Source: Patescibacteria group bacterium
GTDB lineage: Bacteria; Patescibacteriota; Patescibacteriia; SG8-24; DYFX01
Direction: 5' to 3'
DNA: 64,000 nucleotides
NCBI GenBank assembly: GCA_030583805.1
Contig: CP129476.1
Coordinates: forward strand, 1,094,657 to 1,158,656
In this document: piece after piece, positions 1 through 64,000 of the stretch
Layout: the number at the start of each line of letters is the position of its first letter
How positions within the stretch are numbered: position 1 is the first letter of the stretch
Notes under the pieces: generated by a model
What the model was told of the DNA's origin: nothing
What the model saw: only the letters and a program-made list of their open reading frames with translations
The model's database searches: none
Translations under genes and position numbers: made by a program

Positions 1-567
1 GGCGATTTCGCGGTAGGCGATCTCGACGCGCTCCTGGTAGGCACGGTCGCGCTCGTGCAGGTCTTTTTCCTGGCCCGCGGTATAGGCGCGCGCTTCTTTT
101 TTCTCGACGAGCATGTCGCGCAGCGCGGCGGGAACGGACATGATCAGCGTCAGGTCGGGGCGGGGGAGATTCATGCGGACGAACTCCAGGTCCTCAACCC
201 AAAGGCGGAAGACGGCGCGTTCTTTGGGGTCGGCAAAAAACGCGCTTTCATAGGCCATCGCGGATGCGACAAAGCGATCGGCGACCACGATTTTTCCCGC
301 ATCGAGCCAGCCTTGGATTTTTTCTTTCGTGGTTTGGCGGTCGCGGGCGTACAGCGCGGCCACGACGTAGGCGCCGACGTCATCGCGCGTGCCGAACTCC
401 CCGCGCAGATACATGTCGATAATTTTTGCGGACGGCTGGCCGTGCTGCGGGAAACTGATGGTCTCGACTTCGCGGCCGAGCGAACGCAAGCGCTCGACGA
501 GCATCTTCATCTGCGCGCTCTTGCCGGAGCCGTCTCCGCCTTCGAAATTCAGGAAGAATCCCTTCAT
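1..567 (-). CDS. tmk: Thymidylate kinase (dTMP kinase). The 5' end is complete, with ATG at 567; the 3' end runs off the window.
   Basis: Manual translation of the minus strand from 567 gives MKGFFLNFEGGDGSGKSAQMKMLVERLRS..., the classic Tmk P-loop. It is not in the ORF track because there is no in-window stop. The frame stays open to position 1. Confidence 0.8.
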   Translation of the reverse strand, partial: MKGFFLNFEGGDGSGKSAQMKMLVERLRSLGREVETISFPQHGQPSAKIIDMYLRGEFGTRDDVGAYVVAALYARDRQTTKEKIQGWLDAGKIVVADRFVASAMAYESAFFADPKERAVFRLWVEDLEFVRMNLPRPDLTLIMSVPAALRDMLVEKKEARAYTAGQEKDLHERDRAYQERVEIAYREIA

Positions 568-568
568 G

Positions 569-2194
569 TCAGGATTTAGCTTCGAGTTCGGCTTCCTTCA
601 CGCGCTGCTTGGCTTCGGAATCCGCGCGGCTCCAGAAGTAGTCGTTGTGGTCGGCGAATTTCATCGCCTCCGCGCGCCACGAAGAACGGGCAGCGACGGC
701 CTTGTGCATCAGCTGGGCGACGCGGCGGTATGTCGGGTGGCCCTGCGGCGTCGAGCGCAGTTCGATCAGGTGCATGAGCGCGCGGTCGTTGATGCCGAGC
801 GTCCAGCGGACGAGGTTGCCGTGCAAGGTCGCGTACGGAGCCTGTTCCGGGAAATCGGAAAGCAAACGCTCGTAAAGCGCGATGGCTTTCTGTTGGCAGG
901 CCTCGGCGCGATCAGCGAAGCCGGCTTTCTTCAGGTCTTCCGGCATGGAGAATCCGTGGAGCGGCGTGAACTTCTGGCGTTCCTGGCTGGCCATGCGGTG
1001 CCGCTCCAGATCCTTATAGGTGCCGTAGTCGACCAGCATGTCGAAGGTATACGGGTAGCCGCCTTCCAGCGCGCGACCCGGGCGGTCGCGGCGGCTCTTG
1101 CGGTTGCCGATGTAGGTCGCGATGATCGCGTTGCGCTTTTCGTCAGACAACGACTTCACCACCTCGCGGATTTGCGCGAGCGGGTGGGTGAGGTGCGGGT
1201 ACAGCATGAGCGCGAGCGTGAGATCGTCGGCTTCGCGTTCCGTGGCGGTGCGGTCCAAGAGCGCGACGGGCGCGGCCTCCTGCGGCGCAATGCCTGCGAA
1301 GAGCGCTTGTGCGAGCGTGCGGACGGCGTTCCTGGTCTCGATCGTGTACTCGTTCGCTTTCGCGCGTTTGACGTACCGCGGAATGATTTTTTCAAGCGCG
1401 GCGTGCGTGCGCGCGGCGACGTCCCGCGCTTCCGGAAGCGCCGAGGAGTAGCAATGCGTCATGACCGTCTGGAAGAAACGGCCGTTGCCGAAAATGCCGA
1501 CGTTGGTGAGCGTCGAAAGCGGCAAAAGCGCGCGGAGCGTGTCGCAGGCTTTCGATCGGATATCGGCTTGATAGGTGATGCGGAAGGCTTTCTGCTGCTT
1601 CTCGTCCGTGAGCTCGGCGTAGCGTTCCTTCACGCCGTCGCCGTTCACGTCGTATTCGGCGGCATCGAGCGGCTTGAGCTGCTCGTAGTACGCCTTCATG
1701 GGCGGGATCAATTCGCAGTACGTCGAGAAAATAAAATCCATCGTTTCGACGTACGCGCCGGCATGCGCGGAAGCCATGATGGCCGGATCGCGGTAATAGC
1801 GATAGCGGCCTTCGGCGTCTTTCTGATCGTAAAACACGTAGCGCGTCGACTGCTCGATGGGGGAGCCGCCGATGCGGCGATCCTCGATTTCTTTGGTGAC
1901 GAGCGTCGAGATGCTTTCAAATGAAACGTGCGCGCCCTCGAGCTCGCCGACGGAGTCGTCGCCGTAGGCGATCAAGACGCGCTCGATCAGGTCGCCGGCC
2001 TTCTTGGCGTCGATGGCGCCTTCGCGGATGAACTCCTTGAGGAGCGTTTCGCGGAAACCGCCAGGTGCTCGGCTGTAGCGCGCGTAGACCGCGCCCGTCA
2101 TGCCGTCCAGGCCCTTCACGGCAAAGATGTCGTCTTCCGTGCTGGTGACGTACGGGGCAAGGAGAGCCTTTTCTTCATCGGAAAATTTCGGCAT
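569..2194 (-). CDS. thyX: Flavin-dependent thymidylate synthase ThyX, long tandem-fused form (two ThyX-like halves, about 542 aa).
   Basis: The C-terminal half carries the ThyX signature RHRmasqerq and a conserved C-terminal helix. The N-terminal half is ThyX-like, but the RHR is degenerated to DRRIGGS...STRY. ATG at 2194 (MPKFSDEE); the in-frame extension to 2320 is unlikely to be translated. Confidence 0.6.
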   Translation of the reverse strand: MPKFSDEEKALLAPYVTSTEDDIFAVKGLDGMTGAVYARYSRAPGGFRETLLKEFIREGAIDAKKAGDLIERVLIAYGDDSVGELEGAHVSFESISTLVTKEIEDRRIGGSPIEQSTRYVFYDQKDAEGRYRYYRDPAIMASAHAGAYVETMDFIFSTYCELIPPMKAYYEQLKPLDAAEYDVNGDGVKERYAELTDEKQQKAFRITYQADIRSKACDTLRALLPLSTLTNVGIFGNGRFFQTVMTHCYSSALPEARDVAARTHAALEKIIPRYVKRAKANEYTIETRNAVRTLAQALFAGIAPQEAAPVALLDRTATEREADDLTLALMLYPHLTHPLAQIREVVKSLSDEKRNAIIATYIGNRKSRRDRPGRALEGGYPYTFDMLVDYGTYKDLERHRMASQERQKFTPLHGFSMPEDLKKAGFADRAEACQQKAIALYERLLSDFPEQAPYATLHGNLVRWTLGINDRALMHLIELRSTPQGHPTYRRVAQLMHKAVAARSSWRAEAMKFADHNDYFWSRADSEAKQRVKEAELEAKS

Positions 2195-2294
2195 GGAGTG
2201 GCGGGTAAGGATTCGTTTCTGCAGTACATCACCCCGCTTCGACCTGTTGAAGTGGACAAGCCTGTGGATAAGAAAAAAGGGGCCCCAAGCCCCT

Positions 2295-2720
2295 TTATCC
2301 GGTGGTGCCGAAGCCGCCACGCGTTTTGTCGGTCAGCGCCGGGCCCTCGTCCCAAACGGCGCGGTCGATGCGGACAAAGCCGGCCTGGCAAACGCGGTCG
2401 CCTTTTTTGATTTCGACCGGTGCGTCGGTGAAGTTCATGACGCGGAGCTTGAGTTCATCCTCGGGACCGCAGTAATCCTGATCGATGATGCCGATGCCGT
2501 GCGGCAGCTGGACGCCTTTTTTCGGCGTCGAGGAACGTGAAGCGACAAGCAACATGTAGCCTTCGGGAATGCCGAAAACGAGGCCGGTCGGAAGGTCGGC
2601 CATGCTTTTCGGTTCGAGCACGATATCCTCGACACAAACAATGTCGAAACAGACGGCGCCCGGCGTCTTGTATTCGGGCAACGCGGCGTCGGGCCGCGTG
2701 CGGGTGATGCGGACGTGCAT
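2295..2720 (-). CDS. dut: dUTP diphosphatase (dUTPase).
   Basis: Conserved dUTPase motifs: GLVFGIPEGY, SRSS, GIIDQDYCG and a C-terminal GGFGTTG. ATGA overlap with the upstream kinase gene. Confidence 0.9.
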   Translation of the reverse strand: MHVRITRTRPDAALPEYKTPGAVCFDIVCVEDIVLEPKSMADLPTGLVFGIPEGYMLLVASRSSTPKKGVQLPHGIGIIDQDYCGPEDELKLRVMNFTDAPVEIKKGDRVCQAGFVRIDRAVWDEGPALTDKTRGGFGTTG

Positions 2721-3325
2721 CAGAGTGTCGGGTGAATTTTGTTGCGATGCGGATGCGGGTGGTCGAAGTCGCCGGCTTTGATGTACTCGACGATCGATTC
2801 CATCGAGGTATACAGCTCCTCGATCTTGCCGCTGTTGTCGACGATGAATTCTGCCTTCTGTCCGATCGCCTTGATCTCGAGTTCCGTCGGCAGGAGTTCT
2901 TCTTGCTTGAATTGTTCGAGCGTCATCGTCGCTTCCGTGGCTTTTTCTCCGCGCTTGCGAGCGCGCTCCCAGCGGAGTTCCACCGGGGCGGTGACGTATA
3001 TCAGATGGAAGCCGGAAAGCTCTTTCAGATTCGCGTAGTCGGCCGGGCGGCGGATGCCGTCGACAACGACCAAAGCGTCCTCGGAGTTCTTGGCGTCTTC
3101 CGCGACGACGCGAGCGTACAAGTCTTCACCGTATGCCTTGCGGGTGAATTCGGAAAACGCCGTCAGGTTCTCGCGGGAGAGGGGAACGAGCAGGCGCTTC
3201 AGGCAATCTTTCATCGGCGTCGAAAACGCCAGCGTTTTCGCACGGTACTTTTCGAGCAGGTAAGCGGCGACGGTGCCTTTGCCGGAAGCGGCTTCACCGA
3301 CCAGGCCGATGATGATCTTGTTCAT
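2720..3325 (-). CDS. P-loop deoxynucleotide monophosphate kinase-like protein (T4 gene 1-like dNMP kinase family), 201 aa.
   Basis: Real start is MNKIIIGLVGEAASGKGT at 3325. It has the non-canonical Walker A GxxxxGKGT, as T4 gp1 has GKDT, and a D-G-x-R-R-P motif resembling the T4 dNMP kinase DTRQD region. It is paralogous to ORF 14352-15008. ATGA overlaps on both sides. Confidence 0.55.
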   Translation of the reverse strand: MNKIIIGLVGEAASGKGTVAAYLLEKYRAKTLAFSTPMKDCLKRLLVPLSRENLTAFSEFTRKAYGEDLYARVVAEDAKNSEDALVVVDGIRRPADYANLKELSGFHLIYVTAPVELRWERARKRGEKATEATMTLEQFKQEELLPTELEIKAIGQKAEFIVDNSGKIEELYTSMESIVEYIKAGDFDHPHPHRNKIHPTL

Positions 3326-3837
3326 GCTTTGGAGACGTAATTTTCGAGAGGTGCGGTGAAGGCGTGCGCCAGGCGCTCGGTCCATTCGCGCGACGGCTGG
3401 TAGGAATCGAGCGTGATGCCCGCTTCCGGCAGCGCGGCGACGACGGCAGGGGAGCGATACTCGGCGCCGGCCACGATGCGTTTCACGCCGGCACCGGCCA
3501 ACGCCTTGAAACAATGGTAGCAAGGCGAGTGGGTCGTATAGAGCGTCGAGCCGACGGTGCCGTTACCGCCCATGACGGCGGCTTGAAGCACGCAGTTCTC
3601 TTCGGCGTGGACCGTGCGGATGCAGTGGTTCTCTTCCATGAGATGGCCGGCCGGGCCGTCGCAATGCGGCATGCCGGGCGGCGCGCCATTGTAGCCCGTC
3701 GCCACGATGCGGCGGTCTTTCACCAGAACCGCGCCGACCTGGAGGCGGTTGCAGGTGCCGCGCGTCGCCACGATCTTGGCGATGCCCATGAAATAGTCGT
3801 CCCAGGACGGGCGTTGGAGAGAGGTCATAGTGTTCAA
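3322..3837 (-). CDS. dCMP deaminase (deoxycytidylate deaminase).
   Basis: Zinc-binding motifs HAEENCVLQAA and PCYHCFKAL of the CDA/dCMP deaminase fold; 171 aa. Confidence 0.85.
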   Translation of the reverse strand: MNTMTSLQRPSWDDYFMGIAKIVATRGTCNRLQVGAVLVKDRRIVATGYNGAPPGMPHCDGPAGHLMEENHCIRTVHAEENCVLQAAVMGGNGTVGSTLYTTHSPCYHCFKALAGAGVKRIVAGAEYRSPAVVAALPEAGITLDSYQPSREWTERLAHAFTAPLENYVSKA

Positions 3838-3906
3838 ACCTTACCGCCTCGGGCGAGGCGTCGCAAGTGACGAAAAACCGACCCCTTTCGGGATCGGTTC
3901 TTTCGC

Positions 3907-4578
3907 TTAGATCGTGCGGATGGCCGGACCCATGGTGGTCGCGACCGTGGCAGTCTTCAGGTAGACGCCCTTCGAAGAGGACGGCTTGATTTTGCGGATG
4001 GCTTCGAGCAGCGCTTCGTAGTTCTCGGCGAGCGCCTTGGCGTCGAACGAGACCTTGCCGATCACGGTGTGCACGATGCCGTAGTCATCGCTCTTGAAAG
4101 CGACTTTGCCCTTCTTGGGTTCCGAGACCATCTTGGTCACGTTCGTGCTGACGGTTTCGGATTTCGGGTTCGGCATGAGGCCCTTCGGACCGAGGACTTT
4201 CGCGACCTTGGCCATCTTCGGCATCATGTCCGGCGTGGCGACCGCGAGGTCCCATTCGAACTTGCCGGTCTTGGCGATCTCGGCGATCGTTTCTTCCGTG
4301 CCGATCGCGTCGGCGCCGGCGTCCTTCGCTTCCTTCTCCTTGTCGGCGGAGACGAAGGCGATGATCTTTTTGGTCTTGCCGCTGCCGTTCGGAAGCGAGA
4401 CCGTGCCGCGAACCTGCTGGTCGGACTTCTTCGGGTCGATGCCGAGGCGGATGTGAACTTCCACCGTGCCGTCGAACTTCGTCGTCGAGGTCTGCTTGGC
4501 CAGCTCCATCGCTTCGGCGGTCGAATACGTTTTCTTCGGATCGACGAGCGCGGCCGCGGCCTTGAATTTCTTGCCCAT
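3907..4578 (-). CDS. rplA: 50S ribosomal protein L1.
   Basis: Full-length L1 sequence: MGKKFKAAAALVDPKKTYS...GTVSLPNGSGKTKKI... Confidence 0.95.
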   Translation of the reverse strand: MGKKFKAAAALVDPKKTYSTAEAMELAKQTSTTKFDGTVEVHIRLGIDPKKSDQQVRGTVSLPNGSGKTKKIIAFVSADKEKEAKDAGADAIGTEETIAEIAKTGKFEWDLAVATPDMMPKMAKVAKVLGPKGLMPNPKSETVSTNVTKMVSEPKKGKVAFKSDDYGIVHTVIGKVSFDAKALAENYEALLEAIRKIKPSSSKGVYLKTATVATTMGPAIRTI

Positions 4579-4627
4579 ATCGTGTGGTCAGGTGCCTTTC
4601 GGCTCCCACATGCGTTAGAACTTAATG

Positions 4628-4655
4628 CCCGTATCCTAGGGGATACGGGCATTCC
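4628..4655 (-). promoter_or_regulatory. Perfect 10-bp inverted repeat (gcccgtatcc tagg ggatacgggc) in the rplA 5' leader. No U-tract follows it. Candidate regulatory or processing hairpin.
   Basis: Read directly from the sequence between the membrane-protein stop at 4669 and the rplA start at 4578. Confidence 0.4.
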
Positions 4656-4668
4656 TGTCAACCTTCTT

Positions 4669-5082
4669 TTAGGCGTTCATCTTGAGCTCCGTCTCGCGCT
4701 CTTTCTGCACCCACTTGAAGTGGAGGAGGAAGAGCGGGCCGGCGACGGCGAGCATCGAGATCCATTGGACGAGATCGCGCTGGCGCTCGGCGGATTTCTG
4801 CTCGGCCAAACCGCGTTCGCATTCAGCCTTGCGCTGGCTCTTTTCTTCGTCGCTGAGCGGCTTGGGCGCTTCGCCGTCTTTCATCATTTCGACCGGCAGG
4901 GCGCGCGGCTCGTAGTAGGTCATGCCCGCTTCGTCGCAGCGCATGCCGTACGCGTTGTCGGCCTTGGTGAAGACGTACGTTTTCAAGCCGAGGTTCAGGA
5001 GCGAGATCAGCGCGATGACCGACATGATCAGGAAGATCAGGGTCGCCGCGTAGAAATAAATCTGGCGGATGGTGTTTTTCAT
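4669..5082 (-). CDS. Small membrane protein (hypothetical) inserted between rplK and rplA.
   Basis: ATG at 5082 gives MKNTIRQIYFYAATLIFLIMSVIALISLLNLGL, an N-terminal TM helix. The ORF is in the six-frame track. An intrinsic terminator lies upstream. Confidence 0.5.
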   Translation of the reverse strand: MKNTIRQIYFYAATLIFLIMSVIALISLLNLGLKTYVFTKADNAYGMRCDEAGMTYYEPRALPVEMMKDGEAPKPLSDEEKSQRKAECERGLAEQKSAERQRDLVQWISMLAVAGPLFLLHFKWVQKERETELKMNA

Positions 5083-5119
5083 ATGTGACCAGCTTGCCAA
5101 AAAAACGGCCTTTTTGCAA

Positions 5120-5148
5120 CAAAAGACTCCCTCGCGGGAGTCTTTTTC
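5120..5148 (-). terminator. Intrinsic terminator just after the rplK stop. It uncouples rplK from the downstream inserted gene and rplA.
   Basis: Hairpin agactccc-tcgc-gggagtct flanked by A/T runs. Confidence 0.55.
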
Positions 5149-5150
5149 TC

Positions 5151-5576
5151 TTACGGCTTCACTTCGAGGCCCATCTGGCGCGCGGTACCTTCGATGGTAC
5201 GCATGGCCGATTCGATGGAGGTCGTGTTCAGGTCGGGAAGCTTCTTCTCCGCGATTTCGCGGATCTGGGCTTTCGTGACCTTGCCGACTTTCTCCTGGAG
5301 CGGCTTGCCGGAACCTTTTTCGAGGCCGGCGGCCTTCATGAGGAGGGTCGAAGCGGGCGGCGTCTTGAGGACGAAGTCGAACGAACGATCTTCGTAGATG
5401 GTCAGGACGGCCGGGATGATGTCGCCGCCGAGCTTGGCGGTGGCGGCGTTGAACTTCTGGACGAAGTCCTGGATGTTCACGCCGTGCTGGCCCAGGGTCG
5501 GACCGATCGGCGGGGCGGGAGTCGCCTTGCCGGCCGGGGCCTGGATTTTGACGATGGCTTTGACTTTCTTGGCCAT
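5151..5576 (-). CDS. rplK: 50S ribosomal protein L11.
   Basis: [35 protein letters not shown]...; ATG at 5576. The ORF-track N-terminal extension is spurious. Confidence 0.95.
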
Positions 5577-5721
5577 GGATATGGTTTTGCGCGTCGGGAG
5601 AAGCTGGCCTAAACGGCCACGCCGCGCACGTAGCCGGAGAGTACCGGAAACCTGTCGATTTGGCAAGGGGAGCGATTGACGAAGGGAAACAGAGGGCATA
5701 CCCTCGCGGTAGGAGGTTTCC

Positions 5722-5877
5722 ATGCTTCTAGAGATCATCCAAACCCTCGAAGCGATCGGGACTTTCCTGTTCGCCATCGCCGTGACGATCGCGTGCATGC
5801 CCCTCTGGCCGATCTTCGGCCTTGCCACGGCGCTATGGCTCACGGACCGGAAGTCGTCGCCGCTGTTTATCTCGTAG
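5722..5877 (+). CDS. Small hydrophobic protein, 51 aa ([51 protein letters not shown]).
   Basis: Strong SD aggagg 5 nt upstream of the ATG, immediately followed by a terminator hairpin. It falls below the ORF-track length cut-off. Confidence 0.35.
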
Positions 5878-5883
5878 TACGTC

Positions 5884-5911
5884 AACGCCCCGGCATAGCC
5901 GAGGCGTTTTT
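5884..5911 (+). terminator. Intrinsic terminator hairpin (aacgccccggc-ata-gccgaggcgtt + TTTTT); copy 1 of a 30-bp repeated element.
   Basis: The stem, loop and T-tract are visible in the sequence. An identical sequence is at 6242-6269. Confidence 0.6.
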
Positions 5912-5968
5912 CAGTATTGGAACGTTGACAGGTAGGGTAAAATATGATGACCTGCGGCGTAGGAGGAA

Positions 5969-6235
5969 ATGATGGCGAAGCGATACAGAATCACGATCGC
6001 AACTTCGCAGGAACTGAGCGACGCTCTGGAGTCCACTCGCGCAGCAACCGGTCGTGACACCGTCAGCGATGTCGTGCGCGACAGCCTGGACTTCTACGAT
6101 CTTATCGTCCAGAAGATACGCGAAGGCAAGCACATCTACATCGGTGATTCCCGCGAGTCGGCCGGAGAAGTGCTCTTGCCGCGACTCGAACGCGCGCGCG
6201 GCCATCGGCTCGCTTCCGAAGACGACGGTTCCTGA
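5969..6235 (+). CDS. Small ribbon-helix-helix-like protein, 88 aa ([28 protein letters not shown]...).
   Basis: SD aggagg with spacing 5 to the ATG at 5972, plus its own terminator. The N-terminal pattern of a beta-strand then a helix is typical of CopG/RHH. It is encoded opposite to nusG and rplK. Confidence 0.45.
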
Positions 6236-6241
6236 AACACC

Positions 6242-6269
6242 AACGCCCCGGCATAGCCGAGGCGTTTTT
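6242..6269 (+). terminator. Intrinsic terminator hairpin; copy 2 of the 30-bp repeat (identical to 5882-5911).
   Basis: caacgccccggcatagccgaggcgtttttc is repeated verbatim. Confidence 0.6.
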
Positions 6270-6297
6270 CTGTTGAACAAGCGGGTTGTTCTTCCGT

Positions 6298-6843
6298 TTA
6301 GATCTTCTTGACCTGGAGGAAGTCGAGCTCGATCGGCGTTTCGCGGCCGAACATGTTGACGAGCACCTTGATTTTGCCGCGCGCTTCGTCGATTTCGGCG
6401 ACCTTGCCTTCGAAGCCCTTGAACGGGCCGTCGGCGATCGAGACGGGGGAGCCCGGTTCGACGTCGATCTTGTATTCCGGCTCGTCGACGCCCATGCGCT
6501 TCTGGAGGGACTTCACTTCCTCGTCGGAGAGCGGGGTCGGGGTGGTGCCGGTGCCGATGAAGCCGGTGACGTTCGGCGTGTTGCGGACGACGTACCAGGA
6601 GTCGTCGGTCACGACCATTTCGACCAGCACGTAGCCGGGGAAGATCTTCTCTTCAACCGTCTTGCGCTTGCCGTTCTTGATCTTGATCTTCTTTTCCTTC
6701 GGGATCATGACGCCGAAGATCTTGTCCTGCATGTCGAGCGATTCGATACGCTGCTTCAGGTTGTCGGAGACGTTCTCCTCGTAGCCCGAGTAGGTATGGA
6801 TCGCGTACCAGCGACGACCCTGTTGGAGTACTTGTTTCGGCAT
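6298..6843 (-). CDS. nusG: Transcription termination/antitermination factor NusG.
   Basis: NGN and KOW domain sequence: WYAIHTYSGYEENV... and ...GKVAEIDEARGKIKVLVNMFGRETPIEL. Confidence 0.95.
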   Translation of the reverse strand: MPKQVLQQGRRWYAIHTYSGYEENVSDNLKQRIESLDMQDKIFGVMIPKEKKIKIKNGKRKTVEEKIFPGYVLVEMVVTDDSWYVVRNTPNVTGFIGTGTTPTPLSDEEVKSLQKRMGVDEPEYKIDVEPGSPVSIADGPFKGFEGKVAEIDEARGKIKVLVNMFGRETPIELDFLQVKKI

Positions 6844-6846
6844 AGC

Positions 6847-7044
6847 TTACTTGGCGACGACCGCTTGGAGCGCCAGGTTCAATCCGAAGTCGATGCCGCC
6901 GAGGACGGCGGCCGTGCCGATCGAAACGCCGATCACGATGAGGGTCGAAATGATCGTCTGGCGGCGCGTCGGCCAGGTCACCTTTTCGAGCTCCTCCTTC
7001 GCTTCGTAGAAGTACCGGATAACCTTGTTTTCCTTGAGGCTCAT
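6847..7044 (-). CDS. secE: Preprotein translocase subunit SecE.
   Basis: 65 aa, a single TM helix, with the conserved WPTRRQT motif. It lies immediately upstream of nusG. Confidence 0.85.
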   Translation of the reverse strand: MSLKENKVIRYFYEAKEELEKVTWPTRRQTIISTLIVIGVSIGTAAVLGGIDFGLNLALQAVVAK

Positions 7045-7176
7045 ACCAAATGAAGTTTTTTAAAGAGACCCCTGGGGGTCTCTGTTCGCAACTACTGTAG
7101 CACGGCCGGAGATCGGTGTCAATTGACCGTGGCGGCGAGAGGAGTAGGGTGGGGGTACCCTGAACAGGAGGCTGCG

Positions 7177-7509
7177 GTGACGCACCGGTTGGACTGGCCG
7201 TATCCAAGCGTGGCCGAACGCTGGCTCATGCGCTATCTCCGCCTGCTCGGTTTCTGCGTCGCCGGACACGAAACGTTCGAGGCTGCGGCGCGCGCCGGTG
7301 CGGCGGAGGATGATCTGGAAGCGGCGGAGGCATTTTCCCTCCTGCGGCGGCGCGGCTGGGTTGCCCATGCGAACGGCGCGTTCTTTCTTACACGGGACGG
7401 CCAGGCGGCCGCGGAAGCCATCGCGATGTTGTCGAGACAATTGCGCGATCCGGCCGTTCCCATACCCGAGAGATTCCTCCCGAGGCTCGCTTGGACCGAC
7501 GACGACTAA
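7177..7509 (+). CDS. Hypothetical winged-helix-like protein, about 110 aa, with a GTG start.
   Basis: SD aggagg 5 nt upstream of GTG 7177. Motif LLRRRGWVAHANGAFFLTRDGQAAAEAI (wH-like). This is the internal start of track ORF 7123-7509. Confidence 0.4.
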   Translation: MTHRLDWPYPSVAERWLMRYLRLLGFCVAGHETFEAAARAGAAEDDLEAAEAFSLLRRRGWVAHANGAFFLTRDGQAAAEAIAMLSRQLRDPAVPIPERFLPRLAWTDDD

Positions 7510-7592
7510 GACGGTCGTCTTTTTTCTTCTTGACGATGTCGTCGCGCACGGGCAGGCTGAGGCATGAGTCCCAGACTCAGAAGGAGGCCAGC

Positions 7593-8702
7593 ATGGATCC
7601 TCTCGGCTCGAACAAGAACCCGACAACCAGAGAAAGCGCACGCGCGTCGGTCGAGAAATACGCCCGCATCATCCTGACAAGGGTGACGTCCGACGGCGCC
7701 GGTTTCTACGACATGGAAGACTTTCGCGGTTTCTGCGGCGTCGGAGAAAAGGATCGCCTGCGCGGCGACTTCGTGCTCCAAGCGGCCAAGAAGCTCGTTC
7801 AGGAGGGCGAGCTTCAAAGCGTGAAGGGCGGCATGTTCAAGCGGGTCGAGAAGGAGGACAACGAGTCTTCCGAAGAAGGCGCGCCTGCCGCGGTACCCGA
7901 GCAGCTTGATCAGGACGCGACCGCGTCCGTCGACGAGCTCGTGGAGATCGAGGTGCTCCAAGGCGCGAAGGCGAAGGAGGAGGTGGTCGAAGAGGACGCG
8001 GACGAGGGTGCCGAGGAGAAAGCCGAGGAACCGACCGCTGTCCCGGCCAAGCGGAAGATGTCGCCTCGCGGCAGCTTCCGCGCCTGGGCGCTCTCCTACA
8101 TGCAGCCCGACGTGATCTTTCGGACGAAGGATCTGCTGCTGCTCGCTGTTGAAGCCGAGGTGGTCGTTACGACCGCGGCGGGCCAGCTGCAGCTCAACCG
8201 CTTGGTGAAGGAAGGTCTCTTGAACCGCAAGCGGCGCGGATACGTCAGCCTCGCCGTCGCCGAGAAGGCATCGGCGCCAGACGTCTCCGTACAAGAGGAG
8301 GCAACGGTCTCGGATGCGGCGAGGGCGGAGGTTGTACACGTCGTTCCCGCGCAAGAGCCGGAGCCTCCGTCGAACGAGGAGCCGAAGCCAGCGGTTCGCA
8401 AGAAAGCGAAGGGGAAGCCGAAGGCCGCGAAGCGGCGGAAAGCTCCCGCGCCGAAAACGGATCCCAACGCGCTCGATGCGTTCATCAAGTTGTTCCAGAT
8501 GCAGCGTGACGAGCTCGCGAAACACCTCAGGGCGACGGTTCCCGTCCGCAAGACGCTAGCCGCCGCGGTACGATCGGCCCAAGCGGCGCTCGACACGCTC
8601 GATGACAGCCGAGCCGACGCCCAGGCGAAGATCGAGGGACTCGATCGCTCGATGAAAACGCTGAAGGAACTCTCGCGCAGCCTGCGCCCGCAGGCTCGCT
8701 GA
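7593..8702 (+). CDS. Hypothetical protein, 369 aa. It has two winged-helix-like repeats, an acidic low-complexity segment, a Lys/Pro-rich basic segment and a C-terminal coiled coil.
   Basis: SD aaggagg before ATG 7593. Features were read from the translation. Confidence 0.6.
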   Translation: MDPLGSNKNPTTRESARASVEKYARIILTRVTSDGAGFYDMEDFRGFCGVGEKDRLRGDFVLQAAKKLVQEGELQSVKGGMFKRVEKEDNESSEEGAPAAVPEQLDQDATASVDELVEIEVLQGAKAKEEVVEEDADEGAEEKAEEPTAVPAKRKMSPRGSFRAWALSYMQPDVIFRTKDLLLLAVEAEVVVTTAAGQLQLNRLVKEGLLNRKRRGYVSLAVAEKASAPDVSVQEEATVSDAARAEVVHVVPAQEPEPPSNEEPKPAVRKKAKGKPKAAKRRKAPAPKTDPNALDAFIKLFQMQRDELAKHLRATVPVRKTLAAAVRSAQAALDTLDDSRADAQAKIEGLDRSMKTLKELSRSLRPQAR

Positions 8703-8731
8703 CCGCGCCGTCTCGGCGCGGTTTTTCTTTT
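8703..8731 (+). terminator. Intrinsic terminator (ccgcgcc-tctc-ggcgcgg + T-run).
   Basis: Visible hairpin and T-tract after the stop at 8702. Confidence 0.6.
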
Positions 8732-8733
8732 TG

Positions 8734-9366
8734 ATGTTCCGCGCGCGCAGATCGTTGTACACTGTCCGTATGCAATCCGCGCGCAACGTCATTGAACGCG
8801 TTTTCATTTTCGCGCTTGTCTGCGGCCTTTGGTCGCTGGCGTATTTGGGCGTTGGGCATTGGGGCGGCGGACGGGCGGCGCCGACGCTTTCGTGGGATCC
8901 GGTGCGCGCCGTACCGCTCGTGAGCGTCTTCGTCGTCCCGTATCTTTCGGCGTTCGTCATGCCGCTCCTCTTGCTGTACACGATGCGCGATCGGGCAACC
9001 TATCGGAAGTACGCGCTTGCCGTTGCCGGCACGATCGCCGTCTCCGCCGCGTTTTTCATTTTTCTTCCGCTTACGATCGAGCGTCCGGTTATCGAGGGCG
9101 TGTCGGTTTTTGATCGCTGGCTCGCCACGCTGTACGCCAACGACCGTCCGACGAACCTGTTCCCCAGCCTGCACGTCTCGCTCGCGTTCCTGTTCGCTTT
9201 CGGCGTTTCTCACGACCGTCCTCGGTGGAAAGTTTGGATGCTTTCCTGGGCCGCCCTGATCGCCGTCTCCACCGTTTTTACGAAACAGCACTATGTCGTC
9301 GACGCGCTGGCGGGCGCCCTGCTTGCCTGGGTCGCGTGGCGGGCGTTTCTCAAAAGCGTGAAATAA
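8734..9366 (+). CDS. PAP2-family membrane phosphatase (phosphatidic acid / undecaprenyl-PP phosphatase-like).
   Basis: PAP2 motifs PSLHVS and HYVVDALAG; multiple TM helices. The start is ambiguous: ATG at 8734 or at 8770. Confidence 0.8.
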   Translation: MFRARRSLYTVRMQSARNVIERVFIFALVCGLWSLAYLGVGHWGGGRAAPTLSWDPVRAVPLVSVFVVPYLSAFVMPLLLLYTMRDRATYRKYALAVAGTIAVSAAFFIFLPLTIERPVIEGVSVFDRWLATLYANDRPTNLFPSLHVSLAFLFAFGVSHDRPRWKVWMLSWAALIAVSTVFTKQHYVVDALAGALLAWVAWRAFLKSVK

Positions 9367-9392
9367 AAGAGAGCCTCGCGGCTCTCTTTTGC
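9367..9392. terminator. Bidirectional terminator between the PAP2 gene and gyrB (aagagagcc-tcgc-ggctctctt).
   Basis: Hairpin flanked by an A-run and a T-run. Confidence 0.55.
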
Positions 9393-9394
9393 GA

Positions 9395-11491
<2,097 letters not shown>

Positions 11492-11551
11492 CTACCCTGA
11501 ATGAGGCGCGGCGACAAGGGAGGAATCAACGATCTGCTATACTTAGAAGGT

Positions 11552-12427
11552 ATGGCAGATCCGTTGAACGGCGGCTTCGAATCCGTCGGCGCCGCGACCG
11601 ACAAAGAGCTCCGTTGGAGCCAGTGGTGGGTGGATCACAAGGAGCAGGTCAAAAAGACCGGGCTCGGAATTTTCATCGCCTTCGACGCGATCTTGATCGG
11701 CGCCGGCTTTTGGGGATTCATCGACTGGCTGGCGATCGGCGGTATAAAGGAAGAGCAAGCGATCCGCCAAATGACGTCGCCGGAGTACGGTCGCTTCAAC
11801 AGTCTGAGGCTCGAGGAGATTCAGATCGGCGCGCCGATCGTGCTTTCCGGCGGCAGCGGGAAAATCGACATCCTGGCGCCGGTTGAAAACCGGAACGCGA
11901 CCTTCTGGGCGGACATCGAATATCGGTTCCTGGTCGGCGGCGCCGAGCAGCCGTTGCGGAAGACGTTCATCCTGCCGGGGCAGGCCAAGTATCTGAGCGA
12001 GCTGGGCGCCTCTTCCTCTTCCGGAGCGAGCGTCGAGTTGAAGATCGAGAGCCGCACCTGGCGACGCGTCGACCTGCAAGGCGCTTCGAGCGCGGCCGAC
12101 TTCGCCGCTCCGCGTCTCGACATCCGCGCCGAGAATCCGGTGTACCTGCCCTCCGACCCGCTCGCGACCGTGCCGTCGTCGAGCGCCACCTTCACCTTGG
12201 TGAACGGCACCGCCTACGGCTACTACGAAATCGATCTCCTCGTGCTGCTCTATCGCGGCGACGCCATCGTCGGCGTGAACAAGGTGCAGGTCGATACGCT
12301 GGCGGCGGGGGAGAGAAAGCCGATGCAACTGTTCTGGTACCAGCTCTTGCCGCAAGTCACGAAGGTTCAAGTCGTACCCGAGATCAACATCTTCGATCCG
12401 TACGTGTACCGTTCGCCGCGCGGATGA
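11552..12427 (+). CDS. Hypothetical membrane-anchored protein, 291 aa.
   Basis: ATG at 11552 with a gaagg SD; one N-terminal TM segment (GLGIFIAFDAILIGAGFWGFIDWLAIGG). Confidence 0.55.
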   Translation: MADPLNGGFESVGAATDKELRWSQWWVDHKEQVKKTGLGIFIAFDAILIGAGFWGFIDWLAIGGIKEEQAIRQMTSPEYGRFNSLRLEEIQIGAPIVLSGGSGKIDILAPVENRNATFWADIEYRFLVGGAEQPLRKTFILPGQAKYLSELGASSSSGASVELKIESRTWRRVDLQGASSAADFAAPRLDIRAENPVYLPSDPLATVPSSSATFTLVNGTAYGYYEIDLLVLLYRGDAIVGVNKVQVDTLAAGERKPMQLFWYQLLPQVTKVQVVPEINIFDPYVYRSPRG

Positions 12428-12441
12428 GAAAAGTGAGAGGC

Positions 12442-12476
12442 AAAAAAACCGTGCGTCGAGCGCACGGTTTTTTTCT
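12442..12476. terminator. Bidirectional terminator (A-run accgtgcg-tcga-gcgcacggt T-run).
   Basis: Read from the sequence between convergent genes. Confidence 0.6.
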
Positions 12477-13082
12477 TTAACACGTTCCTGCCGGACTCTG
12501 GATGATGCTGTCGGGATACCCGAGCGCGCCGAGGACGGCTTTGAGCTGCTTCACGGCGTTTTCCTCCGCTTCGCCGAGAATGCCGGCGGCGCAGGCGGCG
12601 TCGCGGATCGATTGTTCAGCCGCGAGGCGCGCTTCCGATTCGAGGTCTTTGTCGCCGCGGGTCAGGATGCCCTGGTCGCGGTCGTAGACGCGCGTCTTCT
12701 CGTTGTCGAGACGGACTGAGAGGATCTGCGGTGCCGGGAGCCGCACGCGCAGGGAGTCGGAGGTTTTCTCGACGTCGTCTTCGGAAAGGCCGCTCAGGTC
12801 GTAGCCGGCAACGACTTCGCCGTGGGCGATGAGAAGCAATTTGTCGCCGAACAAAATGTTGCGCCAGGGTCCGCCGCCGTCCTTTTTGGCTTCAATGATC
12901 TTCTCGATCGTGAATGAAGAGGTCTCGAGCCGTCCGAGCTGCCGCATCTCTTTGATGACGGCGGCACGGCTCGTGTCGATGCGCGTACCGGAATCCCCGG
13001 GCCGCAAAAAGAACCAGCTGGCGAGGCCGATGCCGGCGAGAAGCGTGATGAGCGAGACGGTCGCAGTTGCGCGCATTGTCAT
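12477..13082 (-). CDS. Hypothetical membrane-anchored protein (DUF4230-like architecture), 201 aa.
   Basis: N-terminal TM helix plus a soluble domain. The family assignment is from memory of DUF4230 and is uncertain. Confidence 0.5.
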   Translation of the reverse strand: MTMRATATVSLITLLAGIGLASWFFLRPGDSGTRIDTSRAAVIKEMRQLGRLETSSFTIEKIIEAKKDGGGPWRNILFGDKLLLIAHGEVVAGYDLSGLSEDDVEKTSDSLRVRLPAPQILSVRLDNEKTRVYDRDQGILTRGDKDLESEARLAAEQSIRDAACAAGILGEAEENAVKQLKAVLGALGYPDSIIQSPAGTC

Positions 13083-13122
13083 AGGGGGTGGGTTTCAGTA
13101 GTATCGTAGGGAACTTTGACGC

Positions 13123-14220
13123 ATGTTGCAACGCACGATCCAGGCGTACCGAAAATTCGATTGGCTGCTCTTCGGCTCGGCGGTTTTGCTGACGGGTCTC
13201 GGCCTCCTCGCGCTTTACTCGATCGGCCTCGGCGCCGACGGCGATTTCGGCGCTTTCAAGAAGCAGCTGTTTTTCTTCGCGCTGGGCCTTCTGATCGTCG
13301 CGGTCGGCACGGTCGGCTTCCATTACCGTTGGCTGTCCTTCGTCACGGTGCCGATGTACTTCGGCATGATGCTGCTTCTCCTCACGGTGCTCGTCACGGG
13401 CCAGGTGATCCGCGGCACGCGCGGCTGGATCTACATCGGTTCCGCCGGCTTCCAGCCCGTCGAGCTCGCCAAGGTCGTGCTGATCATCATCATGGCGAAA
13501 TTCCTGGCGACGCACGGGCGCTATACGAAAGATATCCGCGTCGTAATCCAGAGCGCGGTCACGGTCGTTCTCATGCTCCTGCTCGTCGTGCTGCAGCCGG
13601 ACTTGGGCGGCGCCATCATCCTCGCTTCGATCTGGTTCGGCATGGTGCTCGTCTCGGGTCTTCGCGCCAAGCACCTCCTCACGATGGCCGCGATCGCGAT
13701 CGCCTTCGGCGCGGTCTCGTGGCTGTTCCTCCTGCGGCCGTATCAAAAGGAACGTATCGCGACGTTCTTGAACCCGGCCAGCGATCCGTTCGGGCAAGGC
13801 TATAACGTCACGCAATCGGTGATCGCGATCGGCGCCGGACAGCTGACGGGCAGGGGAGTCGCTTCCGGTTCGCAGAGCCAGCTGCGCTTCTTGCCGGAAG
13901 CGAAAACCGACTTCATCTTTTCCGTCATCGCCGAGGAGATGGGCTTCATCGGCGTGCTGATCCTGCTCGGTCTCTTCGGCGTTCTCTTTTCGCGCCTGTA
14001 CGTTTTGGCCGCGACGTCCCGTGACGACTTCACGCTCTTCCTCGTGATCGGTACGTCGGTACTGATCGCTTCCGAGACGTTCGTGAACATCGGCGTCGCT
14101 TCCGGCATCCTGCCGGTCACCGGCCTCGCGCTGCCGTTCGTGAGCTATGGCGGCACCTCGCTCGTCATGCACTTCGTTCTGATCGCGCTCATGCAGAACA
14201 TCGCCGTGCGAAGAAGCTGA
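13123..14220 (+). CDS. SEDS-family peptidoglycan glycosyltransferase (FtsW/RodA).
   Basis: Ten TM segments. Conserved motifs GYNVTQSVIAIGAGQLTGRG and FIFSVIAEEMGFIGV. Confidence 0.9.
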   Translation: MLQRTIQAYRKFDWLLFGSAVLLTGLGLLALYSIGLGADGDFGAFKKQLFFFALGLLIVAVGTVGFHYRWLSFVTVPMYFGMMLLLLTVLVTGQVIRGTRGWIYIGSAGFQPVELAKVVLIIIMAKFLATHGRYTKDIRVVIQSAVTVVLMLLLVVLQPDLGGAIILASIWFGMVLVSGLRAKHLLTMAAIAIAFGAVSWLFLLRPYQKERIATFLNPASDPFGQGYNVTQSVIAIGAGQLTGRGVASGSQSQLRFLPEAKTDFIFSVIAEEMGFIGVLILLGLFGVLFSRLYVLAATSRDDFTLFLVIGTSVLIASETFVNIGVASGILPVTGLALPFVSYGGTSLVMHFVLIALMQNIAVRRS

Positions 14221-14261
14221 AAAGCAGGTGAACAAGATTGTTGTTCGAAGGGATCTACGAT

Positions 14262-14300
14262 AAAAACGCGCGCCGTCGCATGATTGACGCGCGTTTTTTG
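14262..14300 (+). terminator. Intrinsic terminator after the SEDS gene (cgcgcg...cgcgcg + TTTTTT).
   Basis: Hairpin and T-run visible. Confidence 0.5.
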
Positions 14301-14351
14301 TTTTGTTATTTTTCGCGCGTCAGGAACGGTTCTTGAACAAGGAAGTGATCC

Positions 14352-15008
14352 ATGGGCGATGCAAGCAACTGGCCGTACGGTTTCGCGAACAATCGCCAGC
14401 CACCGACGGAGAAGCGTGTCTGGGCGTTTGCAGGCCGCAAACTGGCCGGAAAAGAGACGGCCGCGCGCTATGTCGCTATGGCGCTCGGAGCCAGCGAAAC
14501 GCACACGTACTCGGACATTCTCTACGACACGTTCGCTTTATGGGGCTTCGATCGGCACATGAACAGCCGGGCCGAACTGATCGCTCTTTCCGATTTCATG
14601 CGCGGGCTCAAGGGCCAGGAGGCCATGACAAACGTGCTTCATGAGCGCCTTCGAACCGGGCGAGGAACGGACGCGATCATCGACGGCCTCCGCCTTCCGC
14701 CGGACGTCGACCGCTTGATCGCCGACTTCGGACGCCCGAACGTGACGCTCGTTTGGATCGAAGCCTCCGCCGACAATCGCTTCGAACGCGCCTGCCGGCG
14801 CAAGGACAAGAAGGGCGAGGAGCGCATGGCGCGGGCGCAGTTCGATGCCGAAGAGGCTGCTTCGACCGAGGCGCTGCTCGAACAGATACGCGCGCGTTGC
14901 GACGTCGAGATCGACAACAATGCGGCGTTGGATGCGGATGGGAACCCTCAAGCGATGTGGGATCAGCTCGACGCGATGCTGGCGCAACGGCGCGCTCCGC
15001 GACTCTGA
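14352..15008 (+). CDS. P-loop dNMP-kinase-like protein; paralogue of ORF 2720-3325. It has the non-canonical Walker A GRKLAGKET.
   Basis: Walker A GKET, and the shared segment IIDGLRLPPDVDRLIADFG...VTLVWIEAS...RFERACRRKDKKGE, which aligns to VVDGIRRPADYANLKELSG...LIYVTAP...RWERARKRGEK of the other copy. Confidence 0.5.
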   Translation: MGDASNWPYGFANNRQPPTEKRVWAFAGRKLAGKETAARYVAMALGASETHTYSDILYDTFALWGFDRHMNSRAELIALSDFMRGLKGQEAMTNVLHERLRTGRGTDAIIDGLRLPPDVDRLIADFGRPNVTLVWIEASADNRFERACRRKDKKGEERMARAQFDAEEAASTEALLEQIRARCDVEIDNNAALDADGNPQAMWDQLDAMLAQRRAPRL

Positions 15009-15020
15009 AACGATATGCGC

Positions 15021-15046
15021 GACGCCTCTCGAAGGCGTCTTTTTTG
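15021..15046 (+). terminator. Intrinsic terminator (gacgcc-tctcgaa-ggcgtc + TTTTTT).
   Basis: Visible in the sequence after the stop at 15008. Confidence 0.65.
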
Positions 15047-15203
15047 TACGTTTGGATCCTGGATCCCGGCCTGCGCCGGGATGGCTTCGCAGGCAAAGTT
15101 AAGGCGCTTTGATTACCTGCTCGCCAGTTATACACTCGACAAGTCTTGCAAAAAATGGTATCGTGTGAAGGTAAAACAAAGTTCGTCCACAATACCAAAG
15201 GCT

Positions 15204-15572
15204 ATGGCTCCGCTTTCACAATCTACGCCAAGCTATTATCAGGACGGCCTCCGGATGATCTCGTTTTGCCCTCTGTGCGAAACGAATTACAACCCGATGG
15301 AGGCGCGCGTTCTGGGCGAAAAAGAAGATGGCCATCTCCTGCACATCCGCTGTAAGAAGTGCTGGAACTCCATCCTGGCTTTGGTGCTTGTCTCGAACGC
15401 CGGCGTCTCTTCGGTCGGCCTCATCACCGACCTGACCTTCGACGACGTCCGCAAATTTTCCACCCGCGAAACGGCCGTCACGACCGACGACGTCATCAGC
15501 GTACATCAACTGCTTGCGCAGGATGGCGACGGCTCGTTCGACTTCATCGACGCGGTCCTGGAGTACATGTAA
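15204..15572 (+). CDS. Hypothetical zinc-ribbon protein, 122 aa (CPLC...CKKC).
   Basis: ATG at 15204. Two CxxC pairs, followed by a hydrophobic segment. An AT-rich, promoter-like region lies upstream (15110-15200). Confidence 0.5.
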   Translation: MAPLSQSTPSYYQDGLRMISFCPLCETNYNPMEARVLGEKEDGHLLHIRCKKCWNSILALVLVSNAGVSSVGLITDLTFDDVRKFSTRETAVTTDDVISVHQLLAQDGDGSFDFIDAVLEYM

Positions 15573-15653
15573 ACCCGACGGCAAAGCCGGCCCTTGACAG
15601 GGTCGGCTTTTGCGTTTATCATCCCACCATAATTCTTATTGCTGAGTAGCCCT

Positions 15654-16340
15654 ATGGCGATGGATGCAATCAAGCTGCCTCTCACCAAACGCGACGTGAA
15701 GGTGAAGGCCAAGAAGCTGCGTGCGCAGGGTCTCATTCCGGCGGTCCTCTACGGACACGGAACCGAGAACCACCACCTGGCTGTCCCGTACAACGTCTTT
15801 ACGAAGGCCTTCAAGGCCGCCGGCGAATCCACCTTGCTCGACCTCGAACTCGAGGGTAACGGCACGGTGAAGGGTCTGGTCAAAGACTGGCAGGTCGATC
15901 CGCTCTCGAACCGCTACACCCACGTCGACTTCTATCAGGTGAACCTGAAGGAGAAGCTGAAGGTGACGATCGCGCTCAACTTCGTTGGCGAGTCGGCTGC
16001 GGTGAAGGAGCAGGGCGGTTCGCTCGTGAAGAGCATGGACAGCCTGCGCGTCGAATGTCTGCCGGGCGACCTGGTGCACAACATCGACGTCGACGTTTCG
16101 GTCCTGAAGTCGTTCGACGACATGATCCACGTCAGCGACCTCAAGCTCCCCGAGGGCATCGAGGTCCTGGAAGACGCGAACGCCGTGGTTGTCCTGGTCG
16201 AAGCTCCGATGACCGAAGACCAGCTGAAGGCGCTCGAGAACGCCGCTCCGGTCGACGTCACGGCGATCAAGACCGAGGCCGAAGAAAAGAAAGCTGCCGA
16301 GGAAGCCGCCAAGGCCGCCGAGGAAGCCGCGAAGGAGTAA
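15654..16340 (+). CDS. rplY: 50S ribosomal protein L25 / general stress protein Ctc, with a C-terminal Ala/Glu/Lys tail.
   Basis: Conserved L25 start KRDVKVKAKKLRAQGLIPAVLYGHG, plus the beta-barrel C-terminal domain. Confidence 0.9.
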   Translation: MAMDAIKLPLTKRDVKVKAKKLRAQGLIPAVLYGHGTENHHLAVPYNVFTKAFKAAGESTLLDLELEGNGTVKGLVKDWQVDPLSNRYTHVDFYQVNLKEKLKVTIALNFVGESAAVKEQGGSLVKSMDSLRVECLPGDLVHNIDVDVSVLKSFDDMIHVSDLKLPEGIEVLEDANAVVVLVEAPMTEDQLKALENAAPVDVTAIKTEAEEKKAAEEAAKAAEEAAKE

Positions 16341-16354
16341 TCTCCTCGCAAAGC

Positions 16355-16378
16355 AAAACGCCCCTCACGGGGCGTTTT
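16355..16378. terminator. Bidirectional terminator (aaaacgcccc-tcac-ggggcgtttt) overlapping the prmC stop codon.
   Basis: Perfect hairpin with A and T flanks, shared by rplY (+) and prmC (-). Confidence 0.6.
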
Positions 16379-17222
16379 GGTATTCGGCGATGAGGATGCG
16401 TTCGTCGCGGTGCAGGTCTTTCAGGATCGTGACGGACGCGCCGGGCATGGCTGATGCCGCCAATTGCGCCAGCTCCTTGAACTGCCCCGGCTCCGCTTCG
16501 AGCGCGAGAAGTTTCGGCGGGCGTTTCCAACGAGCCACGTGTTTGAACAATGCGCGGTAATGGTCGAGACCGTCTTTGCCGGAGACGAGCGCGAGCTTCG
16601 GCTCGTGCATACGGACTTCCGGCTGCGCGTGTTTCCAGGTCGCGATCGGCAGGTACGGAAGATTGGCGACGATCGCCACCGGGCCTCGAGGTTCCTGGAA
16701 CCGGTTTTTCAAAATATCGATCTTGGCGAAACGGACGCGGCGGCCGAGCTTCAGCCTTCGCGCGTTCGTCTTCGCTACGGCCAACGCCTTCGCCGAGACG
16801 TCGTAGAGGACGGCTTTGTTGTTCGCGCGTTCGGCGGCCAGGGTCAGACCGATCGCGCCGGAGCCGGTGCCGATGTCGAGGAACGTTTCGCCGTCTTTCG
16901 TCCGGGCAAGCACGGCTTCCACGAGCAGCTCCGTTTCCGGACGGGGAATCAGGACGTCTTTGGTAACCGTAAACACCCTTCCGTAGAAGCCGCGTTCGCC
17001 GATGATCTGGGCGAAGGGCACGTGCCGGGCGCGCGCCGCGACGCCCGTGGCGTAGGCTTTCGCCGTGGCGGGCGACACGGGCGCCTCCGGGTGCGCCAAG
17101 AGCCATGCGAGATCCTTCTTCAAGAGACGCGCCAAAAGCGACTCCGCTTCGAGAAGGGGTTCGGGAATGCGGGCGCGTTTCAAGCGGCTCGCGGCGGCAG
17201 AGGTGAGATCGCGTACGTGCAT
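16365..17222 (-). CDS. prmC: Release-factor glutamine N5-methyltransferase PrmC/HemK.
   Basis: SAM-MTase motifs LDIGTGSGAIGL and NLPY (an NPPY variant). First ATG at 17222; the track start at 17240 is TTG. Confidence 0.85.
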   Translation of the reverse strand: MHVRDLTSAAASRLKRARIPEPLLEAESLLARLLKKDLAWLLAHPEAPVSPATAKAYATGVAARARHVPFAQIIGERGFYGRVFTVTKDVLIPRPETELLVEAVLARTKDGETFLDIGTGSGAIGLTLAAERANNKAVLYDVSAKALAVAKTNARRLKLGRRVRFAKIDILKNRFQEPRGPVAIVANLPYLPIATWKHAQPEVRMHEPKLALVSGKDGLDHYRALFKHVARWKRPPKLLALEAEPGQFKELAQLAASAMPGASVTILKDLHRDERILIAEYQNAP

Positions 17223-17238
17223 GCGGGCACTGTACGAC

Positions 17239-17268
17239 AAAAAGAAAAGCTCCGCGAGAGACGGAGCG
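17239..17268 (-). terminator. Terminator-like hairpin (gctccg-cgagaga-cggagc + T-run on the minus strand) between the upstream hypothetical gene and prmC.
   Basis: Read from the sequence. Its position inside an operon suggests partial termination or attenuation. Confidence 0.35.
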
Positions 17269-17276
17269 TGCGTCGA

Positions 17277-17675
17277 TCAGACGGCCGGCTTCTCCATGAA
17301 GTCGGCCTCGGTCAGCTCGCCGCTGGCGAGAGCGTGCAGGAAGCGGGCGAGGCCGCCGAGGCACTCCTCGGGCTTCGCGAAGTGCTGCGCCCAGCTGTTG
17401 AGGAGGCCGGAGACGTCGAGGGCGTGGCCATGGATCTCCGGGTTGGCTTCGAAGAGCTCCGTGATCTCCGACCAGAGGAACGTTCCGACGTAGATGGGGC
17501 CGGGAATGCCGTAGCGGCTGATGATCTCGCGGACGCGTTCGCGTCCGGCGAAGCCGTCGGGACTCGGTTCCTTCCAGTGCGCCGCATGGGCGTGATGGCT
17601 GGCCCAGCCGAGCCACTTGATGGCGAAGAGCAGCTGGCCGATGCGGATCTGAAGCGGCGGAAAGACTTTCTTCAC
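17277..17675 (-). CDS. Hypothetical protein, 132 aa, His-rich (HHAHAAHW...HGH); possibly DinB-like.
   Basis: GTG start at 17675 with SD ggagga at spacing 4. The long N-terminal extension in the track overlaps the neighbouring gene and is rejected. Confidence 0.45.
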   Translation of the reverse strand: MKKVFPPLQIRIGQLLFAIKWLGWASHHAHAAHWKEPSPDGFAGRERVREIISRYGIPGPIYVGTFLWSEITELFEANPEIHGHALDVSGLLNSWAQHFAKPEECLGGLARFLHALASGELTEADFMEKPAV

Positions 17676-17721
17676 GTGTTCCTCCAGGTTGGACGGTGCC
17701 GTGGTATCACGCGGCGCGCGT

Positions 17722-18399
17722 TCAGTCAACCCTCGTGGCGCGGCGTGCGGCTTCAAGTTCGTCCGGCGTGCCCACGGGCATCCAGAATTTCGACTCGATG
17801 AGCTGAACAGGATTTTTATCCAGGTGCTTCGCCAGCGTTTGCGGCAAGCCGAACTCGCCGTTCGGCAGCGCCGCCGGTTCGAGATCGAAGAAGCGCGCGT
17901 CGAGCAGGCAGGCGCCGACGTACACTTCATGCGCTTCGAGACCGACGACGTCCTTGTTCGGAACGATCTTCTTCAAGAAGCCGTCCGCGCTTTCGAGGTG
18001 GCTGTACGGGTTCGGCGCCGGGACGCGGTGCGCGAGCATGGCGAAGGGCTTGGCCGCGGCGAGACGCTCCAAATCTTCCCGCGCGTAGAGGTCGTCGCCG
18101 TTCAGCGCCAAAAACGGTTCGGCGTCCAAAAACGGCTTGGCGCGCAGTAGGGCGTCGTAGGTGCCGCGCAGGTCGGTTTGGTCCACGCAGCGGACGCGGG
18201 CGGTGTTTTCAAAACGCATGCAGATCGCCTGGCTCAGGTAGCCGACGACGATTACGATTTCCGAAACGGTTTCGGGCAGCGCCTCGATCGTATGCTGAAG
18301 AATCGGCTTGCCGCCGATCTCGATCATCGGTTTCGGAATCGTATCCGTAAGGGGACGCAAACGAGTGCCGAGACCCGCTGCAAAAATGACAGCTTTCAT
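17722..18399 (-). CDS. NDP-sugar pyrophosphorylase (nucleotidyltransferase family).
   Basis: N-terminal signature [30 protein letters not shown] overlap with the prfA stop. Confidence 0.8.
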
Positions 18400-19484
18400 T
18401 CTTCGTCGGAATCACCACCGGCACCAAAGGTGCCCGCCCGGTCGGCCTCGTGGAGCGCGCGCATGATCTCGTCCAAGCCTCCGGCCAGGATCGCCGGCAT
18501 GCCGTGCCAGGACTGCTTGATGCGGTGGTCGGTCACGCGGTCTTGCGGGAAGTTGTAGGTGCGGATTTTTTCGGAACGCTCGCCGGTGCCGATCTGGCCT
18601 TGCCGCAAATCGGTGCGGGCCTTCCGGCGCTTTTCTTCTTCAAGAGCGAACAGGCGCGCGCGAAGCACGGCCATCGCTTTCTCGCGGTTCTGGATCTGGC
18701 TGCGTTCGTCCTGGCAGGCGACGATCATGCCGGTCGGGAGATAGGTGATGCGCACGGCCGAGTAGGTCGTCTGCACGCCCTGGCCGCCGTTGCCGCCGGA
18801 GAGGAACGTGTCGATACGGAGATCCTTCGGATCGATCTTGATGTCGATCTCCTCCGCTTCCGGCAGCGCGGCGACGGTGACGGTCGACGTGTGCACGCGC
18901 CCGGCCTTTTCGGTTTCGGGAACGCGCTGGACGCGGTGCACGCCGGACTCGTATTTCATTTGGCGGTAGACGTTCTTGCCTTGCACGCTGAAGACGGCTT
19001 CCTTCATGCCGCCCAGGTCGTTCAAGCTTTGCGAAATGGCCGCGACTTTCCAGCCCTGCTTTTCGGCGTAGCGGACGTACATGCGGAAGAGTTCCGCCGC
19101 GAAGAGCGCCGCTTCGTCGCCGCCGACGCCGGCGCGGATTTCGATGATCGTGTTTTTCTTGTCGAGCGGGTCGGGTTCGACCAGCGCGTCTTCGAGAGCC
19201 AAGCGCGCGGTGCCAAGCTCGCCGACGATACGCGCCGCTTCCGCTTCGGCCATCGCTTTCAGTTCCGGATCGGTTTCCGTCTTGAGCATCGCCGCCGTAT
19301 CGGCGGACTCCTTTTCCAGCGCCTCGTAACGTTCGGCGATGTCGAGCACTTCGCGCAGCTCGCTGTACTCCTGATTCAGCGCCCGCATTTTTTGGTTGTC
19401 AGAAATCACCTCCGGTTGCGACAGGAGGGTTTCGATCTCGCGGAAGCGCGCGCGCTTTTTTTCGATTTCGACGGGGACGTTCAT
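18396..19484 (-). CDS. prfA: Peptide chain release factor 1.
   Basis: GGQ motif ([12 protein letters not shown]) and RF1-type PxT region; 363 aa starting from [10 protein letters not shown] (ATG 19484). The track N-terminal extension is spurious. Confidence 0.95.
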
Positions 19485-19540
19485 AGGAAGCAGTATAACG
19501 CAGATAACCAAAACCCCGCTTCGGGCGGGGTTCGGCGAAG

Positions 19541-19825
19541 CTACTTCGAGGCTTTGGCAGCCTTCTGAGCGACGCGCTTGGCGGTACGGGCCTTCTTGCC
19601 GGTGGCCTTGGTGTCCGAGGACGGCTTCTTCGAGGTGCGCTCCTGGAACTTCTCGACGCGGCGGGACGTGTCGACCAGCTTCTGCTTGCCCGTGTAGAAC
19701 GGGTGGCAGGCGGAGCACAATTCGACAGAGAGCTCCTTGACGGTGGCTCCGGTCGTGAAGGCGTTGCCGCAGGCGCAAACGACCTTGGCTTCCGGGAAAT
19801 ATGTCGGGTGGGTGTCGGCTTTCAT
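19541..19825 (-). CDS. rpmE: 50S ribosomal protein L31.
   Basis: [28 protein letters not shown]...[12 protein letters not shown]; Cys4 zinc ribbon; ATG at 19825. Confidence 0.9.
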
Positions 19826-19939
19826 AGATTGACTACGGCGAGGACTATAGCAGGGACGCGCAGAGTTGGCAAGCCCTGGCGCTTTGGGGTTTGCGGGAAG
19901 GGGAGAAAGCCCGTAGTCTGGCTTAAGAAGGAGGCTTCC

Positions 19940-20305
19940 ATGCCGCTCCGCCTCGTCATACTGCTCGTTCTTCTTTCGGGCTGCGCTCCGCCGCCCGCTT
20001 CCGAACCTTCGCCGCCTTCCGAATCGCTCGGCGCCTGCCTCGCATCCGCCGGCGCCCGCCTCTACGGCGCGTCGTGGTGCCCGCAGTGCCACAGGCAGCT
20101 GCAGATGTTCGATCCGGAATCCGCGGACGTCCCGTATACGGATTGCGCGCCGGAAGGCACGGTCGGCTTCGTCTCCGCCTGCGAGCAAGGCGGCGTCCCA
20201 TACGGCACGACGCTCCCAGTCTGGATCTTCGCCGACGGTACGCGTCTCTACGGCGTTCGCGATCCCTTCGAGATCGCCGCGACGGCCGGTTGCCTCTCCC
20301 CATAA
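19940..20305 (+). CDS. Thioredoxin-fold lipoprotein (CxxC).
   Basis: Lipobox LLSGC; WCPQC active-site motif; SD aagaaggagg before ATG 19940. Confidence 0.65.
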
Positions 20306-20331
20306 AAGGTGGAGCGGCTTTTCTTTTCGAA

Positions 20332-20365
20332 TAGAAAACGCCCGCCATCAGCGTGATGACGGGCG
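20332..20365 (-). terminator. Intrinsic terminator for the RNA ligase gene; the hairpin overlaps the stop codon.
   Basis: cgcccgccatca-gcg-tgatgacgggcg, with a T-run on the minus strand. Confidence 0.5.
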
Positions 20366-21460
20366 AGCGGCGCGATCGAAATCGCGGACGAGCTTGTACC
20401 AGTTCGGTTCCTTGTGATCGAAGAGCATGAACACGGCTCCGTGGAGTTCCTTCCGCACGTTGTATCGCAGCCATGACGCGAAGGTCTTGCGATCCTCGGT
20501 GAACGGGCCGCAGAACAACGCGGACTCCGCCTCGACGCAGAGCGCCCGCGCCTTGGCGTCGATCTCCGCGACGATGCGGTCCGCTTCGATGCGGGCCTCT
20601 TCGTTCGCATCGGCGACGAGCTTCAGGTACGCCGGCTTGCCGCCCGCGACCAGCGTGTCGAGGATGTTGGGCGCGGAGATGCCCCACGTGCTCCGGCTCC
20701 GGGCGCAGTAGGCGTGCCCCTTCACCTTCACGCGCAGGCCGTTCGCGAACAGGAGGACGAATCCTTCCTGATCCGCCGGCAGCGCCTTGGCCGCCGCGTA
20801 CGCCTCCTCAAACGAGGAGAACGCATACGTCTTCGGCAGCCGCGCGCCGATCGCCTTCGCGACCTCGACGACCGTGTTCCATGGAAGCTCTTCGCCGGTG
20901 ACCCGGTGACGGAGTCCGAGGAGCACGAGTCCTTCGTAGTCGTAGGTGATGACTGAGAGCGCGACGTCTCCCGCCGTCTCGTGCTGCTTCGGGTACACGA
21001 TCTCGAAGATCGGGGTGTAGCCCTCGGGCAGCGCTTCGAGCCGGAGCTTGCGCAGCATTTCGGTACCGCGCAGCGCCTGCGGGGTGTCGAAGCTGCCGCG
21101 CGTCGCGATCCAGGCTTCACCGTGCTCGTCGCGGTACATCATGCCGAACGTGCCGTCGACCTTCTCGAACGCCGTGAACGGCAGGTCGGGAAGATCTTCG
21201 AACTTCGTCGACGTGGGATGGTTCCCGACGTTCGAGAACTTGTCGAAGCCGCGTGCCGCCACCGACCAGTCGCGCGTGTCGACGATCAGGCCGCGGCAGA
21301 CGCTCGTGACGTCGTCCCACGCGGCGCGCTTCTGGCAGTCCTGGTTGTAGTTCAGGAGGACGAAGGGGCCGCGGCGCTTCACGATGACGAGGTGGCCGTA
21401 GGCTTCTTGGAAGAGCGGTTCGTTCTGGAGAACGCGGATGAGCTGTTCGAGTCCGGTCAT
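20348..21460 (-). CDS. ATP-dependent RNA ligase (Rnl2/REL-like covalent nucleotidyltransferase), 370 aa.
   Basis: NTase motif I (FEKVDGTFG), motif IV (QEGFVLL) and motif V (LRVKVKG). ATG at 21460 with a ggagg SD. Codon usage looks atypical: AAG only, very high GC3. Confidence 0.7.
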   Translation of the reverse strand: MTGLEQLIRVLQNEPLFQEAYGHLVIVKRRGPFVLLNYNQDCQKRAAWDDVTSVCRGLIVDTRDWSVAARGFDKFSNVGNHPTSTKFEDLPDLPFTAFEKVDGTFGMMYRDEHGEAWIATRGSFDTPQALRGTEMLRKLRLEALPEGYTPIFEIVYPKQHETAGDVALSVITYDYEGLVLLGLRHRVTGEELPWNTVVEVAKAIGARLPKTYAFSSFEEAYAAAKALPADQEGFVLLFANGLRVKVKGHAYCARSRSTWGISAPNILDTLVAGGKPAYLKLVADANEEARIEADRIVAEIDAKARALCVEAESALFCGPFTEDRKTFASWLRYNVRKELHGAVFMLFDHKEPNWYKLVRDFDRAARPSSR

Positions 21461-21572
21461 GGTGCCTCCGTTCGGGCGGTTTTGGGATGGGGCGCGCGAG
21501 AAACGTCTCTCGGGAGCGCAAAGAGCGACCCGCCAAACTACCCAATTTTCGGCCAAACGTCAAGATTCCCGC

Positions 21573-21601
21573 TTGACAGGCGGCGGGAACCCCTTTATAG
21601 T
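21573..21601 (+). promoter_or_regulatory. Sigma70-like promoter for rpsB (TTGACA, 17 nt, TATAGT), followed by a leader of about 100 nt.
   Basis: Consensus hexamers with 17-nt spacing, read directly from the sequence. Confidence 0.55.
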
Positions 21602-21704
21602 GCGCCCATTATTAACCTCACATTCCCGACAACACTCCTGGGCGCTTCCATCCTCTGGATACGGAAGTCCCGGCCGGGAAGGTGATAAAAGGAGTTTTCT
21701 CTCT

Positions 21705-22469
21705 ATGTACGAGATCCCCGATCTTCTTGAGTTTCTCAAGACGGGCGCCCACTTCGGCCACCAGGTTTCGAAGTGGCACCCGAAAATGAAGCCGTTCCTC
21801 TTCGGTTCCCGGAACGGCATCCATATCATCGACCTGGAACAGACCGTCTTGAAGTTGAAGGAAGCGCTCGACGCCGCGCGCGACATGACCGCCAAGGGCG
21901 GCACGATCGTGTTCCTCGGCACCAAGCGCCAGGCCGCGCCGATCGTCGAGAAGTACGCCAAGGCCTGCGGCGCGCCGTACATCACGACCCGCTGGCTCGG
22001 CGGCACCTTCACGAACTTCCCGGAACTCTCGAAGCTCATCAAGAAGCTGAACGAGTACCGCACGAAGCGCGACACCGGCGGCTTCGACAAGTACACCAAG
22101 AAGGAGCGCGTCGTCATCGATCGCGAGATCGAAGACATGGAGCGCAAGGTCGGCGGCATCGCCACCCTCACCAAGCTCCCGGAAGCGCTGTTCGTCATCG
22201 ACGCCAAGCATGAAAAGACGGCGGTCGAGGAATCGCGCGCGAAGAAGGTTCCGATCTTCTCCCTGATCGACTCCAACATCAACCCGGAAGACATTACCTA
22301 CGGTATTCCGGCCAACGACGACGCCGTGAAGTCCATTGAACTCTTCACGCGCCTCTTCTCCGAAGCCGTGGCCGAAGGCCGCAAGCTCCGCGAGAAGGAC
22401 ATGGCCGTGAAGAAGGCTGAAGCCGTCAAAGCGGAATCGGCCGAACCGGCCCGCGTCATCACCGCGTAA
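21705..22469 (+). CDS. rpsB: 30S ribosomal protein S2.
   Basis: MYEIPDLLEFLKTGAHFGHQVSKWHPKMKPF...; SD aaaaggag; ATG at 21705. Confidence 0.95.
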   Translation: MYEIPDLLEFLKTGAHFGHQVSKWHPKMKPFLFGSRNGIHIIDLEQTVLKLKEALDAARDMTAKGGTIVFLGTKRQAAPIVEKYAKACGAPYITTRWLGGTFTNFPELSKLIKKLNEYRTKRDTGGFDKYTKKERVVIDREIEDMERKVGGIATLTKLPEALFVIDAKHEKTAVEESRAKKVPIFSLIDSNINPEDITYGIPANDDAVKSIELFTRLFSEAVAEGRKLREKDMAVKKAEAVKAESAEPARVITA

Positions 22470-22517
22470 GACGCCGCGCCTCGCGCGCCGCATCCATTCG
22501 TTCTTCAACCAACTACT

Positions 22518-23126
22518 ATGATCGACGCCAAAACCGTTTCCGAACTTCGCGCCATGACCGGCGCCGGCATCGTCGAGTGCAAGAAAGCGCTCGAGGAAGC
22601 GAACGGCGACCTCGCCGCGGCCGCCGAGCTGCTGCGCAAGAAGGGTATCGCCAAGGCCGGATCGAAATCGGATCGCAACACCTCCGAAGGGCTCGTCTAC
22701 GCCTACGTGCACGGCAACGGCAAAGTCGGCGCGATGGTCGAAGTCCTGTGCGAAACCGACTTCGTCGCCCGCACCGACGGTTTCAAGGAACTGTGCCACG
22801 AGCTCGCGCTCCAGGTCGCAGCCATGAATCCGCTCTACGTGTCGAAAGACGCGATTCCGCCGGAAGTCACCGAAAAGGAAAAATCGATCTACGCCGAGGA
22901 GTTTGCCGGATCGAGCAAGCCTGCCGAGGTCGTCGAAAAGATTCTCGAAGGCAAGCTCTCCAAGTGGCATTCCGAGGTGTGCCTCCTGAACCAGGCCTTC
23001 ATCAAAGATGAAGACAAGACAATCGAGGACGTCGTCAAAGAGACGATCTCCAAGTGCGGAGAAAACATCCAGATCAAGCGCTTCACGCGCTTCGCGATGG
23101 AGTCCACGACGCAAGTCCCTGGCTAA
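22518..23126 (+). CDS. tsf: Elongation factor Ts (short ~200-aa form).
   Basis: N-terminal UBA-like TVSELRAMTGAGIVECKKALEEANGDL. It lies immediately downstream of rpsB. Confidence 0.9.
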   Translation: MIDAKTVSELRAMTGAGIVECKKALEEANGDLAAAAELLRKKGIAKAGSKSDRNTSEGLVYAYVHGNGKVGAMVEVLCETDFVARTDGFKELCHELALQVAAMNPLYVSKDAIPPEVTEKEKSIYAEEFAGSSKPAEVVEKILEGKLSKWHSEVCLLNQAFIKDEDKTIEDVVKETISKCGENIQIKRFTRFAMESTTQVPG

Positions 23127-23182
23127 CGCAACGCGCAGAAAATCCCGACCTGCTCGGGCTTTCTGCACGATGCTCGCCCAAC

Positions 23183-23212
23183 AAAAACCGCCCACAAGGG
23201 CGGTTTTTCGTT
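23183..23212 (+). terminator. Intrinsic terminator after tsf (accgccc-acaa-gggcggt + TTTTT). A weaker hairpin lies just upstream.
   Basis: Hairpin and T-run visible. Confidence 0.65.
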
Positions 23213-23251
23213 TCATGGTAGGGTAGAGAGACATGTGCAAAGGAGGTTGCG

Positions 23252-23914
23252 ATGCACGTGCGATACCTGACGCTTCTCGCATTCGCGGTCGTTCTCAGCT
23301 GCGGCACCCGTCCGAACAGGATCAATGCGGCAAAGCCGGATGCGGATGATCCGCTGAGGGTCGTTCGGGTCTGGGTCAAGGAAGACGCGCGCATGCCCAA
23401 GGAGGACGTGCTGCGCGGTTGCCGGGAATGGCGGATGAAGAACGTGCTCTGTCTCGAGGTCGACGATCGGGATGACGCCGATATCCGCGTCACGGCCGAT
23501 GACGGCCAGTGCGTCGAGCGTGACGCGAAAACCGGCGCGGTCACGCGCAGGATTCTGGCCTGGGCGTACCCGAACGGCGACGTCACGATGATGGCGAAGT
23601 GCATGACGAAGACGCCGGAAGGAACGTTTCAAGCGCACCAGCTGGCCGGCGTCGCCACGCACGAAGTCGGCCATGAGCTCGGTATTTGGGATCATGTGCC
23701 GGAGACTTGCGACGGCGAGAAGGTTCTGGTGCATGCTGGCACCGGCAAAAAGATCTGCGGCTCCGCCGTGATGAATCCGGCGTACGATCCCAAGGTCGTC
23801 GTCGTGACCGTCATCGACGGCCTGGCCTACGACGCGGCCGACCCGTCTCGCGTGCCGGAAACCGGCAGTGCCGAACGGTCCGCCGTCTGCGTCTATGCGC
23901 GCTACGGCCCATGA
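23252..23914 (+). CDS. Metzincin (matrixin-like) zinc metalloprotease lipoprotein.
   Basis: Lipobox VLSCG; extended zinc motif HEVGHELGIWDH (HExxHxxGxxH) followed by a Met-turn (AVMNPAY). SD aaaggagg. Confidence 0.7.
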   Translation: MHVRYLTLLAFAVVLSCGTRPNRINAAKPDADDPLRVVRVWVKEDARMPKEDVLRGCREWRMKNVLCLEVDDRDDADIRVTADDGQCVERDAKTGAVTRRILAWAYPNGDVTMMAKCMTKTPEGTFQAHQLAGVATHEVGHELGIWDHVPETCDGEKVLVHAGTGKKICGSAVMNPAYDPKVVVVTVIDGLAYDAADPSRVPETGSAERSAVCVYARYGP

Positions 23915-23975
23915 ACGTCACGACACCTGGACTCCCGGGTGTTTTTATGAACTTCACGCGGCAGGTCATGTCTCC

Positions 23976-23981
23976 TATACT
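23976..23981 (+). promoter_or_regulatory. -10 element TATACT 8 nt upstream of ATG 23990; a leaderless-type promoter.
   Basis: No SD. A terminator hairpin lies just upstream (23928-23952). Confidence 0.4.
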
Positions 23982-23989
23982 GTGAGCGT

Positions 23990-24574
23990 ATGTCTCTGTG
24001 GAGGGTGAAACATGCGTTGTCTCCGTCCGTTGAAGCCGCGCTCATCAGCGTCGTTGTCGCGTACGGGCTTTTCGTCGTTTGGTATGCGTCGCTTTCGCCG
24101 CTCGCCGTGCCCATGACGGCGGTTCTGGCGACGGTGCCGCAGCCCGTGTCGCTCGACACCGATGAATGGACGCGTCGCGACGAGCCGTCACGCGGCTTCG
24201 CTTTCGCGCTGCCGGTCGGCTGGCTCGTCGATGATACTGATCCGTCGCACGTCCGTCTCGGCCGTTCCGTCCGGGAGCTGGCAACAGCGGCCGCGGCCAA
24301 CGAAGGTATCTTGATGGAAACAGTTCCGCTCGGCGCGCGCGAGGAAATCGCCAATCTCGTTGCCGAAGATTTTGCCGGTACGCGCCCGGCGCTCTACGAC
24401 GTGTACGTCGACGGCCGCCACGCTCTGTTCGTGCTGACCTTCGAAAGGAACCGCGTGCGCCGGCAGGCCGTGTACGTTCCGATGGGCGAGGAAGCTCTCG
24501 TCATCCGCGCGGCGACGACCGATCCCGCCGTCTTCGCCACGTTCGTCTCTACCATTAAATTCTACAAGCCATGA
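23990..24574 (+). CDS. Hypothetical membrane-anchored protein, 194 aa; first gene of the glycolytic operon.
   Basis: N-terminal TM helix. ATGA overlap with the gap start. Confidence 0.5.
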   Translation: MSLWRVKHALSPSVEAALISVVVAYGLFVVWYASLSPLAVPMTAVLATVPQPVSLDTDEWTRRDEPSRGFAFALPVGWLVDDTDPSHVRLGRSVRELATAAAANEGILMETVPLGAREEIANLVAEDFAGTRPALYDVYVDGRHALFVLTFERNRVRRQAVYVPMGEEALVIRAATTDPAVFATFVSTIKFYKP

Positions 24575-25581
24575 TTCGCGTCGCCATCAACGGTTTCGGT
24601 CGCATCGGTCGCAACACCTTCAAAGCCGGATTCGGACGCCTGAAAGACATCGAGTTCGTCGCCGTCAACGATCTGACGGACACGAAAACGCTGGCGCATC
24701 TTTTGAAGCATGATACGAGCTACGGCACGTACGAGCGCGAAGTTTCCTACGACGAGAAGCACGTCATCGTCGACGGCAAGAAGATTCTCGTGATCGCCGA
24801 AAAGGATCCGACGAAGCTTCCGTGGAAGGATTTGAAAATCGACGTCGTGCTCGAGTCGACCGGACGCTTCACCGACGAAGCGGGCGCCTCGCAGCATCTC
24901 ACGGCTGGCGCCAAGCGCGTCATTATTTCGGCGCCCGCCAAAGGCGGCAACGTGCCGACGTACGTGCTCGGCGTGAACGGCGAAACGTACGACAAGGAGC
25001 ATGCCGTCATTAACAACGCTTCGTGCACCACGAACTGCATCGCCCCGGTCGCAGCCGTCATGACCGAAGCCTTCGGCGTGAAAAAGGCGATGATGACTAC
25101 GATCCACAGCTACACGGCCGATCAAAACCTGCAGGACGGGCCGCACAAGGATCTGCGCCGCGCCCGCGCCGCCGCCGTCAATATGGTGCCGACCTCGACG
25201 GGCGCCGCCATTGCCGTCACCGAAACGCTTCCTGAATTGAAAGGCCTGTTCGACGGCCTCTCGATCCGCGTCCCTACGGCGGTCGTCTCGCTCGCGGACT
25301 TTACCTTCGTGATCGACAAAGCGACGACGGTTGAAGAAGTGAACCTCGCGCTCAAGAAAGCGTGCACCAGCAGCCGGTTCAAAGGGGTTATGACCTGCAC
25401 CGACGAAGAACTCGTGTCCTCCGACTTCATCAAGAATCCACATTCGGCCATCATCGATCTCGGCCTGACGCAGGTCGTTGACGGTGATCTCGTCAAAGTC
25501 GTCGCCTGGTACGACAACGAATGGGGTTATTCGAACCGCCTGATCGAAATGGCGGAACGCGTCGGCAAGGCGATCAGGTAA
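24571..25581 (+). CDS. gap: Glyceraldehyde-3-phosphate dehydrogenase.
   Basis: NGFGRIGR Rossmann motif and the catalytic SCTTNC. Confidence 0.95.
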   Translation: MIRVAINGFGRIGRNTFKAGFGRLKDIEFVAVNDLTDTKTLAHLLKHDTSYGTYEREVSYDEKHVIVDGKKILVIAEKDPTKLPWKDLKIDVVLESTGRFTDEAGASQHLTAGAKRVIISAPAKGGNVPTYVLGVNGETYDKEHAVINNASCTTNCIAPVAAVMTEAFGVKKAMMTTIHSYTADQNLQDGPHKDLRRARAAAVNMVPTSTGAAIAVTETLPELKGLFDGLSIRVPTAVVSLADFTFVIDKATTVEEVNLALKKACTSSRFKGVMTCTDEELVSSDFIKNPHSAIIDLGLTQVVDGDLVKVVAWYDNEWGYSNRLIEMAERVGKAIR

Positions 25582-26519
25582 TGCCGGGCAAGTACTCCAA
25601 GCCGGTCTACGTCCTCGATCTTCCGTGGCAGATCTTTGATCTTGCCATTGTCAGCGCGTTGGCATTTTTTTCGGCGGCTTTTTTCTGGAGCCGATCGGTT
25701 GAAGGATCGTTCGGAATCCTGGTGATGCTCGCAAGCGCCGCCGGTTTTGCGACGATCTTCTACGGTTCGTTCATCGAGCCGCGCCGTTTGCGCGTCCGCC
25801 GCTATTCCGTAGGAGCGGGGGAGCGCAGTCTTACCGTCGCGTTCCTCTCCGATATCCACGTCGGCCCTTATAAAGGAAGGTCGTGGGTGCGGCACGTCGC
25901 GCGGAAAACGCAAGCGCTGAAGCCGGACGTACTTCTTCTCGGCGGCGACTTTCTTTATGAAAAAGCGGAAGCGTTGCCGCATCTCGCGCCGCTCAAGGAC
26001 ATGCGCGCGCCGCTCGGCGTCTACGCGATTCTCGGCAATCACGACGAATGGAAATCGCGCACCGAAGCGCTGGCGTGGTTCGAGGCCTCAGGCATTCCGC
26101 TGCTTCATAATCGCTCCGCGCGGGTTGAAAAAGACGGCGCGTCGGTCGTGATCGCCGGTGCGGAGGATGATTGGTATGGCGAGACCGACCTGGCGGCGGC
26201 ATTGCGCGATGTCGGCATGGCGGATCTCTCGCTCGTCATGCTGCACAATCCCGACCTGGCGCATCCGTCCGCCGCGCTTCTTCAGGCGCGTTCCGGGAAA
26301 ACGGTCTTTTTCTCGGGCCACACCCACGGCGGACAAATCCGCCTGCCGTTCGTCGGCTCGGTCATGCGCTTGCCGCATTATCTGGGTCGCCGCTATGACC
26401 GCGGCGTCTTTTCCTTCGACGGCGTGCCCCTGGTTCTCGGCGCCGGCCTCGGCGAATCCGGCCCCCGCGCCCGCCTGTTTTGCCCGCCGGAGATCGTACT
26501 GGTTACGGTACGCTTCTGA
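25581..26519 (+). CDS. Membrane-anchored calcineurin-like metallophosphoesterase.
   Basis: Two N-terminal TM helices; motifs DIHVG, GGDFL, GNHD, GHTHGG. TAATG overlap with the gap stop. Confidence 0.75.
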   Translation: MPGKYSKPVYVLDLPWQIFDLAIVSALAFFSAAFFWSRSVEGSFGILVMLASAAGFATIFYGSFIEPRRLRVRRYSVGAGERSLTVAFLSDIHVGPYKGRSWVRHVARKTQALKPDVLLLGGDFLYEKAEALPHLAPLKDMRAPLGVYAILGNHDEWKSRTEALAWFEASGIPLLHNRSARVEKDGASVVIAGAEDDWYGETDLAAALRDVGMADLSLVMLHNPDLAHPSAALLQARSGKTVFFSGHTHGGQIRLPFVGSVMRLPHYLGRRYDRGVFSFDGVPLVLGAGLGESGPRARLFCPPEIVLVTVRF

Positions 26520-26544
26520 ACACATCCACGGTTTCTTTTCGTGG

Positions 26545-26550
26545 TATACT
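26545..26550 (+). promoter_or_regulatory. Extended -10 (TGgTATACT) 8 nt upstream of the NDH-2 ATG; a possible internal leaderless promoter.
   Basis: Sequence tcgTGgTATACTctcgatatATG. Confidence 0.35.
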
Positions 26551-26558
26551 CTCGATAT

Positions 26559-27875
26559 ATGGCAACGCCTCAACGCTGCGAACGTATTGTGATTCTTGGC
26601 GCCGGTTTCGGCGGTTTGACGACGGCCGTGCAATTGGCGAAACGTCTTGGCAAGCGCGAAGGCTGCGAGATCGTCGTCGTCGATAAGTGCACGCACCACC
26701 TGTACCGCCCTTGGCTGTATGAAGTCGCGACAGGCAACGCGCCGGAAGAGCGCCTGAAATCCGGTGTCGCCACGCCGTACGAAGATTTGCGCACGCATCT
26801 CTCCGGCCTCGGCGTGAAAGTGGAGTACCAGGAAGTCATCGGCGTCGATTGGGAAACCAAATCGGTCAAGCTCTGCGACGACCGCGGTTTGCCGTTCGAC
26901 CATCTCGTGGTCGCGCTCGGCGCCTCGCCGGACTTTTACGGCATCGAAGGACTCGAGCAGCATGCCGTTCCGATGTACAGCCTGCAGAACGCGCTCGTCG
27001 TGCAGCGCAAACTCGTGCATCTCGTCGAACAGAAACGCCGCAACGAGATTCCGTTCATCCGCATCCTGATCGGCGGCGCCGGCCCGACCGGCGTCGAGTT
27101 CGCGTGCGAAGCGGCGCAGTTCATGAAAACGCAAGTGCGAAAAAAGATGCTTGGCGCGAGCGAGTACTCGATCGAGCTTGTCGAGGCGTCGCCGCGCCCG
27201 TTGCAGGCGCTTCATCCGCAGTTGTCCGCTTGGGCCAAGACGCGTCTTGAGAAGCTCGGCGTGAAACTGTTGCTCGACGCCTGCATCAAGGGCGCGCACA
27301 AGGACCACGTCGTCTTGGCGCCGCGTCCGCTCAAGCCGGGCGAGACGATGGATATGCTCGTCTGCGATTTCAAAAACGAGAACCAGAAGGAAGTCACGAC
27401 CGACCTTCTCGTTTGGTGCGGCGGTTTCCGCGCCAACCCCATCATGAAGAATCTCGGAGTGACGCTGAATGAACGCGGCAAGATCGAGGTCGATGACACG
27501 ATGCAGGTCAGGAACATGCCCGGCGCTTGGGCTGTCGGGGATTGCATCGCGCTTTTCGATCCGTCCGCAAAACGGCCCGTGCCGCAGCTTGCGCAGGGCG
27601 CGATTCACCAAGCAGAACTCGCCGCCGAGAATATCGTGCGCGCGATGCGGAAGGATCCGCTCGCGCGGTACGGTTTCCCGGCCATGCACGCGCTCGTGCC
27701 GATGGGCGGCGCTTGGGGCGTCGGCGAAGTCTTCGGTATTCGTTTTAAAGGCGTCTGGGTTTGGCCCGTTCGCTTGGCCGCCGACATCCGGTATTTCCTG
27801 AGGACGCTGCCGCTCAGGAGCGCCTGGAAGCTGATCCGCGCGCCGTTGACCGTCTTTCGCCGCAACAATCTATGA
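26559..27875 (+). CDS. Type II NADH dehydrogenase (NDH-2) / FAD-dependent pyridine nucleotide-disulfide oxidoreductase.
   Basis: Two dinucleotide-binding motifs, IVILGAGFGG and ILIGGAGPTGVE; ATG at 26559. Confidence 0.8.
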   Translation: MATPQRCERIVILGAGFGGLTTAVQLAKRLGKREGCEIVVVDKCTHHLYRPWLYEVATGNAPEERLKSGVATPYEDLRTHLSGLGVKVEYQEVIGVDWETKSVKLCDDRGLPFDHLVVALGASPDFYGIEGLEQHAVPMYSLQNALVVQRKLVHLVEQKRRNEIPFIRILIGGAGPTGVEFACEAAQFMKTQVRKKMLGASEYSIELVEASPRPLQALHPQLSAWAKTRLEKLGVKLLLDACIKGAHKDHVVLAPRPLKPGETMDMLVCDFKNENQKEVTTDLLVWCGGFRANPIMKNLGVTLNERGKIEVDDTMQVRNMPGAWAVGDCIALFDPSAKRPVPQLAQGAIHQAELAAENIVRAMRKDPLARYGFPAMHALVPMGGAWGVGEVFGIRFKGVWVWPVRLAADIRYFLRTLPLRSAWKLIRAPLTVFRRNNL

Positions 27876-29080
27876 AGCTTCGCACGCTCGACGAGCTCAC
27901 ATCGCTCAAAGGCAAGCGCGTTCTCTTGCGCGCCGATTTCAACGTGCCGGTGACGCGCGGCAAGGTGAGCGCCGACGAGGATTGGCGCATCCGCAAAGTC
28001 GTGCCGACGATCGAGCGTTTGCGTAAGGCTGGCGCGCGCGTCGTAGTCGCGACGCACCTCGGCCGCCCAGAAGGGAAAAAAGTCGCTTCGTTCAAAACGG
28101 ATCCCTTGGCCAAGCGGCTCTCGGAACTTTTGCATGCGCCTGTCGTAAAAATCGCGGATTGCGTCGGCGAAGCGGCGGAGGACGCGACGAGAGCGTTGGG
28201 AAACGGGCATGTCGCGATGCTCGAGAACCTGCGATTCAAGAAAGGGGAGGAAGCCAACGATCCGGCTTTTTCCGAAGCGCTGTCGCGCCTCGGCGACGTC
28301 TTCGTTAACGAGGCCTTCGGCACGTGCCATCGGGCCGCCGCATCGATCGTCGGCGTGACGCGCCACTTGCCGTCGTACGCCGGACCGCTGCTCGTTTCCG
28401 AAGTCGAAGCGCTGAGCCGTGTCATGGATGCGCCCGAGTCCCCATACGTCGTGGTGATGGGCGGCTCCAAAGTTTCCGACAAGATCGGCATCATTTCGCA
28501 AATGCTTTCGGCCGCCGACCGGGTGCTCTTGGGAGGAGCCCTAATCGCTCCGTTTTTCAAAGCCCAAAGCCACTGCATCGGGCTGACGCCGTGCACGGAC
28601 GAGGATCTTGAGGCGGCGCGCGAGCTCATGAAGCACCCGTACTACAAGAAATTGATTTTGCCGCACGATGTCGTGATCGCCGATTCCAAGGATCCGCGCA
28701 CCGCGCAGGTCGTCGATTTGCAGGAGGAACCGTTCGATCTCTGTCGCGACCACGAATCGATTCTCGATATCGGCCCCAAGACGATCACGGCCTACGCTGG
28801 CTACATCCGCACCGCCAAGACGATCGTCTGGAACGGTCCGCTCGGCCTTTTCGAGGTGCCGAAGTTCAGCCATGGCACGCTCGCCATCGGGCGCTTGATC
28901 GCCGCGCGTTCGAAAGGCAAGACGTTCGGCGTCGCGGGCGGAGGCGAGACGGCCGTCGCTCTGACGCGCACGGGGCTCGCGGACTGCATCGATCATCTGT
29001 CGACCGGAGGAGGCGCCATGCTCGAATTCCTTGAGGGCGCGATGTTACCCGGCCTCCAGCCGCTGCGTATAGACGAATAG
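27872..29080 (+). CDS. pgk: Phosphoglycerate kinase.
   Basis: RADFNVP, GGGA, and the full-length PGK sequence. ATGA overlap with the NDH-2 stop. Confidence 0.95.
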   Translation: MKLRTLDELTSLKGKRVLLRADFNVPVTRGKVSADEDWRIRKVVPTIERLRKAGARVVVATHLGRPEGKKVASFKTDPLAKRLSELLHAPVVKIADCVGEAAEDATRALGNGHVAMLENLRFKKGEEANDPAFSEALSRLGDVFVNEAFGTCHRAAASIVGVTRHLPSYAGPLLVSEVEALSRVMDAPESPYVVVMGGSKVSDKIGIISQMLSAADRVLLGGALIAPFFKAQSHCIGLTPCTDEDLEAARELMKHPYYKKLILPHDVVIADSKDPRTAQVVDLQEEPFDLCRDHESILDIGPKTITAYAGYIRTAKTIVWNGPLGLFEVPKFSHGTLAIGRLIAARSKGKTFGVAGGGETAVALTRTGLADCIDHLSTGGGAMLEFLEGAMLPGLQPLRIDE

Positions 29081-29115
29081 AACTCATAATCTTTTTTCCG
29101 TCTATGGAAGGAAAC

Positions 29116-29859
29116 ATGCCCGGTAAGAGCGCGCTTTGGAACCTGCTGCTCGCGACGGCCGTCGTCTATCTCGGCGTCATGGCAGCGAATGCGTATAAGG
29201 AGAACGACTACATCGGAAGGCCCGACGCCTCGCGAGACACGATCGCGATCTCGGCCGAGGGTAAGGTGACCGCGCTTCCCGACATCGCCACGGTTTCAGT
29301 CGGCGTCCAGACGGACAACAGGGCTGTCTCCGCCGCGCAGAAGGAGAACTCGACCAAGATGAACGCCATTATCGAAAAGGTGAAGAGCTTCGGCGTCGCC
29401 GCGGAAGACATCAAAACGAGCAACTACTCGATCTATCCGCAGTACGACTACGTGAACGGCCGCCAAGTCGAGCGCGGATTCATGGTGACGCAGAACATCG
29501 ACGTCAAAGTCCGCAATCTCGACGCGATCGGCGAGATTCTCGCGGCGGCTGGCGATCTCGGCGCCAATCAGGTTGGCGGCGTCTCCTTCACGATCGACGA
29601 GCCGGAAGACCTTCGCCAGCAGGCGCGTCTCAAGGCGCTTGAAGCCGCCAAGAAGAAGGCGCAGGCGCTGGCGGACGCCTCCGGCGTGAAGCTCGGCAAA
29701 GTGGTCGGCTTCAGCGAGAACGAAGGCTACGTGCCGTCCCCGATGTACTATGCCAAAGATGCGGCCATGGGCATGGGCGGCGGAGCGGCTCCCTCGATCT
29801 CGTCCGGATCGCAAGACGTGATCGTCAACGTCACGGTGCTGTACGAAATCCTTCCTTAA
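29116..29859 (+). CDS. SIMPL/DUF541 (YggE-like) periplasmic protein.
   Basis: N-terminal TM/signal segment; conserved SIMPL core (YSIYPQYDY...GFMVTQNIDVKV). The ATG at 29116 has a better SD than the one at 29104. Confidence 0.75.
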   Translation: MPGKSALWNLLLATAVVYLGVMAANAYKENDYIGRPDASRDTIAISAEGKVTALPDIATVSVGVQTDNRAVSAAQKENSTKMNAIIEKVKSFGVAAEDIKTSNYSIYPQYDYVNGRQVERGFMVTQNIDVKVRNLDAIGEILAAAGDLGANQVGGVSFTIDEPEDLRQQARLKALEAAKKKAQALADASGVKLGKVVGFSENEGYVPSPMYYAKDAAMGMGGGAAPSISSGSQDVIVNVTVLYEILP

Positions 29860-29927
29860 GCCGGAAGCGGACGCGTCGTCAGGTTCGCCTGGCGGCGCGG
29901 CGCTTACTGCGTAAGGTTTCACTTGCT

Positions 29928-31190
29928 ATGCCCACCATTCGCGAAATTACAGGACGGGAAATTCTCGACTCGCGCGGCAACCCGACGGTCGAGGCGAAGA
30001 TCACGCTCTCGGACGGTACCGTCGCCAAGGCGTCGGTGCCTTCGGGCGCTTCGACGGGCGTACATGAGGCGCATGAGCTGCGCGACGGCGACAAGCGCCG
30101 CTACGGGGGTTTGGGCGTCTTGAAGGCGGTCAAGAACATCGACGGCCCGATCGCCGACGCGCTGCGCGGCATGGAAGTGCAGGAACAGCGCAAGATCGAC
30201 GCGCGCATGTGCGACTTGGACGGCACGCCGAACAAGTCGAAGCTGGGCGCGAACGCCATCCTCGGCGTCTCGCTGGCCGCCGCGCGGGCCGGAGCGACGT
30301 CCCTCCAGCTCCCGCTCTACCGCTATCTGCGCGACGTTTTCGACCTGCCGCGCGAAGACGGATACAAGATGCCGCTGCCGATGATGAACGTCTTGAACGG
30401 CGGCGCGCACGCCGATTGGAGCATCGATTTCCAGGAGTGCATCATTATTCCGAAGCAGAAAAAATTCCGGGAACGCGTCCGCTGCGGCTCGGAAATTTTC
30501 CACGCGCTGCGCGGCATCCTGAAGGCCAAGAAGTTTTCAGTCGGCGTCGGTGATGAAGGCGGCTTCGCGCCGAAACTCAAGAAGAACGCCCAGGCTTTCG
30601 AATTGATCGCGCTCGCGGTGCGCAAGGCTCGTTACAAGCTCGGCACGGACGTCGGATTCGGCATGGATCCGGCGACCTCCGAGTTCTATGACGCGAAGAA
30701 GAAGAAATACATCCTGGCCACCGACGGCCGCAAGCTGGACGCCGACGGCATGGTCAAGATGTGGGCGTCGTACGTGAAGAAATGGCCGTTCGTCTCGATC
30801 GAAGACGGCATGGCCGAAGACGATTGGAGCGGCTGGAAGCAATTGACCGACGCGCTCGGAAAGAAGATCGCGCTGGTCGGCGACGATTTCTTCGTCACGA
30901 ACGCCGACCGGCTCCGTATGGGCATCGAGCGCGGCGCGGCCAACGCGATCCTGATCAAGGTGAACCAGATCGGCACGCTTTCGGAGACGATCGACGCGAT
31001 CCGCCTCGCGCAGCGCAGCGACTACAAAGTCGCCGTTTCGCACCGTTCCGGAGAAACGGCCGACACGATGATCGCCGACTTGGCGGTCGCGGTGAACGCC
31101 GAATTCATCAAAACTGGATCCCTCTCGAGGAGCGAGCGCCTCGAGAAATACAACCGCTTGATGGAAATCGAGGATGAAGTCGGAGCCTAA
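29928..31190 (+). CDS. eno: Enolase.
   Basis: Full-length enolase: SRGNPTVEA...; SGETED-like motif SGETAD. Confidence 0.95.
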   Translation: MPTIREITGREILDSRGNPTVEAKITLSDGTVAKASVPSGASTGVHEAHELRDGDKRRYGGLGVLKAVKNIDGPIADALRGMEVQEQRKIDARMCDLDGTPNKSKLGANAILGVSLAAARAGATSLQLPLYRYLRDVFDLPREDGYKMPLPMMNVLNGGAHADWSIDFQECIIIPKQKKFRERVRCGSEIFHALRGILKAKKFSVGVGDEGGFAPKLKKNAQAFELIALAVRKARYKLGTDVGFGMDPATSEFYDAKKKKYILATDGRKLDADGMVKMWASYVKKWPFVSIEDGMAEDDWSGWKQLTDALGKKIALVGDDFFVTNADRLRMGIERGAANAILIKVNQIGTLSETIDAIRLAQRSDYKVAVSHRSGETADTMIADLAVAVNAEFIKTGSLSRSERLEKYNRLMEIEDEVGA

Positions 31191-32748
31191 AAAAGCGATT
31201 CGTCCGGTCGTTCTCGTGATTTGCGACGGCTTCGGTTCGGCTCCCGCCGGGCTGCAAGGTAACGCCGTCCTGATGGCGCGCCTGCCGAACCTTTCCGCGC
31301 TATGGGAAAAGTATCCCCGCACGGAATTGTTTGCGCATGGCCAGCACGTCGGGTTGCCGAAGCATCAGCCGGGCAATTCCGAGGCTGGGCACATGAATCT
31401 CGGCGCCGGCCGCGTCGTGAAACAGGACGCCGTCTACATCACCGAAGCGATCGAGGACGGCGTTTTCTTCAAGAACACGGCGTTTCTTGAAGCGTTCAAG
31501 CACGTCAGGAAATACAAGACGCGCGTGCACCTCATGGGCCTCATTTCGGCCGGCAAGTCGGCGCACGCCTCGATGGATCATCTTTACGCGCTCTTGGAGT
31601 TGTGCCGGCGCCAGAAAATCGACGACGTGGCGTTGCATCTTTTTACCGACGGACGCGACAGCCCGCGCTTTGCCGCTACGGCGCAGGTGCATGAGATCGA
31701 GGCGCGACTCCGACCGGGCGAGCGCATCGCCACGATCATGGGGCGTTTCTATCCGATGGACCGCAATCGGAATTGGAAACGCGTCGATTTGGCGTACCAC
31801 GCCATCGTGAACGGCGAAGGGCTTGCGGCAGCGAGCGCCGAAGAAGCCTTGCTCGGCGCCTATAACCGCGGCGAGACCGACGAATTCGTGCTGCCGACCG
31901 TCATCGTCGACAAGGAGCACGTGCCGCACGGCACGGTGCGCGACAACGACGCGATCTTCTTTTTCAATCTCCGCTCCGACCGCGCGCGCCAGCTCACCAA
32001 ATCCTTCTTGCTCGACGATTTCGAAAAGAGCGTGCCGGACGCCTTTAAGCGCCGCCGCGTGCCGAAGAAAACGCGCTTCGTCGCCATGACGGACTTCGGT
32101 CCGGACCTGCCGTACATCCTCACGGCTTATCCCAGCCGGGAATTGCACCGCACGCTGCCGGAGGTGCTCAAGAACCTGAAGCAGTTCTACGTCGCCGAGT
32201 CGGAAAAATTTTCGCACATCACGTTTTTCTTCAACGGCGGCTATCCCGACCACAAGTTCGGCGAGGAGCGCCTGCGCATCGAGTCGCTGCGCATTCCGCG
32301 CCACGACATGCGACCGGAGATGAAATCGATGGAAGTCACGACGGAAGTGCTGAAGCGCTTGCGCTCCGGCAAATACCACTTCATCGCCCTGAACTTCGCC
32401 AACGCCGACATGATCGGTCACACCGGCAACCTGGAAGCGGCGGTCGGCGCGCTCGAGGTGATCGACGACTGCATCGGGCGCCTTTGGAAAGAAGTCGAGG
32501 CAAGGGACGGAACGCTGTTCGTGACCGGCGACCATGGCAACGTCGAATCCATGATCGACGTCGCGACGGGCGCGATCGTCACCGAGCACTCCGCCAACCC
32601 GGTGCCGTTCGTGGTTGCGAGCAAGGCGTTGAAAGGCGCGCGCGAGCTGCCGCGCGGCGTACTGGCCGACGTCGCCCCGACGATCCTGGACGTCATGGGC
32701 ATCCGCCCGCCGGACGAGATGAGCGGACGCTCTTTGCTGGCCGATTGA
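31174..32748 (+). CDS. gpmI: 2,3-bisphosphoglycerate-independent phosphoglycerate mutase, copy 1.
   Basis: iPGM motifs VVLVICDGFG and GNSEAGHMNLGAGR, plus the C-terminal metal-binding domain. It overlaps the eno 3' end by 17 nt. Confidence 0.9.
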   Translation: MKSEPKKAIRPVVLVICDGFGSAPAGLQGNAVLMARLPNLSALWEKYPRTELFAHGQHVGLPKHQPGNSEAGHMNLGAGRVVKQDAVYITEAIEDGVFFKNTAFLEAFKHVRKYKTRVHLMGLISAGKSAHASMDHLYALLELCRRQKIDDVALHLFTDGRDSPRFAATAQVHEIEARLRPGERIATIMGRFYPMDRNRNWKRVDLAYHAIVNGEGLAAASAEEALLGAYNRGETDEFVLPTVIVDKEHVPHGTVRDNDAIFFFNLRSDRARQLTKSFLLDDFEKSVPDAFKRRRVPKKTRFVAMTDFGPDLPYILTAYPSRELHRTLPEVLKNLKQFYVAESEKFSHITFFFNGGYPDHKFGEERLRIESLRIPRHDMRPEMKSMEVTTEVLKRLRSGKYHFIALNFANADMIGHTGNLEAAVGALEVIDDCIGRLWKEVEARDGTLFVTGDHGNVESMIDVATGAIVTEHSANPVPFVVASKALKGARELPRGVLADVAPTILDVMGIRPPDEMSGRSLLAD

Positions 32749-32770
32749 AAAAGAGTAGACTTGCCTGACT

Positions 32771-34348
32771 ATGCCTACACCGAAACCCGTCGTACTCCTG
32801 ATTCTCGATGGCTGGGGCGTCGCCCCGCCCGACCAGGGAAATGCGCTCGCCATCGCCAAGACCCCCAACATCCGCGCGCTGGCCTCGAAATATCCGGCCA
32901 TGACGCTCCAGTCCTCCGGCGAAGAAGTCGGGCTCATGTGGGGCGAGATGGGCAATTCGGAAGTCGGCCACCTGACGATCGGCGCCGGCAAGGTCTACTA
33001 CCAGAGCCTGCCGCGCATCAACCGTGCCGTCCAAGGCGGCGAATTTGCGACGAACATGGCGTTCGTCAAAGCGGTCGAGCACGTGAAGAAGAACGGAACG
33101 AAATTGCACTTGCTCGGCCTCGCCTCGATCGGCAACGTGCACGCTTCGCTCGAGCACCTGCTCGCGCTGCTTGATTTCGCCAAGGCCAACGACGTCAAGG
33201 AAACGTACGTGCACGCCGTGCTCGACGGGCGCGACACCACGTTCAACGCCGGCATTGACTTCATCACCACGGTGACGGAGCGCATGAAGAAGAACGGCGT
33301 CGGCAAGATCGCCACGCTCTCCGGACGCTTTTACGCCATGGACCGCGACAATCGCTGGGATCGCATCGAGAAGGCATATCGCGCCATGGTCGAAGGCAAG
33401 GCCGACGCGACGAGCGACGACCCGCTCGCGGCCATCCGCGCTTCCTACGAAGCCAAAGTCTACGACGAGGAATTCGTTCCGACGGTGATTACCGAGAACG
33501 GCGCGCCTGTCGCCACGATCGGCGCCGGCGACGCCGTGATCGTCTTCAATTACCGCCCCGACCGCTCGCGCGAAATCACGAGGGCGCTGGCGCTGCCGGA
33601 TTTCGACAAGTTCGCGCGCCCGCAAGTCAGCGATCTTCTCGTCATTACGATGACAGAATACGAAAAAGGTTTCCCGGTCGAAGTCGCCTTTCCGCCCGAG
33701 CCGATTTCGACGTGCCTGGCCAAAGTCATTTCCGACGCCGGCATGAAGCAGCTGCATATCGCCGAGACGGAAAAATACGCGCACGTCACCTTCTTCTTGA
33801 ACGGCATGAAGGAAGATCCTTTCCGCGGCGAGGACCGCGTCATCATTCCGTCGCCGCAGGTTTCCTCGTACGACCAGCAGCCCGAAATGTCGGCGCCGCT
33901 CATCACCGAGCGCATCGTCAAGGAAATCAACGCCGGAAAATACGATCTGATCGCCGCCAACTACGCCAACGGTGACATGGTCGGCCACACCGGCAATCTG
34001 GACGCGACCGTCAAAGCGGCAGAAGTCGTCGACGCCTCGATCGGCAAGATCGTCGAAGCGGCGCTCGAAAAAGGCGGCGTCGTGCTCATCACCGCCGACC
34101 ACGGCAACGCCGAAGAGGTCGTCAATTTGCAGACCGGATCGATCGACAAGGAACACTCCACCTATCCCGTGCCTTTCTTGATCATCGGCCAGCAGTTCGA
34201 AGGCATGGCCGGCGAAGCGCAAGAAATGGTCGGCGGCGACCTGAGCCTCAGCCCGCCGGTCGGCATGCTCTCCGACGTCACCCCGACAATTCTCCGCATC
34301 ATGGGCATTCCGCAGCCGAGCGACATGACGGGGAGGCCGTTGATTTGA
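32771..34348 (+). CDS. gpmI: 2,3-bisphosphoglycerate-independent phosphoglycerate mutase, copy 2; a diverged tandem paralogue.
   Basis: iPGM motifs VVLLILDGWG and GNSEVGHLTIGAGK. It is clearly homologous to, but distinct from, copy 1. Confidence 0.9.
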   Translation: MPTPKPVVLLILDGWGVAPPDQGNALAIAKTPNIRALASKYPAMTLQSSGEEVGLMWGEMGNSEVGHLTIGAGKVYYQSLPRINRAVQGGEFATNMAFVKAVEHVKKNGTKLHLLGLASIGNVHASLEHLLALLDFAKANDVKETYVHAVLDGRDTTFNAGIDFITTVTERMKKNGVGKIATLSGRFYAMDRDNRWDRIEKAYRAMVEGKADATSDDPLAAIRASYEAKVYDEEFVPTVITENGAPVATIGAGDAVIVFNYRPDRSREITRALALPDFDKFARPQVSDLLVITMTEYEKGFPVEVAFPPEPISTCLAKVISDAGMKQLHIAETEKYAHVTFFLNGMKEDPFRGEDRVIIPSPQVSSYDQQPEMSAPLITERIVKEINAGKYDLIAANYANGDMVGHTGNLDATVKAAEVVDASIGKIVEAALEKGGVVLITADHGNAEEVVNLQTGSIDKEHSTYPVPFLIIGQQFEGMAGEAQEMVGGDLSLSPPVGMLSDVTPTILRIMGIPQPSDMTGRPLI

Positions 34349-34409
34349 AGCATTAACCCGAGCATGGTGATGAGGAATTCGGCGCCGCGATGGCCAAGTT
34401 GTAACAAGC

Positions 34410-34434
34410 AAAACTCCCCGAAAGGGGAGTTTTG
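34410..34434 (+). terminator. Intrinsic terminator after the glycolytic operon (aaaactcccc-gaaa-ggggagtttt).
   Basis: Perfect hairpin plus a T-run. Confidence 0.65.
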
Positions 34435-34469
34435 ATCTATACTGCAACCATCATTCACTGAATACGACT

Positions 34470-34796
34470 ATGGGCGATGCAAAAAAGTTTTTGGGTAAGG
34501 GCGTTGCACTCGCGACGCTGATCGGTGCGGCGGTGGCGCTCGCGCACGCGGTGAAAAAGAACAAGAAGGCGAAGCTGCTCAAGACTGCGGCAGAAGACGC
34601 GAAGGGGCATGTGCTCTCGCATGCCAAGAAGCTCGGGGGCGTCTCCAAGGCGTCGTACGGAAAAATCGTCGATTCCGTGCTGGCCGAGTACGCCAACATG
34701 AAGACCTTTTCGAAAAAGGAGATTGCCGAGATGGCGCACGAGCTGAAAGACGGCTGGCGGGAAGTCGGAAAGATGTTGAAGGGTAAGAAGCGTTAG
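34470..34796 (+). CDS. Hypothetical Lys-rich small protein, 108 aa.
   Basis: ORF in the track; a TATACT -10 lies at 34438. Its own terminator is at 34805-34830. Confidence 0.5.
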   Translation: MGDAKKFLGKGVALATLIGAAVALAHAVKKNKKAKLLKTAAEDAKGHVLSHAKKLGGVSKASYGKIVDSVLAEYANMKTFSKKEIAEMAHELKDGWREVGKMLKGKKR

Positions 34797-34804
34797 AGGC
34801 AACA

Positions 34805-34830
34805 GACCGGGCTTCGGCCCGGTTTTTGTG
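34805..34830 (+). terminator. Intrinsic terminator (gaccgggc-ttcg-gcccggt + TTTTT).
   Basis: Visible in the sequence. Confidence 0.65.
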
Positions 34831-34867
34831 TTGACAAACGCCGTTTTTACGGACAGAATGGATCGTT

Positions 34868-36028
34868 ATGTCCCAGAACTTCACGCTTACGCATCAGGAC
34901 AAGTACTCGCGCGCACGCGCGGGGGTTTTGCATACCGAGCACGGCGACGTGGAGACGCCTGTTTTCATGCCGGTCGGCACGCAGGCGACCGTGAAGGCGC
35001 TCGACGCGGCCGACATGGAAATGCTCGGCGCGCAGATCATCCTGAACAATACCTATCACTTGCACTTACGGCCGGGGGAGGACATCGTCAAAAACCTCGG
35101 CGGCGCGCATGCGTTCCAGCATTGGAACCGCGCGATTTTGACCGACTCGGGCGGCTACCAGGTGTTTTCGCTCGGCGCGAAGAAAGCGGCGACGGGAAAT
35201 TTGGTAAAGATCGACGAAGACGGCGTGACCTTCAAGTCACATCTCGACGGTTCGAGCCACCGCTTCACGCCGGAAGAGGCAATCAGGATCCAGCAGAAAC
35301 TTGGCGCCGACGTCATCATGGCGTTCGATCAGTGCACGTCGGACAGCGCCTCGGAGGAAGAAGCGCGTACGGCGATGGAGCGCACGCACCGCTGGGCGGA
35401 CCGCTGTCTTGCGGCCTTTGCCGACAAGAAGGATGCGCCGACGTTCAAACAGCAGCTCTTCGGCATCGTCCAGGGCGGCGTGCACAAGGACTTGCGCCGC
35501 GCTTCGGCGGAGTTCATCGCGTCGCGCCCGTTCGACGGTTTCGCGATCGGCGGCGAGTCGGTCGGCTACAACATGGAAAAGACGCGCGAGATTCTCGGTT
35601 GGATCGAAGACCTCATGCCCGCAGACAAAGCGCGCTATACGATGGGTGTCGGGCTTTCGCCGGAGGATCTCTTTGATGTCGTCGAGGGCGGCGCCGACAT
35701 GTTCGACTGCGTTTCACCGACCCGCGTGGCGCGCAACGGCGCCTTGTTCAACCGCAAGGCCGGACGCTCGAAAAAATACCGCATCGAAATCGGCAACAAG
35801 GCGCACGAGCAGGACACGCGCCTGATCGACGAAGAATGCGGCTGCTTCACGTGCAAAAACTATTCGCGCGCCTATCTTCGCCATCTCTTCCTCGCCGAAG
35901 AGCTCGCGTATTTCCGTCTCGGTACGATCCATAACCTGCACTTCCTCCTCAATCTGATGCGCGAAATGCGCAAAGCGATTTTGGAAGACCGCTTCCTGGA
36001 GTTCAAGAAAAGCTGGATCGTCGAATAA
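34868..36028 (+). CDS. tgt: Queuine tRNA-ribosyltransferase.
   Basis: Full-length Tgt: TPVFMPVGTQATVK, DSGGYQVFSL, and the zinc site CGCFTC...H. Confidence 0.95.
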   Translation: MSQNFTLTHQDKYSRARAGVLHTEHGDVETPVFMPVGTQATVKALDAADMEMLGAQIILNNTYHLHLRPGEDIVKNLGGAHAFQHWNRAILTDSGGYQVFSLGAKKAATGNLVKIDEDGVTFKSHLDGSSHRFTPEEAIRIQQKLGADVIMAFDQCTSDSASEEEARTAMERTHRWADRCLAAFADKKDAPTFKQQLFGIVQGGVHKDLRRASAEFIASRPFDGFAIGGESVGYNMEKTREILGWIEDLMPADKARYTMGVGLSPEDLFDVVEGGADMFDCVSPTRVARNGALFNRKAGRSKKYRIEIGNKAHEQDTRLIDEECGCFTCKNYSRAYLRHLFLAEELAYFRLGTIHNLHFLLNLMREMRKAILEDRFLEFKKSWIVE

Positions 36029-36066
36029 AAATCCCCGCAGCCGCAGCTGCCGGGAGAGAAAAACGT

Positions 36067-36582
36067 TCAGTTTTTTTCGCGCTCTTCAAGAGTGCTCGCA
36101 TGCATCTGCTCCGCGGCGGCGCGGGCCGTCGCTTTGACGAGCAGAATCGCGCGCTCGCGATCCACGTCCGAGTGGCGGTAGAGCAGATAGCTGTACCTGC
36201 CGAACCGGTCCTGCGCCGCAACGAAGGCGGCGGCGACATGCGGCGGATGGGAAACGCTGAGCTCGCCTTTTTCCTCGACGGTGATCTTGATTTCCAGGCT
36301 CTCGATCTTTTCAGCCATGGTCACGATCAGGTCGTCCTCGCCGGCGGCGACTTCGAACCGCTTGAAAAGAAAGCTCGGCGCGCGGCCTTCCATCATGCAG
36401 GCGTAGACGCCAGCGAGCACGTGGTCCTCTGACGAGGCTGCCGCCGGTTCTCCCTCGAGCACCTCGGCGACCAGATCGCCGCTGTGGATCTCGTACACCA
36501 GGCTGAGCAGCTTCGAGTCCCGCCCCGCGGGCATGAGGGTTTTGGCGTAGTGGTACACGTCCGCGCCGTCCATCTTTTTCAT
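36067..36582 (-). CDS. Hypothetical acidic protein, 171 aa (cassette member d).
   Basis: ATG at 36582 with SD gggaggaag. No recognisable domain. Confidence 0.55.
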   Translation of the reverse strand: MKKMDGADVYHYAKTLMPAGRDSKLLSLVYEIHSGDLVAEVLEGEPAAASSEDHVLAGVYACMMEGRAPSFLFKRFEVAAGEDDLIVTMAEKIESLEIKITVEEKGELSVSHPPHVAAAFVAAQDRFGRYSYLLYRHSDVDRERAILLVKATARAAAEQMHASTLEEREKN

Positions 36583-36636
36583 ACTTCCTCCCGGAAAGAC
36601 GCATGCTCACTCCATCAGGGAACGCCGCAGCCGTCA

Positions 36637-36661
36637 AATAAAAAACCATCCGTACGGATGG
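36637..36661 (-). terminator. Intrinsic terminator ending the queA operon (ccatccgtacggatgg + T-run on the minus strand).
   Basis: The hairpin sits immediately after the stop of ORF 36662-37153. Confidence 0.6.
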
Positions 36662-37153
36662 TTAGGAATCGACGGCGATCGCGCCTTTCAGGGCGGCAAA
36701 GATCGTCGCTTCGTCGAACATCGGCAGGTAGAAGAGCATCACGGCCGGACGTTCCGACCGCGCGCGCGACATGGTGATCGCGGCGACGATCTCCCGCCCG
36801 GTGTGCGCGAGCGTCGACAGCGCTTCCGCTGGATACGCGCTTGAGCCCGGCAGCGTGTGCGCAAGGTACGTTTGCAGCGCGTCGCTTGCGGACGCGACGT
36901 CTTCCGGGTTCTCGCCGTGAATGTATGTCGCCATCGTGCCGCCGTGTTCGTACGCCATGACGACGAGCGCGTCGTGCTCCAAGATTTCTTCGAGCGATTC
37001 GACGTTTCCAAAGAGCGGCCGATAGGCGAGGAAGCCGTTTACCAGGTCGTCAAGAAAGTCGAGATAGATCCAGAGCGACGACGACGCGTCGGCGCCTTCA
37101 GCCATCTCGTACATGTGCGCCTTGATGGCTTCGAGTCCGGTCTTGGTCTCCAT
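36662..37153 (-). CDS. Hypothetical acidic protein, 163 aa (cassette member a).
   Basis: TGATG overlap with the upstream gene. No recognisable domain. Confidence 0.55.
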   Translation of the reverse strand: METKTGLEAIKAHMYEMAEGADASSSLWIYLDFLDDLVNGFLAYRPLFGNVESLEEILEHDALVVMAYEHGGTMATYIHGENPEDVASASDALQTYLAHTLPGSSAYPAEALSTLAHTGREIVAAITMSRARSERPAVMLFYLPMFDEATIFAALKGAIAVDS

Positions 37154-37671
37154 CAGCTGCCGCCTTTCGCGGCTTCATCTTCTTGCTCGCGGATGAACTG
37201 CACGAGCAGCTTCAGATGGCCGACCGCCTGCGCAAAGGTCTGATCCCGTTGCCAGGCGATGCCGATGCGCCGCGTGCCGTCGTCGAGCGTGCTGCAGTAG
37301 GCGAAGACGAGCGTCGTCAATGGTTCGGGGACGGCAGCCAGCGCTTCGTCCGCCGTGGCGGACCTTTCCGGCCGGGCCGCCAGGGCGTCGAGCAGCACGT
37401 CGCGGATGCGCAGCTCCTCGGTCGTATTCGCGGCCGGATAGATGAAGTACCTAAGCCGGCCGTCCGCCGTGGTGCCGAGCGTGAGCAGGCAGTCGAAGAC
37501 TTGCCGCTCCGCTTCTTCCGCGCCTTCGAGCGTGCGGTGGTCGAGCTCGTCGCTTTCCAGGTCGGAAAGCGCCTTGAGCAGCGTCCGTCCGCCATGGTTC
37601 ATGGGCAACTGCGTCTCCCATTCCTCCATCGCTTCGGAGACGGTCTTCAGGTCGTCATCGTCTTTCGTCAT
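37153..37671 (-). CDS. Hypothetical acidic protein, 172 aa (cassette member b).
   Basis: ATG at 37671 (MTKDDDDLKTV...). The longer track ORF is an R/S-rich spurious extension. Only 1 nt separates it from the upstream stop. Confidence 0.55.
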   Translation of the reverse strand: MTKDDDDLKTVSEAMEEWETQLPMNHGGRTLLKALSDLESDELDHRTLEGAEEAERQVFDCLLTLGTTADGRLRYFIYPAANTTEELRIRDVLLDALAARPERSATADEALAAVPEPLTTLVFAYCSTLDDGTRRIGIAWQRDQTFAQAVGHLKLLVQFIREQEDEAAKGGS

Positions 37672-37672
37672 C

Positions 37673-38146
37673 TCACGACTCCGATCCGGTGCGGACGATT
37701 CCGCGTCCGAGCATGGTGACGAGCCAGCTTTTGGCTTCCGTCTCCGTGAAGCTGGGGTGGTGGAACAGCGCGAGGAACGCCTCGCCGTTTGCGTTCTCTC
37801 CCCACATGGCCAGGAGCAGCGTATCGGGCTCTTCGAGCATGGCGCGCAAAAGCGAGTCGCGCTCCGGGACTTCGGCGGCACTGTCGCCGAGAAGTTTCCT
37901 GAGCGCCATGAAGCGCGCTTCGTCAGGAATGTTTCCGGCGTCGACGCAGAAGTCGCCGTAGAGCGTACCGTCGATTTTCGCGGCGGCCCAGACGTCGCAA
38001 AACGTCGGCTTCACGACCGGCCAACGGCCGTACGCTTGCGCGAGCAGCAGCTTGCCGTCGGCCAGGTCCGTCGCCGAAACCTGGAACAGCCGCTCGCGCG
38101 CCTCCGAGGAGGGAAAGACGTGTTCTGGCGGTTTCGAAATGGACAT
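37673..38146 (-). CDS. Hypothetical acidic protein, 157 aa (cassette member c).
   Basis: SD caaaggagg before ATG 38146. It lies directly downstream of queA. Confidence 0.55.
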   Translation of the reverse strand: MSISKPPEHVFPSSEARERLFQVSATDLADGKLLLAQAYGRWPVVKPTFCDVWAAAKIDGTLYGDFCVDAGNIPDEARFMALRKLLGDSAAEVPERDSLLRAMLEEPDTLLLAMWGENANGEAFLALFHHPSFTETEAKSWLVTMLGRGIVRTGSES

Positions 38147-38212
38147 GGCGCCTCCTTTGTAAGGGCCATGTCCATTTGAGCATTACGGGGCGGCACGGTC
38201 AATCCTGAAACC

Positions 38213-39238
38213 TCAGACGATCAGCATGGCGTCGCCGTAACTATAGAAGCGGTATTTTTTCTTCACGGCCTCGCGGTACGTTTTGAGCATGCGATCGCGA
38301 CCGGCCAAAGTTGAAACGAGCACGAGCAGCGTTGATTTCGGAAGGTGAAAATTCGTCATCAGGGCGTCGACGACGCGGAACTTGAAACCGGGACGGATGA
38401 AAATATTCACGTCGCCGTGCCAGGCGCAAAGTTCGCCGCCGCATTGCGCAACGGCGCCTTCAAGCGCGCGGACCGTGGTCGTACCGACGGCGATCACGCG
38501 GCGCTTCTCGACTTTTGCCTTCAAGATTTCCTTGACGGTTTTTTCTGGGATCTCAACCCACTCGGCGTGCATCTGATGCGCATCGATCTCATCGGCGCGG
38601 ATCGGTAGGAAGGTGCCGAGTCCGACATGCAGCGTGACTTCCAAAAACGTCACGCCTTTCTTTTTCAGCTTCGCGATCAAGGCCTTGGTGAGATGGAATC
38701 CGGCTGTCGGCGCGGCGACGGAACCGACGCTTTTGGCGTACGCGGTCTGGTATTCGGACGCGCGCGGTTTGCGCGTGATGTAGGGCGGCAGGGGAATCTC
38801 GCCGTTTTTGTCGGCCAGCTTGATGACCGCGTCTTTCTTCATGCCGAAATCGACGAGGATCGAGCCGTCCGCGTCTTTCCATTCGACGGTCGCCACGAAT
38901 CCGCGCGCGATCGTGATTTTCGATCCGTGCGAAAGTTTACGGCCCGGTTTCGCGAGCGCGCGCCAGAATTTGCCCTCAGGGCGCACCAAGAAAATTTCAA
39001 CGGCGGTTTTCTTCGTGTCATTCAGCGTCCCGCCCAGCCGCGCCTTAAAGACCTTGCTGACGTTCACGACGAGCACGTCGCCCTTCTTCAAAAAGTCAGG
39101 GAGATCCTTCACGCGCTTGTGCGAGAGGGTGTCGCTTTTCCGATCCAATACCAAAAGGCGGGCCGACTCGCGCGGCGAGGCCGGTTTCTGGGCAATCAGC
39201 GTTTCTGGGAGGTGATAGTCAAAATCAGATGTGCGCAT
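38213..39238 (-). CDS. queA: S-adenosylmethionine:tRNA ribosyltransferase-isomerase.
   Basis: Full-length QueA: DFDYHLPETLIAQKP... Confidence 0.9.
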   Translation of the reverse strand: MRTSDFDYHLPETLIAQKPASPRESARLLVLDRKSDTLSHKRVKDLPDFLKKGDVLVVNVSKVFKARLGGTLNDTKKTAVEIFLVRPEGKFWRALAKPGRKLSHGSKITIARGFVATVEWKDADGSILVDFGMKKDAVIKLADKNGEIPLPPYITRKPRASEYQTAYAKSVGSVAAPTAGFHLTKALIAKLKKKGVTFLEVTLHVGLGTFLPIRADEIDAHQMHAEWVEIPEKTVKEILKAKVEKRRVIAVGTTTVRALEGAVAQCGGELCAWHGDVNIFIRPGFKFRVVDALMTNFHLPKSTLLVLVSTLAGRDRMLKTYREAVKKKYRFYSYGDAMLIV

Positions 39239-39263
39239 ACGGCGTCCATTGTAGCACGGGCGG

Positions 39264-39292
39264 TTGACACGCTCCCTTTTTTCGACTAGGGT
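39264..39292 (+). promoter_or_regulatory. Promoter (TTGACA, 17 nt, TAGGGT) for the gene at 39322, in the queA-divergent intergenic region.
   Basis: Consensus -35 with 17-nt spacing. Confidence 0.45.
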
Positions 39293-39321
39293 TCCGACGT
39301 TCCAATCACGGAGGAGGAATC

Positions 39322-39876
39322 GTGAACTTCTTTCATCTCGATGACGATGAGTCCCCGCAAGTGCCTGCCGAGCGCGTCACTCTCGAGGGCATCACGGTCA
39401 CTCGACCGATCGCGTGCTACGGCCTGCACGTATCGATCGACACGGAGAACGACTGGGCCTGTCTGGCGCACGTGTTGATCACGTTCGATGACGAGCAGGA
39501 TCCGGACACGCTCGCCGTGTCGCTGCCGGACTGCCTCTCGCCGCTGCTCTTCAAGGACTGGGCGATCGCCGTCACCTTTCTGCTCGCCGAGGGTGTCGAG
39601 ACGCTCGAGCGGGCGATGGGTCGCCATCTTTCAAATGGCGTTCGCATCGACTTCGAGGCTCTGGGTGAGGAAGTGCGCATGACCGTCACGTTCGATGATG
39701 GGCGCGAACAGGTCGCCCGATTGCCGTTCGAACACTTCGGCGGCGCCTTCATCGAGTACGATGACACGGAAGACCTTCTCGAAGAAGCGGCGTGCGTCGA
39801 CGAGCGCACATCTGTCGAGAAGCCGATGGTCAAGACGGCTCCTCCCGGGAACGCCTCCGAATACGATCCGTCCTGA
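39322..39876 (+). CDS. Hypothetical acidic protein, 184 aa (cassette member e), with a GTG start.
   Basis: SD ggaggagg before GTG 39322. No recognisable domain. Confidence 0.55.
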   Translation: MNFFHLDDDESPQVPAERVTLEGITVTRPIACYGLHVSIDTENDWACLAHVLITFDDEQDPDTLAVSLPDCLSPLLFKDWAIAVTFLLAEGVETLERAMGRHLSNGVRIDFEALGEEVRMTVTFDDGREQVARLPFEHFGGAFIEYDDTEDLLEEAACVDERTSVEKPMVKTAPPGNASEYDPS

Positions 39877-39920
39877 CGCCCCTTTCTCCGGGGCGTCTTT
39901 TCTTTTACACTGGCCACGCT

Positions 39921-40766
39921 ATGCCCGAACTCCCCGAAGTCGAAACCCTGCGCCGTCAGATGGAAAAAGCGCTCGTCGGACGCTCCGTGAAGAGCGTGGA
40001 CGTGCGTTTCGGTCGGAAAATTTTTCCGTCGGCCGCCGCGCTCGTGCGGGCCGCTTCCGGCGCGAAGTTCAAGGCCTTCGGCCGCCGCGCGAAGCTCCTG
40101 CTCGCGCACCTTTCGAACGGCTGGACGATCGTCACGCATTTAAAAATGACCGGTTCGTATCTTTTAAAGAAAGAAAGGGAGACGCCGACCAAGCATACGC
40201 ACGTCGTGTTTCATCTCGATAAGAAGGAGCAGCTTTGGTTCGAAGACGTGCGCAAGTTCGGGTTCTTGAAACTCGTGAAAACCGCCGATCTCGAAAAAGT
40301 TCTCTTCGAGAAAGAAGGGTACGGACCGGAACCGCTCGATCCGTCGTTCACGTTCAAGAGGTTCAAGATGTGCGTGACGGCGCGCCCACACAAGAAAATC
40401 AAACCGCTCTTGCTCGACCAAGGCTGCATTGCGGGCATTGGCAACATTTATGCCGACGAAGCGTGCTGGTACGCGAAGGTGCATCCCGAACGCACGGTCG
40501 GCTCGCTTTCGGAAAAGGAATTGAAGGGCGTGTATGACGGCGCCGTGAAAGCTTTGTGCGCCTCCGTGAAGCGCCTTGGTTCCTCGTCCGACAACTATCG
40601 CGACCTCTACGGCGAGAAAGGCGGCAACGTGCCGCATCTTTGGGTTTACAACCGCGAAGGGAAGCCGTGCCGGCGTTGCGGCGCGTCGCTCAAGAAAATG
40701 TGGGTCGCAAGCCGCGGCGCGCACTATTGCCCCGTATGCCAGAAGCCGCCGCGATCCGCAAAGTGA
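39921..40766 (+). CDS. mutM: Formamidopyrimidine-DNA glycosylase (Fpg/MutM).
   Basis: N-terminal PELPEVE catalytic motif; H2TH; C-terminal CxxC-x-CxxC zinc finger. ATG at 39921. Confidence 0.9.
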   Translation: MPELPEVETLRRQMEKALVGRSVKSVDVRFGRKIFPSAAALVRAASGAKFKAFGRRAKLLLAHLSNGWTIVTHLKMTGSYLLKKERETPTKHTHVVFHLDKKEQLWFEDVRKFGFLKLVKTADLEKVLFEKEGYGPEPLDPSFTFKRFKMCVTARPHKKIKPLLLDQGCIAGIGNIYADEACWYAKVHPERTVGSLSEKELKGVYDGAVKALCASVKRLGSSSDNYRDLYGEKGGNVPHLWVYNREGKPCRRCGASLKKMWVASRGAHYCPVCQKPPRSAK

Positions 40767-41377
40767 TCGAAACGCTCAGGCGTCACTTTCCCGGGAAAGG
40801 TGCCGTCGAGCTTGATCGTCCTGAAGACGTGCTTTTGGCGACCGTCTTGTCCGCCCGGACGCGCGACGAGCAAGTGCTGAAGGTCTATCCGAAATTGCGG
40901 AAACGATTCCCGACGCTCGCATCCCTAAAGAAAGCCTCCGTGTCGGAGATCGCGGACGCGATCAAAGAGATCGGCTTATACCGTGCCAAGGCGAAATCAG
41001 TGAAGGGGATCGCCGAAGCGTTGCTCGACGCGCACGGCGGAAACGTTCCCGATACGATGGAGGCCTTGGTCGCGCTGCCGGGCGTCGGCCGCAAAACGGC
41101 CAACTGCGTTTTGTGTTATGCTTTCAAAAAGCCCGCAATCGCCGTCGATACGCACGTGCACCGCATCGCGAACCGCCTCGGCTGGGTGCGCACGCCTGAT
41201 CCGCAAAAAACGGAATTCGCGCTCATGCGGCTGATTCCTAAGGGTCTCTGGCTCCACGTGAACCGCGTCTTCGTCCAATTCGGCCGCGCCGTCTGCGTGC
41301 CGGGCCGGCCGCGTTGCTGGAAGTGCCCCGTCGCGCGCTTGTGCCGCTATCCTCGCAAGACCATCACACCATCATGA
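40736..41377 (+). CDS. nth: Endonuclease III.
   Basis: HhH-GPD (LPGVGRKTANCVL...AVDTHVHR) and a 4Fe-4S cluster (CVPGRPRCWKCPVARLC). It overlaps the mutM 3' end by 31 nt. Confidence 0.9.
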   Translation: MPEAAAIRKVIETLRRHFPGKGAVELDRPEDVLLATVLSARTRDEQVLKVYPKLRKRFPTLASLKKASVSEIADAIKEIGLYRAKAKSVKGIAEALLDAHGGNVPDTMEALVALPGVGRKTANCVLCYAFKKPAIAVDTHVHRIANRLGWVRTPDPQKTEFALMRLIPKGLWLHVNRVFVQFGRAVCVPGRPRCWKCPVARLCRYPRKTITPS

Positions 41378-42936
41378 AATCGAAAGGGTTCACGCTCATC
41401 GAGCTGCTCATCACGACGGTCATCATCGGACTTCTCTCCGTGGCGGCTTCGACGACGTATCAATTCGTCCGCTCAAATGCGCGCGATGCCCGACGCGTTG
41501 CCGACATGCGCACGATCCGAAACGCGATCGAGATTTATTACGAGCAAAACGCGAAATATCCGACGGCGCCACCGGAAGGCATCGTGCTTGGCTCCGACGC
41601 CGGCAAGATGATTTCCGACGCCGGCATTACGCCGTACGGCGGCGAGCGCGGCTTGGTGTATTTGCAGAACGTGCCGTTCAACGTGCTGCCGTACGGCCTT
41701 CCGTACACGTACCGTTCGTTGAGCCGCGATGGGAAAGTCTGCCAGGTCGATTGTCCGAGTTATGAAGTGGCTTTTGCGCTTGAGGCGCCCGTCGGCTCGC
41801 TCGCGGCCGGACCCCACCTGCTGACGGAAGCGGGGATTCTCGGCGAGGAATCCGAAACGAGCGGCGTGTCCCGCTTCGCCGTGATCGTCAACTACTTGCC
41901 GTCATCGAAGGAATTGGATGCGGCTTTCGGCACAGCCGAAGAGCTCGCCGCGCTTGCCAGCGAAACGGCGGCGCGCGAGGACGTGCAAGCCGCGAACACG
42001 ATGGTCGTCGTGCCGGTCTCGCTGTTGTCGATCTTGGCGAGCGTCAGCGCGGCGTTTTCCTCCGCCGTGCCGATCGGCAACGCCGGGCAGGTGTTTCTCG
42101 CCTTTTTGGCGCAACCGCTCCTGCTCTTCTCTCGCCGAAAACGGCGGCGCTGGGGCGTCGTCTATCACGCCGGCACCAAAGTGCCGATCGATCTGGCCAC
42201 GGTGCGACTGCTCGACGGCAAGACGGGTCGCGTCGTCGCGACGAAAGTCACCGACAAGGACGGACGCTTCGCGTTCGCGCCGGATGCGGGAGAGTACCGC
42301 CTGGAAGTCGTGAAGCCCGGATTCGTTTTTCCGGCCGCGTCCCTCCAAGCCGTGAACGAGGACGGCGCTTTTGCCGACATTTACCATGGAACGCTGCTTC
42401 ACGCGGAAGGCGGAGCGCAGGTGCTGACCGTCAACGTGCCTCTTGATCCCGAGGACGAGCCGCTCACCGACGTGCGCGAGCTCCTGTCCGCGAAGAACAA
42501 GAATACGCTGCGTAAGGCCGGCGCGCTTGCCGGTCCGACGCTCAGCGTCCTGGCGCTGGCCATTACGCCGACGCTCAAGATGCTCGCGCTGTTCGCGTTG
42601 CAGGTCGTCTTGTACCGGATGTTCAAGCGGTTCGCCGTACCGCCGGTGCCGAAATCGTTCGGCGTGCTTCATGACATCGATACGCGCAAACCGATCCCCG
42701 GCGCGGTCGTGCGCGTGCTCTCGTTGCCGTACCATAAAGTGCTGGAAACGCGCCTGACCGACGCGCAGGGTCGTTACGCGTTCAACGTCGGCGCGGGCCT
42801 GTACTACCTGACCGCCCTCAAACCCGGTTATGAGAAAACGGAAACAGACCAGATCGACTTCAGCAAGAACGAGAAGCCGGCCTGGATCGCCGCCGACCTG
42901 CCGATGCGCAAAACCCGCACGAGACTGGAAACCTAA
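41374..42936 (+). CDS. Giant type IV pilin-like protein: an N-terminal prepilin domain, then TM segments and two transthyretin/CarbopepD-regulatory-like repeats.
   Basis: Prepilin motif MKSKG|FTLIELLITTVIIGLL. The repeats are GKTGRVVATKVTDKDGRFAF...YRLEVVKPGF and VLETRLTDAQGRYAF...YYLTALKPGYE. ATGA overlap with the nth stop. Confidence 0.7.
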   Translation: MKSKGFTLIELLITTVIIGLLSVAASTTYQFVRSNARDARRVADMRTIRNAIEIYYEQNAKYPTAPPEGIVLGSDAGKMISDAGITPYGGERGLVYLQNVPFNVLPYGLPYTYRSLSRDGKVCQVDCPSYEVAFALEAPVGSLAAGPHLLTEAGILGEESETSGVSRFAVIVNYLPSSKELDAAFGTAEELAALASETAAREDVQAANTMVVVPVSLLSILASVSAAFSSAVPIGNAGQVFLAFLAQPLLLFSRRKRRRWGVVYHAGTKVPIDLATVRLLDGKTGRVVATKVTDKDGRFAFAPDAGEYRLEVVKPGFVFPAASLQAVNEDGAFADIYHGTLLHAEGGAQVLTVNVPLDPEDEPLTDVRELLSAKNKNTLRKAGALAGPTLSVLALAITPTLKMLALFALQVVLYRMFKRFAVPPVPKSFGVLHDIDTRKPIPGAVVRVLSLPYHKVLETRLTDAQGRYAFNVGAGLYYLTALKPGYEKTETDQIDFSKNEKPAWIAADLPMRKTRTRLET

Positions 42937-42960
42937 CGGGTTTTAAGCTACGATGCCTCC

Positions 42961-43722
42961 ATGACCTTCGTTTGGATCCTGACGGCCAGCGGGTTGTCCG
43001 GGCTCATCGCCTTGCTGCTCGCGCTCGCGCTTTATAAGGGGAAACTCTGGTCCCACGACCGTTCCCACGACTTTTTGAGTTTCGCCGCCGGAACGCTTTT
43101 GACCGTCGCCTTCCTCGACCTGCTTCCCGAAGCCGTCGAGGCGTATGAAGAAGCTTCAGGCGGCCACGCCATCGACTCGGCCGTATTGGCGGTGCTGGGC
43201 GGATTCCTCGTGTTCTTCGTCATCGAGAAGCTGCTCTTTTGGTATCACTGCCACGAAGAGCACTGCGACGTGCATACGTCCTCGACGATGGTGCTGATCG
43301 GCGACACCCTGCACAACTTTTTGGACGGCATCGCGATCGCCGTCGCGTTCCTGGTAAGCCCGGCTGTCGGCGTCGCCACCACGGTTGCCGTTTTCCTTCA
43401 CGAGATTCCGCAAGAGGTCGCCGACTTCAGCACGCTGCTCTCCAGCGGCATGCGGCCGCGGCGCGCGATTTTCTTCAACGCGATGTCGGCGATGGCCAGT
43501 CTTGCCGGCGCCATGCTCGCATACTTCTTCTCGACGCAAATTGGCGGCGCGCTGCCGGCGCTTCTCGGCCTGACCGCCGGCGGCTTTATCTACGTCGCCG
43601 CCTCCGACCTGATCCCCGAGATCCATAAGGAACGCCGCCGCTCGATGATGGTGCGCCAGTTCACGATCTTCCTCATGGGCTGCGCGATCATCTTCGCCCT
43701 GACCCGCCTGATCGCCCACTGA
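42961..43722 (+). CDS. ZIP-family metal (zinc) transporter.
   Basis: ZIP signatures HNFLDGIAIA and HEIPQEVADF; eight TM segments. Confidence 0.85.
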   Translation: MTFVWILTASGLSGLIALLLALALYKGKLWSHDRSHDFLSFAAGTLLTVAFLDLLPEAVEAYEEASGGHAIDSAVLAVLGGFLVFFVIEKLLFWYHCHEEHCDVHTSSTMVLIGDTLHNFLDGIAIAVAFLVSPAVGVATTVAVFLHEIPQEVADFSTLLSSGMRPRRAIFFNAMSAMASLAGAMLAYFFSTQIGGALPALLGLTAGGFIYVAASDLIPEIHKERRRSMMVRQFTIFLMGCAIIFALTRLIAH

Positions 43723-44303
43723 TGAACTACGACATCGAACTCTTTCGCGCGATAAACGGATTGGCGGGACGCAATGTTTCCGCCGATGCTGTTTTTATTT
43801 TCGGCGCGAAGTGGCTGATTTTCGTCATGGCGATGCTCATCGTCGCGTACGTCGCTTGGGCGTGGAAAACGTCCGAGTTTGAACATCGCGTCGAGCACGC
43901 TTGGCATATCACGGTCGGTTTTGCGCTCGCCTTCGTGACAGAACGTCTCATCGGGTTCTTGTGGTTCCGCCCGCGTCCCTTCGTCGCGCTGCCGGACGTG
44001 GTCAAATTGATCGAAAAATCAGCGGAAGAAAAATCATTTCCTTCGGGACATACGACGTCGGCGTTCGTGCTGGCATTCGGACTCCTGCTTCATCATCGCA
44101 AGTGGGGCGCGGCGCTCTGCGTGTTGGCGGCGTGGGTAAGCTTTTCGCGCGTCTTCGTCGGCGTGCATTACCCGACGGATCTTCTCGGCGGCGTCGTCGT
44201 CGCGGCCGTCGCGGCATTGGCGACCCGGCCGGTCGCGAAGGCCATCGAACCCTATCTCGAGTTCTTGCCGGTCTTCCGCAAGTATAAGCAACGCGACGCA
44301 TGA
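43722..44303 (+). CDS. PAP2-family phosphatase (undecaprenyl-diphosphatase-like).
   Basis: KxxxxxxRP, PSGH, and SRxxxxxHxxxD motifs (FPSGHTTSA, SRVFVGVHYPTD). Confidence 0.8.
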   Translation: MNYDIELFRAINGLAGRNVSADAVFIFGAKWLIFVMAMLIVAYVAWAWKTSEFEHRVEHAWHITVGFALAFVTERLIGFLWFRPRPFVALPDVVKLIEKSAEEKSFPSGHTTSAFVLAFGLLLHHRKWGAALCVLAAWVSFSRVFVGVHYPTDLLGGVVVAAVAALATRPVAKAIEPYLEFLPVFRKYKQRDA

Positions 44304-45391
44304 GCCTGTACGCCATTCTTTTGGCAGGCGGCAGCGGTACGCGCCTCTGGCCCGTCTCCCGAAAAAACACCCCGAAGCAGCTCCAGCCGATTCTCGGGTC
44401 GGACACGCTGCTGCGTTCCACCTGGAAGCGGCTCCGTGCCGGCTTGCCGGCTTCGCGCATCTTGGTCGTGACGAACGCCGCGCAGGCGGAACTGATCCGC
44501 AAGGATCTGCCGGAACTTCCGGAAGCGAACCTGCTCGTCGAGCCGATGAAGCGCGACACGGCCGCCGCCGTCGGCTTCGGCGCCGCGATCGCTTTGTCGC
44601 GCGACCCGCAAGCGACGGTCGCCACCATCAATTCCGACGCCTACGTCAAAAACGAAAAGGAATACTGGCGCGTGATCCGCATGGCCGAAAAGGCCGCGCG
44701 AAAATCCGGCAAGATCGCCTTAATCGGCGTGCGCCCTTCCTATCCGGAAACGGGCTACGGCTACATCAAGATGGGATCGCAGCTCTTCCGCTTCAAGCGC
44801 GAGGGCGGCTACGACGAAGTCTTCGGCGTCGAAGGCTTCCGCGAGAAGCCCGATCTCGCCACGGCTGAAACGTACGTTTCGCGCTGGGAATATCTCTGGA
44901 ACCCGACCTTGATCGTCGCCGAAGGAAAAACGCTGATGCAGGCGTTCAAGGCGCACCTGCCGAAAACCTGGAAGCTCTTGGAACAGATCCGTGCCGCCGC
45001 CGGCACGCCGCGATTCCAAAAAACCCTCGCGAAAGCGTTTGCGCGTATCGTGCCGATCTCGATCGATTACGGCGTGCTCGAAAAGGAAAAGGGGATGGTC
45101 GTGGTGCCCGCCGACTTCGGCTGGGCCGACGTCGGGCACTGGCGCGCGGTCCACGACACGCTTTCCGGCAAGAAAAACAACAACGTCGTGCGCGGGAAAC
45201 ATATCAGCCACGATTCAAGCGGAAACCTGCTGTACAGCTTTACCGGAAAGCTGATCGCCACCGCGGGTTTGAACAGCATGATCGTGCTTGAAACGGAGGA
45301 CGTGATTCTCGTCTGCCCGAAAGATCGGGCGCAAGACGTGAAGAAGCTCGTCGAAGCGCTCGAAAAGAAAAAAATGAAAAAGTATCTCTGA
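44300..45391 (+). CDS. Mannose-1-phosphate guanylyltransferase-like NDP-sugar pyrophosphorylase.
   Basis: LAGGSGTRLWPVSR N-terminal signature. The length (363 aa) and C-terminal region fit ManC/GMP. Confidence 0.8.
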   Translation: MSLYAILLAGGSGTRLWPVSRKNTPKQLQPILGSDTLLRSTWKRLRAGLPASRILVVTNAAQAELIRKDLPELPEANLLVEPMKRDTAAAVGFGAAIALSRDPQATVATINSDAYVKNEKEYWRVIRMAEKAARKSGKIALIGVRPSYPETGYGYIKMGSQLFRFKREGGYDEVFGVEGFREKPDLATAETYVSRWEYLWNPTLIVAEGKTLMQAFKAHLPKTWKLLEQIRAAAGTPRFQKTLAKAFARIVPISIDYGVLEKEKGMVVVPADFGWADVGHWRAVHDTLSGKKNNNVVRGKHISHDSSGNLLYSFTGKLIATAGLNSMIVLETEDVILVCPKDRAQDVKKLVEALEKKKMKKYL

Positions 45392-45392
45392 T

Positions 45393-45953
45393 ATGGAAAT
45401 CAAGCCTTGGAAAGTTCTCGATTCGAAAACGGCGTTCAACAACCGTTTTTGGAACATCATGCAGGAAACGGTGGAACTTCCTGATGGAAGCGTTTACTCC
45501 GAATTTTTCGTGAACGAGCATACGGGCGCCGCACAAGTCTTTGCGCTCACGGAAGACGGCATGGTCGTGATGAACCGGCAGTACAAGCACGGCACCAGGG
45601 TTATCGAAACGGAACACGCGATCGGCGCGCTCAAAGCCGGCGAAGACCCGCTCCTGGCCGCGCAGCGCGAGTTGCTGGAAGAAACCGGGTACGGAGAAGG
45701 CGAATGGGAATCGCTCGGCGCGCACGCGCCCAGTCCCACGGCCTCGCGCTCCTTGTTCCACGCCTACATCGCCAAAAACGTTCGGCTGATCGCTGAGCCC
45801 GTCTCCGATCCGCGCGAAGTCATCGAAACGTTTTTGGTCGATCCGAAAGCGCTGCCTGAAATGATCGCGCGCGGCGAGATTCGTTCGCTCGCGTCGATTT
45901 CCCTCGCGTTTCTCGCGCTTACGAAACTTGGATTGCTTGAAACGAAATCATGA
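45393..45953 (+). CDS. NUDIX hydrolase.
   Basis: Nudix box GALKAGEDPLLAAQRELLEETGY. Confidence 0.75.
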   Translation: MEIKPWKVLDSKTAFNNRFWNIMQETVELPDGSVYSEFFVNEHTGAAQVFALTEDGMVVMNRQYKHGTRVIETEHAIGALKAGEDPLLAAQRELLEETGYGEGEWESLGAHAPSPTASRSLFHAYIAKNVRLIAEPVSDPREVIETFLVDPKALPEMIARGEIRSLASISLAFLALTKLGLLETKS

Positions 45954-46975
45954 AGTCGTTCCTCCTCGCGGTTCTCCTCGTCATTTTTGCAGGCAGTTTC
46001 GTCTTTTTGCGTTCCGACCGGCCGGTATCGAAGGACGCGAAGAGCGTCGTGTATATCGTGAACCCCGGTGACGGCGCGCGCGTGATCGCCGAGGGCCTCG
46101 AGAAGGCCGCGCTGATCCGCAGCGAGCGCTATTTCCTGTTCACCGTCTGGCGCCGCGGCAGCCAGGCGAAGTTCGCGGCCGGTGCCTTCGAACTGTCGCC
46201 GTCCATGACGACGGGGGAGATTGAAAAGATGCTCACGGGCGGCAAGCCGATCTCGAACGAGCGCAACGTCACGGTTCTTGAGGGCTGGACGATCGACGAC
46301 ATCGCCGAGTATTTGGAAAACGAAGGTGTCGCTTCGCAAAAAGAGTTTTACGCCGAGGTCGGGAAAAGCGCGACGTTCGCGAAAGCGGGCGAGTTGCCGG
46401 ATTGGGCCGCTTCGTATCCCGCGCTCGCCGGCTTGCCGGCGACGGCCTCGCTCGAAGGGTATTTGTTCCCCGACACCTATCGCATCTACGCCGATGGCGG
46501 CGCCAAAGCCCTCGTGCGCCGCATGCTCGACAATTTCGAAACCAAGCTGACGCCTGAGTTGCGGGCGGAGATCGCGGCTTCGGGCCGCTCAATCCGCGAT
46601 ATCGTGATCATGGCTTCGGTTATCGAGCGCGAAGTGCGCGGCGCGGAAGACAGCGCGATGGTCTCCGACGTTTTTTGGAAACGCGTCGACGCGGGTTGGG
46701 GTCTCGAAGCGGACTCGACGGTCAACTACATCACTGGCCACTCGAAACCGTCGGTGAGCTACGCCGAAACGCGCATCGATCATCCCTGGAACACCTATAA
46801 GTACCGCGGCCTGCCGGCCGGACCGATCGGCAATCCCGGCATGACGGCGATCATCGCCGCGATCCGTCCCAAGAGCAATCCCTACTGGTACTTCCTGACC
46901 GACGAAGCGGGGACGGTCTACTACGGCAAGACGCTCGACGAGCATAACGCCAATAAAGCGAAGTATCTCCGCTGA
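45950..46975 (+). CDS. mltG: Endolytic murein transglycosylase MltG (YceG family).
   Basis: N-terminal TM; conserved EGYLFPDTY, LEADSTVNY and NTYKYRGLPAGPIGNPG. Confidence 0.85.
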   Translation: MKSFLLAVLLVIFAGSFVFLRSDRPVSKDAKSVVYIVNPGDGARVIAEGLEKAALIRSERYFLFTVWRRGSQAKFAAGAFELSPSMTTGEIEKMLTGGKPISNERNVTVLEGWTIDDIAEYLENEGVASQKEFYAEVGKSATFAKAGELPDWAASYPALAGLPATASLEGYLFPDTYRIYADGGAKALVRRMLDNFETKLTPELRAEIAASGRSIRDIVIMASVIEREVRGAEDSAMVSDVFWKRVDAGWGLEADSTVNYITGHSKPSVSYAETRIDHPWNTYKYRGLPAGPIGNPGMTAIIAAIRPKSNPYWYFLTDEAGTVYYGKTLDEHNANKAKYLR

Positions 46976-46976
46976 T

Positions 46977-48629
46977 ATGAAACGACTCCTCGCCGCGCTC
47001 GCGATCATCGGATTGTTTCCGTTTGCGTCCGCCAATGCGCAAGCGGCGTGGAGCATGGAAAGTTTCGATGTCGATCTGACCGTGCGTCAGGACGGAGTCC
47101 TGGAAGTGCGTGAAACGATCGTCGCCGATTTTTTGACCGCGCGGCACGGCATCTACCGGTATGTTCCGTATCAGGGCTACGACGATCAAGGTAAAAAGTA
47201 CGTACTGGACGTCAAGCTGCAAGGCGTCATGCTGGACGGCCTCGTCGCGAAGGCATCGAGCTCCAGGCGCGACGGCAACGTCGTTTGGAAAATCGGCGAT
47301 CCGGACGCGACGATCGCTGGCCGCCATACGTACGTGCTGTCGTATCTCGTCGAAGGCGCGATCGGCCGCTACGAGTCTTTCGACGAACTCTATTGGAACG
47401 CAACGGGCTTTGGCTGGGACGTTCCGCTGCCGGCTGCGACCGTGAGCGTCAAGCTTCCCGACGGCGTCGAGCCGACGCAAAGCGCGTGTTATACGGGCGA
47501 CTACGGATCCGCGGAACAGTATTGCGAGATTGAAACGTTCGCGGGCGAAACGCGCGTCAGGTCTTCGTATAGCGGGGAAGCGCTCACGGTTGCCGTCGGT
47601 TTCCCTAAGGGCGCCGTGGCCGAGCCTCCGTTCTGGAAGCGCGTTTTGGCTTGGCTGCGCATGTATGCGGTCTGGTTCTTGCCGCTCGCCGTCTTGGCGT
47701 TCGCCTATCGCGCCTGGCGCAGGCATGGCGCCGATGCGCCGCTCGGCACGATCGTTGCGCAATACGAGCCGCCAGCCGGGCTTTCGCCTGCCGAAACGCG
47801 GGCGCTTCTCTCGCAGAGCGCGCAAGCCAAAGACCTGACCTCGACGATCATCGATCTCGCCGCCCGCGGCCACTTGGCGATTCAAGAATCCGAAAAGAAG
47901 GGGATCCTGCGCACGTCGAAAGAGTACGCGCTAGTTTCCGCGAAGGAACCGGTCGTCGACGCGTCGCTCAAGGACTTCGAGCGCACGCTGCTCGCGGCGT
48001 TGTTCGACGGTCAGGCCGGAAGAAACGTTCCCATCTCTTCGCTTCGAAAAACGTTCCATACGCACGTGCAGGAATTCGTGAAGGGCGTTACGGTCAGTCT
48101 TACGACTCAAGGCTATTTCGTCGGAGATCCCGGACGCGTTCGCGCGATTTGGATGGGTATCGGCGGCGCTTTCATCATCGCCGGCTTCTTCGCGCTCGCT
48201 TTCGCCGCGCCGCTCATGATAAGCGGCGGTATTCTCATGGTCTTTGGCTGGTTCATGCCGAAATGGTCTCCGAAGGGCCTTGAAGCCGCCCGGCACGCGA
48301 GCGGTTACAAGGAATTCATTTCCAAAGTCGAAAAATACCGCGCGCCGTGGATGGAAGATCAAAACGTCTTTTTCCGCGCCCTGCCGTACGCGATCGCCTT
48401 CGGGCTCGGAGCGAAGTGGGCCAAGGCCTTCGCGCATCTGCAGATGCAGCCGCCGAATTGGTATCACGGCGCCAATATGGCCGCCTGGTCGTCCGTCGAT
48501 TTTGAAAAAAATCTCCAGGGTTGGACGACGTCGATGATGGTCGCCGCGGTTCCGTCTTCGCGCTCCGGATCCGGCGGAGGCGGTTTCTCCGGCGGCGGTT
48601 TCGGCGGCGGAGGCGGCGGATCATGGTAG
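46977..48629 (+). CDS. DUF2207-family membrane protein with a C-terminal Gly-rich tail.
   Basis: Signal peptide, large extracellular domain, TM helices, then SGSGGGGFSGGGFGGGGGGSW. Confidence 0.7.
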   Translation: MKRLLAALAIIGLFPFASANAQAAWSMESFDVDLTVRQDGVLEVRETIVADFLTARHGIYRYVPYQGYDDQGKKYVLDVKLQGVMLDGLVAKASSSRRDGNVVWKIGDPDATIAGRHTYVLSYLVEGAIGRYESFDELYWNATGFGWDVPLPAATVSVKLPDGVEPTQSACYTGDYGSAEQYCEIETFAGETRVRSSYSGEALTVAVGFPKGAVAEPPFWKRVLAWLRMYAVWFLPLAVLAFAYRAWRRHGADAPLGTIVAQYEPPAGLSPAETRALLSQSAQAKDLTSTIIDLAARGHLAIQESEKKGILRTSKEYALVSAKEPVVDASLKDFERTLLAALFDGQAGRNVPISSLRKTFHTHVQEFVKGVTVSLTTQGYFVGDPGRVRAIWMGIGGAFIIAGFFALAFAAPLMISGGILMVFGWFMPKWSPKGLEAARHASGYKEFISKVEKYRAPWMEDQNVFFRALPYAIAFGLGAKWAKAFAHLQMQPPNWYHGANMAAWSSVDFEKNLQGWTTSMMVAAVPSSRSGSGGGGFSGGGFGGGGGGSW

Positions 48630-48639
48630 AATACCGCGC

Positions 48640-49860
48640 ATGACTGTTCTCCTTGTCGTTGGGCTTATCGTGATCGCGCTGTCCGCGCTGGCCTCAGGGT
48701 CCGAAGCGGCGCTGTTTTCCGTGTCGTACGCGCGTGCGCGCGCCCTGCTCGATGCCGGCAAGCCTGGAGCGAAAGCGCTGGTGCGGATCAAGGAAGATAT
48801 GACGCGCGCGATCGGCACGATTGTCATTATCAACAACGTCGCGAACATCGTCGGCTCGGCCTTGGTCGGCGCGCTGGCCGCCGCCGTGTTTTCCTCCGCG
48901 ATCCTGGGCGTCTTCTTTGCTTGTTTTACGCTGACGATTATCGTCTTTTCCGAACTGCTTCCGAAAACGCTGGCCGAGCAGCATGCGGACCGAATCGCGA
49001 CCTTGATCGCCCCGGCCGTGCTCATGCTCGTGAGCGTGCTGCGTCCGGTGTTGTGGCTCGTGAACGCCATGCTGCGTCCGTTCCACGTACCGCACGCCAT
49101 GCGGACGAAAGTTTCCGAGGATGAAATTAAAATGATGGCGCTGCTCGGGCGCGAGTCGGGCGCGATTGAACAGGACGAATCCGCCATGATCCGCCGCGTT
49201 TTCCGTTTGAACGACATTACGGCCGACGACATGATGACGCCGACGGACCGCGTCGAATCGATTCCCGGAGAAATCGCGATCGGGGAACAGCGGAAACGCG
49301 TTTTGGATCTGCGGCACTCGCGCGTTCCTGTGACGGGCGACGCGCCCGATCAGATTCTCGGCATCGTCCTCACGCGCGACCTGATCGCGGCGGCCGCGCG
49401 CGACGAGTTCCAAGCGACGCCGACCGACTTCCTGCAAGAAGCCTTGCGCGTTCGTCATGACGTGGCGGCTGACGACCTGTTGCCGTTGTTTCAGAAAAAA
49501 GAACAGCACCTGGCGATCGTCGAAGACGCCGACGGGCGCATGACCGGCGTCGTCACGCTTGAAGACGTGTTGGAGGAACTGGTCGGAGAAATTACCGACG
49601 AGAAAGACGTGAGACCCGAAACGATCAAGCGCGTCTCCAAGAACGAGATTATCGTCGATGAAGGCACCGCGGTTTCCAAGATCAATCACTTTTTCAACGT
49701 CGCCATCCCGTTCGACGGGCAAATCGGCGAGTACGTTCTTGAGCGCTTCAGGCGCAGGCCGAAAGTGGGCGAGACGCTTGACGAAGGCGGGTTAATCTTC
49801 GTAATCTCCTCCATGTCGCGCACGCGGCCGAAACACATCACCGTCCGCAAGCGCGGATAA
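48640..49860 (+). CDS. CNNM/CorC-HlyC family transporter (DUF21 + CBS pair + CorC_HlyC).
   Basis: DUF21 N-terminal TM domain (LSALASGSEAALFSVS), tandem CBS domains, and a C-terminal transporter-associated domain. Confidence 0.85.
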   Translation: MTVLLVVGLIVIALSALASGSEAALFSVSYARARALLDAGKPGAKALVRIKEDMTRAIGTIVIINNVANIVGSALVGALAAAVFSSAILGVFFACFTLTIIVFSELLPKTLAEQHADRIATLIAPAVLMLVSVLRPVLWLVNAMLRPFHVPHAMRTKVSEDEIKMMALLGRESGAIEQDESAMIRRVFRLNDITADDMMTPTDRVESIPGEIAIGEQRKRVLDLRHSRVPVTGDAPDQILGIVLTRDLIAAAARDEFQATPTDFLQEALRVRHDVAADDLLPLFQKKEQHLAIVEDADGRMTGVVTLEDVLEELVGEITDEKDVRPETIKRVSKNEIIVDEGTAVSKINHFFNVAIPFDGQIGEYVLERFRRRPKVGETLDEGGLIFVISSMSRTRPKHITVRKRG

Positions 49861-49874
49861 GCAGGAGGTTCGAC

Positions 49875-50168
49875 ATGGGGGTAGATCCCAAGCGCCAGTG
49901 GCACGAGCAAGTACGGAGCGCGCTCGAGAAGTGCGATCATGACACCAGCCCCGACGCGTTCGCCGCGCTCATCGCCGTGATGCTGTACGGCAAGGAGAAT
50001 CCCCAGGATTTCCTCGCCAGTCTCGCCGGCTTCACGCACGACCAGGAGAAGCTCTGGATCCAGGCCTGGGCCAAGGGCGCCATGGTGCCGACGCCCAGGA
50101 TGCGCCAGATGATCGTCTTCGGCGTGCGGGAACACCTCTCCAAGTTCCGAGAGGGTGGTCATGCCTGA
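49875..50168 (+). CDS. Hypothetical small protein, 97 aa; first gene of a compositionally atypical two-gene cassette.
   Basis: SD aagcaggagg before the ATG. Codons are AAG/GAG-only with high GC3, unlike the flanking genes. Confidence 0.5.
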   Translation: MGVDPKRQWHEQVRSALEKCDHDTSPDAFAALIAVMLYGKENPQDFLASLAGFTHDQEKLWIQAWAKGAMVPTPRMRQMIVFGVREHLSKFREGGHA

Positions 50169-50430
50169 CGACGCGCGCCGCGCCATGAAGGAGAAGCTGC
50201 TCGACGACGCTCGCGCCTGGGAGACGGATCATCCCGACCGCAGCTTCGTCGACATTCTGCGGAACGCCATCGATCTCGATCCGACGTACCTCGATCGCCT
50301 GCGCGGCTCGCTCGGGCTCGAAGAGGAGGATGTGCTCGACTGGTGCGCCGGTCGCGCGCTTCCCGACACGTTCGCCCGTTGGGCCGTGATCGACGATCTG
50401 AAGAAGTTTCTCGAAGCCGACCTCGACTGA
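50161..50430 (+). CDS. Hypothetical small acidic protein, 89 aa; second cassette gene.
   Basis: 8-nt overlap with the previous gene and the same atypical codon usage. A terminator follows at 50432-50453. Confidence 0.5.
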   Translation: MPDDARRAMKEKLLDDARAWETDHPDRSFVDILRNAIDLDPTYLDRLRGSLGLEEEDVLDWCAGRALPDTFARWAVIDDLKKFLEADLD

Positions 50431-50431
50431 C

Positions 50432-50453
50432 CCCGCATCGCGCGGGGTTTTTC
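50432..50453 (+). terminator. Intrinsic terminator (ccccgc-atcgc-gcgggg + TTTTT).
   Basis: Visible after the stop at 50430. Confidence 0.65.
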
Positions 50454-50491
50454 ATTTGCCTTGTTCGCCCCTTGAACGCTAGACTGGCGCC

Positions 50492-52567
50492 ATGAAAACG
50501 TACGTCCTCAAAAAATCGGGAGACGCGCCCGAATTCCGCATCGACTACGCGGCGGAATTGAACGAAGAGCAGCTCGCCGTCGTCATGAATGGCGACGGGC
50601 CGTGCTTGGTCTTGGCCGGCGCGGGTTCCGGCAAGACGCGCACGATCGTCTACCGGGTCGCGTATTTGCTGGAGAAGGGTGTGCTGCCGGAGCAGATCCT
50701 GCTTTTGACCTTCACGAATAAAGCGGCGCGGGAAATGCGCGAGCGCGTCGCTTCCCTGATCGGCGCGGAACCGTCGCGTCTGTGGGGCGGCACGTTCCAC
50801 CACGTTTGCCACCGCATCTTGCGGGAGCGGGGGAATCGCGTCGGCTTGCGCGAAGGCTTCACGATCCTCGATTCCGAAGACGCCAAGGATTTGATGAAGG
50901 CCTGTGTGCGGGAACTCGGCGTCGACACGAAAGCGAAGCGTTTTCCGTCGCCGGCGGTGCTTTTGAGCCTCGCGTCATTTTCGTTCAACGCGGGGTTGTC
51001 GATTCCGGAAACGATCGAAGCGAAGCATCCGGCGTTCCGCGACCACGCTTCGTCCATCGAAGACGTCGTCGCGCGCTACATGGCGAAAAAGCGCGCCTCG
51101 AACGCCGTCGACTTCGACGATCTTCTGCTGCTCACGGCCAAGCTCCTGCGCGAAGACGACGACTCGCGCAAGCGCTACGCCGAACAATTCCGGTACATCC
51201 TTGTCGACGAGTACCAGGACACCAACCGTATCCAAGCGGAAATCGTCTGCCGGCTGGCCACGGTACACAACAACGTCGTCGTCGTCGGCGATGACGCGCA
51301 GTCCATCTACTCCTTCCGCGGCGCCGACATCCGCAACATTTTGGCGTTCCCGAAACTGTTCTCGAACACCAAGACGTTCCGCCTCGAGACCAACTACCGT
51401 TCGACGCCGGAGATTCTCGACTTGGCAAACGACGTCATTTCGAAAAATACCGAACAGTTCCCGAAGGAACTGAAGAGCATGAAGGCTTCGTTCGCCAAGC
51501 CGTCGGTCGTGAACGCCGTCTCCGGCGCGCAAGAAGCGGAATTTGTCGCCCAGCGCATTCTTGAACTGCACGACGAGGGCACGCCGTTCGACGAAATCGC
51601 CGTGCTCTTCCGCGCCACCTTCCATTCGCAGGCGCTTGAATTCGAACTCATGAAGCGCGGCATCCCGTACGACTACCGCGGCGGCATGAAGTTTTTCGAT
51701 CGTGCGCACATTAAGGATGCGCTGGCCTTTTTGCGCATCGCCACGAACAAGGACGACGAGGTCGCTTGGATGCGCATCCTGTCGCTCCAGGTCGGTATCG
51801 GCCCGGCCACGGCCGTGAGGCTGTTCGAACGCGTCCGTGCCCTCTCGACGCTCGACGACGTCGCTGACGACGCCGCGATCGGCTTGCCGAGCCGCGCCGC
51901 AGCGGGCTGGAAAGCTTTTTTGAAGACGTTCGGCGACGTGCTCGACGCCCGGCCGTCCCCGTCGAACATGCTGCGGACCGTGGCGGATTCGGAATACAAA
52001 ATCTATCTCGAAAACGAGTATCCGGATTACCGCGACCGGCTTGAAGACCTCGAGCAGATCGCGGGCTTTGCCGAACAGTACCCCGACGTCGAATCCTTCC
52101 TGGCCGACGCCGCGCTGCGCGACGATATCGCCGCCGCCGGCAAGAACGCGCGCATCCTCCTGCCGACCGACACCGAGGACGGCAAAGTCGTGCTCTCGAC
52201 GATTCATCAAGCCAAAGGTCTCGAATGGGACGCCGTTTTTGTCATTCACATGACGCAAGGCGCTTTTCCGAACAAGCGCGCACTGGTGGAAGGGGATGCG
52301 GGTTCGGGGCTGGAAGAGGAACGCCGCCTTTTTTACGTAGCCGTGACGCGCGCCCGCCGCGACCTCTGGCTCACGTATCCCATCACGACTGGGTACGGGG
52401 ATTTTTCCTTCGAGCCGAAATCAGAATTTCTTCAAGAGATCTCGCCGCGCTTGGTCGAGGAAATCCGCATCGAAGAATCCTACGACGATCTGCCGACGAT
52501 TTCGTACGATGAAAACGGCGATCCGATCCAGCGCAAAGGGCTGTTGAAAGACATCGACGAATATTGA
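50492..52567 (+). CDS. UvrD/PcrA-family ATP-dependent DNA helicase.
   Basis: Helicase motifs: AGAGSGKT (Walker A), DEYQDTN, and the full set of SF1 motifs; 691 aa. A TAGACT -10 lies 6 nt upstream of the ATG. Confidence 0.9.
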   Translation: MKTYVLKKSGDAPEFRIDYAAELNEEQLAVVMNGDGPCLVLAGAGSGKTRTIVYRVAYLLEKGVLPEQILLLTFTNKAAREMRERVASLIGAEPSRLWGGTFHHVCHRILRERGNRVGLREGFTILDSEDAKDLMKACVRELGVDTKAKRFPSPAVLLSLASFSFNAGLSIPETIEAKHPAFRDHASSIEDVVARYMAKKRASNAVDFDDLLLLTAKLLREDDDSRKRYAEQFRYILVDEYQDTNRIQAEIVCRLATVHNNVVVVGDDAQSIYSFRGADIRNILAFPKLFSNTKTFRLETNYRSTPEILDLANDVISKNTEQFPKELKSMKASFAKPSVVNAVSGAQEAEFVAQRILELHDEGTPFDEIAVLFRATFHSQALEFELMKRGIPYDYRGGMKFFDRAHIKDALAFLRIATNKDDEVAWMRILSLQVGIGPATAVRLFERVRALSTLDDVADDAAIGLPSRAAAGWKAFLKTFGDVLDARPSPSNMLRTVADSEYKIYLENEYPDYRDRLEDLEQIAGFAEQYPDVESFLADAALRDDIAAAGKNARILLPTDTEDGKVVLSTIHQAKGLEWDAVFVIHMTQGAFPNKRALVEGDAGSGLEEERRLFYVAVTRARRDLWLTYPITTGYGDFSFEPKSEFLQEISPRLVEEIRIEESYDDLPTISYDENGDPIQRKGLLKDIDEY

Positions 52568-52574
52568 GCCATAT

Positions 52575-52613
52575 AAAAACCCAGGATGTCATGCCTGGGA
52601 TTTGCCGTTTTTT
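52575..52613. terminator. Bidirectional terminator (aaaaa cccagg-atgtcatg-cctggg a-tttgccgtttttt) between the helicase and the DHH gene.
   Basis: Hairpin with A and T flanks. Confidence 0.6.
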
Positions 52614-53689
52614 CCGTTCCGGTCGCTGCCGCCGCGTCCGCGCATCTGCTGGATGCGGCACTTGTATTGCGCGCTGAGGAACTTGATGAGCAGCTCGGCC
52701 GTATCGGGGAAGGGTACGTGCGGTTCGGCAAGCTGGTAGCGCGCGCCGCCGGATCCGTGCTTGGCGCCGCCCTTGCCTTTGCCGAAGATCGCTTCGATGA
52801 ACTTCGTGAGCGGCAACTCTTTGCTGTAGCTGCGGATCGAAGCCCGTACCCAGCCGCCGGTGACGCCCCAGATGACGGTCGTCGCCGCGCCTTCGTTGCG
52901 GCGCTGGCGGTTGGCGATGATCGAAAGCAGGTCGCCGTCCTCTTCCTTCATGAGACTTGTCGCGTGGGCGATGCGCACACCGTCGACCATCTCGAGAGTG
53001 GAGAGCACTTCGCGCTCGAGATCCGCGAACTGAGGCGGCAGGCGAAAGTTGAAGCTGGCTTCGAGCTTTTCCTGGTCGCCTTCGCTCATGAGCCAGGCGA
53101 ACGATTGGATGTCCTCGTTGCGCGTGATGCTGAGCGTTAGTTGCTCGGTATCGGAGTGGATGCCGACGGCCGCCAGCGTACGCAGCTGTTTGTCCAGCGG
53201 GACTTCGAGCGCTCGCGCCAAGAGGGTGCAAAGCGTCGTAGCCGAACCGCAGGACTCGATGAGATCGAAACCGTCCTTGATCTTCGTCGTCTGATCGAGG
53301 TGGTGATCGACGCGGAAGATGAAGCGTGCAGGATCGATCCGGACTTCGGAGCCGAACCGGGCGTCTTCGAACCGCGACGAATCGACGAGGCCGAGCGGCC
53401 CTTGTTCGGGCAGCTCGGAGATCGGCCGCATCGTTTTCATCAGCTCCCACTCGTTGTAGATGAGCTGGTTTTGCGGATGACCGAAGCTGCCGGCGTAATA
53501 GATCTCGCAGGCGATGCCCCGGGATTCGAAAATCGCTTTGGAAACGTGGGCCGAGGCGATGCCGTCGGGGTCGACCTGCGCGACGATGATGCTGATGCTC
53601 TCGCCGGTTTTCCATGATTCGAGCAGTTGCATGAACTGGCGCACCAGATCAGCTTTCAGAAAACCGCTGTCGTTGGAATGAGCTGGCAT
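52589..53689 (-). CDS. DHH-family phosphoesterase (NrnA-like; DHH + DHHA1) with a basic C-terminal tail.
   Basis: Motifs AQVDPDG, VDHH, and a GGGH-like DHHA1 motif (GGAKHGSGG). ATG at 53689 with SD ggaggaag. Confidence 0.75.
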   Translation of the reverse strand: MPAHSNDSGFLKADLVRQFMQLLESWKTGESISIIVAQVDPDGIASAHVSKAIFESRGIACEIYYAGSFGHPQNQLIYNEWELMKTMRPISELPEQGPLGLVDSSRFEDARFGSEVRIDPARFIFRVDHHLDQTTKIKDGFDLIESCGSATTLCTLLARALEVPLDKQLRTLAAVGIHSDTEQLTLSITRNEDIQSFAWLMSEGDQEKLEASFNFRLPPQFADLEREVLSTLEMVDGVRIAHATSLMKEEDGDLLSIIANRQRRNEGAATTVIWGVTGGWVRASIRSYSKELPLTKFIEAIFGKGKGGAKHGSGGARYQLAEPHVPFPDTAELLIKFLSAQYKCRIQQMRGRGGSDRNGKNGKSQA

Positions 53690-53765
53690 GCTTCCTCCGT
53701 CCGCGAGCATACTCCTTTTGCGAGGTGCGTCAATGTGCTACATTCGTGCCGGAGGAAATCCATCT

Positions 53766-54302
53766 ATGGTTCAGACGACGCCGAACAAGGAGTACGAAGA
53801 AAAGTTTCTCGTGCGGCAGGATCTCTTGCCGAACGAGCTTCTTTTGAACCTCTCGGACATCCGGCAGGGCTTCCTCTCGCTCGAGCCCGTCGTGCGCATC
53901 CGCGAGCAGGACGGCGTCTACATCGCCGAGTTCAAGGGCGGAAACGACGACGAAATTCTCATCGGTCACCCCTCTTCGAAAGACGGGGCGCAGCTTCTCG
54001 GGCATTGCGCGGCCGTGGCCGGCATCGTCACGAAAGGGCGCGCCCGCATCGCGGCCGGATTCGACCGGCGGGTATGGGAACTCGACGTCTTCCGCGGCAA
54101 GAACGCGCCGCTCATGGTCGTCGAAATCGAGAAGCCTACGAAGCGCTATCCGCTCAAACGGTACAAGAAGCTCTGGCCCGAGTGGGTCGGCAAGAACGTC
54201 ACGAAGGACAAGCGTTTCAAGAACAAGGCGCTCGCCGTCCGGCCGTTCGCGAGCTGGCCGAAGGCGGAACGCAAAGAAATCCTCAAATTAATGGGCCTTT
54301 AG
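53766..54302 (+). CDS. CYTH-domain protein (triphosphate tunnel metalloenzyme-like).
   Basis: N-terminal EYEEKFLV (the ExExK motif), with the later acidic strand MVVEIE; 178 aa. Confidence 0.6.
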   Translation: MVQTTPNKEYEEKFLVRQDLLPNELLLNLSDIRQGFLSLEPVVRIREQDGVYIAEFKGGNDDEILIGHPSSKDGAQLLGHCAAVAGIVTKGRARIAAGFDRRVWELDVFRGKNAPLMVVEIEKPTKRYPLKRYKKLWPEWVGKNVTKDKRFKNKALAVRPFASWPKAERKEILKLMGL

Positions 54303-54439
54303 CCCATTTTTTCTTTGTGGATAACCCGGGGTTGTGCCTGGGGGCAGAGGTTCTATACTAGGGGCACCTAACGGACACCGCGTATGTTGAACCGGACGCA
54401 ATTCATTGCACGGAACGCATCCGATTTCCGATTGGTATC

Positions 54440-54468
54440 AAAAAACTCTTCGTCGTGAAGAGTTTTTT
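54440..54468 (+). promoter_or_regulatory. Perfect palindromic hairpin (aaaaaactcttc-gtcgt-gaagagtttttt) in the 5' region of the large atypical gene; terminator or attenuator-like.
   Basis: 12-nt perfect arms with A and T flanks. A TATACT -10-like element lies 85 nt upstream at 54354. Confidence 0.45.
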
Positions 54469-54522
54469 GGTCGCTCCTTGATCGGAGCTCTTTCCAAAGC
54501 CCACAGACCAGAGAGGTATGTC

Positions 54523-56787
54523 ATGTCGAAGGAAAAGACCCCGCGTGAAGTCGTTGCGGCGGCCGCTTCGGCGGTCTGCGGCAAGCCCCGCGTGATCACG
54601 CACGAGGAGCGCAACCAGATCAACGAACGCTGCCGGACGCAGGGCATCGGTCGTCGCAGCGTCGGCGAGTATCTCGCCACGCTCGGCTACGCGATGCCGG
54701 ATCCGGCGCGTCAGCAGCCCACGCTGCTCAAGCTGATCGAAGCGGCCTTCACCAAGGCGGCGGCGATCAAGGATCCCGAGGAGCTGCGCAAGCACAAGGG
54801 TGCCGTCGTTCAGGCGATCGCCAAGGAGGCCGAGAACCTCGGCATTCCGGCGCCGTCCTGGAACGTCGTTCGCGAGATCGCTCGCAACTTCGCCTGGCCG
54901 GCCTGGCCGAACCTGGGCGTGCAGCGAAGCGAAGAGGATGAGAAGTTGAAGCGTACGTTGGACTCGATGCGCAAGTTCGCGAAGGTCTACAACGACTTCA
55001 AGACGTGTCCGCTGATGCACGACCTGCTCCGGGTGCTCTACCCCGACAGCGTTCAGAAGGATCAGCGCGCCTTGCTCAAGCGCAAGATCGCGGCGTACCG
55101 CGCATTCCGCGCGGCGCATCCGGAGCACAACCTCCCGGAGCTCATCCTGCGCAAGGGCAAGGACGGCAGCATGATCGGGATCCCGGAGGGCGTGCGCGAG
55201 CAGCTCGCCGAGTTCCAGATCGACGTGCAGACGGTGCAGAAGGCCAAGGGCCTGATCATCACGTCCGCGCAGTTCGGCGCCACGCTGAACATCGACGCCT
55301 TCGACGCGTTCAAGCGCTATGCCAAGCACCTCGGCTACGTCCTGGTCGTCATGCCGATCAAGTACGGCGCGATCAAGACGGTGCACCAGAAGGAGCAGGA
55401 CAAGCGCGTGCTCATGTCGACCTTCGACGAGCGCCTCAAGGGGTACATGCTCTTCGAGGATCAGAGCGTCGCGGGCGACATGCTCACGCTGAACACGCTA
55501 CGGCTGCGTCCGACGCTCACCACCTTCCTCACGGATCCTGTCTGTGAGCGAGGCGGCGACGCGTCGCAGATCTTCGCGGCGCCAAAGCTCGAGCTCGAGT
55601 ACCGGCCCCGTTTGCGGCACGACTACCCGAAGGCGATCATGACGACGGGCGCGGTGACGCACCCGAACTACAACGTCGACAACCTCGGGCAGCAGGACCG
55701 CACGGGCGAGATTGCGCGCGCGGAGCATACCTACTCGGCGATCATCGTCGAGTTCACGGGCAAGAAGACGTTCCACTTCCGCCAGCTCTTGGCCAACACC
55801 AAGGGCGAGTTCTACGACATCGATCCGCTTCGCGGCGGCGCCGTCTTCGTGACTCCCAAGTCCGTGACGCACGCTCCTGACGCGGTCGAGGCGGTGGTGC
55901 TGGGCGACTGGCACGTCGGCAAGACGCACCCGGACGTGCGCAAGATCACGTTCGAGGACATGCTGCCGACGCTCAAGCCGAAGCACATCGTCCTCCACGA
56001 CCTGTTCGACGGCGACAGCATCAGCCACTGGGAAGAGAAGCAGGGGTCGCGGCGCGCCTACAAGGGCTCGCACTTCGCCAACGCGCTCGAGCCCGAGCTG
56101 AAGGCTGTCGGCAATGAGCTGGCCTGGATGGGGCGGTGCGTGCAGGGAGCCAAGCTGCACGTCGTGGCCTCGAACCACAACGAGTTCCTTCGCAAGTGGC
56201 TCGAAGAGGGGCGGTGGAAGCACGATGACGTGAACATCGTCATCGCGGCCGAGCTGTTCCTGGCGCTGCAGAAGGACTTGCAGCGACGTGATCCCGAGGC
56301 GCACGAGTTGGCGCCGATGGACCCCGTCAACTGGTGGCTCGATCAGCAGAAGTTGCCGAACGTGGTGACGCACAGCCGGCGCAGCACGCTGATCCTGCCG
56401 CAAGGCGAGAAGGCCAAGAAGATCATGCTCTCGCTGCATGGCGACATCGGCCCGCGCGGTCAGAAGGCCGGCGCGCTGAACGCGTTCCGCAAGTGGAACC
56501 ATTGGCTCATCGTCGGCCACGATCACTCCGGAGCGATCCGGGGACCGATCTGGCGCGTGGGCACGTCGTCGCACCTCACGGATCATTACGTGAGCGGTCC
56601 GTCCACCAACTGGACGCACACGCACGCCGTCGTGTACGCCAACGGTCAGCGTCAGCTGATCAACATCATGAACGGCACCTACCACGGCCGCCGGAAGCAC
56701 CGCTCGAAGAGCGCGGGGCTCCAACCGGAAGGCGCGCGGAAGCCGCTCAAGAAGAAGGCACGTACGACGCGCAAGCGCGCTGCGTAA
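54523..56787 (+). CDS. Large hypothetical protein, 755 aa: an N-terminal domain of about 440 aa with unknown function, a C-terminal calcineurin-like metallophosphoesterase domain, and a polybasic tail.
   Basis: MPE motifs in order: GDWHVG, HDLFDGD, SNHNE, LHGD, PRG, GHDH. C-terminal tail GRRKHRSKS...KPLKKKARTTRKRAA. Codon usage is strikingly atypical (AAG/GAG almost exclusively, very high GC3). ATG at 54523. Confidence 0.65.
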   Translation: MSKEKTPREVVAAAASAVCGKPRVITHEERNQINERCRTQGIGRRSVGEYLATLGYAMPDPARQQPTLLKLIEAAFTKAAAIKDPEELRKHKGAVVQAIAKEAENLGIPAPSWNVVREIARNFAWPAWPNLGVQRSEEDEKLKRTLDSMRKFAKVYNDFKTCPLMHDLLRVLYPDSVQKDQRALLKRKIAAYRAFRAAHPEHNLPELILRKGKDGSMIGIPEGVREQLAEFQIDVQTVQKAKGLIITSAQFGATLNIDAFDAFKRYAKHLGYVLVVMPIKYGAIKTVHQKEQDKRVLMSTFDERLKGYMLFEDQSVAGDMLTLNTLRLRPTLTTFLTDPVCERGGDASQIFAAPKLELEYRPRLRHDYPKAIMTTGAVTHPNYNVDNLGQQDRTGEIARAEHTYSAIIVEFTGKKTFHFRQLLANTKGEFYDIDPLRGGAVFVTPKSVTHAPDAVEAVVLGDWHVGKTHPDVRKITFEDMLPTLKPKHIVLHDLFDGDSISHWEEKQGSRRAYKGSHFANALEPELKAVGNELAWMGRCVQGAKLHVVASNHNEFLRKWLEEGRWKHDDVNIVIAAELFLALQKDLQRRDPEAHELAPMDPVNWWLDQQKLPNVVTHSRRSTLILPQGEKAKKIMLSLHGDIGPRGQKAGALNAFRKWNHWLIVGHDHSGAIRGPIWRVGTSSHLTDHYVSGPSTNWTHTHAVVYANGQRQLINIMNGTYHGRRKHRSKSAGLQPEGARKPLKKKARTTRKRAA

Positions 56788-56822
56788 CAAAAACCCCCGA
56801 TGCTTGTCGGGGTTTTCTTTTT
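56788..56822 (+). terminator. Intrinsic terminator after the large gene (ccccga-tgcttg-tcgggg + TTTTCTTTTT).
   Basis: Visible in the sequence. Confidence 0.65.
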
Positions 56823-56829
56823 GCGCGAC

Positions 56830-57609
56830 TTACCGCTGCGGAGGGGTTTGCGCTGGCGCGGAGCCCGTGGCGGGCTGGAAGCCGGAGGAACCGGGGAGCA
56901 CGATCGTGATATCGAAGCCGAGGTCTTCTTTAATGACGCTGGCCAAGGTCGGGTTCTCGATATTGAAAACATCGCCGCGGCCGCGCGGTTCGAGGAGGAA
57001 GCCTCCGAAGACGAAGGTTTGCGCCGGTTGCGTATCGGCGCTCAGATTGGCGAGCAGAGCCTTTTCCGTGGCCATCACCTTCGCTTCCAGCGGCACGACG
57101 CCGAACACCGCCAAGCTGCGGCTAATGCCGACCTGGGCGTCAAAGGTGAAGAGTGTCTGTTTCTTTTCGAGCAGCGCCGCCTTCACGTCGCCGTTCGCAT
57201 AGGCCAATTCGGCGGCGGGGGAGAATTCAAGAGTCATCCGCGTCCAACGGCCGTCCGGAATCCGTTCGCTCAAGACTTTTTGGACGGCGCCCGGCTGCAA
57301 CATGACGCGTTGCGCGCCGGTAAAGAAGACGGCCGTCTTTCCGTCGTCGGCGCTCACGGTGGCTTTGAGCAGCGTCAGCTCGGCGCGCGCGGCGTTGTCC
57401 GCGATCGTCGTCGGAGGAGCCAAATAGAGGTTCAACGCGGCATGGCGCTCCTTTTCCACCACTTCGGGCGTCGGTGTCGTCGGCGCCGTGGGGGCGGGTT
57501 TTCCGAAGGGCGGCAGGCCATAGCGGGGCGCGATCAAGAGAAACCAAAGGAGGGCGACGAGCGCCAAGGCCGCCAGGGACAGAAAAAGCGCGATCTTCTT
57601 GCGTTGCAT
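56830..57609 (-). CDS. Hypothetical membrane-anchored / secreted protein, 259 aa.
   Basis: N-terminal TM/signal segment (IALFLSLAALALVALLWFLLIA). A TATAAT -10 sits 8 nt upstream of the ATG on the minus strand, so the transcript is probably leaderless. Confidence 0.5.
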   Translation of the reverse strand: MQRKKIALFLSLAALALVALLWFLLIAPRYGLPPFGKPAPTAPTTPTPEVVEKERHAALNLYLAPPTTIADNAARAELTLLKATVSADDGKTAVFFTGAQRVMLQPGAVQKVLSERIPDGRWTRMTLEFSPAAELAYANGDVKAALLEKKQTLFTFDAQVGISRSLAVFGVVPLEAKVMATEKALLANLSADTQPAQTFVFGGFLLEPRGRGDVFNIENPTLASVIKEDLGFDITIVLPGSSGFQPATGSAPAQTPPQR

Positions 57610-57646
57610 ACCCGACCATTATACACGTCCTTGGGGAAAAGCGTTG

Positions 57647-57675
57647 TTGACATTCACCCCCTCGGAGACTAAGGT
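57647..57675 (+). promoter_or_regulatory. Promoter for metK (TTGACA, 17 nt, TAAGGT). No SAM-riboswitch-like leader; the 5'UTR is only about 10 nt.
   Basis: Consensus -35 and spacing, read from the sequence. Confidence 0.45.
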
Positions 57676-57691
57676 TGGACGGCATTTCCTT

Positions 57692-58732
57692 ATGAAAACG
57701 GCAGAATCCGTCACTGAAGGCCATCCCGACAAAGTCTGCGACCAGATCGCCGACGCCTTGTTGGACGAATACCTCCGCCGCGACCCGCGCAGCCGCGTGG
57801 CGTTGGAGGTTTTCGGTTCGCACGGAATGCTCATGGTCGGCGGCGAAGTAACCTCGCAGGGCGAAGTCGACATCGAGGCCTTGGCCAAGCATGTGTATAA
57901 GCAAATCGGGTACGATGACGAGCTGGAAGTTTTCGTGAACATCGAGTTGCAATCCGGCGACATCGCGCAGGGCGTCGATACGGGCGGGGCGGGGGATCAG
58001 GGCATCATGTACGGCTATGCCTCGATCGAAACGCCGAGCTTCATGCCGGCGCCAATCGCGCACGCCCACGCGCTCTCCACGAGCCTGGCCGATCTGCGCC
58101 GCCACGATCCGGCGTTCGCCTGGCTTCGCCCCGACGGCAAGACGCAAGTCACGATGGATCACGGCCGCGTCACGACAGTCGTCGTCTCGGCGCAGCACGC
58201 TCCCGACGTTGCGCAAGAGGAAATCCGCGCGAAGATCACGGAGCGGGTGATCGCGCCCGTCATCGGCTCCCTCGACGGCGTCGAGATCCACGTCAATCCG
58301 ACGGGCCGTTTCGTCGTCGGCGGTTTTACGGCGGACACCGGTCTTACCGGCCGCAAGCTGATGGTCGATACCTACGGCGGCATCATTCCCCATGGCGGCG
58401 GCGCCTTTTCCGGAAAGGATTCGACGAAAGTCGATCGCTCGGCGGCTTACATGGCGCGTTTTGCGGCGAAGAACCTGGTCGCTGCCGGCTACGCCAAGAA
58501 GTGCATGGTTTCCGTCGCCTACGCGATCGGCAAAGCTGATCCGGTCATGCTGACGGCGCGTACCGAGGACGGGCGCGACCTTTCGCCTTTGCTTCTCAAA
58601 TATTTCGACTTCCGGCCGCAGGCGATCGTCGAACGCCTCGATTTGCGTAAGCCGATCTTTCGCGCCTCGGCGGCGTACGGCCACTTCGGCCGCGAGCAGT
58701 TCCCGTGGGAACGGCTGATCGAACTGAAATGA
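57692..58732 (+). CDS. metK: S-adenosylmethionine synthetase (short 346-aa form).
   Basis: ESVTEGHPDKVCDQI, GGGAFSGKD, and the remaining MetK core motifs. ATG at 57692. Confidence 0.85.
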   Translation: MKTAESVTEGHPDKVCDQIADALLDEYLRRDPRSRVALEVFGSHGMLMVGGEVTSQGEVDIEALAKHVYKQIGYDDELEVFVNIELQSGDIAQGVDTGGAGDQGIMYGYASIETPSFMPAPIAHAHALSTSLADLRRHDPAFAWLRPDGKTQVTMDHGRVTTVVVSAQHAPDVAQEEIRAKITERVIAPVIGSLDGVEIHVNPTGRFVVGGFTADTGLTGRKLMVDTYGGIIPHGGGAFSGKDSTKVDRSAAYMARFAAKNLVAAGYAKKCMVSVAYAIGKADPVMLTARTEDGRDLSPLLLKYFDFRPQAIVERLDLRKPIFRASAAYGHFGREQFPWERLIELK

Positions 58733-58781
58733 ACGCGGACTCCGGCGCGACGCCGGGGTTTTGTGATAGACTGAAGACACT

Positions 58782-59666
58782 ATGCGAATGAAAAACCTCA
58801 TCCTGCTCACGCTCGCGGTGCTCGTCCTGGCTGCTGTCGGGATGGCGTTTTCGTTCCGCGTCGTCATCCGAGACGCGGTCGCTTCGCGTTTCAAACCCGC
58901 GCTTCCGGCTGCGCAACCCTACGTTCCGCCACCGACGACTGATCCGGTCGCCATCCAGCCGGAGCCTGAAGCAGATCCGGTTCCGACGCCCACGCCGACC
59001 CCCGCGCCCACCCCGGCTCCTACGCCCGCACCCACGCCGACCCCCGCGCCGACGCCCACGCCGACCCCCGAACCCACGCCGGCTCCGCAACCGTCGACCA
59101 GCGGCAAAAATTTGGCCGTTCCGTTTACCTCGCAAGCGCCGAAGGCCGATTGGAGCATGCCGTATCAGGAAGCTTGCGAAGAAGCCTCCTTGCTCATGAC
59201 GGTCGCGTACCTGAACGGCGACGGAGCTTTCACGCCCGATACGGCGACGGAAAAAATCCTGGCGCTGGTCGATTGGCAAGTTGATCATTTCGGCTACTAC
59301 GAAGACACGACCGCCGAGGAAGTCGCTGAAACTGCGCGCCTGCGTTTCGGTTTTGCAAAGTCGCGCGCGATTAAGATTTCTTCGATTGCCGACGTCAAAG
59401 CCGTGATCGATCGCGGGTTGCCCGCGATCATTCCCGCCGCCGGACGCCAGCTTTTCAATCCGAACTTCAGCGGCGCCGGTCCGAAGTACCACATGCTCGT
59501 CGTCAAAGGCTATACGAAGGACGGAAAAATCATCACCAACGATCCGGGCACGCGCCGCGGCGCCGACTATGTCTACGAGGCCGATGTGCTCTGGAACGCG
59601 ATTCACGATTGGAACGGCGGCGACGTCGAGAACGGCGCCAAGATGATGGTCGTGGTCGAGAAATAA
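58782..59666 (+). CDS. Secreted or membrane-anchored C39-like peptidase-domain protein with a Pro/Thr-rich linker.
   Basis: Signal/TM segment, then a (PTPA)n linker, then a C39-like domain with Cys in QEACEEAS and His in YHMLVVKGY. Extended -10 TGaTAGACT 9 nt upstream. Confidence 0.65.
58985..59092 (+). repeat. Low-complexity tandem repeat encoding the Pro/Thr/Ala linker ([33 protein letters not shown]).
   Basis: Degenerate repeats of an acgccsacc unit are visible. Confidence 0.7.
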
Positions 59667-59677
59667 AAAACCGCTCC

Positions 59678-60028
59678 TCAGAGGAACGGGACGGCATCGT
59701 AGAGCACGAGAAAGTTCCAAACGACGACGCCGAGGAGCAGGAATATCGATACGATCAGGATGCGCCATGCCGCTTGGCCAAACGTTTTCGATCTTCGCGC
59801 GAGGAAAGCCAACAGTCCGGTGATCGCCGCGGCGAAACCAAGCTTGTAGACGATGAACGGCGTTGCGCCCAGCGCGAGCACGGCGCGAGGCAGCGGGTTC
59901 AGCTCTTGGCCGCCGTTCGAGATGACCGCAAGCGTCAGAACGAGATCAAGGGCGTGCAGCAGAATGAAAATGATCGCGTAGAGCGCAAGAAGCAGCCGCG
60001 GAGGGGGAGTCCAGGCGGACTCGGTCAT
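59678..60028 (-). CDS. Small polytopic membrane protein, 116 aa (DUF5658-like, ELNPL motif).
   Basis: ATG at 60028 with a ggagg SD. The rest of track ORF 59678-60478 is antisense to the tRNA and therefore spurious. Confidence 0.5.
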   Translation of the reverse strand: MTESAWTPPPRLLLALYAIIFILLHALDLVLTLAVISNGGQELNPLPRAVLALGATPFIVYKLGFAAAITGLLAFLARRSKTFGQAAWRILIVSIFLLLGVVVWNFLVLYDAVPFL

Positions 60029-60360
60029 GGCGCCTCCAGGTTGAGAAGTTCCTGCTCCCGTGGTATCAAGAAGCCACCTATACGTCAATCTATGGAAAAC
60101 CTCACATTCGATCTTGATGAGCTGTACGGAGCCGTAAAAGAGCGCGCGTTGTCCGAGGGCGCCTATACGCCGGAAGAGTGGAGCGACGTCATCGACATGA
60201 CGCTTCAAGATCGCGAAGAATTCGGCGAGGTGCACGACGACGAGGAGCTTTCGGCCGTGAAGGAGCAGCTCAAGGCGCGCTTCGAGGAGTTCAAAAGCGA
60301 AATCCCGGAAGCCTAGCCATTGACGTTTCCGTGAAAAAAGCGTACTCTGCGTACGCTCGG

Positions 60361-60436
60361 GTCGGTAGCTCAGTCGGTAGAGCAACAGCCTTTTAAGCTG
60401 ATGGTCCCGGGTTCGATCCCCGGCCGACCCACCAGA
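60361..60436 (+). tRNA. tRNA-Lys (anticodon UUU), with an encoded CCA.
   Basis: Cloverleaf: acceptor gggtcgg/ccgaccc; D-arm gctc...gagc; anticodon loop cuUUUaa; T-arm ccggg-ttcgatc-cccgg; discriminator A plus CCA. Confidence 0.85.
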
Positions 60437-60470
60437 AAAAGCCTTACTTCGGTAGGGTTTTTTCTTTTTT
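60437..60470 (+). terminator. Intrinsic terminator after the tRNA (ccttac-ttcg-gtaggg + a T-run).
   Basis: Visible in the sequence. Confidence 0.55.
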
Positions 60471-60508
60471 CCAAACAAAACCCGCTTCTTTTGCTATACT
60501 GGAACCGT

Positions 60509-60973
60509 ATGCCATTCGCTTTCTCGTGGGAATTCCCGGCCGCGATCATCGGGGCGGTTGCCGTGACGGTGACGACGCTCGCGATCGTCGTCGCGATCGC
60601 GCGAACGCATCACGGACCGACGCACGCGGAGCTCGCGCTTCTGGCGGTCGTTGCGGTGCTGAGCCTTTGGACGTGGAGCACGCGCAGCACGTTGGCGCAA
60701 CGGTTTTTTCCGGATGAGACGGGCGTCGTGGAAGAAGAGATTGCACTTCAAATGCTGAACCACAGCGATTGCGCGGCCTTCGTCGCGAAAACAGGGATGG
60801 GAAATGACGATGGCGCGATTTGTACCGTTCGCGTACTAAGCGAACGCGGACGCTTCGTGGCGGACGGCGCGCCTCGCAAATCGTTCGAATCGCCCTGCGA
60901 CGTCACGCCCGAGCCGGAGGTGCGGCTCTGGTCGTTCGCGGTCGGCTCCCTTCGCGATTGGTGCTCTCGCTGA
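60509..60973 (+). CDS. Hypothetical membrane protein, 154 aa.
   Basis: Extended -10 TGcTATACT 8 nt upstream of the ATG (leaderless type). Two TM helices. Confidence 0.45.
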   Translation: MPFAFSWEFPAAIIGAVAVTVTTLAIVVAIARTHHGPTHAELALLAVVAVLSLWTWSTRSTLAQRFFPDETGVVEEEIALQMLNHSDCAAFVAKTGMGNDDGAICTVRVLSERGRFVADGAPRKSFESPCDVTPEPEVRLWSFAVGSLRDWCSR

Positions 60974-60976
60974 ACG

Positions 60977-62026
60977 CTATTCGAACGCCACGCTGCCGCC
61001 GCGGTTCGCGCCGACGATGACGTACCAAACCTGCCCCTCAGCAAAGGGGATTTTTTGTCCTTGCGCGTCCGTCACGGTCGTCGGATCGGCGGCGGATGTT
61101 TTCTTCCACGCGCCAGACAGCATCAGGCCGTCTCGGAACACGGTCGCGGCCCCGGCGCCGATCGTTTCCAAACCAATAAGGCCAAGGTTTTGAGGATCGG
61201 GAACGCTGAGCACGTCCATTTCGAGCGCGACAACGGTTTGCGGCGCGATGACGGAACCGTCGCGATCGCGAATCTGTCGGTTGCGTCGCCAAAGGATGTA
61301 GCCGTTTTCTTCTTCGTCAAAACGGAACTCGATCGTCTCGGCGCCTTGGACGGGCACGATCTGGAGCCTGGTCGCAGCCGTGCCGGTCGCGACCTCGCGG
61401 CTCCGCGCCGTCGCGTCGACGGCGGCGGTGGTCGTTGACCACTCTTTTTTCCGTATCAGCTCCCAAAGGCGGGCGCTCGAGGTGTAGGTATTGTGCGGAG
61501 CGTTTCGCCGCGAGTCGCGCCAGAAGGCCGCACCGTTGCTGAATTCGTTCGCGTCGTCCAAACCGGTCGTGCCGCTCGCAAGCTGCTGCAGAGCATCGGT
61601 GCTGCCGCCGACGTGGGTATAGACGGCGTCGAACTCGCGCGCCCATTTCAAGAAATAGGGGCGCGCGCTCCGTACCGGGCCGATTTCCGTCGTGCTGGCG
61701 CTGCGGAAAATCAGCATGTTGCGCGTGAGGCTGCCCTCGACAGGCGCTTCCCAAACAACGTCCGCCTTGGAAACGCCCGATTGCGGCCGCGCGTTCGGAT
61801 GGTTATCGACCATGATCGCGACCGGACGCGTCGTATCGAGGATGCGCTCCGGTTCCGGCGGCGGCGGCGAAGGGAGCGTCACGGGGCCGAGCGAAGCGCG
61901 GATCCAGAGCGTAATCAGCCCTTCGTGCGCGAAGATGCGTCCGGAAAGCTGCAGCAAGAGCATGAACAGCAAGCCGAAAGCGATCGCTGCGAACGCCGTA
62001 AATTCTTTCTTCGCATGCGGGTGCAT
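60977..62026 (-). CDS. DUF3048-like (YerB-like) secreted or membrane-anchored protein.
   Basis: ATG at 62026 with a ggagg SD; N-terminal TM segment. The family assignment is from memory. Confidence 0.55.
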   Translation of the reverse strand: MHPHAKKEFTAFAAIAFGLLFMLLLQLSGRIFAHEGLITLWIRASLGPVTLPSPPPPEPERILDTTRPVAIMVDNHPNARPQSGVSKADVVWEAPVEGSLTRNMLIFRSASTTEIGPVRSARPYFLKWAREFDAVYTHVGGSTDALQQLASGTTGLDDANEFSNGAAFWRDSRRNAPHNTYTSSARLWELIRKKEWSTTTAAVDATARSREVATGTAATRLQIVPVQGAETIEFRFDEEENGYILWRRNRQIRDRDGSVIAPQTVVALEMDVLSVPDPQNLGLIGLETIGAGAATVFRDGLMLSGAWKKTSAADPTTVTDAQGQKIPFAEGQVWYVIVGANRGGSVAFE

Positions 62027-62133
62027 GCCTCCATCGTACCCTTCGCGCGGCGCGATTGACAATGGATTTTTTTCTTGGTGGAGTAGGCGCAGGTCTTTCC
62101 GACCCGCTAACCCTTCACTGAGGAGAAACCCCC

Positions 62134-63705
62134 ATGCCGAAGCTCGTAAAAGCGACGCTTGTCATGAGCGACCATCACCTCGGCGAGGGCAAGCCCAAGC
62201 TCGAGGATTTTCCGGCCGAAAACGAAAAAGCCTATCTCGAGATGCTCAAGGCGCATCTTGAGCTGATCGGTCCGGACGTGTCGTACTGCCACGTCATCGG
62301 CGGCGACTGGCTCGACTACCATGTGGTGGAGTTCGAAGGGCGCTACGGCGTCTTTCCCACCGAGGAAGCGGCGCTCGCCAAGACGGAAGCCATCATGCAA
62401 GCCCACGCGTCGTACTTTGCGGGGCTGCGCAGCTTGGCGGAAGCGTTTCCGCAGATGTTTTTCGAGATCGTTCCCGGAAACCACGACCTCGACCTGAAAT
62501 GGCCGAGCGTGCAGGAAGTGATCCGCGCTGCATTGGTGCCGCCGGAAGAGGGTCGGCGCGTCGCGTTTCCGAACGAAGTGCGGATCGCGGAGACGGTCTT
62601 GTTCTGCCACGGCGACCAGTTCGATCCGTTCTCGGCGAATCCGCCGGAGCACGACACGATCAAAGAAGACGTGATGATCAGCCGCAAGGTCATGCTCCTC
62701 ATGCTGCTGCTCTCGCTCGTGTTGGCCGGAGCACTGGCCGGGTTCACGTTCTCGCTCCTGCCGTATACCCTCGCGGGCGTCGGTGTCGGCGTGATCGTCT
62801 CCTTCGTGGTCCTGTTCCTGATGTTCCGTTGGATCGCCGGACACCTGGCGTTCCGATGGGGCCGCACGAAGACGGTCTTGAACGTGCCGATCGCTTCGCA
62901 CATGAACGCCGGTCTCGGCACGCGGCTGAAAAAGTGGATCTTCCACGGCATCGGCCGCCGCGTTGATCATGGCGACGAGTGGATCCTCGGCGTGGCGCGC
63001 AAATGGTACGTCTTGCCGATCCTCTTGCCGATGGTCGCGCTCGAAACCCTCGCGCTCAAGTTCTTTTACCTCTTCCGCCGGCCTCGCGAGAAGTTCAATC
63101 CTCGCCTGATGCTCGATCTCATCGCTTCCACGACGCATGCCGACCGCATCGAAAAGGGTCTCGCGGCGTTTTTGGAGGAGCGTCCGGGGGTGTGCCACCT
63201 GATCGCCGGCCACACGCACGACGGAAAGATGGAGACCGTCGAAATCGACGGCCGCACGGTCATCTACTACAACTCCGGCACGGCGATTCGTCAGATGCGC
63301 ACGTACAAGCCCGAGGTGCGCGCGGTGACCGCTTGGCCCAAGCTCGAAACGTTCTTTCGCCGCGTGCTGTACTACTGGATCCACGCGCCGTTTGGCGCCG
63401 CAGCCTCGACGATGGCCTATCTCGCGGTTCCGGTCGCGCTGTTCTTGCTCCCGGAGATGCCCTTCCTCACGGCGCTGCGCTGGCCGGTCGCGTTCGGAGC
63501 GGTCTTCCTGCTGCTCTGGTGGCAATTCGCCGCCGAGTACCGGGACGGCCACTTCTTCCGCTTCACGCCGCCCGAAGTGCTCGAATACGACGACGGTTCG
63601 GTGCGCGTCCGCATCCTGCAGTACGATCACGATGCCGGGCGCTTCCAGCTCGTCACCGGCGAGGAGGCGACGTGGGATCACTACGTCGAAGGTTCCGTCA
63701 ACTGA
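62134..63705 (+). CDS. Membrane-embedded calcineurin-like metallophosphoesterase (the catalytic domain is split by a TM block).
   Basis: Motifs SDHHLG, GGDWLD, GNHD, CHGDQF, then TM helices, then GHTHDG. SD gaggag. Confidence 0.7.
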   Translation: MPKLVKATLVMSDHHLGEGKPKLEDFPAENEKAYLEMLKAHLELIGPDVSYCHVIGGDWLDYHVVEFEGRYGVFPTEEAALAKTEAIMQAHASYFAGLRSLAEAFPQMFFEIVPGNHDLDLKWPSVQEVIRAALVPPEEGRRVAFPNEVRIAETVLFCHGDQFDPFSANPPEHDTIKEDVMISRKVMLLMLLLSLVLAGALAGFTFSLLPYTLAGVGVGVIVSFVVLFLMFRWIAGHLAFRWGRTKTVLNVPIASHMNAGLGTRLKKWIFHGIGRRVDHGDEWILGVARKWYVLPILLPMVALETLALKFFYLFRRPREKFNPRLMLDLIASTTHADRIEKGLAAFLEERPGVCHLIAGHTHDGKMETVEIDGRTVIYYNSGTAIRQMRTYKPEVRAVTAWPKLETFFRRVLYYWIHAPFGAAASTMAYLAVPVALFLLPEMPFLTALRWPVAFGAVFLLLWWQFAAEYRDGHFFRFTPPEVLEYDDGSVRVRILQYDHDAGRFQLVTGEEATWDHYVEGSVN

Positions 63706-63706
63706 C

Positions 63707-63738
63707 GCTCGCGGCCCACGCCGCGGGCTTTTCTTTTT
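63707..63738 (+). terminator. Intrinsic terminator (cgcggc-ccac-gccgcg + a T-run).
   Basis: Visible after the stop at 63705. Confidence 0.55.
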
Positions 63739-63768
63739 GGTCTTTTTCCGCTACCCTTGGCACAGACT

Positions 63769-64000
63769 ATGAAAAACGAAAGCTTCCTCAAGCACCTGAA
63801 GAGCGAGCACGAAACGTTCGACGCCTTGCGCCGCGAACTCATCGGAGCGGCTGCCAAAGCGCAAGGCGCCTCCAAGCGCGCGATTTTCGCCGTTCTGCGC
63901 GAGGACGAAGCGGGCGCCAAGGGGCTTCTGGCCGAAGCGGAAGACGCCTTTGAGACGATCCGCAGCAAAACGGAGCGGAACCCGCGCCTGGCGCACGAAG
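63769..64000 (+). CDS. Partial ORF running off the window end (MKNESFLKHLKSEHETFDALRRELIGAAAKAQG...), hypothetical.
   Basis: Open frame from ATG 63769 to the window end. No confident family. Confidence 0.3.
   Translation, partial: MKNESFLKHLKSEHETFDALRRELIGAAAKAQGASKRAIFAVLREDEAGAKGLLAEAEDAFETIRSKTERNPRLAHE

Follow-up and report, generated by a model that had tools for sequence, protein, structure and literature searches.

Canonical ThyX proteins (PF02511), such as T. maritima TM0449 and the M. tuberculosis enzyme, are 220–250-aa subunits bearing the signature RHRx7-8S. Their dUMP site is shared between chains, with the Arg of RHR and R199/R174 coming from subunit A and a Ser/Arg/Tyr loop from subunit C (PMC6514825). 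Small P-loop proteins that bear comparison with the kinase described below occur in archaea, in anti-phage systems and in phages. SSO1041, an archaeal 'AdkA-like' protein of UPF0200 from Sulfolobus (3lw7, 3h0k; NF006226), has a structure with AMP bound (3lw7); we found no literature on the function of UPF0200/SSO1041. The anti-phage dCTP deaminase DcdV/AvcD (PDLC02373, NF041025) has a P-loop-kinase (PLK) domain and a deaminase domain. The 'deoxynucleoside monophosphate kinases' of Herelleviridae (PHROG 139) are so named from annotation only, and we know of no experimental test of them.

We analyzed a 64-kb stretch of DNA (the window) from a Patescibacteria (CPR) bacterium, in which a nucleotide-metabolism cluster lies directly downstream of secE-nusG-rplK-rplA. 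The first-pass annotation described five co-directional minus-strand genes in the order deaminase, kinase, dUTPase, ThyX and Tmk, and this layout is borne out by coordinates and Pfam matches (Table 1). The window edge cuts tmk, leaving the first 189 of 232 amino acids inside; the full length was read on an identical Logan contig (L089). At the other end, the operon is bounded by the terminator of rplA (identified from PF00687), where the 73-nt intergenic region folds with –38.7 kcal/mol (z = –5.6).

Table 1. Features of the nucleotide-metabolism cluster (window coordinates)
Feature	Coordinates	Strand	Evidence and remarks
dCMP deaminase	3322-3828	minus	168 aa; PF00383, 89 bits; Zn motifs HAE and PCxxC
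P-loop kinase, NMP-kinase fold	2720-3325	minus	201 aa; UPF0200 / DcdV-PLK / phage 'dNMP kinase' group
dUTPase (dut)	2295-2720	minus	141 aa; PF00692, 69 bits; TIGR00576, 91 bits
Terminator-like hairpin and T run	2276-2296	minus	directly after dut stop, in dut-thyX spacer
ThyX, 541 aa	569-2194	minus	PF02511, 111 bits, two stretches
ThyX N-terminal half, aa 1-290	1325-2194	minus	Thy1 fold; Pfam Thy1 62 bits alone
ThyX C-terminal half, aa 291-541 and stop codon	569-1324	minus	Thy1 fold; Pfam Thy1 53 bits alone
Tmk (dTMP kinase)	1-567	minus	PF02223, 80 bits; NF005923, 126 bits
Intrinsic terminator of rplA	3870-3895	minus	hairpin AACCGAUCCCGAAAGGGGUCGGUUUUU; 5' boundary of operon

ATGA overlaps had been reported between neighboring genes, but only the deaminase stop and the kinase start ATG overlap in this way (4 nt). 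Kinase and dut share a single nucleotide (TGATG), thyX and tmk are separated by one (TGAcATG), and between dut and thyX there is a gap of 100 nt. This gap contains a hairpin (AAAGGGGCTTGGGGCCCCTTT) with a stem of 9 bp, including 5 GC pairs, which runs into a T stretch (TTTCTTATCC). The hairpin was called by consensus match only and, as folding of the whole spacer is unexceptional (z = –0.97), it is best regarded as a putative terminator or attenuator. The genes probably form two transcription blocks, dcd-kinase-dut and then thyX-tmk.

The ThyX of the window is a 541-aa chain of two diverged Thy1 domains, as proposed earlier. Each half alone exceeds the Thy1 gathering score of 24.8 bits, including the N half, on whose similarity to ThyX the proposal of a fusion depended. 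Similarity between the halves was not detectable in a direct comparison, so duplication is deduced through the common Thy1 profile. A PDB search with the sequence returned no match, and structural matches of the AF2 model (pLDDT 83, pTM 0.85) in the PDB were to ThyX structures only.

The catalytic residues are partitioned between the two halves. We mapped them by hhalign onto TM0449 (sequence verified); these alignments are weak, with E-values of 0.047 (N half) and 0.003 (C half), and the mapping relies on motif register and conservation. The N half contains the DRRIGGS motif described earlier, in which D105-R106-R107 replaces RHR, and C248 replaces R174, while the substrate loop (E114, S116, R118, Y119) and R221 (equivalent to R147) are kept. 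The C half keeps R398-H399-R400 and R480 (equivalent to R174); at the positions of S88, R90, Y91 and R147 it has R406, K408, F409 and Y454, respectively. It was thought that only the C half keeps RHR...S. The RHR is indeed there, but no Ser follows at +8 or +9 (RHRMASQERQKF). In the N half, DRR is followed by x8-S-T-R-Y, which places the Ser-x-Arg-Tyr segment of the signature in that half. The same division is seen across 84 homologous proteins. In their N halves, Ser, Arg and Tyr are each present in 83/84 and the R147 equivalent in all 84, and none has Arg at the positions of R78 or R174. Their C halves have RHR in 84/84 and the R174 equivalent in 83/84; Ser is found at the S88 position in none, and Tyr occupies the R147 position in every one.

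Thus, neither domain has the complete RHRx7-8S signature of canonical ThyX, whereas the residues of the two are complementary, and every dUMP- and FAD-binding residue appears to be present somewhere in the polypeptide. Because in the canonical enzyme both residue sets meet one dUMP from two subunits, the fused protein is expected to mimic the tetramer as a dimer, but with only two complete, composite active sites; we infer both the oligomer and the number of sites. The N half would give the dUMP-binding loop (S116, R118, Y119 and E114) and the R147 equivalent, with RHR and the counterpart of R174 coming from the C half. Chlamydial ThyX, likewise ∼530 aa long, may be a tandem protein of this kind.

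The kinase was described as having a non-canonical Walker A variant, GxxxxGKGT, and a DG(I/L)RRP motif. Both motifs are present (GEAASGKGT and VVDGIRRPAD), but the former is not a non-canonical P-loop, being of the type found in adenylate and UMP-CMP kinases. Residues G10, G15, K16, S35, R51, R92, R118, R121 and F139 are invariant in the family. The P-loop, R51, DGIR92 and R118xxR121 make up an NMP-kinase-type set, and the protein (AF2 model, pLDDT 93) is predicted to be a catalytically complete enzyme of the NMP-kinase fold. No second Walker-A kinase lies within the 64-kb window.

By sequence and structure, the best relative of the kinase is SSO1041. The family profile matches SSO1041/UPF0200 over the full length (5.6e-28), and uridylate and adenylate kinases likewise (∼1e-8). 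Foldseek ranks 3lw7 first (TM 0.69/0.80, 27% identity), followed by UMP/CMP and adenylate kinases. SSO1041 and the kinase share a DG(V/I)R motif and the lid RxxR; however, an extra His-rich C-terminal tail is found only in the window protein, and its NF006226 score (78 bits) is far under the equivalog cut-off of 189. The family also takes in the DcdV/AvcD PLK domain (the PADLOC dCTP-deaminase PLK domain matches residues 2-182, 6e-12) and phage 'dNMP kinases' (PHROG 139, full length, 2.8e-19). In Herelleviridae infecting Bacillus, the homologue sits between thyA and folA, in the order thyA-kinase-folA; identity to the window kinase is low (26–29% over ∼90% of the length by tblastn). Biochemical characterization of close family members was not found in our literature search.

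Dozens of CPR genomes have an equivalent layout. Of 80 genome loci encoding a long ThyX, 43 have the kinase no more than 8 kb away, and in 30 of the 33 loci carrying a deaminase, a cytosine deaminase directly adjoins the kinase. One related genome has the order L11-L1-dCTP deaminase-kinase-dut-ThyA-DHFR-Tmk (locus L001), and a further locus reads SecE-NusG-L11-L1-dCMP deaminase-Thy1-kinase-kinase-Tmk::dUTPase (L003); in archaeal loci L005 and L006, Tmk and a 552-aa Thy1 adjoin kinase-dCTP deaminase. In L001, ThyA and DHFR occupy the operon position of the long ThyX, which supports the latter being the thymidylate synthase. Natural fusions join the kinase to dCMP deaminase (P0240, Micrarchaeia) and to dUTPase (P0344). 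Since a cytosine deaminase of either type is a constant companion, and since these fusions exist, we place the kinase at the pyrimidine deoxynucleotide branch point, where it probably acts on a pyrimidine (d)NMP, interconverting dCMP and dCDP. Its substrate could also be another (d)NMP or a nucleoside, or it could have none if the protein is regulatory.

Taken together, these data point to a housekeeping dTTP cluster of a CPR bacterium, with a deaminase-linked pyrimidine kinase and a residue-split tandem ThyX, a reading to which we give a probability of about 0.7. The view of the five genes as a dTTP operon is thereby upheld. From family function, dCMP deaminase would convert dCMP to dUMP, Dut would supply dUMP by hydrolysis of dUTP, ThyX would methylate dUMP to dTMP, and Tmk would phosphorylate dTMP. 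The small kinase may channel salvaged dCMP into dCTP formation, or supply the deaminase with dCMP made from dCDP. The purpose of the cluster would be ordinary, and both the unequal-copy ThyX and the small nucleotide kinase are common among Patescibacteria. Against the proposed role of the kinase, a Tmk is already encoded in the operon, and dCMP deaminase needs no kinase itself.

The first-pass annotation likened the kinase to T4 gp1 and raised the prospect of modified deoxynucleotides. If it were a true gp1-type dNMP kinase, the operon might make a modified pyrimidine (hydroxymethyl-dC or -dU), as in T-even and SPO1-type phages. The operon resembles the T4 dNTP-synthesis gene set, an analogous pathway neighborhood; the kinase nearly reaches the Pfam DNMK threshold (PF21448; 26.5 versus 27.1 bits), which some homologues and a paralogue in L058 pass; and PHROG 139 carries the name dNMP kinase. 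The kinase and gp1 both have a GxxxxGKxT-type P-loop followed by a similar first helix, and a D-x-R motif after strand 3. However, the matches span only ∼40 residues around the P-loop (residues 5-43 for 1dek, E = 6.7e-6; residues 5-49 for DNMK), 1dek is missing from the best 50 structural matches, and gp1 (241 aa) has insertions that the window kinase lacks. We therefore rejected membership in the T4 gp1 family, given that UPF0200/SSO1041 matches are full length; 'phage-type' survives in the broad sense of PHROG 139, the Bacillus-phage loci and the homologues above the DNMK threshold. Modified-base synthesis is highly improbable, as the locus is without a hydroxymethylase, glycosyltransferase, second TS-like gene or other modification gene, the same kinase accompanies ordinary ThyA and DHFR in L001 and dCTP deaminases elsewhere, and the arrangement beside ribosomal genes is standard in many CPR genomes. 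An unusual but ordinary dTTP pathway, which had been offered as the other option, is the better reading. Nor is it at all probable that deaminase and kinase are a split DcdV/AvcD, depleting dCTP on infection rather than serving housekeeping. Both PADLOC dCTP-deaminase domains are matched (8e-27 for the deaminase), as are both NF041025 domains, and the fused P0240 matches the PADLOC model with 3e-53. Against this, the NF041025 scores are only 73 and 30 bits (cut-off, 400), and the window has two small, separate proteins, deaminase then kinase, embedded between rplA and dut-thyX-tmk with synteny across CPR. Defense-island context is absent, and the organism needs a source of dUMP.

A more serious contender, though still unlikely, is that the kinase is a partner of the deaminase, dephosphorylating dCDP/dCTP to dCMP (reverse or NTPase mode) or acting as an allosteric dCTP/dTTP sensor. 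Deaminase adjacency, the 4-nt overlap in the window and the deaminase fusions favor such a role, as does the need for both domains of DcdV in dCTP and dCMP deamination (10.1101/2021.03.31.437871). Yet the kinase adjoins dut or tmk in loci lacking a deaminase (e.g. L045, L054, L056, L065 and L071), phage kinases lie between thyA and folA, pairing is equally seen with dUTPase-fold dCTP deaminases, where dCMP is not needed, and the NMP-kinase arginine set is conserved in full. Many homologues are named dephospho-CoA kinase (CoaE) by the JGI annotation pipeline, and CoaE structures such as 2if2 are among the PDB matches (2.7e-6; 1.4e-10 with the profile). We consider this identity highly improbable, because TIGR00152 gives 23 bits (cut-off, 65.55) over residues 5-30 only, Pfam CoaE matches are faint, and neighbors and fusion partners are exclusively dTTP-pathway enzymes. 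As for ThyX, the N half might be a purely structural pseudo-enzyme, with active sites formed by C halves alone. RHR is restricted to the C half, and TIGR02170 matches only there (residues 423-509; 38.6 bits, under the equivalog cut-off of 87.9). But the C half has counterparts of the loop Ser, Arg and Tyr and of R147 in none of the 84 homologues, and precisely these residues are strongly conserved in the N half, which makes a pseudo-enzyme improbable.

The deaminase scores 128 bits against TIGR02571 (ComEB), under the equivalog cut-off. The N-terminal sequence SWDDYFMGIAK favors a start at ATG 3828, not at TTG 3837.

Five genes, all oriented on the minus strand, occupy the first 3.84 kb of the window (see table). 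Four of them encode enzymes of known type, supported by both Pfam and NCBIfam. The dCMP deaminase scores 89 bits against a PF00383 cut-off of 25, and its translation has the zinc motifs VHAEE (HAE) and SPCYHC (PCxxC). The dUTPase reaches 68.6 bits (Pfam threshold 22), and Tmk, scored as the protein cut by the window edge, 80.2 bits (Pfam threshold 27); full-length Tmk has 232 aa on an identical public contig. The first-pass annotation had described these five genes as chained by ATGA overlaps. The junctions are not uniform, so the five-gene observation is real but the ATGA detail is only one-quarter right, holding for one of four junctions. ATGA forms the 4-nt overlap between deaminase and kinase; between kinase and dut the overlap is a single base (TGATG); a 100-nt spacer divides dut from thyX, and in it a terminator-like hairpin with its T run directly follows the dut stop (2296-2276); and a single base separates thyX from tmk.

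Genes of the thymidylate cluster in the window
Product	Coordinates	Strand	Length	Pfam	Remark
dCMP deaminase	3322-3828	-	168 aa	PF00383	counted from ATG
P-loop kinase	2720-3325	-	201 aa		
dUTPase	2295-2720	-		PF00692	
ThyX	569-2194	-	541 aa	PF02511	
dTMP kinase (Tmk)	567 to window edge	-		PF02223	cut by window edge

A strong rplA terminator (z = -5.6) lies upstream of the cluster, and beyond it follow rplA, a DUF5671 protein, rplK, nusG and secE. The DUF5671 protein, a membrane protein of 143 aa (4669-5100, minus strand), is inserted between rplK and rplA; the identical public contig (L089) has a protein in the equivalent position, and a CPR locus (L001) has unannotated ORFs there. An 88-aa ORF without a Pfam match (5969-6235, plus strand) runs antisense between rplK and nusG. 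Rfam and tRNA scans of the window returned a single match, tRNA-Lys at 60359-60434. No further Walker-A kinase (cmk, gmk, adk) turned up when the 64-kb window, which is part of a 1.17-Mb genome, was scanned.

The ThyX had been described as two ThyX-like halves, and the domain searches bear this out. The whole protein matches Pfam Thy1 with 111 bits, and each half alone exceeds the gathering threshold of 24.8: the N half (aa 1-290) with 62 bits (aa 58-272 to profile positions 31-190) and the C half (aa 291-541) with 53 bits (aa 381-501 to 58-186). TIGR02170 gave 38.6 bits against an equivalog cut-off of 87.9, over residues 423-509 only. Neither BLASTP nor profile-profile hhalign detected significant similarity between the halves, so the case for duplication runs through their common Thy1 profile. 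Searches of PDB sequences by phmmer with the whole protein and with each half gave no match. The AF2 model (pLDDT 83, pTM 0.85) has two segments below pLDDT 50: residues 65-85, and residues 117-119, which are part of the predicted substrate loop. Foldseek with the whole model returned ThyX structures as the only significant PDB matches, in an output that does not assign matches to a half. The window ThyX and its closest relative lack ∼20-25 aa of inter-domain linker (window 1382-1290 region, aa ∼300-330) that is kept in most 560-aa homologues (alignment columns ∼345-377).

We then aligned a profile of each half by hhalign to T. maritima ThyX (TM0449), the sequence of which was verified against the PDB. 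The alignment scores are weak, and the register agrees with the conserved motifs.

Residues of the two ThyX halves aligned to active-site positions of TM0449
TM0449	N half	C half
R78-H79-R80	D105-R106-R107	R398-H399-R400
E86	E114	deleted
S88	S116	R406
R90	R118	K408 (variable)
Y91	Y119	F409
R147	R221	Y454
R174	C248	R480

The catalytic residues are partitioned between the halves, and the split is nearly absolute in 84 long ThyX sequences, an archaeal one included. In the N half, the Ser, Arg and Tyr of the substrate loop are each present in 83/84 and the R147 equivalent in all 84, while Arg is never found (0/84) at the R78 and R174 positions. The C half has RHR in 84/84 and the R174 equivalent in 83/84; Ser is never found at the S88 position (0/84), and Tyr occupies the R147 position throughout (84/84). 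The RHRx7-8S signature is thus not whole within either half, the N half reading DRRx8S(T)RY and the C half having RHR without a Ser at +8 or +9 (RHRMASQERQKF); only the two combined complete it. The first-pass annotation assigned RHR...S to the C half alone, and this is correct for RHR but not for the Ser, the Ser-x-Arg-Tyr part surviving only in the N half.

According to a review of ThyX structures (PMC6514825), each active site lies between three subunits; one subunit binds dUMP through its RHR arginine and R199/R174, and another through its Ser/Arg/Tyr loop. Set against these inter-subunit contacts, the residue split indicates that one full set of contacts survives in the fused protein and that its reciprocal counterpart has been lost. 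Most simply, this would result in a dimer that mimics the tetramer and has two working sites. Based on residue conservation and an operon position common with ThyA, we infer that long ThyX is an FAD-bound enzyme that would convert dUMP to dTMP at interface sites, in an oligomer of this kind.

A search of 90% clusters gave >3,000 relatives of long ThyX at E <= 1e-3, and the 120 best of these range from 532 to 636 aa in length. It is present in 205 species-representative genomes, of which the best 80 are all Patescibacteria-type MAGs. For these 80 loci, ORFs were called and searched with the window proteins and the kinase HMM. The usual order is dCMP deaminase-kinase-dut-ThyX-tmk. Of the 80 loci, which were gathered by long ThyX, 43 have the kinase within 8 kb. 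A cytosine deaminase occurs in 33 of the 80, and 30 of these 33 loci have it directly adjoining the kinase. Many loci whose gene content is clearly of Patescibacteria type (L008-L010, L013-L015 and others) are titled 'uncultured Gammaproteobacteria bacterium' in TPA assemblies, and one is titled 'Methanosarcinales archaeon'; such titles appear to be placeholders or taxonomic errors.

Look-ups centred on the kinase showed further arrangements. A CPR genome (L001) has L11-L1-dCTP deaminase (dUTPase fold)-kinase-dut-ThyA-DHFR-Tmk, with ThyA and DHFR in the exact position of long ThyX in the window. A Parcubacteria genome (L003) has dCMP deaminase-Thy1-kinase-kinase-Tmk::dUTPase, the last being a fusion of 353 aa (6304-7365). 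In an archaeon, Tmk and a 552-aa Thy1 adjoin kinase-dCTP deaminase, with ribosomal protein S8e and an LSM protein nearby. These variants show that the deaminase and the thymidylate synthase are each exchanged for another type, with the kinase remaining as a constant of the pathway. In two loci a DHFR-like ORF directly follows long ThyX and precedes tmk (L061, 9535-10122; L074, 5529-6116), an unexpected neighbor because ThyX yields tetrahydrofolate rather than dihydrofolate.

The kinase had been likened to T4 gene 1 dNMP kinase, an enzyme acting on dGMP, dTMP and hm-dCMP, and the searches argue against membership in that family. Beside generic AAA_17/18 matches, Pfam gives DNMK (PF21448) below threshold (26.5 bits, gathering 27.1), with residues 5-49 aligned to positions 2-46 of a 232-position profile. 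Against T4 gp1 (1dek/1del), phmmer gives E 0.95, and a profile of 31 family sequences reaches E 6.7e-6 against 1dek over residues 5-43 only. The similarity is thus confined to residues of the P-loop region, with no full-length match in sequence or structure: 1dek is not among the top 50 Foldseek matches of the kinase AF2 model (pLDDT 93). The P-loop GxxxxGKGT, labelled non-canonical in the first-pass annotation, is of the adenylate-kinase type and no oddity. We also rejected CoaE, as TIGR00152 scores 23.3 bits against 65.55, over P-loop residues 5-30 only.

Full-length matches lie elsewhere. The 31-sequence profile aligns with the archaeal protein SSO1041/UPF0200 (3lw7) at E 5.6e-28 (residues 5-178) and, also full length, with uridylate kinase and AK1 at ∼1e-8. 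SSO1041 has the same fold and is the first-ranked Foldseek match (TM 0.69/0.80); 3lw7/3h0k are followed by UMP/CMP kinases, adenylate kinases, CoaE and phosphomevalonate kinase. The literature searched yielded no functional study of UPF0200/SSO1041. The best NCBIfam match is NF006226 (PRK08356), an archaeal 'hypothetical protein' model, with 78.5 bits against an equivalog cut-off of 189 and a full-length alignment (residues 2-181 to 4-192 of 195). PHROG 139 'dNMP kinase' matches full length (2.8e-19), and matches among viral models carry mixed protein names (DNMP kinase, CoaE, adenylate kinase). The P-loop kinase (PLK) domain of the anti-phage proteins DcdV/AvcD is likewise homologous (PDLC02373, 6.4e-12, residues 2-182 to profile 153-333), and the kinase part of NF041025 (anti-phage dCTP deaminase) matches at 2.2e-7. 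The kinase family comprises at least 3,000 clusters at 50% identity.

Residues invariant in the family are G10, G15 and K16 of the P-loop, R51, R92 of DGIR, R118, R121 and F139. In NMP kinases generally, these arginines bind phosphate at the NMP site and in the lid, and on this basis we regard the kinase as catalytically competent. In CPR bacteria, DPANN archaea and Bacillus phages alike, the family is associated with thymidylate synthesis; in the Bacillus phages of the Herelleviridae the homologue sits between thyA and folA. It also occurs fused to dCMP deaminase (P0240, 341 aa, Micrarchaeia) and, among representative-library matches, to dUTPase (P0344, 376 aa) and as a kinase::kinase double protein (P0313, 395 aa). 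Our reading, drawn from such associations, is that the kinase is probably a free-standing housekeeping member of the DcdV-PLK/UPF0200/phage kinase group, whose substrate would be a pyrimidine deoxynucleotide. A dCMP/dCDP kinase working reversibly would be compatible with either deaminase type: beside a dCTP deaminase it could raise salvaged dCMP towards dCTP, and beside a dCMP deaminase it could return dCDP to dCMP.

Other readings must be weighed against this one. A live rival is that the kinase serves as a partner of the deaminase. The adjacency of the two genes and the P0240 fusion are in keeping with such a role; the invariant phosphate-site residues speak for catalysis. A split defence system would also pair these proteins, and each of them, the kinase and the separate deaminase, does have a counterpart domain in the PADLOC dCTP-deaminase model, which P0240 matches at 3e-53. 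However, DcdV/AvcD holds both domains in one polypeptide whereas the window has two genes, and the pair scores 30 and 73 bits with NF041025, far below the cut-off of 400. Nor was a defence context seen: the pair lies between rplA and dut-thyX-tmk, with only the rplA terminator upstream, in core synteny with ribosomal protein genes across CPR. We reject this reading. Modified deoxynucleotide metabolism, raised in the first-pass annotation, is rejected as well. The locus has no hydroxymethylase-like second thymidylate synthase and no transferases, the same kinase sits with plain ThyA and DHFR elsewhere, and nothing suggests modified nucleotides or modified DNA. For the window itself the outcome is mostly clarifying: the cluster is an ordinary dTTP operon, typical for the phylum, and adds no new kind of system. 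The exact ThyX and kinase are identical to public proteins named 'Patescibacteria group bacterium', annotated as 'FAD-dependent thymidylate synthase' and 'AAA family ATPase'.

Taken jointly, our proposal is that long ThyX is an obligate pseudo-heterodimer with two composite sites and that the kinase is a free-standing housekeeping ancestor of the DcdV/AvcD PLK domain, a dCMP/dCDP branch-point kinase; we give this combination a probability of roughly 0.35. In Patescibacteria and DPANN archaea, each ThyX copy would, after duplication, have lost the complementary half of the inter-subunit site, leaving a dimer with two composite sites versus a tetramer with four. The kinase would be dedicated to the branch point, possibly in complex with the deaminase, in organisms living on salvaged nucleotides.

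Literature searches on tandem, fused or duplicated ThyX, ThyX in CPR and CT632 found nothing relevant; within the literature searched, neither the division of the ThyX active site between complementary halves nor the part played by the kinase family in the pathway appears to have been described. Chlamydial ThyX is ∼530 aa in length. If it is of the same tandem type, then the architecture has already been handled biochemically, without the partition point being made. ThyX serves both as a target for antibiotics and as a model of flavin-dependent methylation. In a naturally fused ThyX, the split of the catalytic residues would show from which subunit each of them acts, and one site type could be mutated with the other left intact, an option that a homotetramer does not offer. 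DcdV/AvcD consists of a P-loop kinase and a DCD domain, both of which are required (10.1101/2021.03.31.437871). The small stand-alone kinase would be an easy route to learning the function of the kinase-like domain.

Several CPR dTTP clusters contain two kinase paralogues (L058 3444-4958, L059, L063, L061 4397-5564, L045, L054, L003 5001-6158). One type, with GLPGAGKTE...ESLYSWE, directly follows the dCMP deaminase; it shares 22-23% identity with the window kinase, and a comparison with the DcdV-type PLK domain gives ∼3e-11. The second type, whose P-loop reads GKD, precedes tmk and lies above the Pfam DNMK threshold at 28 bits. The window kinase itself ends in a His-rich tail, AGDFDHPHPHRNKIHPTL (aa 185-201, window 2720-2773), the last residues of which have low AF2 confidence. 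In the family alignment, relatives as distant as 60% identity strictly conserve the tail as IKAGDFDHPHPHRNK[LI]HP, and the remaining family lacks it; it could be a metal-binding or partner-binding peptide.

Follow-up and report, generated by a model that had tools for sequence, protein, structure and literature searches.

T4 RNA ligase 1 (Rnl1, also RnlA or gp63) reverses a host defence that cuts tRNA. To our knowledge, detailed understanding of Rnl1-type ligases is limited to phage T4 and eukaryotic tRNA splicing, and none of the papers in the literature that we searched deals with the characterisation of an Rnl1 from bacterial cells. Here we describe the predicted Rnl1-type ligase encoded in a 64-kb stretch of a 1.17-Mb Patescibacteria genome (the whole stretch that was analysed, here referred to as the window), and compare it with its closest described relatives.

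What defines each RNA ligase family is the domain attached to a common nucleotidyltransferase (NTase) core (PMC6379707). T4 Rnl1 (PDB 2c5u, 5tt6, 9do4) is the best match of the window ligase by sequence, profile and fold, yet the two proteins are about 20% identical. They are alike in length class (370 and 374 aa) and in domain order, in which an N-subdomain is followed by the NTase core and an all-helical C-domain. Moreover, R56, K74, F75, K100, E153, E232, K245 and K247 of the window ligase correspond to R54, K75, F76, K99, E159, E227, K240 and K242 of T4 Rnl1. The window ligase differs in having R121 where T4 has K119, in a loop of 12 residues, specific to the clade, that follows motif III, and in a C-domain too diverged to give a match of its own to that of T4. 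It also differs in setting, being a cellular gene beside rpsB with neither a Pnkp partner nor a PrrC-type nuclease within the window.

The adenylyltransferase domain of Rnl1 type, including the N-subdomain, is shared with the fungal tRNA ligase Trl1-LIG (Rnl6; 6n67, 6n0t), which matches the window ligase with a Foldseek E-value of 1e-12 and a profile E-value of 3e-9, the profile match ending at motif V. The C-domain of Trl1 is of another kind, kinase and CPD domains are fused to the ligase, and the enzyme depends on a 2'-PO4 end (PMC6379707). Nothing of the sort was seen for the window ligase. T4 Rnl2 and the kinetoplastid REL enzymes have the superfamily chemistry in common with it (lysyl-AMP; motifs I, III, IV and V), but lack the N-terminal subdomain and carry a different C-domain.

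Among bacteria, other stand-alone Rnl1-like ligases are found, for example, in Saccharibacteria, Anaerolineales and Planctomycetota (loci L007-L010; proteins P0007-P0029). They are 40-47% identical to the window ligase over the full length, C-domain included, and likewise stand alone in cellular surroundings that have no neighbouring gene in common; however, they are 344-356 aa long, lack the clade-specific loop and are unlinked to rpsB. Seven Bacteroidota loci (e.g. L074) encode ligases of the same family in pairs that resemble the heal-and-seal pair of T4. In these pairs a P-loop kinase ORF, about 291 aa long, comes after the ligase; we call it T4-Pnkp-like from its length and an N-terminal P-loop read by eye, whereas the Patescibacteria gene has no such partner.

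Gene and cassette structure

The ligase CDS occupies positions 20348..21460 of the minus strand, stop codon included, and encodes a predicted stand-alone ATP-dependent RNA ligase of 370 aa. According to the ORF list and the sequence, it starts with ATG at 21460 and stops at 20350-20348. An earlier note, made from the sequence alone, had placed the ORF at 20332-21460; the ORF is real, but the end given there lies 16 nt beyond the stop codon, inside a terminator hairpin. This intrinsic-terminator-like hairpin with its T-run (20329..20365, minus strand) has a 12-bp stem with 8 GC pairs and overlaps the stop codon. Upstream, a Shine-Dalgarno site GGAGG was read from the sequence at 21465..21469 (minus strand), separated from the ATG by a 4-nt spacer, and its GGAG core is present upstream of the ligase in 5/5 orthologous regions. 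A candidate promoter, TTGACG-17 nt-TAGTTT (21535..21563, minus strand), lies back-to-back with that of rpsB; its TTGAC is invariant and its TA..TT conserved across five orthologous loci, and a promoter consensus scan missed it. The ligase transcript is predicted to start near 21528. Taken together, 20329-21563 would be a self-contained one-gene cassette with promoter-like site, ribosome-binding site, CDS and terminator.

None of the five or six orthologues has a broken or shortened ligase frame, and among them codon-position identity falls in the order position 2, position 1, position 3. The dN/dS ratio of the whole gene is 0.38-0.53, that is, below 1 (0.05-0.22 for the neighbouring genes). 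The codon-position pattern, the dN/dS ratio, the Shine-Dalgarno site, the terminator and the conserved TTGAC..TA..TT all argue for a real, functional gene.

As the earlier note had remarked, the ligase is wedged beside rpsB, which it adjoins divergently. The rpsB gene (ribosomal protein S2; 21705..22469, plus strand; PF00318 in orthologous loci) lies outside the cassette, and its promoter-like site TTGACA-17-TATAGT (21573..21601, plus strand) marks the right-hand edge of the apparently inserted segment. On the other side, the convergent neighbour is a 121-aa thioredoxin-fold, lipoprotein-like ORF (19940..20305, plus strand) with a CPQC motif and a weak mycoredoxin match. The wider flanks are rpsB-tsf and rpmE-prfA-prmC.

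Assignment to the Rnl1 family

Four kinds of search agree in placing the window protein among the ATP-dependent RNA ligases of the T4 Rnl1 (RnlA/gp63) family, an assignment made from sequence and predicted fold. The protein matches Pfam PF09511 with an E-value of 2.8e-16 (60.5 bits, the cut-off being 28.3) and PHROG 562 (phrog_562) with an E-value of 9e-43 over residues 28-352. In the PDB, T4 Rnl1 is its best solved relative by single-sequence comparison (E 1e-9), and a profile of the family (alignment A3) finds T4 Rnl1 at E 6.6e-40, covering T4 residues 33-367, and no Rnl2 entry at E<=1. An AlphaFold2 model (pLDDT 94.4) searched with Foldseek matched T4 Rnl1 with an E-value of 5.7e-19, while T4 Rnl2 ranked 33rd (E 1.6e-5, TM 0.33) and DNA ligases ranked below it.

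The earlier note had recognised an ATP-dependent RNA ligase, which holds, but called it Rnl2-like, which these results contradict. Motifs I (KVDG), IV (EGFVLL) and V (VKVKG), on which it relied, are all present in the ORF; they are common to the entire superfamily, however, and would fit an Rnl2/REL-type nick-sealing ligase, a DNA ligase or a capping enzyme as well. Some homologues also show a weak match to the Rnl2 family PF09414. The window protein itself has no PF09414 match at E<=1, and the HMM search suggested in that note gives Rnl1 as the family. Nor does the motif spacing follow Rnl2/REL: the motif I lysine is residue 100, preceded by an Rnl1-type N-subdomain, and positions 100/232/245/247 parallel 99/227/240/242 of T4 Rnl1. 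With the Pfam, Foldseek and family-profile results, we regard an Rnl2, DNA-ligase or capping assignment as ruled out for practical purposes, with next to no probability left to it.

The window protein is identical to the NCBI protein [quoted passage not shown] (P0001), and the public annotation thus already names it correctly. Its score against NCBIfam TIGR02308 ("T4 RnlA family RNA ligase") is 55.4 bits, under the equivalog cut-off of 242.25. Despite the name of the NCBI record, it is by this score a relative within the family and not an equivalog of T4 RnlA.

Catalytic and C-terminal domains

The adenylyltransferase domain (residues 1-251; 20708..21460, minus strand) comprises the Rnl1-type N-subdomain and the NTase core and aligns with the structures of T4 Rnl1, Trl1-LIG and Rnl3. 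All the features described below lie on the minus strand. In the N-subdomain, the segment with R56, K74 and F75 (21230..21298) was identified from conservation and from alignment to 2c5u/5tt6: C-R56-G and K74-F75 align to R54 and K75/F76 of T4, whose roles we take from PMC6379707, and the fold match spans this subdomain. The core motifs K100-V-D-G, F152-E153, E232-G233 and K245-x-K247 are all present. Motif I (residues 100-103; 21152..21163) contains K100, the predicted AMP-accepting lysine equivalent to T4 K99; motif III (IFEIVY; 20993..21010) contains E153, equivalent to T4 E159. Motif IV (residues 232-237; 20750-20767) supplies E232/G233, the equivalents of T4 E227/G228, and motif V (residues 244-248; 20717-20731) supplies K245/K247, the equivalents of T4 K240/K242. 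R56, F75, K100, G103, E232, G233, K245 and K247 are invariant in 117/117 homologues (alignment A3), among which G57, K74 and D102 are nearly invariant; K74 is invariant in the 25 closest (25/25, alignment A1). The clade-specific loop after motif III (residues 158-169; 20954-20989) occurs in P0001-P0006 only; the mean pLDDT for the block of residues 161-170 is 62.

The C-terminal domain (residues 252-370; 20351..20707), with six predicted helices, is the presumed substrate-specificity module and evolves fast. Among the orthologues its dN/dS is 0.55-0.89, compared with 0.30-0.46 for the NTase domain; the upper value could reflect relaxed constraint instead of adaptation. Modelled alone by AlphaFold2, the domain folds with a pLDDT of 92.5. 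At the sequence-profile level the family appears to have an Rnl1-type C-domain: the A3 profile runs through T4 Rnl1 residue 367, whereas its alignments to Trl1 and Rnl3 end at motif V, and the isolated C-domains of two relatives (P0008 and P0014) match phrog_562 positions 251-352 with E-values of 5e-5 and 6.5e-4. For the window protein this indication is indirect, through its relatives. Its own C-domain alone gave no phrog_562 match in PHROG, and a C-domain profile found no Rnl1 sequence in the PDB. For the model of the domain, the two best matches in the PDB were both T4 Rnl1, though with an E-value of 2.0 and a TM of 0.35. Because the window C-domain alone has no significant match to that of T4 Rnl1, tRNA specificity is not confidently transferable from T4.

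Codon usage

The codon usage of the ligase gene was compared with that of the 58 genes of the window. As the earlier note had stated, every Lys codon is AAG (AAA 0 / AAG 19; with a pooled AAG fraction of 0.65 the binomial p is 2.3e-4, or about 0.013 corrected for 58 genes), and GC3 is high, at 0.876 (z +1.9; the window has a mean of 0.794 and an sd of 0.043). In synonymous usage it is the third most deviant of the 58 genes (z 5.9). The same note had contrasted it with gap and rpsB as native genes that mix AAA and AAG. This applies to gap (11 AAA / 14 AAG) but not to rpsB, which has 2 AAA / 27 AAG and, at 0.875, the GC3 of the ligase. Further genes rich in AAG are nusG (2/18), rplY (3/20) and rplA (7/26). 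By tetranucleotide composition, a check that had been proposed, the ligase is not unusual (correlation of 0.90 with the window), the ribosomal protein genes being more deviant (0.71-0.85). Codon usage alone cannot tell a foreign gene from one strongly biased like ribosomal protein genes.

Other comparisons set the ligase apart from the ribosomal protein genes. On PC1, the ribosomal-protein codon axis, it scores 0.6 compared with 3.0 for rpsB; it favours GCG, and its orthologues also GAG, whereas ribosomal protein genes favour GCC and GAA. The bias persists in orthologues against backgrounds of lower GC3, including L001 (bulk GC3 0.62-0.66).

The earlier note had seen the same signature in two other places. 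One of them, 54406/54523-56787, bears this out (2 AAA / 58 AAG, GC3 0.88, p 7e-10): no other gene has a codon-residual vector that correlates so well with that of the ligase (r 0.48), and in a PCA of RSCU values this gene and the ligase take the first two places on PC3. By PHROG, its product resembles the phage T5 A1-like "DNA transfer protein" (E 3e-93). The other, 49875-50430, shows the signature weakly, with Lys counts (AAA/AAG) of 0/6 and 0/4 that are not significant per gene. The Band7 gene adjoining the ligase in L001 and L002 was considered as a relative of the 793-aa ORF 54406-56787, with which it has no similarity.

Two explanations of the bias were rejected. That an AAG-only gene stays translatable after cleavage of tRNA-Lys(UUU) does not serve as a general explanation, because AAA avoidance is not a family trait: when 58 Rnl1-like loci from other bacteria were compared with their flanks, the difference averaged -0.004 (p 0.63). 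That saturated synonymous sites would imply an actively maintained bias fails because the relatives are close (S2 91-98% identical, dS 0.2-1.4) and these sites unsaturated, which leaves room for slow amelioration. A tRNA-Lys(UUU) gene lies in the window at 60359-60434.

Origin of the cassette

The position of the ligase next to rpsB is conserved in five close relatives (L001/L005, L002/L003, L004, L006). In three sister genomes (L168, L169 and L170) the ligase is missing and rpmE directly faces rpsB, although these genomes are close to that of the window (S2 85-94% identical, 94% in L168; RF1 83-89%). Their rpmE-rpsB gaps measure 259 bp (L168), 230 bp (L169) and 1140 bp (L170), and tblastn at E<=50 found no ligase remnant in them. 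In L168 and L169 the homology with the window begins where the rpsB leader starts, about 30 nt downstream of the rpsB -35 box (89% identity over ~98 nt), and the -35 box is also present there by eye. The 121-aa ORF is variable at the same hotspot, being present without the ligase in L170 and missing from L006, L168 and L169.

In a tree of S2 and RF1, the ligase-bearing genomes group together in 121/200 bootstraps, with L168, L169 and L170 outside. Ligase identities (87% between the window and L002, 82% between L004 and L006) parallel this tree, so that the ligase phylogeny proposed in the earlier note agrees with that of the core genes. Outside the clade the nearest relatives, 40-47% identical, stand in cellular contexts. 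One pattern-limited scan of 185,579 GTDB species genomes gave 216 confirmed loci; among the best 80 of these, the only two above about 45% identity come from this clade. No flanking repeats or mobile-element scar were found around the cassette and no integrase or transposase in its flanks, and the sole tRNA gene of the 64-kb window is 39 kb away.

The comparison with the ligase-less sister genomes, rather than codon usage, supports the view that the cassette is a horizontally acquired accessory gene, as the earlier note had proposed. Since the five relatives share the position and the ligase tree fits the core-gene tree, the acquisition appears not to be recent for the window genome. We envisage a single insertion at the divergent rpmE-rpsB junction in an ancestor of a small Patescibacteria clade, after which the cassette would have been inherited vertically while the protein, above all its C-domain, diverged quickly. 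With 60% bootstrap support for the ligase-bearing group, a loss in L168 and a gain later than the divergence of L168 are equally possible.

Other histories have to be weighed against this one. Were the ligase a native housekeeping gene inherited vertically, with its AAG-only, GC3-rich usage due to high expression, the Lys bias and GC3 it shares with rpsB, nusG, rplY and rplA would be accounted for. So would its normal tetranucleotide composition, the synteny kept in five genomes, the failure to find an integrase or flanking repeats, and its dS (0.21-0.68), which is as low as that of S2/L25 (0.22-0.44) and under that of bulk genes (0.45-1.4) in most comparisons. We nevertheless consider such a history unlikely, given three sister genomes that lack the gene while the rpmE-rpsB junction and the rpsB promoter/leader are intact, the rarity of close homologues among the best 80 GTDB loci, the separation from ribosomal protein genes on PC1 and in GCG/GAG preference, and a protein whose rate of evolution is 7-10 times that of S2 or RF1. 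This fast evolution, the C-domain ratio in particular, together with the lack of partner genes and the variable presence of the hotspot neighbours (the 121-aa ORF and the Band7 gene), would suit a passenger that was acquired once and is now decaying or drifting under relaxed function. Such decay is improbable in view of the intact frames, the invariant catalytic residues, the clearly purifying selection on the NTase domain, the confidently predicted fold of the C-domain, the conserved promoter-like site, Shine-Dalgarno site and terminator, and the codon bias kept even in L001.

A phage source was suggested by the annotation of the best PHROG, "RNA ligase and tail fiber protein attachment catalyst", and by the T5 A1-like gene of the same codon signature. 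The ligase might then be a prophage remnant that keeps the second activity of T4 gp63, tail-fibre attachment, or a member of a phage-derived island. This we hold to be very unlikely: genes for phage structural proteins, integrase or lysis are missing within 10 kb, rpsB-tsf and rpmE-prfA-prmC flank the ligase, the cassette has one gene only, and its closest relatives are cellular. No relative from phages or IMG/VR exceeds 39% identity, on which ground a recent phage origin was rejected.

Proposed function

The reading that we prefer, and hold to be probable, is that of a one-gene cassette for a stand-alone T4 Rnl1-family RNA ligase, inserted once between rpmE and rpsB and serving to reseal RNA. 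By inference from the family, K100 of motif I would react with ATP to form ligase-AMP, with R56 and K74 holding the gamma-phosphate, F75 stacking on the adenine, and E153, E232, K245 and K247 completing the active site. The AMP would then pass to the RNA 5'-phosphate, and attack by the 3'-OH would close the break. The most likely function would be to reseal 3'-OH/5'-P breaks in RNAs with structure, tRNA among them; if the enzyme acts as T4 Rnl1 does, these may be single-strand breaks in RNA stem-loops, for example in tRNA anticodon loops cut by ribotoxins.

Partner end-healing enzymes, which the earlier note had proposed to look for, were found neither in the cassette and orthologous loci (kinase or phosphatase) nor among the window proteins scanned. 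Next to the ligase, and among these proteins from 64 kb of the 1.17-Mb genome, the search found no gene for a Pnkp-like, HD-Pnk, RtcA/B or Hen1 enzyme or for an anticodon nuclease. Since the cassette has no end-healing kinase or phosphatase, the enzyme would either seal clean 3'-OH/5'-P breaks or need enzymes encoded elsewhere in the genome. Three unlinked genes of the metallophosphoesterase family lie at 25521-26519 (YaeI/LpxG-like), 54523-56787 (T5 A1-like) and 62134-63705. A search of PADLOC-DB v2 at E<=0.01 matched 0 defence families for the ligase and three other ORFs of the earlier note, and membership in a known anti-phage defence system was rejected for want of a match.

A more speculative extension, to which we give a low probability, is that the ligase is a cellular counterpart of the T4 counter-defence, a stand-alone Rnl1 that rejoins the cell's own tRNAs or stem-loop RNAs after they are cut by nucleases. 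An ultra-small, probably host-attached patescibacterium might meet anticodon nucleases or ribotoxins from its host, competitors or phages. The substrate-recognition C-domain could then be diversifying in an arms race (dN/dS to ~0.9, with core proteins ~92% identical), and the back-to-back promoters of ligase and rpsB could couple repair capacity to ribosome synthesis.

Significance

The practical significance of the locus is modest, as it adds a new, already correctly named protein to a known enzyme family. It is a clean example that codon bias alone is a poor test of foreignness, the codon signal being ambiguous and the sister-genome comparison decisive. More broadly, it suggests that in cellular genomes, those of the genome-reduced Patescibacteria among them, an Rnl1-type enzyme can be encoded by a cassette of one gene, without an adjoining healing partner and with a presumed substrate-binding domain that changes fast between near-identical genomes. 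The window ligase may therefore serve as a concrete and cheap candidate for asking which RNAs the cellular Rnl1 ligases repair.

Family assignment of the ligase

The ORF beside rpsB had been read as an Rnl2-like RNA ligase. It does encode an RNA ligase, as its matches to PF09511, phrog_562 and T4 Rnl1 indicate, and the motifs claimed for it are present (KVDG at residues 100-103, EGFVLL at 232-237 and VKVKG at 244-248), but Pfam, PHROGs, PDB sequence and profile searches and Foldseek all place it in the Rnl1 family instead. PF09511 (RNA_lig_T4_1) was the sole Pfam match (E 2.8e-16), with no match to PF09414 at E<=1. Residues 28-352 matched positions 30-352 of the 377 in phrog_562 (E 9e-43), which is annotated as 'RNA ligase and tail fiber protein attachment catalyst'. 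Searched against PDB, the single sequence found T4 Rnl1 (2c5u, 9do4, 5tt6) at about 1e-9, while a family profile of 117 homologues found T4 Rnl1 at 6.6e-40 over T4 residues 33-367, Trl1 at 3e-9 and Rnl3 at 2e-3, the last two in alignments that stop at motif V, and no Rnl2 chain at E<=1. With the AlphaFold2 model (pLDDT 94.4), Foldseek ranked T4 Rnl1 first (5.7e-19), then fungal Trl1-LIG (near 1e-12) and, further down, archaeal Rnl3 (near 1e-9) and Naegleria Rnl5 (near 1e-6); T4 Rnl2 was 33rd (1.6e-5).

Numbering derived from the printed alignment equates T4 Rnl1 K99, E159, E227/G228 and K240/K242 with K100, E153, E232/G233 and K245/K247 of the ligase. T4 R54, K75 and F76, through which the Rnl1-type N-subdomain contacts the gamma-phosphate and the adenine (PMC6379707), correspond to R56, K74 and F75, and T4 K119 is replaced by R121. 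R56, F75, K100, G103, E232, G233, K245 and K247 are invariant in the 117 homologues, and K74 and E153 nearly so. Against the NCBIfam equivalog model TIGR02308 the ligase scored 55 bits, where 242 would be required; it is a member of the family and not a T4 RnlA equivalog. Public annotation already gives it the right name.

What defines an RNA ligase family is the domain attached to its nucleotidyltransferase core (PMC4408790, PMC6379707), and the C-terminal domain (C-domain, residues 252-370) was therefore tested separately. Modelled alone, it forms a confident six-helix domain (pLDDT 92.5), whose top two PDB matches were T4 Rnl1 at a non-significant level (E 2, TM 0.35). A C-domain-only profile found no Rnl1 sequence in PDB, and the window's C-domain alone matched no Rnl1 PHROG. 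The C-domains of the homologues P0008 and P0014, clearly alignable with it, match phrog_562 positions 251-352 (E 5e-5 and 6.5e-4), and the full-family profile runs through the C-domain of T4 Rnl1 but leaves out the C-domains of Trl1 and Rnl3. On this transitive evidence we concluded that the C-domain is best read as a diverged Rnl1-type domain.

Gene arrangement and the rpsB leader

The longest form of the ORF (20348-21556, minus strand, 402 aa) begins with TTG. We take the ATG at 21460 as the real start (20348-21460, minus, 370 aa), since GGAGG precedes it with a 4-nt spacer, the product exactly matches an NCBI protein ('MAG: T4 RnlA family RNA ligase [Patescibacteria group bacterium]') and the position is common to the aligned orthologues. 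Identity among the orthologues keeps the order codon position 2 > 1 > 3, which argues for a genuine coding frame. A candidate promoter, TTGACG-17 nt-TAGTTT (21563-21535, minus), is conserved in five orthologous loci, with TTGAC invariant and TA..TT kept; it stands back-to-back with a strong promoter-like site of rpsB, TTGACA-17-TATAGT (21573-21601, plus). At the other end, a GC-rich terminator-like hairpin of 12 bp followed by a T-run (20365-20339, minus) overlaps the stop codon. With its own promoter-like site, Shine-Dalgarno sequence and hairpin, between divergent rpsB (21705-22469, plus) and a convergent 121-aa thioredoxin-fold ORF (hyp121; 19940-20305, plus), the ligase gene would be a self-contained monocistronic unit.

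The rpsB leader of roughly 100 nt (21602-21704, plus) is highly conserved in eight related genomes. It is predicted to fold into a long hairpin of 21 pairs, four of which show compensatory changes, and one relative (L170) carries a 50-nt apical insertion. No Rfam family matched it at E<=10, and it is a candidate for an S2 autoregulatory leader restricted to this lineage of Patescibacteria.

Codon usage

We compared 58 window genes, obtained with a codon log-odds caller plus rpsB added by hand. The ligase has 0 AAA and 19 AAG among its Lys codons (binomial p 2.3e-4 against the pooled AAG fraction of 0.65), a GC3 of 0.876 (window mean 0.794, sd 0.043) and the third most deviant synonymous usage overall (z 5.9). 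The earlier note had contrasted this with gap and rpsB. Indeed, gap mixes its Lys codons (11 AAA, 14 AAG), but rpsB resembles the ligase (2 AAA, 27 AAG, GC3 0.875), and nusG (2/18), rplY (3/20) and rplA (7/26) are also AAG-rich. Tetranucleotide composition, put forward as a further check, is unremarkable for the ligase (correlation with the window 0.90), the outliers being ribosomal protein genes (0.71-0.85). The signature is thus real but modest, and cannot by itself prove foreign origin.

Nevertheless, the ligase is not simply 'ribosomal-like'. On PC1 of an RSCU PCA, the ribosomal-protein axis, rpsB lies at 3.0 and the ligase at 0.6, and the two highest genes on PC3 are the ORF at 54523-56787 (2.23) and the ligase (1.64). 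Among residual vectors, the one most strongly correlated with that of the ligase also belongs to this ORF (r 0.48; 0.29 for rpsB). The ligase over-uses GCG where ribosomal protein genes favour GCC, and in the orthologues GAG is favoured where ribosomal protein genes favour GAA. Of the two regions said to share the signature, 54523-56787 does so, and 49875-50430 only weakly (0/10 Lys codons in total). Every orthologue retains it (AAA/AAG 1/21, 0/22, 0/20; GC3 0.84-0.91), even with a bulk-neighbour GC3 of 0.62-0.79.

In a Saccharibacteria MAG of 48% GC (L007), the Rnl1-like gene likewise exceeds its flanks in GC3 (AAA fraction of Lys codons 0.19 vs 0.57, GAA fraction of Glu codons 0.50 vs 0.75), and ligases of candidate-phyla-radiation genomes may come from GC-richer donors. 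The idea that an AAA-free CDS keeps the ligase translatable once tRNA-Lys(UUU) is cut was rejected as a general explanation, as 58 other Rnl1-like loci showed no AAA avoidance relative to their flanks (mean difference -0.004, p 0.63).

No gene of the window has a more extreme codon bias than the ORF at 54523-56787 (AAA 2 / AAG 58, GAA 9 / GAG 39, GC3 0.88). Its T5 A1-like product of 754 aa matches phrog_1745 'DNA transfer protein' (E 3e-93) and the metallophosphoesterase phrog_221, with GDWH/GD/NHNE/GHDH motifs seen by eye and nothing found in Pfam, NCBIfam or PADLOC. Together with its upstream neighbour (53688-54302, plus; phrog_6660 match), it looks like a phage-derived islet.

Presence, absence and origin at the rpmE-rpsB junction

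Contigs with the closest homologues share the order tsf-rpsB, divergent ligase, convergent hyp121, then rpmE-prfA-NTP transferase-hyp132-prmC-rplY, with a Band7 gene between hyp121 and rpmE in some. Identity to the window ligase is 87% in L002/L003, 71% in L001 (= L005), 59% in L004 and 57% in L006; the genomes are closely related, with S2 91-98% and RF1 91-94% identical. L006 (CAZKMF010000138.1) is a 9-kb contig from a MAG labelled 'uncultured Gammaproteobacteria'. Its S2 (95%), EF-Ts, L31 and RF1 are 91-95% identical to the window's in unchanged gene order, and the contig almost certainly comes from a Patescibacteria genome and was mis-binned.

A scan of metagenome contigs for relatives of the window S2 protein revealed ligase-less sisters. 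In L168 (S2 94%, RF1 89% identical) and L169 (88%, 85%), rpmE faces rpsB over 259 and 230 bp; in L170 (85%, 83%), hyp121 and a different ORF, of 125 aa, occupy the gap. No ligase remnant was found in the three gaps (tblastn E<=50). BLAST of the window against L168/L169 gave 89% over about 98 nt spanning the rpsB leader, beginning some 30 nt beyond the -35 box of rpsB on its downstream side; by eye, this box too was seen in both gaps. The inserted segment therefore ends near the rpsB promoter. No bracketing repeats surround the cassette, and no integrase lies nearby.

In a neighbour-joining tree of S2+RF1, the five ligase-bearing genomes group in 121 of 200 bootstraps, with L168 as sister and L169 and L170 further out. 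Ligase identities mirror this tree (window-L002 87%, L004-L006 82%, about 57-60% between these two pairs). The simplest history would be a single insertion at a variable hotspot, with vertical inheritance from then on; loss in L168, instead of gain after the split, is a possible alternative. That the gene was acquired, as the earlier note suggested, is supported by the ligase-less sisters, and the codon argument offered for it was partly wrong. A recent phage origin lacks support, because homologues from cultured phages and IMG/VR are no more than 34-39% identical. Among the matches listed, the nearest relatives outside the clade are stand-alone ligases (40-47% identical, 344-356 aa) from a Saccharibacteria MAG, Anaerolineales, Planctomycetota and unassigned contigs, where their neighbours are ordinary cellular genes, for instance glycosyltransferase clusters and sensor kinases. 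More distant Rnl1-like genes (28-39%) are widespread among the best 80 of 216 loci, in Hyphomicrobiaceae, Rhizobium, Methylobacterium, Acetobacteraceae, Fimbriiglobus, Cytophagales, Pseudanabaena and DPANN archaea.

The junction itself (window 20189-21704, L168:6742-7000, L169:6771-7000, L170:5861-7000, L172:3810-5135) is a hotspot whose cargo differs among relatives: nothing, hyp121 with the 125-aa ORF, hyp121 with ligase, ligase alone, or hyp121 with a 675-aa Band7 protein and ligase. In the distant L172 (47% GC), it holds a 141-aa ORF (GC3 0.89, Lys 0/7, Glu 1/15).

Evolutionary rates

Pairwise Nei-Gojobori estimates among the orthologues gave the ligase dN 0.08-0.35, dS 0.21-0.68 and omega 0.38-0.53, against omega 0.05-0.22 for the flanking S2, RF1, NTP transferase, PrmC and L25. 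Its dS matches the low values of S2 and L25 (0.22-0.44) and in most comparisons lies below bulk genes (0.45-1.4); synonymous change in the ligase is slowed by strong codon bias. Its dN exceeds that of S2 or RF1 by a factor of 7-10 and resembles that of PrmC. By domain, omega is 0.30-0.46 in the adenylyltransferase part and 0.55-0.89 in the C-domain, which is just 41% identical between genomes with core proteins about 93% identical. The pairwise counts fit either relaxed constraint or diversifying selection on this presumed substrate-recognition module.

Another fast-evolving, GC3-extreme gene in conserved position is the 132-aa ORF between prmC and the NTP-transferase gene (17277-17675, minus; GC3 0.89, orthologues 0.91-0.95), which has no family match. 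It forms two very different allele groups, with dN/dS about 1 between them and 0.19 and 0.67 within. Elsewhere, tandem cofactor-independent phosphoglycerate mutase-like paralogues follow eno (31174-32748 and 32771-34348, plus), with tgt and queA, two genes of tRNA modification, nearby (34868-36028, plus; 38213-39238, minus), all read by eye.

Partners and possible role

The end-healing partner that the earlier note proposed to look for did not appear: no kinase-phosphatase, RtcA/B or Hen1 occurs in the cassette, the orthologous loci or the window proteins scanned, and no known PADLOC defence model matches the ligase. Three metallophosphoesterase-family genes in the window are unlinked to it, namely a YaeI/LpxG-like gene conserved beside gap (25521-26519), the T5 A1-like gene (54523-56787, plus) and one with a weak Metallophos match (62134-63705). 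When neighbours were clustered at 80 Rnl1-like loci from other bacteria (best 80 of 216), only one partner recurred, a P-loop kinase ORF of ~291 aa (MKKVIILRGLPGSGKST...) directly downstream of the ligase in 7/80 loci (L074 and six others among L005-L084), with low-GC Bacteroidota-type labels where checked. By length and N-terminal P-loop it looks like T4 Pnkp. A T4-like heal-and-seal pair may therefore exist in some cells, though not here. A TROVE/Ro-like ORF, read by eye, lies near the ligase in a few other loci. Two homologues, P0111 and P0112, are about 615 aa each; in P0111 the Rnl1-type domain is joined in one chain with a metallophosphoesterase domain (PF00149), so that it is possibly a single-chain heal-and-seal enzyme, while P0112 has no recorded PF00149 match.

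Conservation of the catalytic residues strongly supports the ligase chemistry, in which a three-step pathway through K100-AMP would seal 3'-OH/5'-P breaks in structured RNA. By analogy with T4 Rnl1 (PMC3400036, PMC6379707), the substrate may be tRNA loops and the role repair after ribotoxin damage. In the 64 kb a single RNA gene was found, for tRNA-Lys(UUU) (60359-60434, plus). This is the tRNA that T4 Rnl1 naturally repairs; its presence in the window is probably a coincidence, as the gene lies 39 kb from the ligase. Of some interest are the clean insertion beside the rpsB promoter, the absence of an adjacent healing partner and the fast-evolving C-domain.

What the first reader, a model, noticed from the sequence alone, without database searches (positions are those of the whole stretch)
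36067..39876. tgt and queA split by a cassette of small, unrelated, acidic hypothetical proteins
tgt and queA are usually adjacent and co-oriented. Here queA heads a tightly coupled minus-strand operon, queA-(157 aa)-(172 aa)-(163 aa), with junctions 1-nt and TGATG-spaced, ending at an intrinsic terminator. A fourth acidic gene (171 aa) follows with its own strong SD. A fifth (184 aa, GTG start, consensus promoter) diverges from queA. None has a recognisable domain, and the five do not resemble one another. Tandem arrays of small, dissimilar acidic proteins are typical of orphan immunity-protein islands from polymorphic-toxin or CDI loci. These could instead be uncharacterised queuosine-pathway accessory factors, given the co-transcription with queA.
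Basis: inference. Interest (0 to 1): 0.55.

Follow-up and report, generated by a model that had tools for sequence, protein, structure and literature searches.

The report
Fast-evolving paralog array between queA and tgt
Four of the five small acidic genes wedged between two tRNA-modification genes of this ultra-small (Patescibacteria) bacterium are diverged copies of one previously undescribed protein family. That family is found only at this spot in a narrow clade and evolves unusually fast, much as arrays of toxin-immunity genes do, but its function is untested.

Summary
The ORFs are real.

A (36067-36582), B (36662-37153), C (37153-37671) and D (37673-38146) are distant paralogs of one family (profile-profile probabilities 62-97%, reversed controls below 9%). 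AlphaFold predicts the fold confidently (pLDDT 88.6) as alpha-alpha-beta3-alpha-beta2-alpha. It has no significant match in PDB, BFVD, Pfam, NCBIfam, PADLOC or PHROGs.

An exhaustive HMMER scan of 1.84 billion representatives found 24 members. Every member whose context could be read lies between queA and tgt, in lineages down to 57% QueA identity.

Arrays hold three to five or more copies. They show loss, a possible pseudogene, a two-domain fusion, allele replacement and mosaic phylogenies. dN/dS is 0.13-0.47, against 0.03-0.07 for Tgt and QueA.

The array has its own conserved promoter-like motifs, so co-transcription with queA is not required. E (39322-39876) is an unrelated orphan in a hypervariable slot.

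My best reading is a homogeneous "polyimmunity-like" array of non-catalytic binding proteins (about 0.35). No toxin, no Imm/SUKH homology and no mobile element was found. A queuosine role is unlikely but not excluded.

The parts
34868..36028 (+). tgt (queuine tRNA-ribosyltransferase). It is the convergent right-hand boundary of the array in every lineage.
   Evidence: Pfam TGT 6.6e-143. It is 90-96% identical among close lineages and 74-85% identical in the distant ones.
36037..36050 (-). Terminator-like hairpin (GCAGCTGCGGCTGC followed by GGGGATTTTT) in the 38-nt spacer between the convergent genes A and tgt.
   Evidence: Consensus scan. Function is inferred.
36067..36582 (-). A: a 171-aa family member of the A-type subfamily, forming its own transcription unit.
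   Evidence: ORF. Orthologues are 26-88% identical. The AlphaFold2 model has pLDDT 88.6 and pTM 0.84, with topology a-a-b3-a-b2-a. hhalign A-B 97%, A-C 94.7%, A-F 98.4%.
36609..36637 (-). Promoter-like motif TTGACG-N14-TGA-TGGAGT upstream of A.
   Evidence: Conserved nearly base for base in W, L001, L081, L083, L087 and L090, while the flanking spacer varies. Function is inferred.
36644..36663 (-). Intrinsic-terminator-like hairpin (AACCATCC-GTAC-GGATGGTT followed by TTTTTATTT) ending the D-C-B unit.
   Evidence: The stem is conserved and the loop varies in five other lineages.
36662..37153 (-). B: a 163-aa family member (B-type). It overlaps the stop codon of C by 1 nt (TGATG).
   Evidence: Orthologues are 46-79% identical. 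hhalign B-A 97%, B-D 82.8%. It carries a TAA stop in place of a Tyr codon in L088/L089.
37153..37671 (-). C: a 172-aa family member (C-type), starting 1 nt after the stop codon of D.
   Evidence: In L001 and L088 this slot holds a different allele or subfamily (C2) that is only about 20% identical. hhalign C-C2 98.1%, C-A 94.7%.
37673..38146 (-). D: a 157-aa family member (D-type), the first gene after queA.
   Evidence: hhalign D-B 82.8%, D-C2 89.6%, D-A 62%. The C-terminal tail GRGxxRxGxES is invariant in 8 orthologues.
38174..38202 (-). Promoter-like motif TTGACC-N14-TGC-TCAAAT (extended -10 type) in the 66-nt queA-D spacer.
   Evidence: Conserved in W, L001, L081, L083, L088 and L090, and partly in L092 and L096. 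It is the only match in the window to TTGAC-N15-TGNTNNAAT, with 0.01 expected by chance. It resembles queA's own TGCTACAAT. Function is inferred.
38213..39238 (-). queA (S-adenosylmethionine:tRNA ribosyltransferase-isomerase). It is the upstream boundary of the array in every lineage.
   Evidence: Pfam Queuosine_synth 6.8e-126. It is 86-94% identical in close lineages and 57-65% identical in distant ones.
39322..39876 (+). E: a 184-aa acidic orphan that is not a member of the family. It occupies a hypervariable slot between queA and fpg.
   Evidence: Coding-type GC1/2/3 of 0.68/0.39/0.78. Its only match in 5.8 billion proteins is itself. Proteins in the same slot in relatives are 14-20% identical to it, with no profile match. 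hhalign to the family gives probability 0.2%.
39875..39897 (+). Terminator-like hairpin after E (GACGCCCC-TTTCTCC-GGGGCGTC followed by TTTTCTTTT).

Best explanation
**Shown.**
- A, B, C and D are diverged tandem paralogs of a single, previously undescribed family. A fifth member, F, is present in some relatives.
- Members are about 160 aa, cytoplasmic and acidic, with a predicted alpha-alpha-beta3-alpha-beta2-alpha fold.
- The family is restricted to a narrow Patescibacteria clade. In every case examined it lies only in the interval queA -> array <- tgt.
- It has evolved in place by duplication, loss, fusion, allele replacement and recombination, at 4-10 times the dN/dS of its neighbours.

**Inferred from conserved motifs.** The array is expressed as two units from its own promoters. 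D-C-B is translationally coupled and ends at a terminator. A is expressed alone. Its position beside queA is therefore inherited rather than a sign of a shared pathway.

**Inferred mechanism.** The proteins are non-catalytic binding modules that work like a homogeneous 'polyimmunity' array. Each paralog would sequester or neutralise a different variant of a rapidly changing protein partner, such as a toxin or effector delivered by neighbours or by the host of this episymbiont. That would keep the family under diversifying pressure. E is an unrelated orphan gene in a second hypervariable slot.
For: **One family.**
- Enriched subfamily profiles give hhalign A-B 97% (E 1e-10, 150 columns), A-C 94.7%, A-F 98.4%, C-C2 98.1%, B-D 82.8% and C2-D 89.6%. 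Reversed-target controls are all below 9%.
- The superfamily alignment gives a pLDDT 88.6 model. A shallower 8-sequence alignment of the D subfamily alone, with D rather than A as target, gave only pLDDT 47.

**Restricted to this locus.**
- There are 24 hits at E<=1e-3 among 1.84e9 representatives.
- Members from the ten lineages read (the window plus nine related lineages) all sit between queA and tgt.
- Six-frame HMM searches found no member elsewhere in the 64-kb window or in the fetched flanks.

**Conflict-like dynamics.**
- dN/dS is 0.13-0.47 for A-D and F, against 0.03-0.07 for Tgt and QueA.
- Arrays have 3, 4 or 5 members. F is absent from the window but present in its closest relative, L087.
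- B has a TAA stop in L088. L093 carries a two-domain fusion, comparable to a 'polyimmunity protein'.
- C and C2 are about 20% identical in backgrounds where Tgt is 96% identical. D and A give opposite nearest neighbours, which indicates mosaicism.

**Non-catalytic.** Superfamily-conserved columns are Gly, Pro and hydrophobic residues plus one acidic residue. His137 is present in only 25 of 36 sequences.

**Own promoters and terminator.**

**Match to the published concept.** Polyimmunity loci are described as tandem paralogs in the same orientation with short spacers, usually one locus per genome, variable in number, and sometimes fused into multi-domain proteins (PMC3482391).
Against: - No toxin, Rhs/CDI/LXG fragment, secretion gene, recombinase or mobile element lies next to the array in the window (SIMPL, enolase, two iPGM genes, tgt | queA, fpg, nth, pilin-like, ZIP, PAP2) or in any related locus.
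- There is no sequence or structure similarity to any Imm/SUKH family or solved immunity protein.
- Gene order D-C-B-A, the junction geometry and the regulatory motifs are conserved across lineages. This is less plastic than described polyimmunity loci and would also suit subunits of one complex.
- The family is not spread by horizontal transfer beyond one clade, unlike most immunity families.
- Gene-wide dN/dS is below 1, so relaxed purifying selection alone could explain the rates. No site-level test was possible.
- Only 64 kb of the genome was visible, so toxins elsewhere could not be sought.
Confidence: 0.35

Rival explanations
1. The paralogs are subunits of one lineage-specific hetero-oligomeric complex, structural or regulatory, with no conflict role. 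Translational coupling would deliver D, C and B in fixed stoichiometry. Fast divergence would simply reflect weak constraint on a non-enzymatic scaffold.
For: The D/C 1-nt spacer and the C/B 1-nt overlap are conserved in W, L001, L081, L083, L087, L088 and L090. The same geometries recur in L093 and L096, although the proteins there are under 25% identical. Gene order is conserved, and every lineage keeps at least 3 members. dN/dS is below 1. The weak Foldseek neighbours include dimer-forming Roadblock/MglB/LAMTOR proteins (not significant).
Against: Copy number is not fixed (3-5). F has been lost cleanly from the window. B carries a stop codon in L088. The C slot holds two alleles about 20% identical in near-identical backgrounds, and D, C/B and A alleles are shuffled independently. 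That is awkward for co-adapted interfaces.
Confidence: 0.25
2. The proteins are accessory or regulatory factors of queuosine tRNA modification. They might bind 7-deazaguanine precursors, or chaperone or regulate Tgt and QueA, which would explain why they always sit between the two genes.
For: The linkage queA -> array <- tgt is kept in every lineage examined, down to 57% QueA and 74% Tgt identity. The array has the same orientation as queA, and no terminator was detected between queA and D. The weak fold neighbours include small-ligand-binding GAF/LuxR-type domains (not significant).
Against: A conserved promoter-like motif lies between queA and D, and another lies before A. dN/dS is 4-10 times that of QueA and Tgt. 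Members are lost, pseudogenised or replaced. No polar residue set is conserved apart from one acidic residue. No Que-family homology was found. No preQ1 riboswitch or other Rfam element is present. A Patescibacteria genome with 54% QueA identity lacks the array.
Confidence: 0.12
3. The proteins are secretion-chaperone-like adaptors, or non-classically exported host-interaction factors of an episymbiont.
For: They are small, acidic and lack a signal peptide. The secondary-structure order alpha-beta3-alpha-beta2-alpha matches my recollection of the SCOP 'secretion chaperone-like' fold. Subfamily-specific C-terminal tails are conserved: A- and F-types mostly end in Asn, and D ends in GRGxxRxGxES. 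The T3SS chaperone SigE appeared as a non-significant hit (E 1.1).
Against: No T3SS chaperone appears among the top 50 Foldseek matches. No secretion-system or effector genes are adjacent. The fold resemblance is from memory and was not tested on coordinates.
Confidence: 0.08
4. The ORFs are spurious, or decaying remnants without function.
For: There are no database annotations. E has no homologue at all. dN/dS for the E slot is 0.65-0.85, though substitutions are saturated.
Against: For A-D: GC3 is coding-type. The reading frames are conserved in the ten lineages read (the window plus nine related lineages), with dN/dS of 0.13-0.47. Shine-Dalgarno sequences, promoter-like motifs and a terminator are conserved. 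The fold is predicted confidently. The rival remains possible only for E.
Confidence: 0.03

Closest known systems
Homogeneous polyimmunity loci of polymorphic-toxin systems, e.g. tandem SUKH, Imm6, Imm11, Imm33, Imm36 or Imm41 arrays (Zhang et al. 2012, Biol Direct 7:18, PMC3482391)
   Same: Tandem paralogs of one small alpha+beta family, in the same orientation with very short spacers. One locus per genome as far as could be seen. Copy number differs between relatives. Domains are occasionally fused into one polypeptide. Members are cytoplasmic, lack catalytic motifs and diverge fast.
   Different: No homology or fold match to any known immunity superfamily. No toxin, toxin cassette or recombinase nearby. 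Gene order and regulation are conserved and vertically inherited. The family is confined to one clade and one locus. Extended polyimmunity loci were reported only in Proteobacteria, Bacteroidetes, Firmicutes and Actinobacteria.
The queA-tgt(-yajC-secDF) gene neighbourhood of many bacteria (my knowledge of E. coli and relatives)
   Same: The same two queuosine genes are neighbours.
   Different: Here they are convergent and separated by 2.1 kb holding a paralog array with its own promoter-like motifs. The intervening proteins have no Que-family signature.
Alpha/beta sandwich binding modules: GAF/LuxR-type ligand-binding domains, Roadblock/LC7 (MglB, LAMTOR), profilin
   Same: These were the best, though weak, Foldseek neighbours. 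All have an antiparallel sheet packed by helices and a non-catalytic binding role.
   Different: All matches have E>=0.065, probability <=0.2 and TM<=0.27. The order of secondary-structure elements (a-a-b3-a-b2-a) differs from those folds, so no membership can be claimed.
Type III secretion class I chaperones / 'secretion chaperone-like' fold (recollection of SCOP d.198: alpha-beta(3)-alpha-beta(2)-alpha)
   Same: Size of about 130-170 aa, acidic pI, and the same order of secondary-structure elements as in the AF2 model.
   Different: Not recovered in the Foldseek top 50. The only sequence-level hint is a non-significant SigE hit at E 1.1. There is no T3SS or effector context.

Membership tests
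Polymorphic-toxin immunity families (Imm1-74, SUKH/SMI1_KNR4, SuFu-like) | Sequence homology to a described immunity superfamily | tested here: not met
   Pfam scan of the 5 window proteins and of all 36 aligned family members gave no Imm/SUKH/SMI1 hit at E<=0.1. NCBIfam gave none.
Polymorphic-toxin immunity families (Imm1-74, SUKH/SMI1_KNR4, SuFu-like) | Structural similarity to a solved immunity protein | tested here: not met
   Foldseek of the pLDDT 88.6 model against 350,542 PDB chains gave no match with E<=0.001 and no immunity protein in the top 50. The PDB sequence-profile search gave nothing significant.
Polymorphic-toxin / polyimmunity locus | Genomic association with a toxin gene, toxin C-terminal cassettes, or a recombinase | tested here: not met
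   The window flanks are SIMPL, enolase, two iPGM genes and tgt on one side, and queA, fpg, nth, a pilin-like gene, ZIP, PAP2 and ManC on the other. The 10 related loci show the same picture. The rest of the genome was not available.
Polymorphic-toxin / polyimmunity locus | Tandem, co-oriented, closely spaced functionally equivalent genes whose number and type differ between close relatives | tested here: inconclusive
   The genes are tandem, co-oriented paralogs with -1 to +1 nt junctions. Arrays hold 3-5 members and show F loss, a stop codon in B, C/C2 replacement and a fusion protein. However, the D-C-B-A order is conserved in seven lineages.
Queuosine biosynthesis or salvage proteins | Homology to a known Que, Qng or transporter family | tested here: not met
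   No Pfam or NCBIfam hit.
Queuosine biosynthesis or salvage proteins | Conserved linkage and co-transcription with queA or tgt | tested here: inconclusive
   The linkage is conserved in every lineage. However, conserved promoter-like motifs precede D and A. No transcript data are available.
Queuosine biosynthesis or salvage proteins | Pathway-enzyme-like conservation with invariant catalytic or ligand-binding residues | tested here: not met
   dN/dS is 0.13-0.47, against 0.03-0.07 for QueA and Tgt. The only invariant polar column is one Asp/Glu.
Type III secretion class I chaperone-like fold | alpha-beta3-alpha-beta2-alpha fold confirmed by structural superposition | tested here: inconclusive
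Known anti-phage defence systems | Match to a PADLOC model | tested here: not met
   There were 0 families at E<=1 for A-E, F and the L093 fusion protein. PHROGs also gave nothing.

The most novel reading that the evidence does not exclude
The strict confinement of this family to the queA-tgt interval is functional, not historical. Under this reading the paralogs are a new class of acidic binding proteins tied to Q-family tRNAs. They could be decoys or inhibitors that protect Q34 tRNAs (Tyr, His, Asn, Asp) from diversifying anticodon nucleases of the colicin-E5 type, or modulators that gate Tgt and QueA in an organism that must scavenge its 7-deazaguanine precursor from a host. Diversification would track the variable partner.
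Probability: 0.1. Interest if true: 0.75.

Novelty: new variant of a known kind. Interest (0 to 1): 0.45.

Why it matters
Patescibacteria (CPR) genomes are tiny, yet this clade keeps three to five copies of a fast-diversifying family with no known relatives at one fixed chromosomal address. That suggests a maintained, lineage-specific function.

If the array is immunity-like, it would extend polyimmunity loci to CPR bacteria. It would also add a new immunity fold, and it would point to toxin-mediated conflict as a selective force on episymbionts.

If the array is tied to queuosine, it would reveal an unknown layer of control over a universal tRNA modification.

In either case the work gives a clean family definition, a confident structural model and a set of orthologous loci that make the question testable.

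Tried and rejected
- **Family and defence libraries.** Pfam, NCBIfam, PADLOC and PHROGs scans of A-E, F, the fusion protein and all 36 aligned members gave nothing.
- **PDB sequence-profile searches.** Searches with the superfamily, B and D profiles gave nothing significant.
- **First AlphaFold2 run.** The run on D with 8 orthologues was unusable (pLDDT 47). I did not run Foldseek on it.
- **Foldseek on the good A model.** Searches against PDB and BFVD gave no significant match. The SUKH/Imm, T3SS-chaperone, Roadblock and GAF ideas could therefore not be upheld.
- **Metagenome-contig scans.** Scans with the D and B profiles found no relatives. The superfamily alignment was too diverse to seed a scan.
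- **Rfam.** Neither gathering thresholds on the whole window nor E<=1 on 34300-40100 found a preQ1 riboswitch or any other RNA at the locus.
- **Homology of E.** Comparisons of E to the family and to E-slot proteins of relatives gave none.
- **Literature.** A search for Patescibacteria plus queuosine found nothing relevant.
- **'Spurious ORF' reading.** Rejected for A-D on GC3, conservation and dN/dS.

Full report
**What is in the sequence**

The window comes from a Patescibacteria (CPR) metagenome-assembled genome. The exact D protein is annotated as 'hypothetical protein QY323_06040 [Patescibacteria group bacterium]' on a 1,167,441-bp contig.

The gene map around the finding is as follows:
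- iPGM at 31174-32748 and 32771-34348, both on the plus strand
- a basic 108-aa ORF at 34470-34796 (+)
- tgt at 34868-36028 (+)
- on the minus strand: A 36067-36582, B 36662-37153, C 37153-37671, D 37673-38146, and queA 38213-39238
- on the plus strand again: E 39322-39876, fpg, nth, a pilin-like CarboxypepD_reg protein, ZIP and PAP2

D and C are separated by a 1-nt spacer. C and B share a TGATG overlap. A hairpin with a T-run follows B. A and E have strong Shine-Dalgarno sequences, and E starts with GTG. All five proteins are acidic, with pI 4.1-5.3. All have the GC1/GC2/GC3 pattern of the neighbouring housekeeping genes, with GC3 at 0.78-0.83. None hits Pfam, NCBIfam, PADLOC or PHROGs.

**Are they real genes?**

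Yes, for A-D. The closest species-level genome hit for QueA (L001, 87% identity) carries the same arrangement, queA-D-C-B-A followed by a convergent tgt. Look-ups of exact homologues recovered more contigs with the same layout: L081/L082 (a 646-kb contig), L083-L086, L087, L088/L089 and L090/L091.

Nei-Gojobori dN/dS values are as follows:

| Gene | dN/dS |
|---|---|
| A | 0.13-0.47 |
| B | 0.20-0.34 |
| C | 0.19-0.40 |
| D | 0.18-0.45 |
| F | 0.27 |
| Tgt | 0.03-0.04 |
| QueA | 0.04-0.07 |

The C range excludes comparisons across the C/C2 allele types. So A-D are under purifying selection, but they evolve 4-10 times faster than their neighbours at the protein level. Amino-acid identities between lineages are 90-96% for Tgt and 86-94% for QueA. 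For the array they are D 47-90%, C 17-72%, B 46-79% and A 26-88%.

**They are paralogs, not unrelated proteins**

By eye, all four share two features. One is a mid-protein hairpin with a Gly turn. The other is a C-terminal 'strand, Gly turn, strand, (H)P, helix' unit.

Small four-lineage profiles already linked C to D (hhalign 84%, E 7.5e-6) and A to C and D. I then enriched the subfamily profiles with remote members. The links became A-B 97% (E 1e-10 over 150 columns), A-C 94.7%, A-F 98.4%, C-C2 98.1%, B-D 82.8%, C2-D 89.6% and A-D 62%. Reversed-sequence controls never exceeded 8.4%.

AlphaFold2 on D with eight orthologues failed (pLDDT 47). Folding A with the 36-sequence superfamily alignment gave pLDDT 88.6 and pTM 0.84. 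The elements are H6-16, H21-34, E38-43, E55-65, E68-75, H85-95, E116-124, E130-136 and H142-170. The target and alignment depth differ between the two runs, so the contrast is only suggestive of a shared fold.

E is not a member. hhalign gives probability 0.2%, and no HMM hit was found.

**How far the family reaches, and where it lives**

A mixed profile was searched exhaustively against 1.84 billion representative proteins. It found only 24 proteins at E<=1e-3, all 90-186 aa long. I looked up the genomic context of the most divergent ones. All lie between queA and tgt:
- P0028 (L092): queA, 186 aa, 199 aa, 166 aa, tgt
- P0031 (L093): 85 aa (cut at the contig end), 178, 179, 332, tgt
- P0029 (L096/L097): queA, 144, 165, 168, tgt
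- P0036 (L095): 125 aa (cut at the contig end), 173, tgt

All the intervening proteins match the family HMM. In these lineages QueA is only 57-65% identical to the window's QueA, and Tgt is 74-85% identical.

Six-frame HMM searches found no other member in the 64-kb window or in the fetched flanks. A Patescibacteria genome with 54% QueA identity (L002) has none. The family therefore appears confined to one clade and one chromosomal address.

**Dynamics of the array**

- **Copy number.** It is 3 in L092 and L096, 4 in the window, L001, L081 and L083, and 5 in L087, L088 and L090.
- **Member F.** The extra member F lies between A and tgt. It is present in L087, the window's closest relative by D and A (87-88% identity). 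It is cleanly absent from the window, where only 38 nt separate A from tgt.
- **Possible pseudogene.** In L088/L089, B carries a TAA stop where relatives have a Tyr codon. The two assemblies may derive from the same sample, so this may be either a real pseudogene or an error.
- **Fusion.** L093 g3 (332 aa) contains two family domains.
- **Allele replacement.** The C slot holds two allele types about 20% identical. C2 occurs in L001 and L088, yet L088 is 96% (Tgt), 94% (QueA) and 87% (D) identical to the window.
- **Mosaic phylogeny.** D places the window nearer L081 (69%) than L090 (51%). A places it nearer L090 (80%) than L081 (42%). dS values shift in the same way. The array is therefore a recombining mosaic.

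**Regulation**

The 66-nt queA-D spacer contains TTGACC-N14-TGC-TCAAAT at 38174-38202. This motif is conserved across lineages while the surrounding bases vary. It resembles queA's own TGCTACAAT box.

After B there is a conserved hairpin terminator at 36644-36663, with a conserved stem and a variable loop. It is followed by a conserved TTGACG...TGATGGAGT motif at 36609-36637 in front of A.

I infer three transcription units: queA, D-C-B and A. No terminator follows queA, so read-through from queA is possible but not required. The D/C and C/B junction geometries are conserved in all close lineages and recur in L093 and L096. This suggests selected translational coupling.

**What the proteins are likely to do**

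The superfamily-conserved columns are glycines, a proline, hydrophobic core positions and one invariant Asp/Glu. The His of the 'HP' motif is present in only 25 of 36 sequences. This is the signature of a scaffold or binding module, not an enzyme. There are no signal peptides or hydrophobic segments (sequences; GRAVY values).

Foldseek found no significant neighbour in PDB. The best match had E 0.065 and TM<=0.27. The weak neighbours were GAF/LuxR ligand-binding domains, Roadblock/MglB/LAMTOR and profilin. BFVD gave no significant neighbour either. PDB sequence-profile searches were empty.

The order of elements matches my recollection of the 'secretion chaperone-like' fold. That could not be tested on coordinates.

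**Weighing the readings**

The pattern has these parts: tandem co-oriented paralogs of a non-catalytic family, one locus per genome, variable copy number, a multi-domain fusion and rapid mosaic divergence. This matches the published description of homogeneous polyimmunity loci point for point (PMC3482391). That is why I rank an immunity-like, partner-neutralising role first, at about 0.35.

The decisive features are missing, however:
- no toxin or toxin cassette
- no recombinase
- no homology to any immunity superfamily
- no sign of horizontal spread
- a conserved gene order

A hetero-oligomeric, lineage-specific complex (about 0.25) would explain the conserved order and the translational coupling. 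It sits poorly with allele shuffling and gene loss.

A queuosine-linked role (about 0.12) rests only on the conserved address. It is weakened by the array's own promoter-like motifs, the fast evolution, the gene loss, the absence of conserved ligand or catalytic residues and the absence of any riboswitch.

E is a separate matter. It is a coding-looking orphan with its own terminator, in a slot where relatives carry unrelated 149-163-aa proteins or, in L092, an 88-aa gene.

**Verdict**

The locus is a new, clade-restricted, rapidly diversifying paralog family with a confidently predicted fold that has no significant match in the libraries searched. It behaves like a polyimmunity array, but it fails the membership tests that could be run.

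This is of moderate interest. It is a well-defined unknown rather than a demonstrated new mechanism.

Noticed in passing
window 39322-39876 (+), and the same slot in L081 4363-4830, L083 4372-4824, L090 2888-3337, L096 5282-5773 and L092 387-653: The slot between queA and fpg/nth is a second hypervariable position. The window's E has no homologue except itself among 5.8 billion proteins. Relatives carry 149-163-aa proteins that are 26-45% identical to each other but only 14-20% identical to E. L092 has an 88-aa gene in the other orientation.
   Followed up: partly
window 34797-34867, compared with L081 9304-10632, L083 9284-11396, L088 5332-6491 and L001 4115-5596: The space between tgt and the conserved 108-aa gene or iPGM is a variable insertion point in relatives. 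L081 carries a PIF1-type helicase there, and L083 carries the helicase plus a methyltransferase. L088 carries an ORF6N-domain protein plus two small ORFs. L001 carries a 493-aa Cys-rich protein. The window has nothing there.
   Followed up: no
window 31174-32748 and 32771-34348 (+), downstream of enolase at 29928-31190: There are two tandem paralogs of cofactor-independent phosphoglycerate mutase (iPGM_N plus Metalloenzyme domains). L088 and L097 have the same pair. This is an unusual duplication for a genome of about 1.2 Mb.
   Followed up: partly
window 39239-39270 (-), with L081, L083, L090 and L096 equivalents: queA is preceded by a conserved TGCTACAAT box (extended -10 type) that ends only 9 nt before the ATG, with no Shine-Dalgarno sequence. 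This suggests a leaderless or near-leaderless queA mRNA.
   Followed up: no
L001 (CAYFZV010000064.1): The record is titled 'uncultured Gammaproteobacteria bacterium'. However, the contig has 87% QueA and 92% Tgt identity to this Patescibacteria window and the same array synteny. The contig is probably mis-binned or mislabelled.
   Followed up: no
window 36067-36072 and 37673-37705; P0026-P0036, F of L087/L088/L090: Subfamily-specific C-terminal tails are conserved despite overall divergence. A- and F-type proteins mostly end in Asn (KN, PN, SN, VN). D-type proteins end in an invariant GRGxxRxGxES. These could be docking or recognition motifs.
   Followed up: no
window 34470-34796 (+): This is a conserved 108-aa, very basic (pI 10.1) protein with no Pfam family. 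It lies next to tgt in most lineages and is 68% identical in L095.
   Followed up: no
L088 2426-2917 / L089 302-793: The B orthologue is split by a TAA stop at the codon that is Tyr in relatives. The rest of the frame is intact. This may be a recent pseudogene or an assembly or sample-specific variant. The two assemblies may not be independent.
   Followed up: partly
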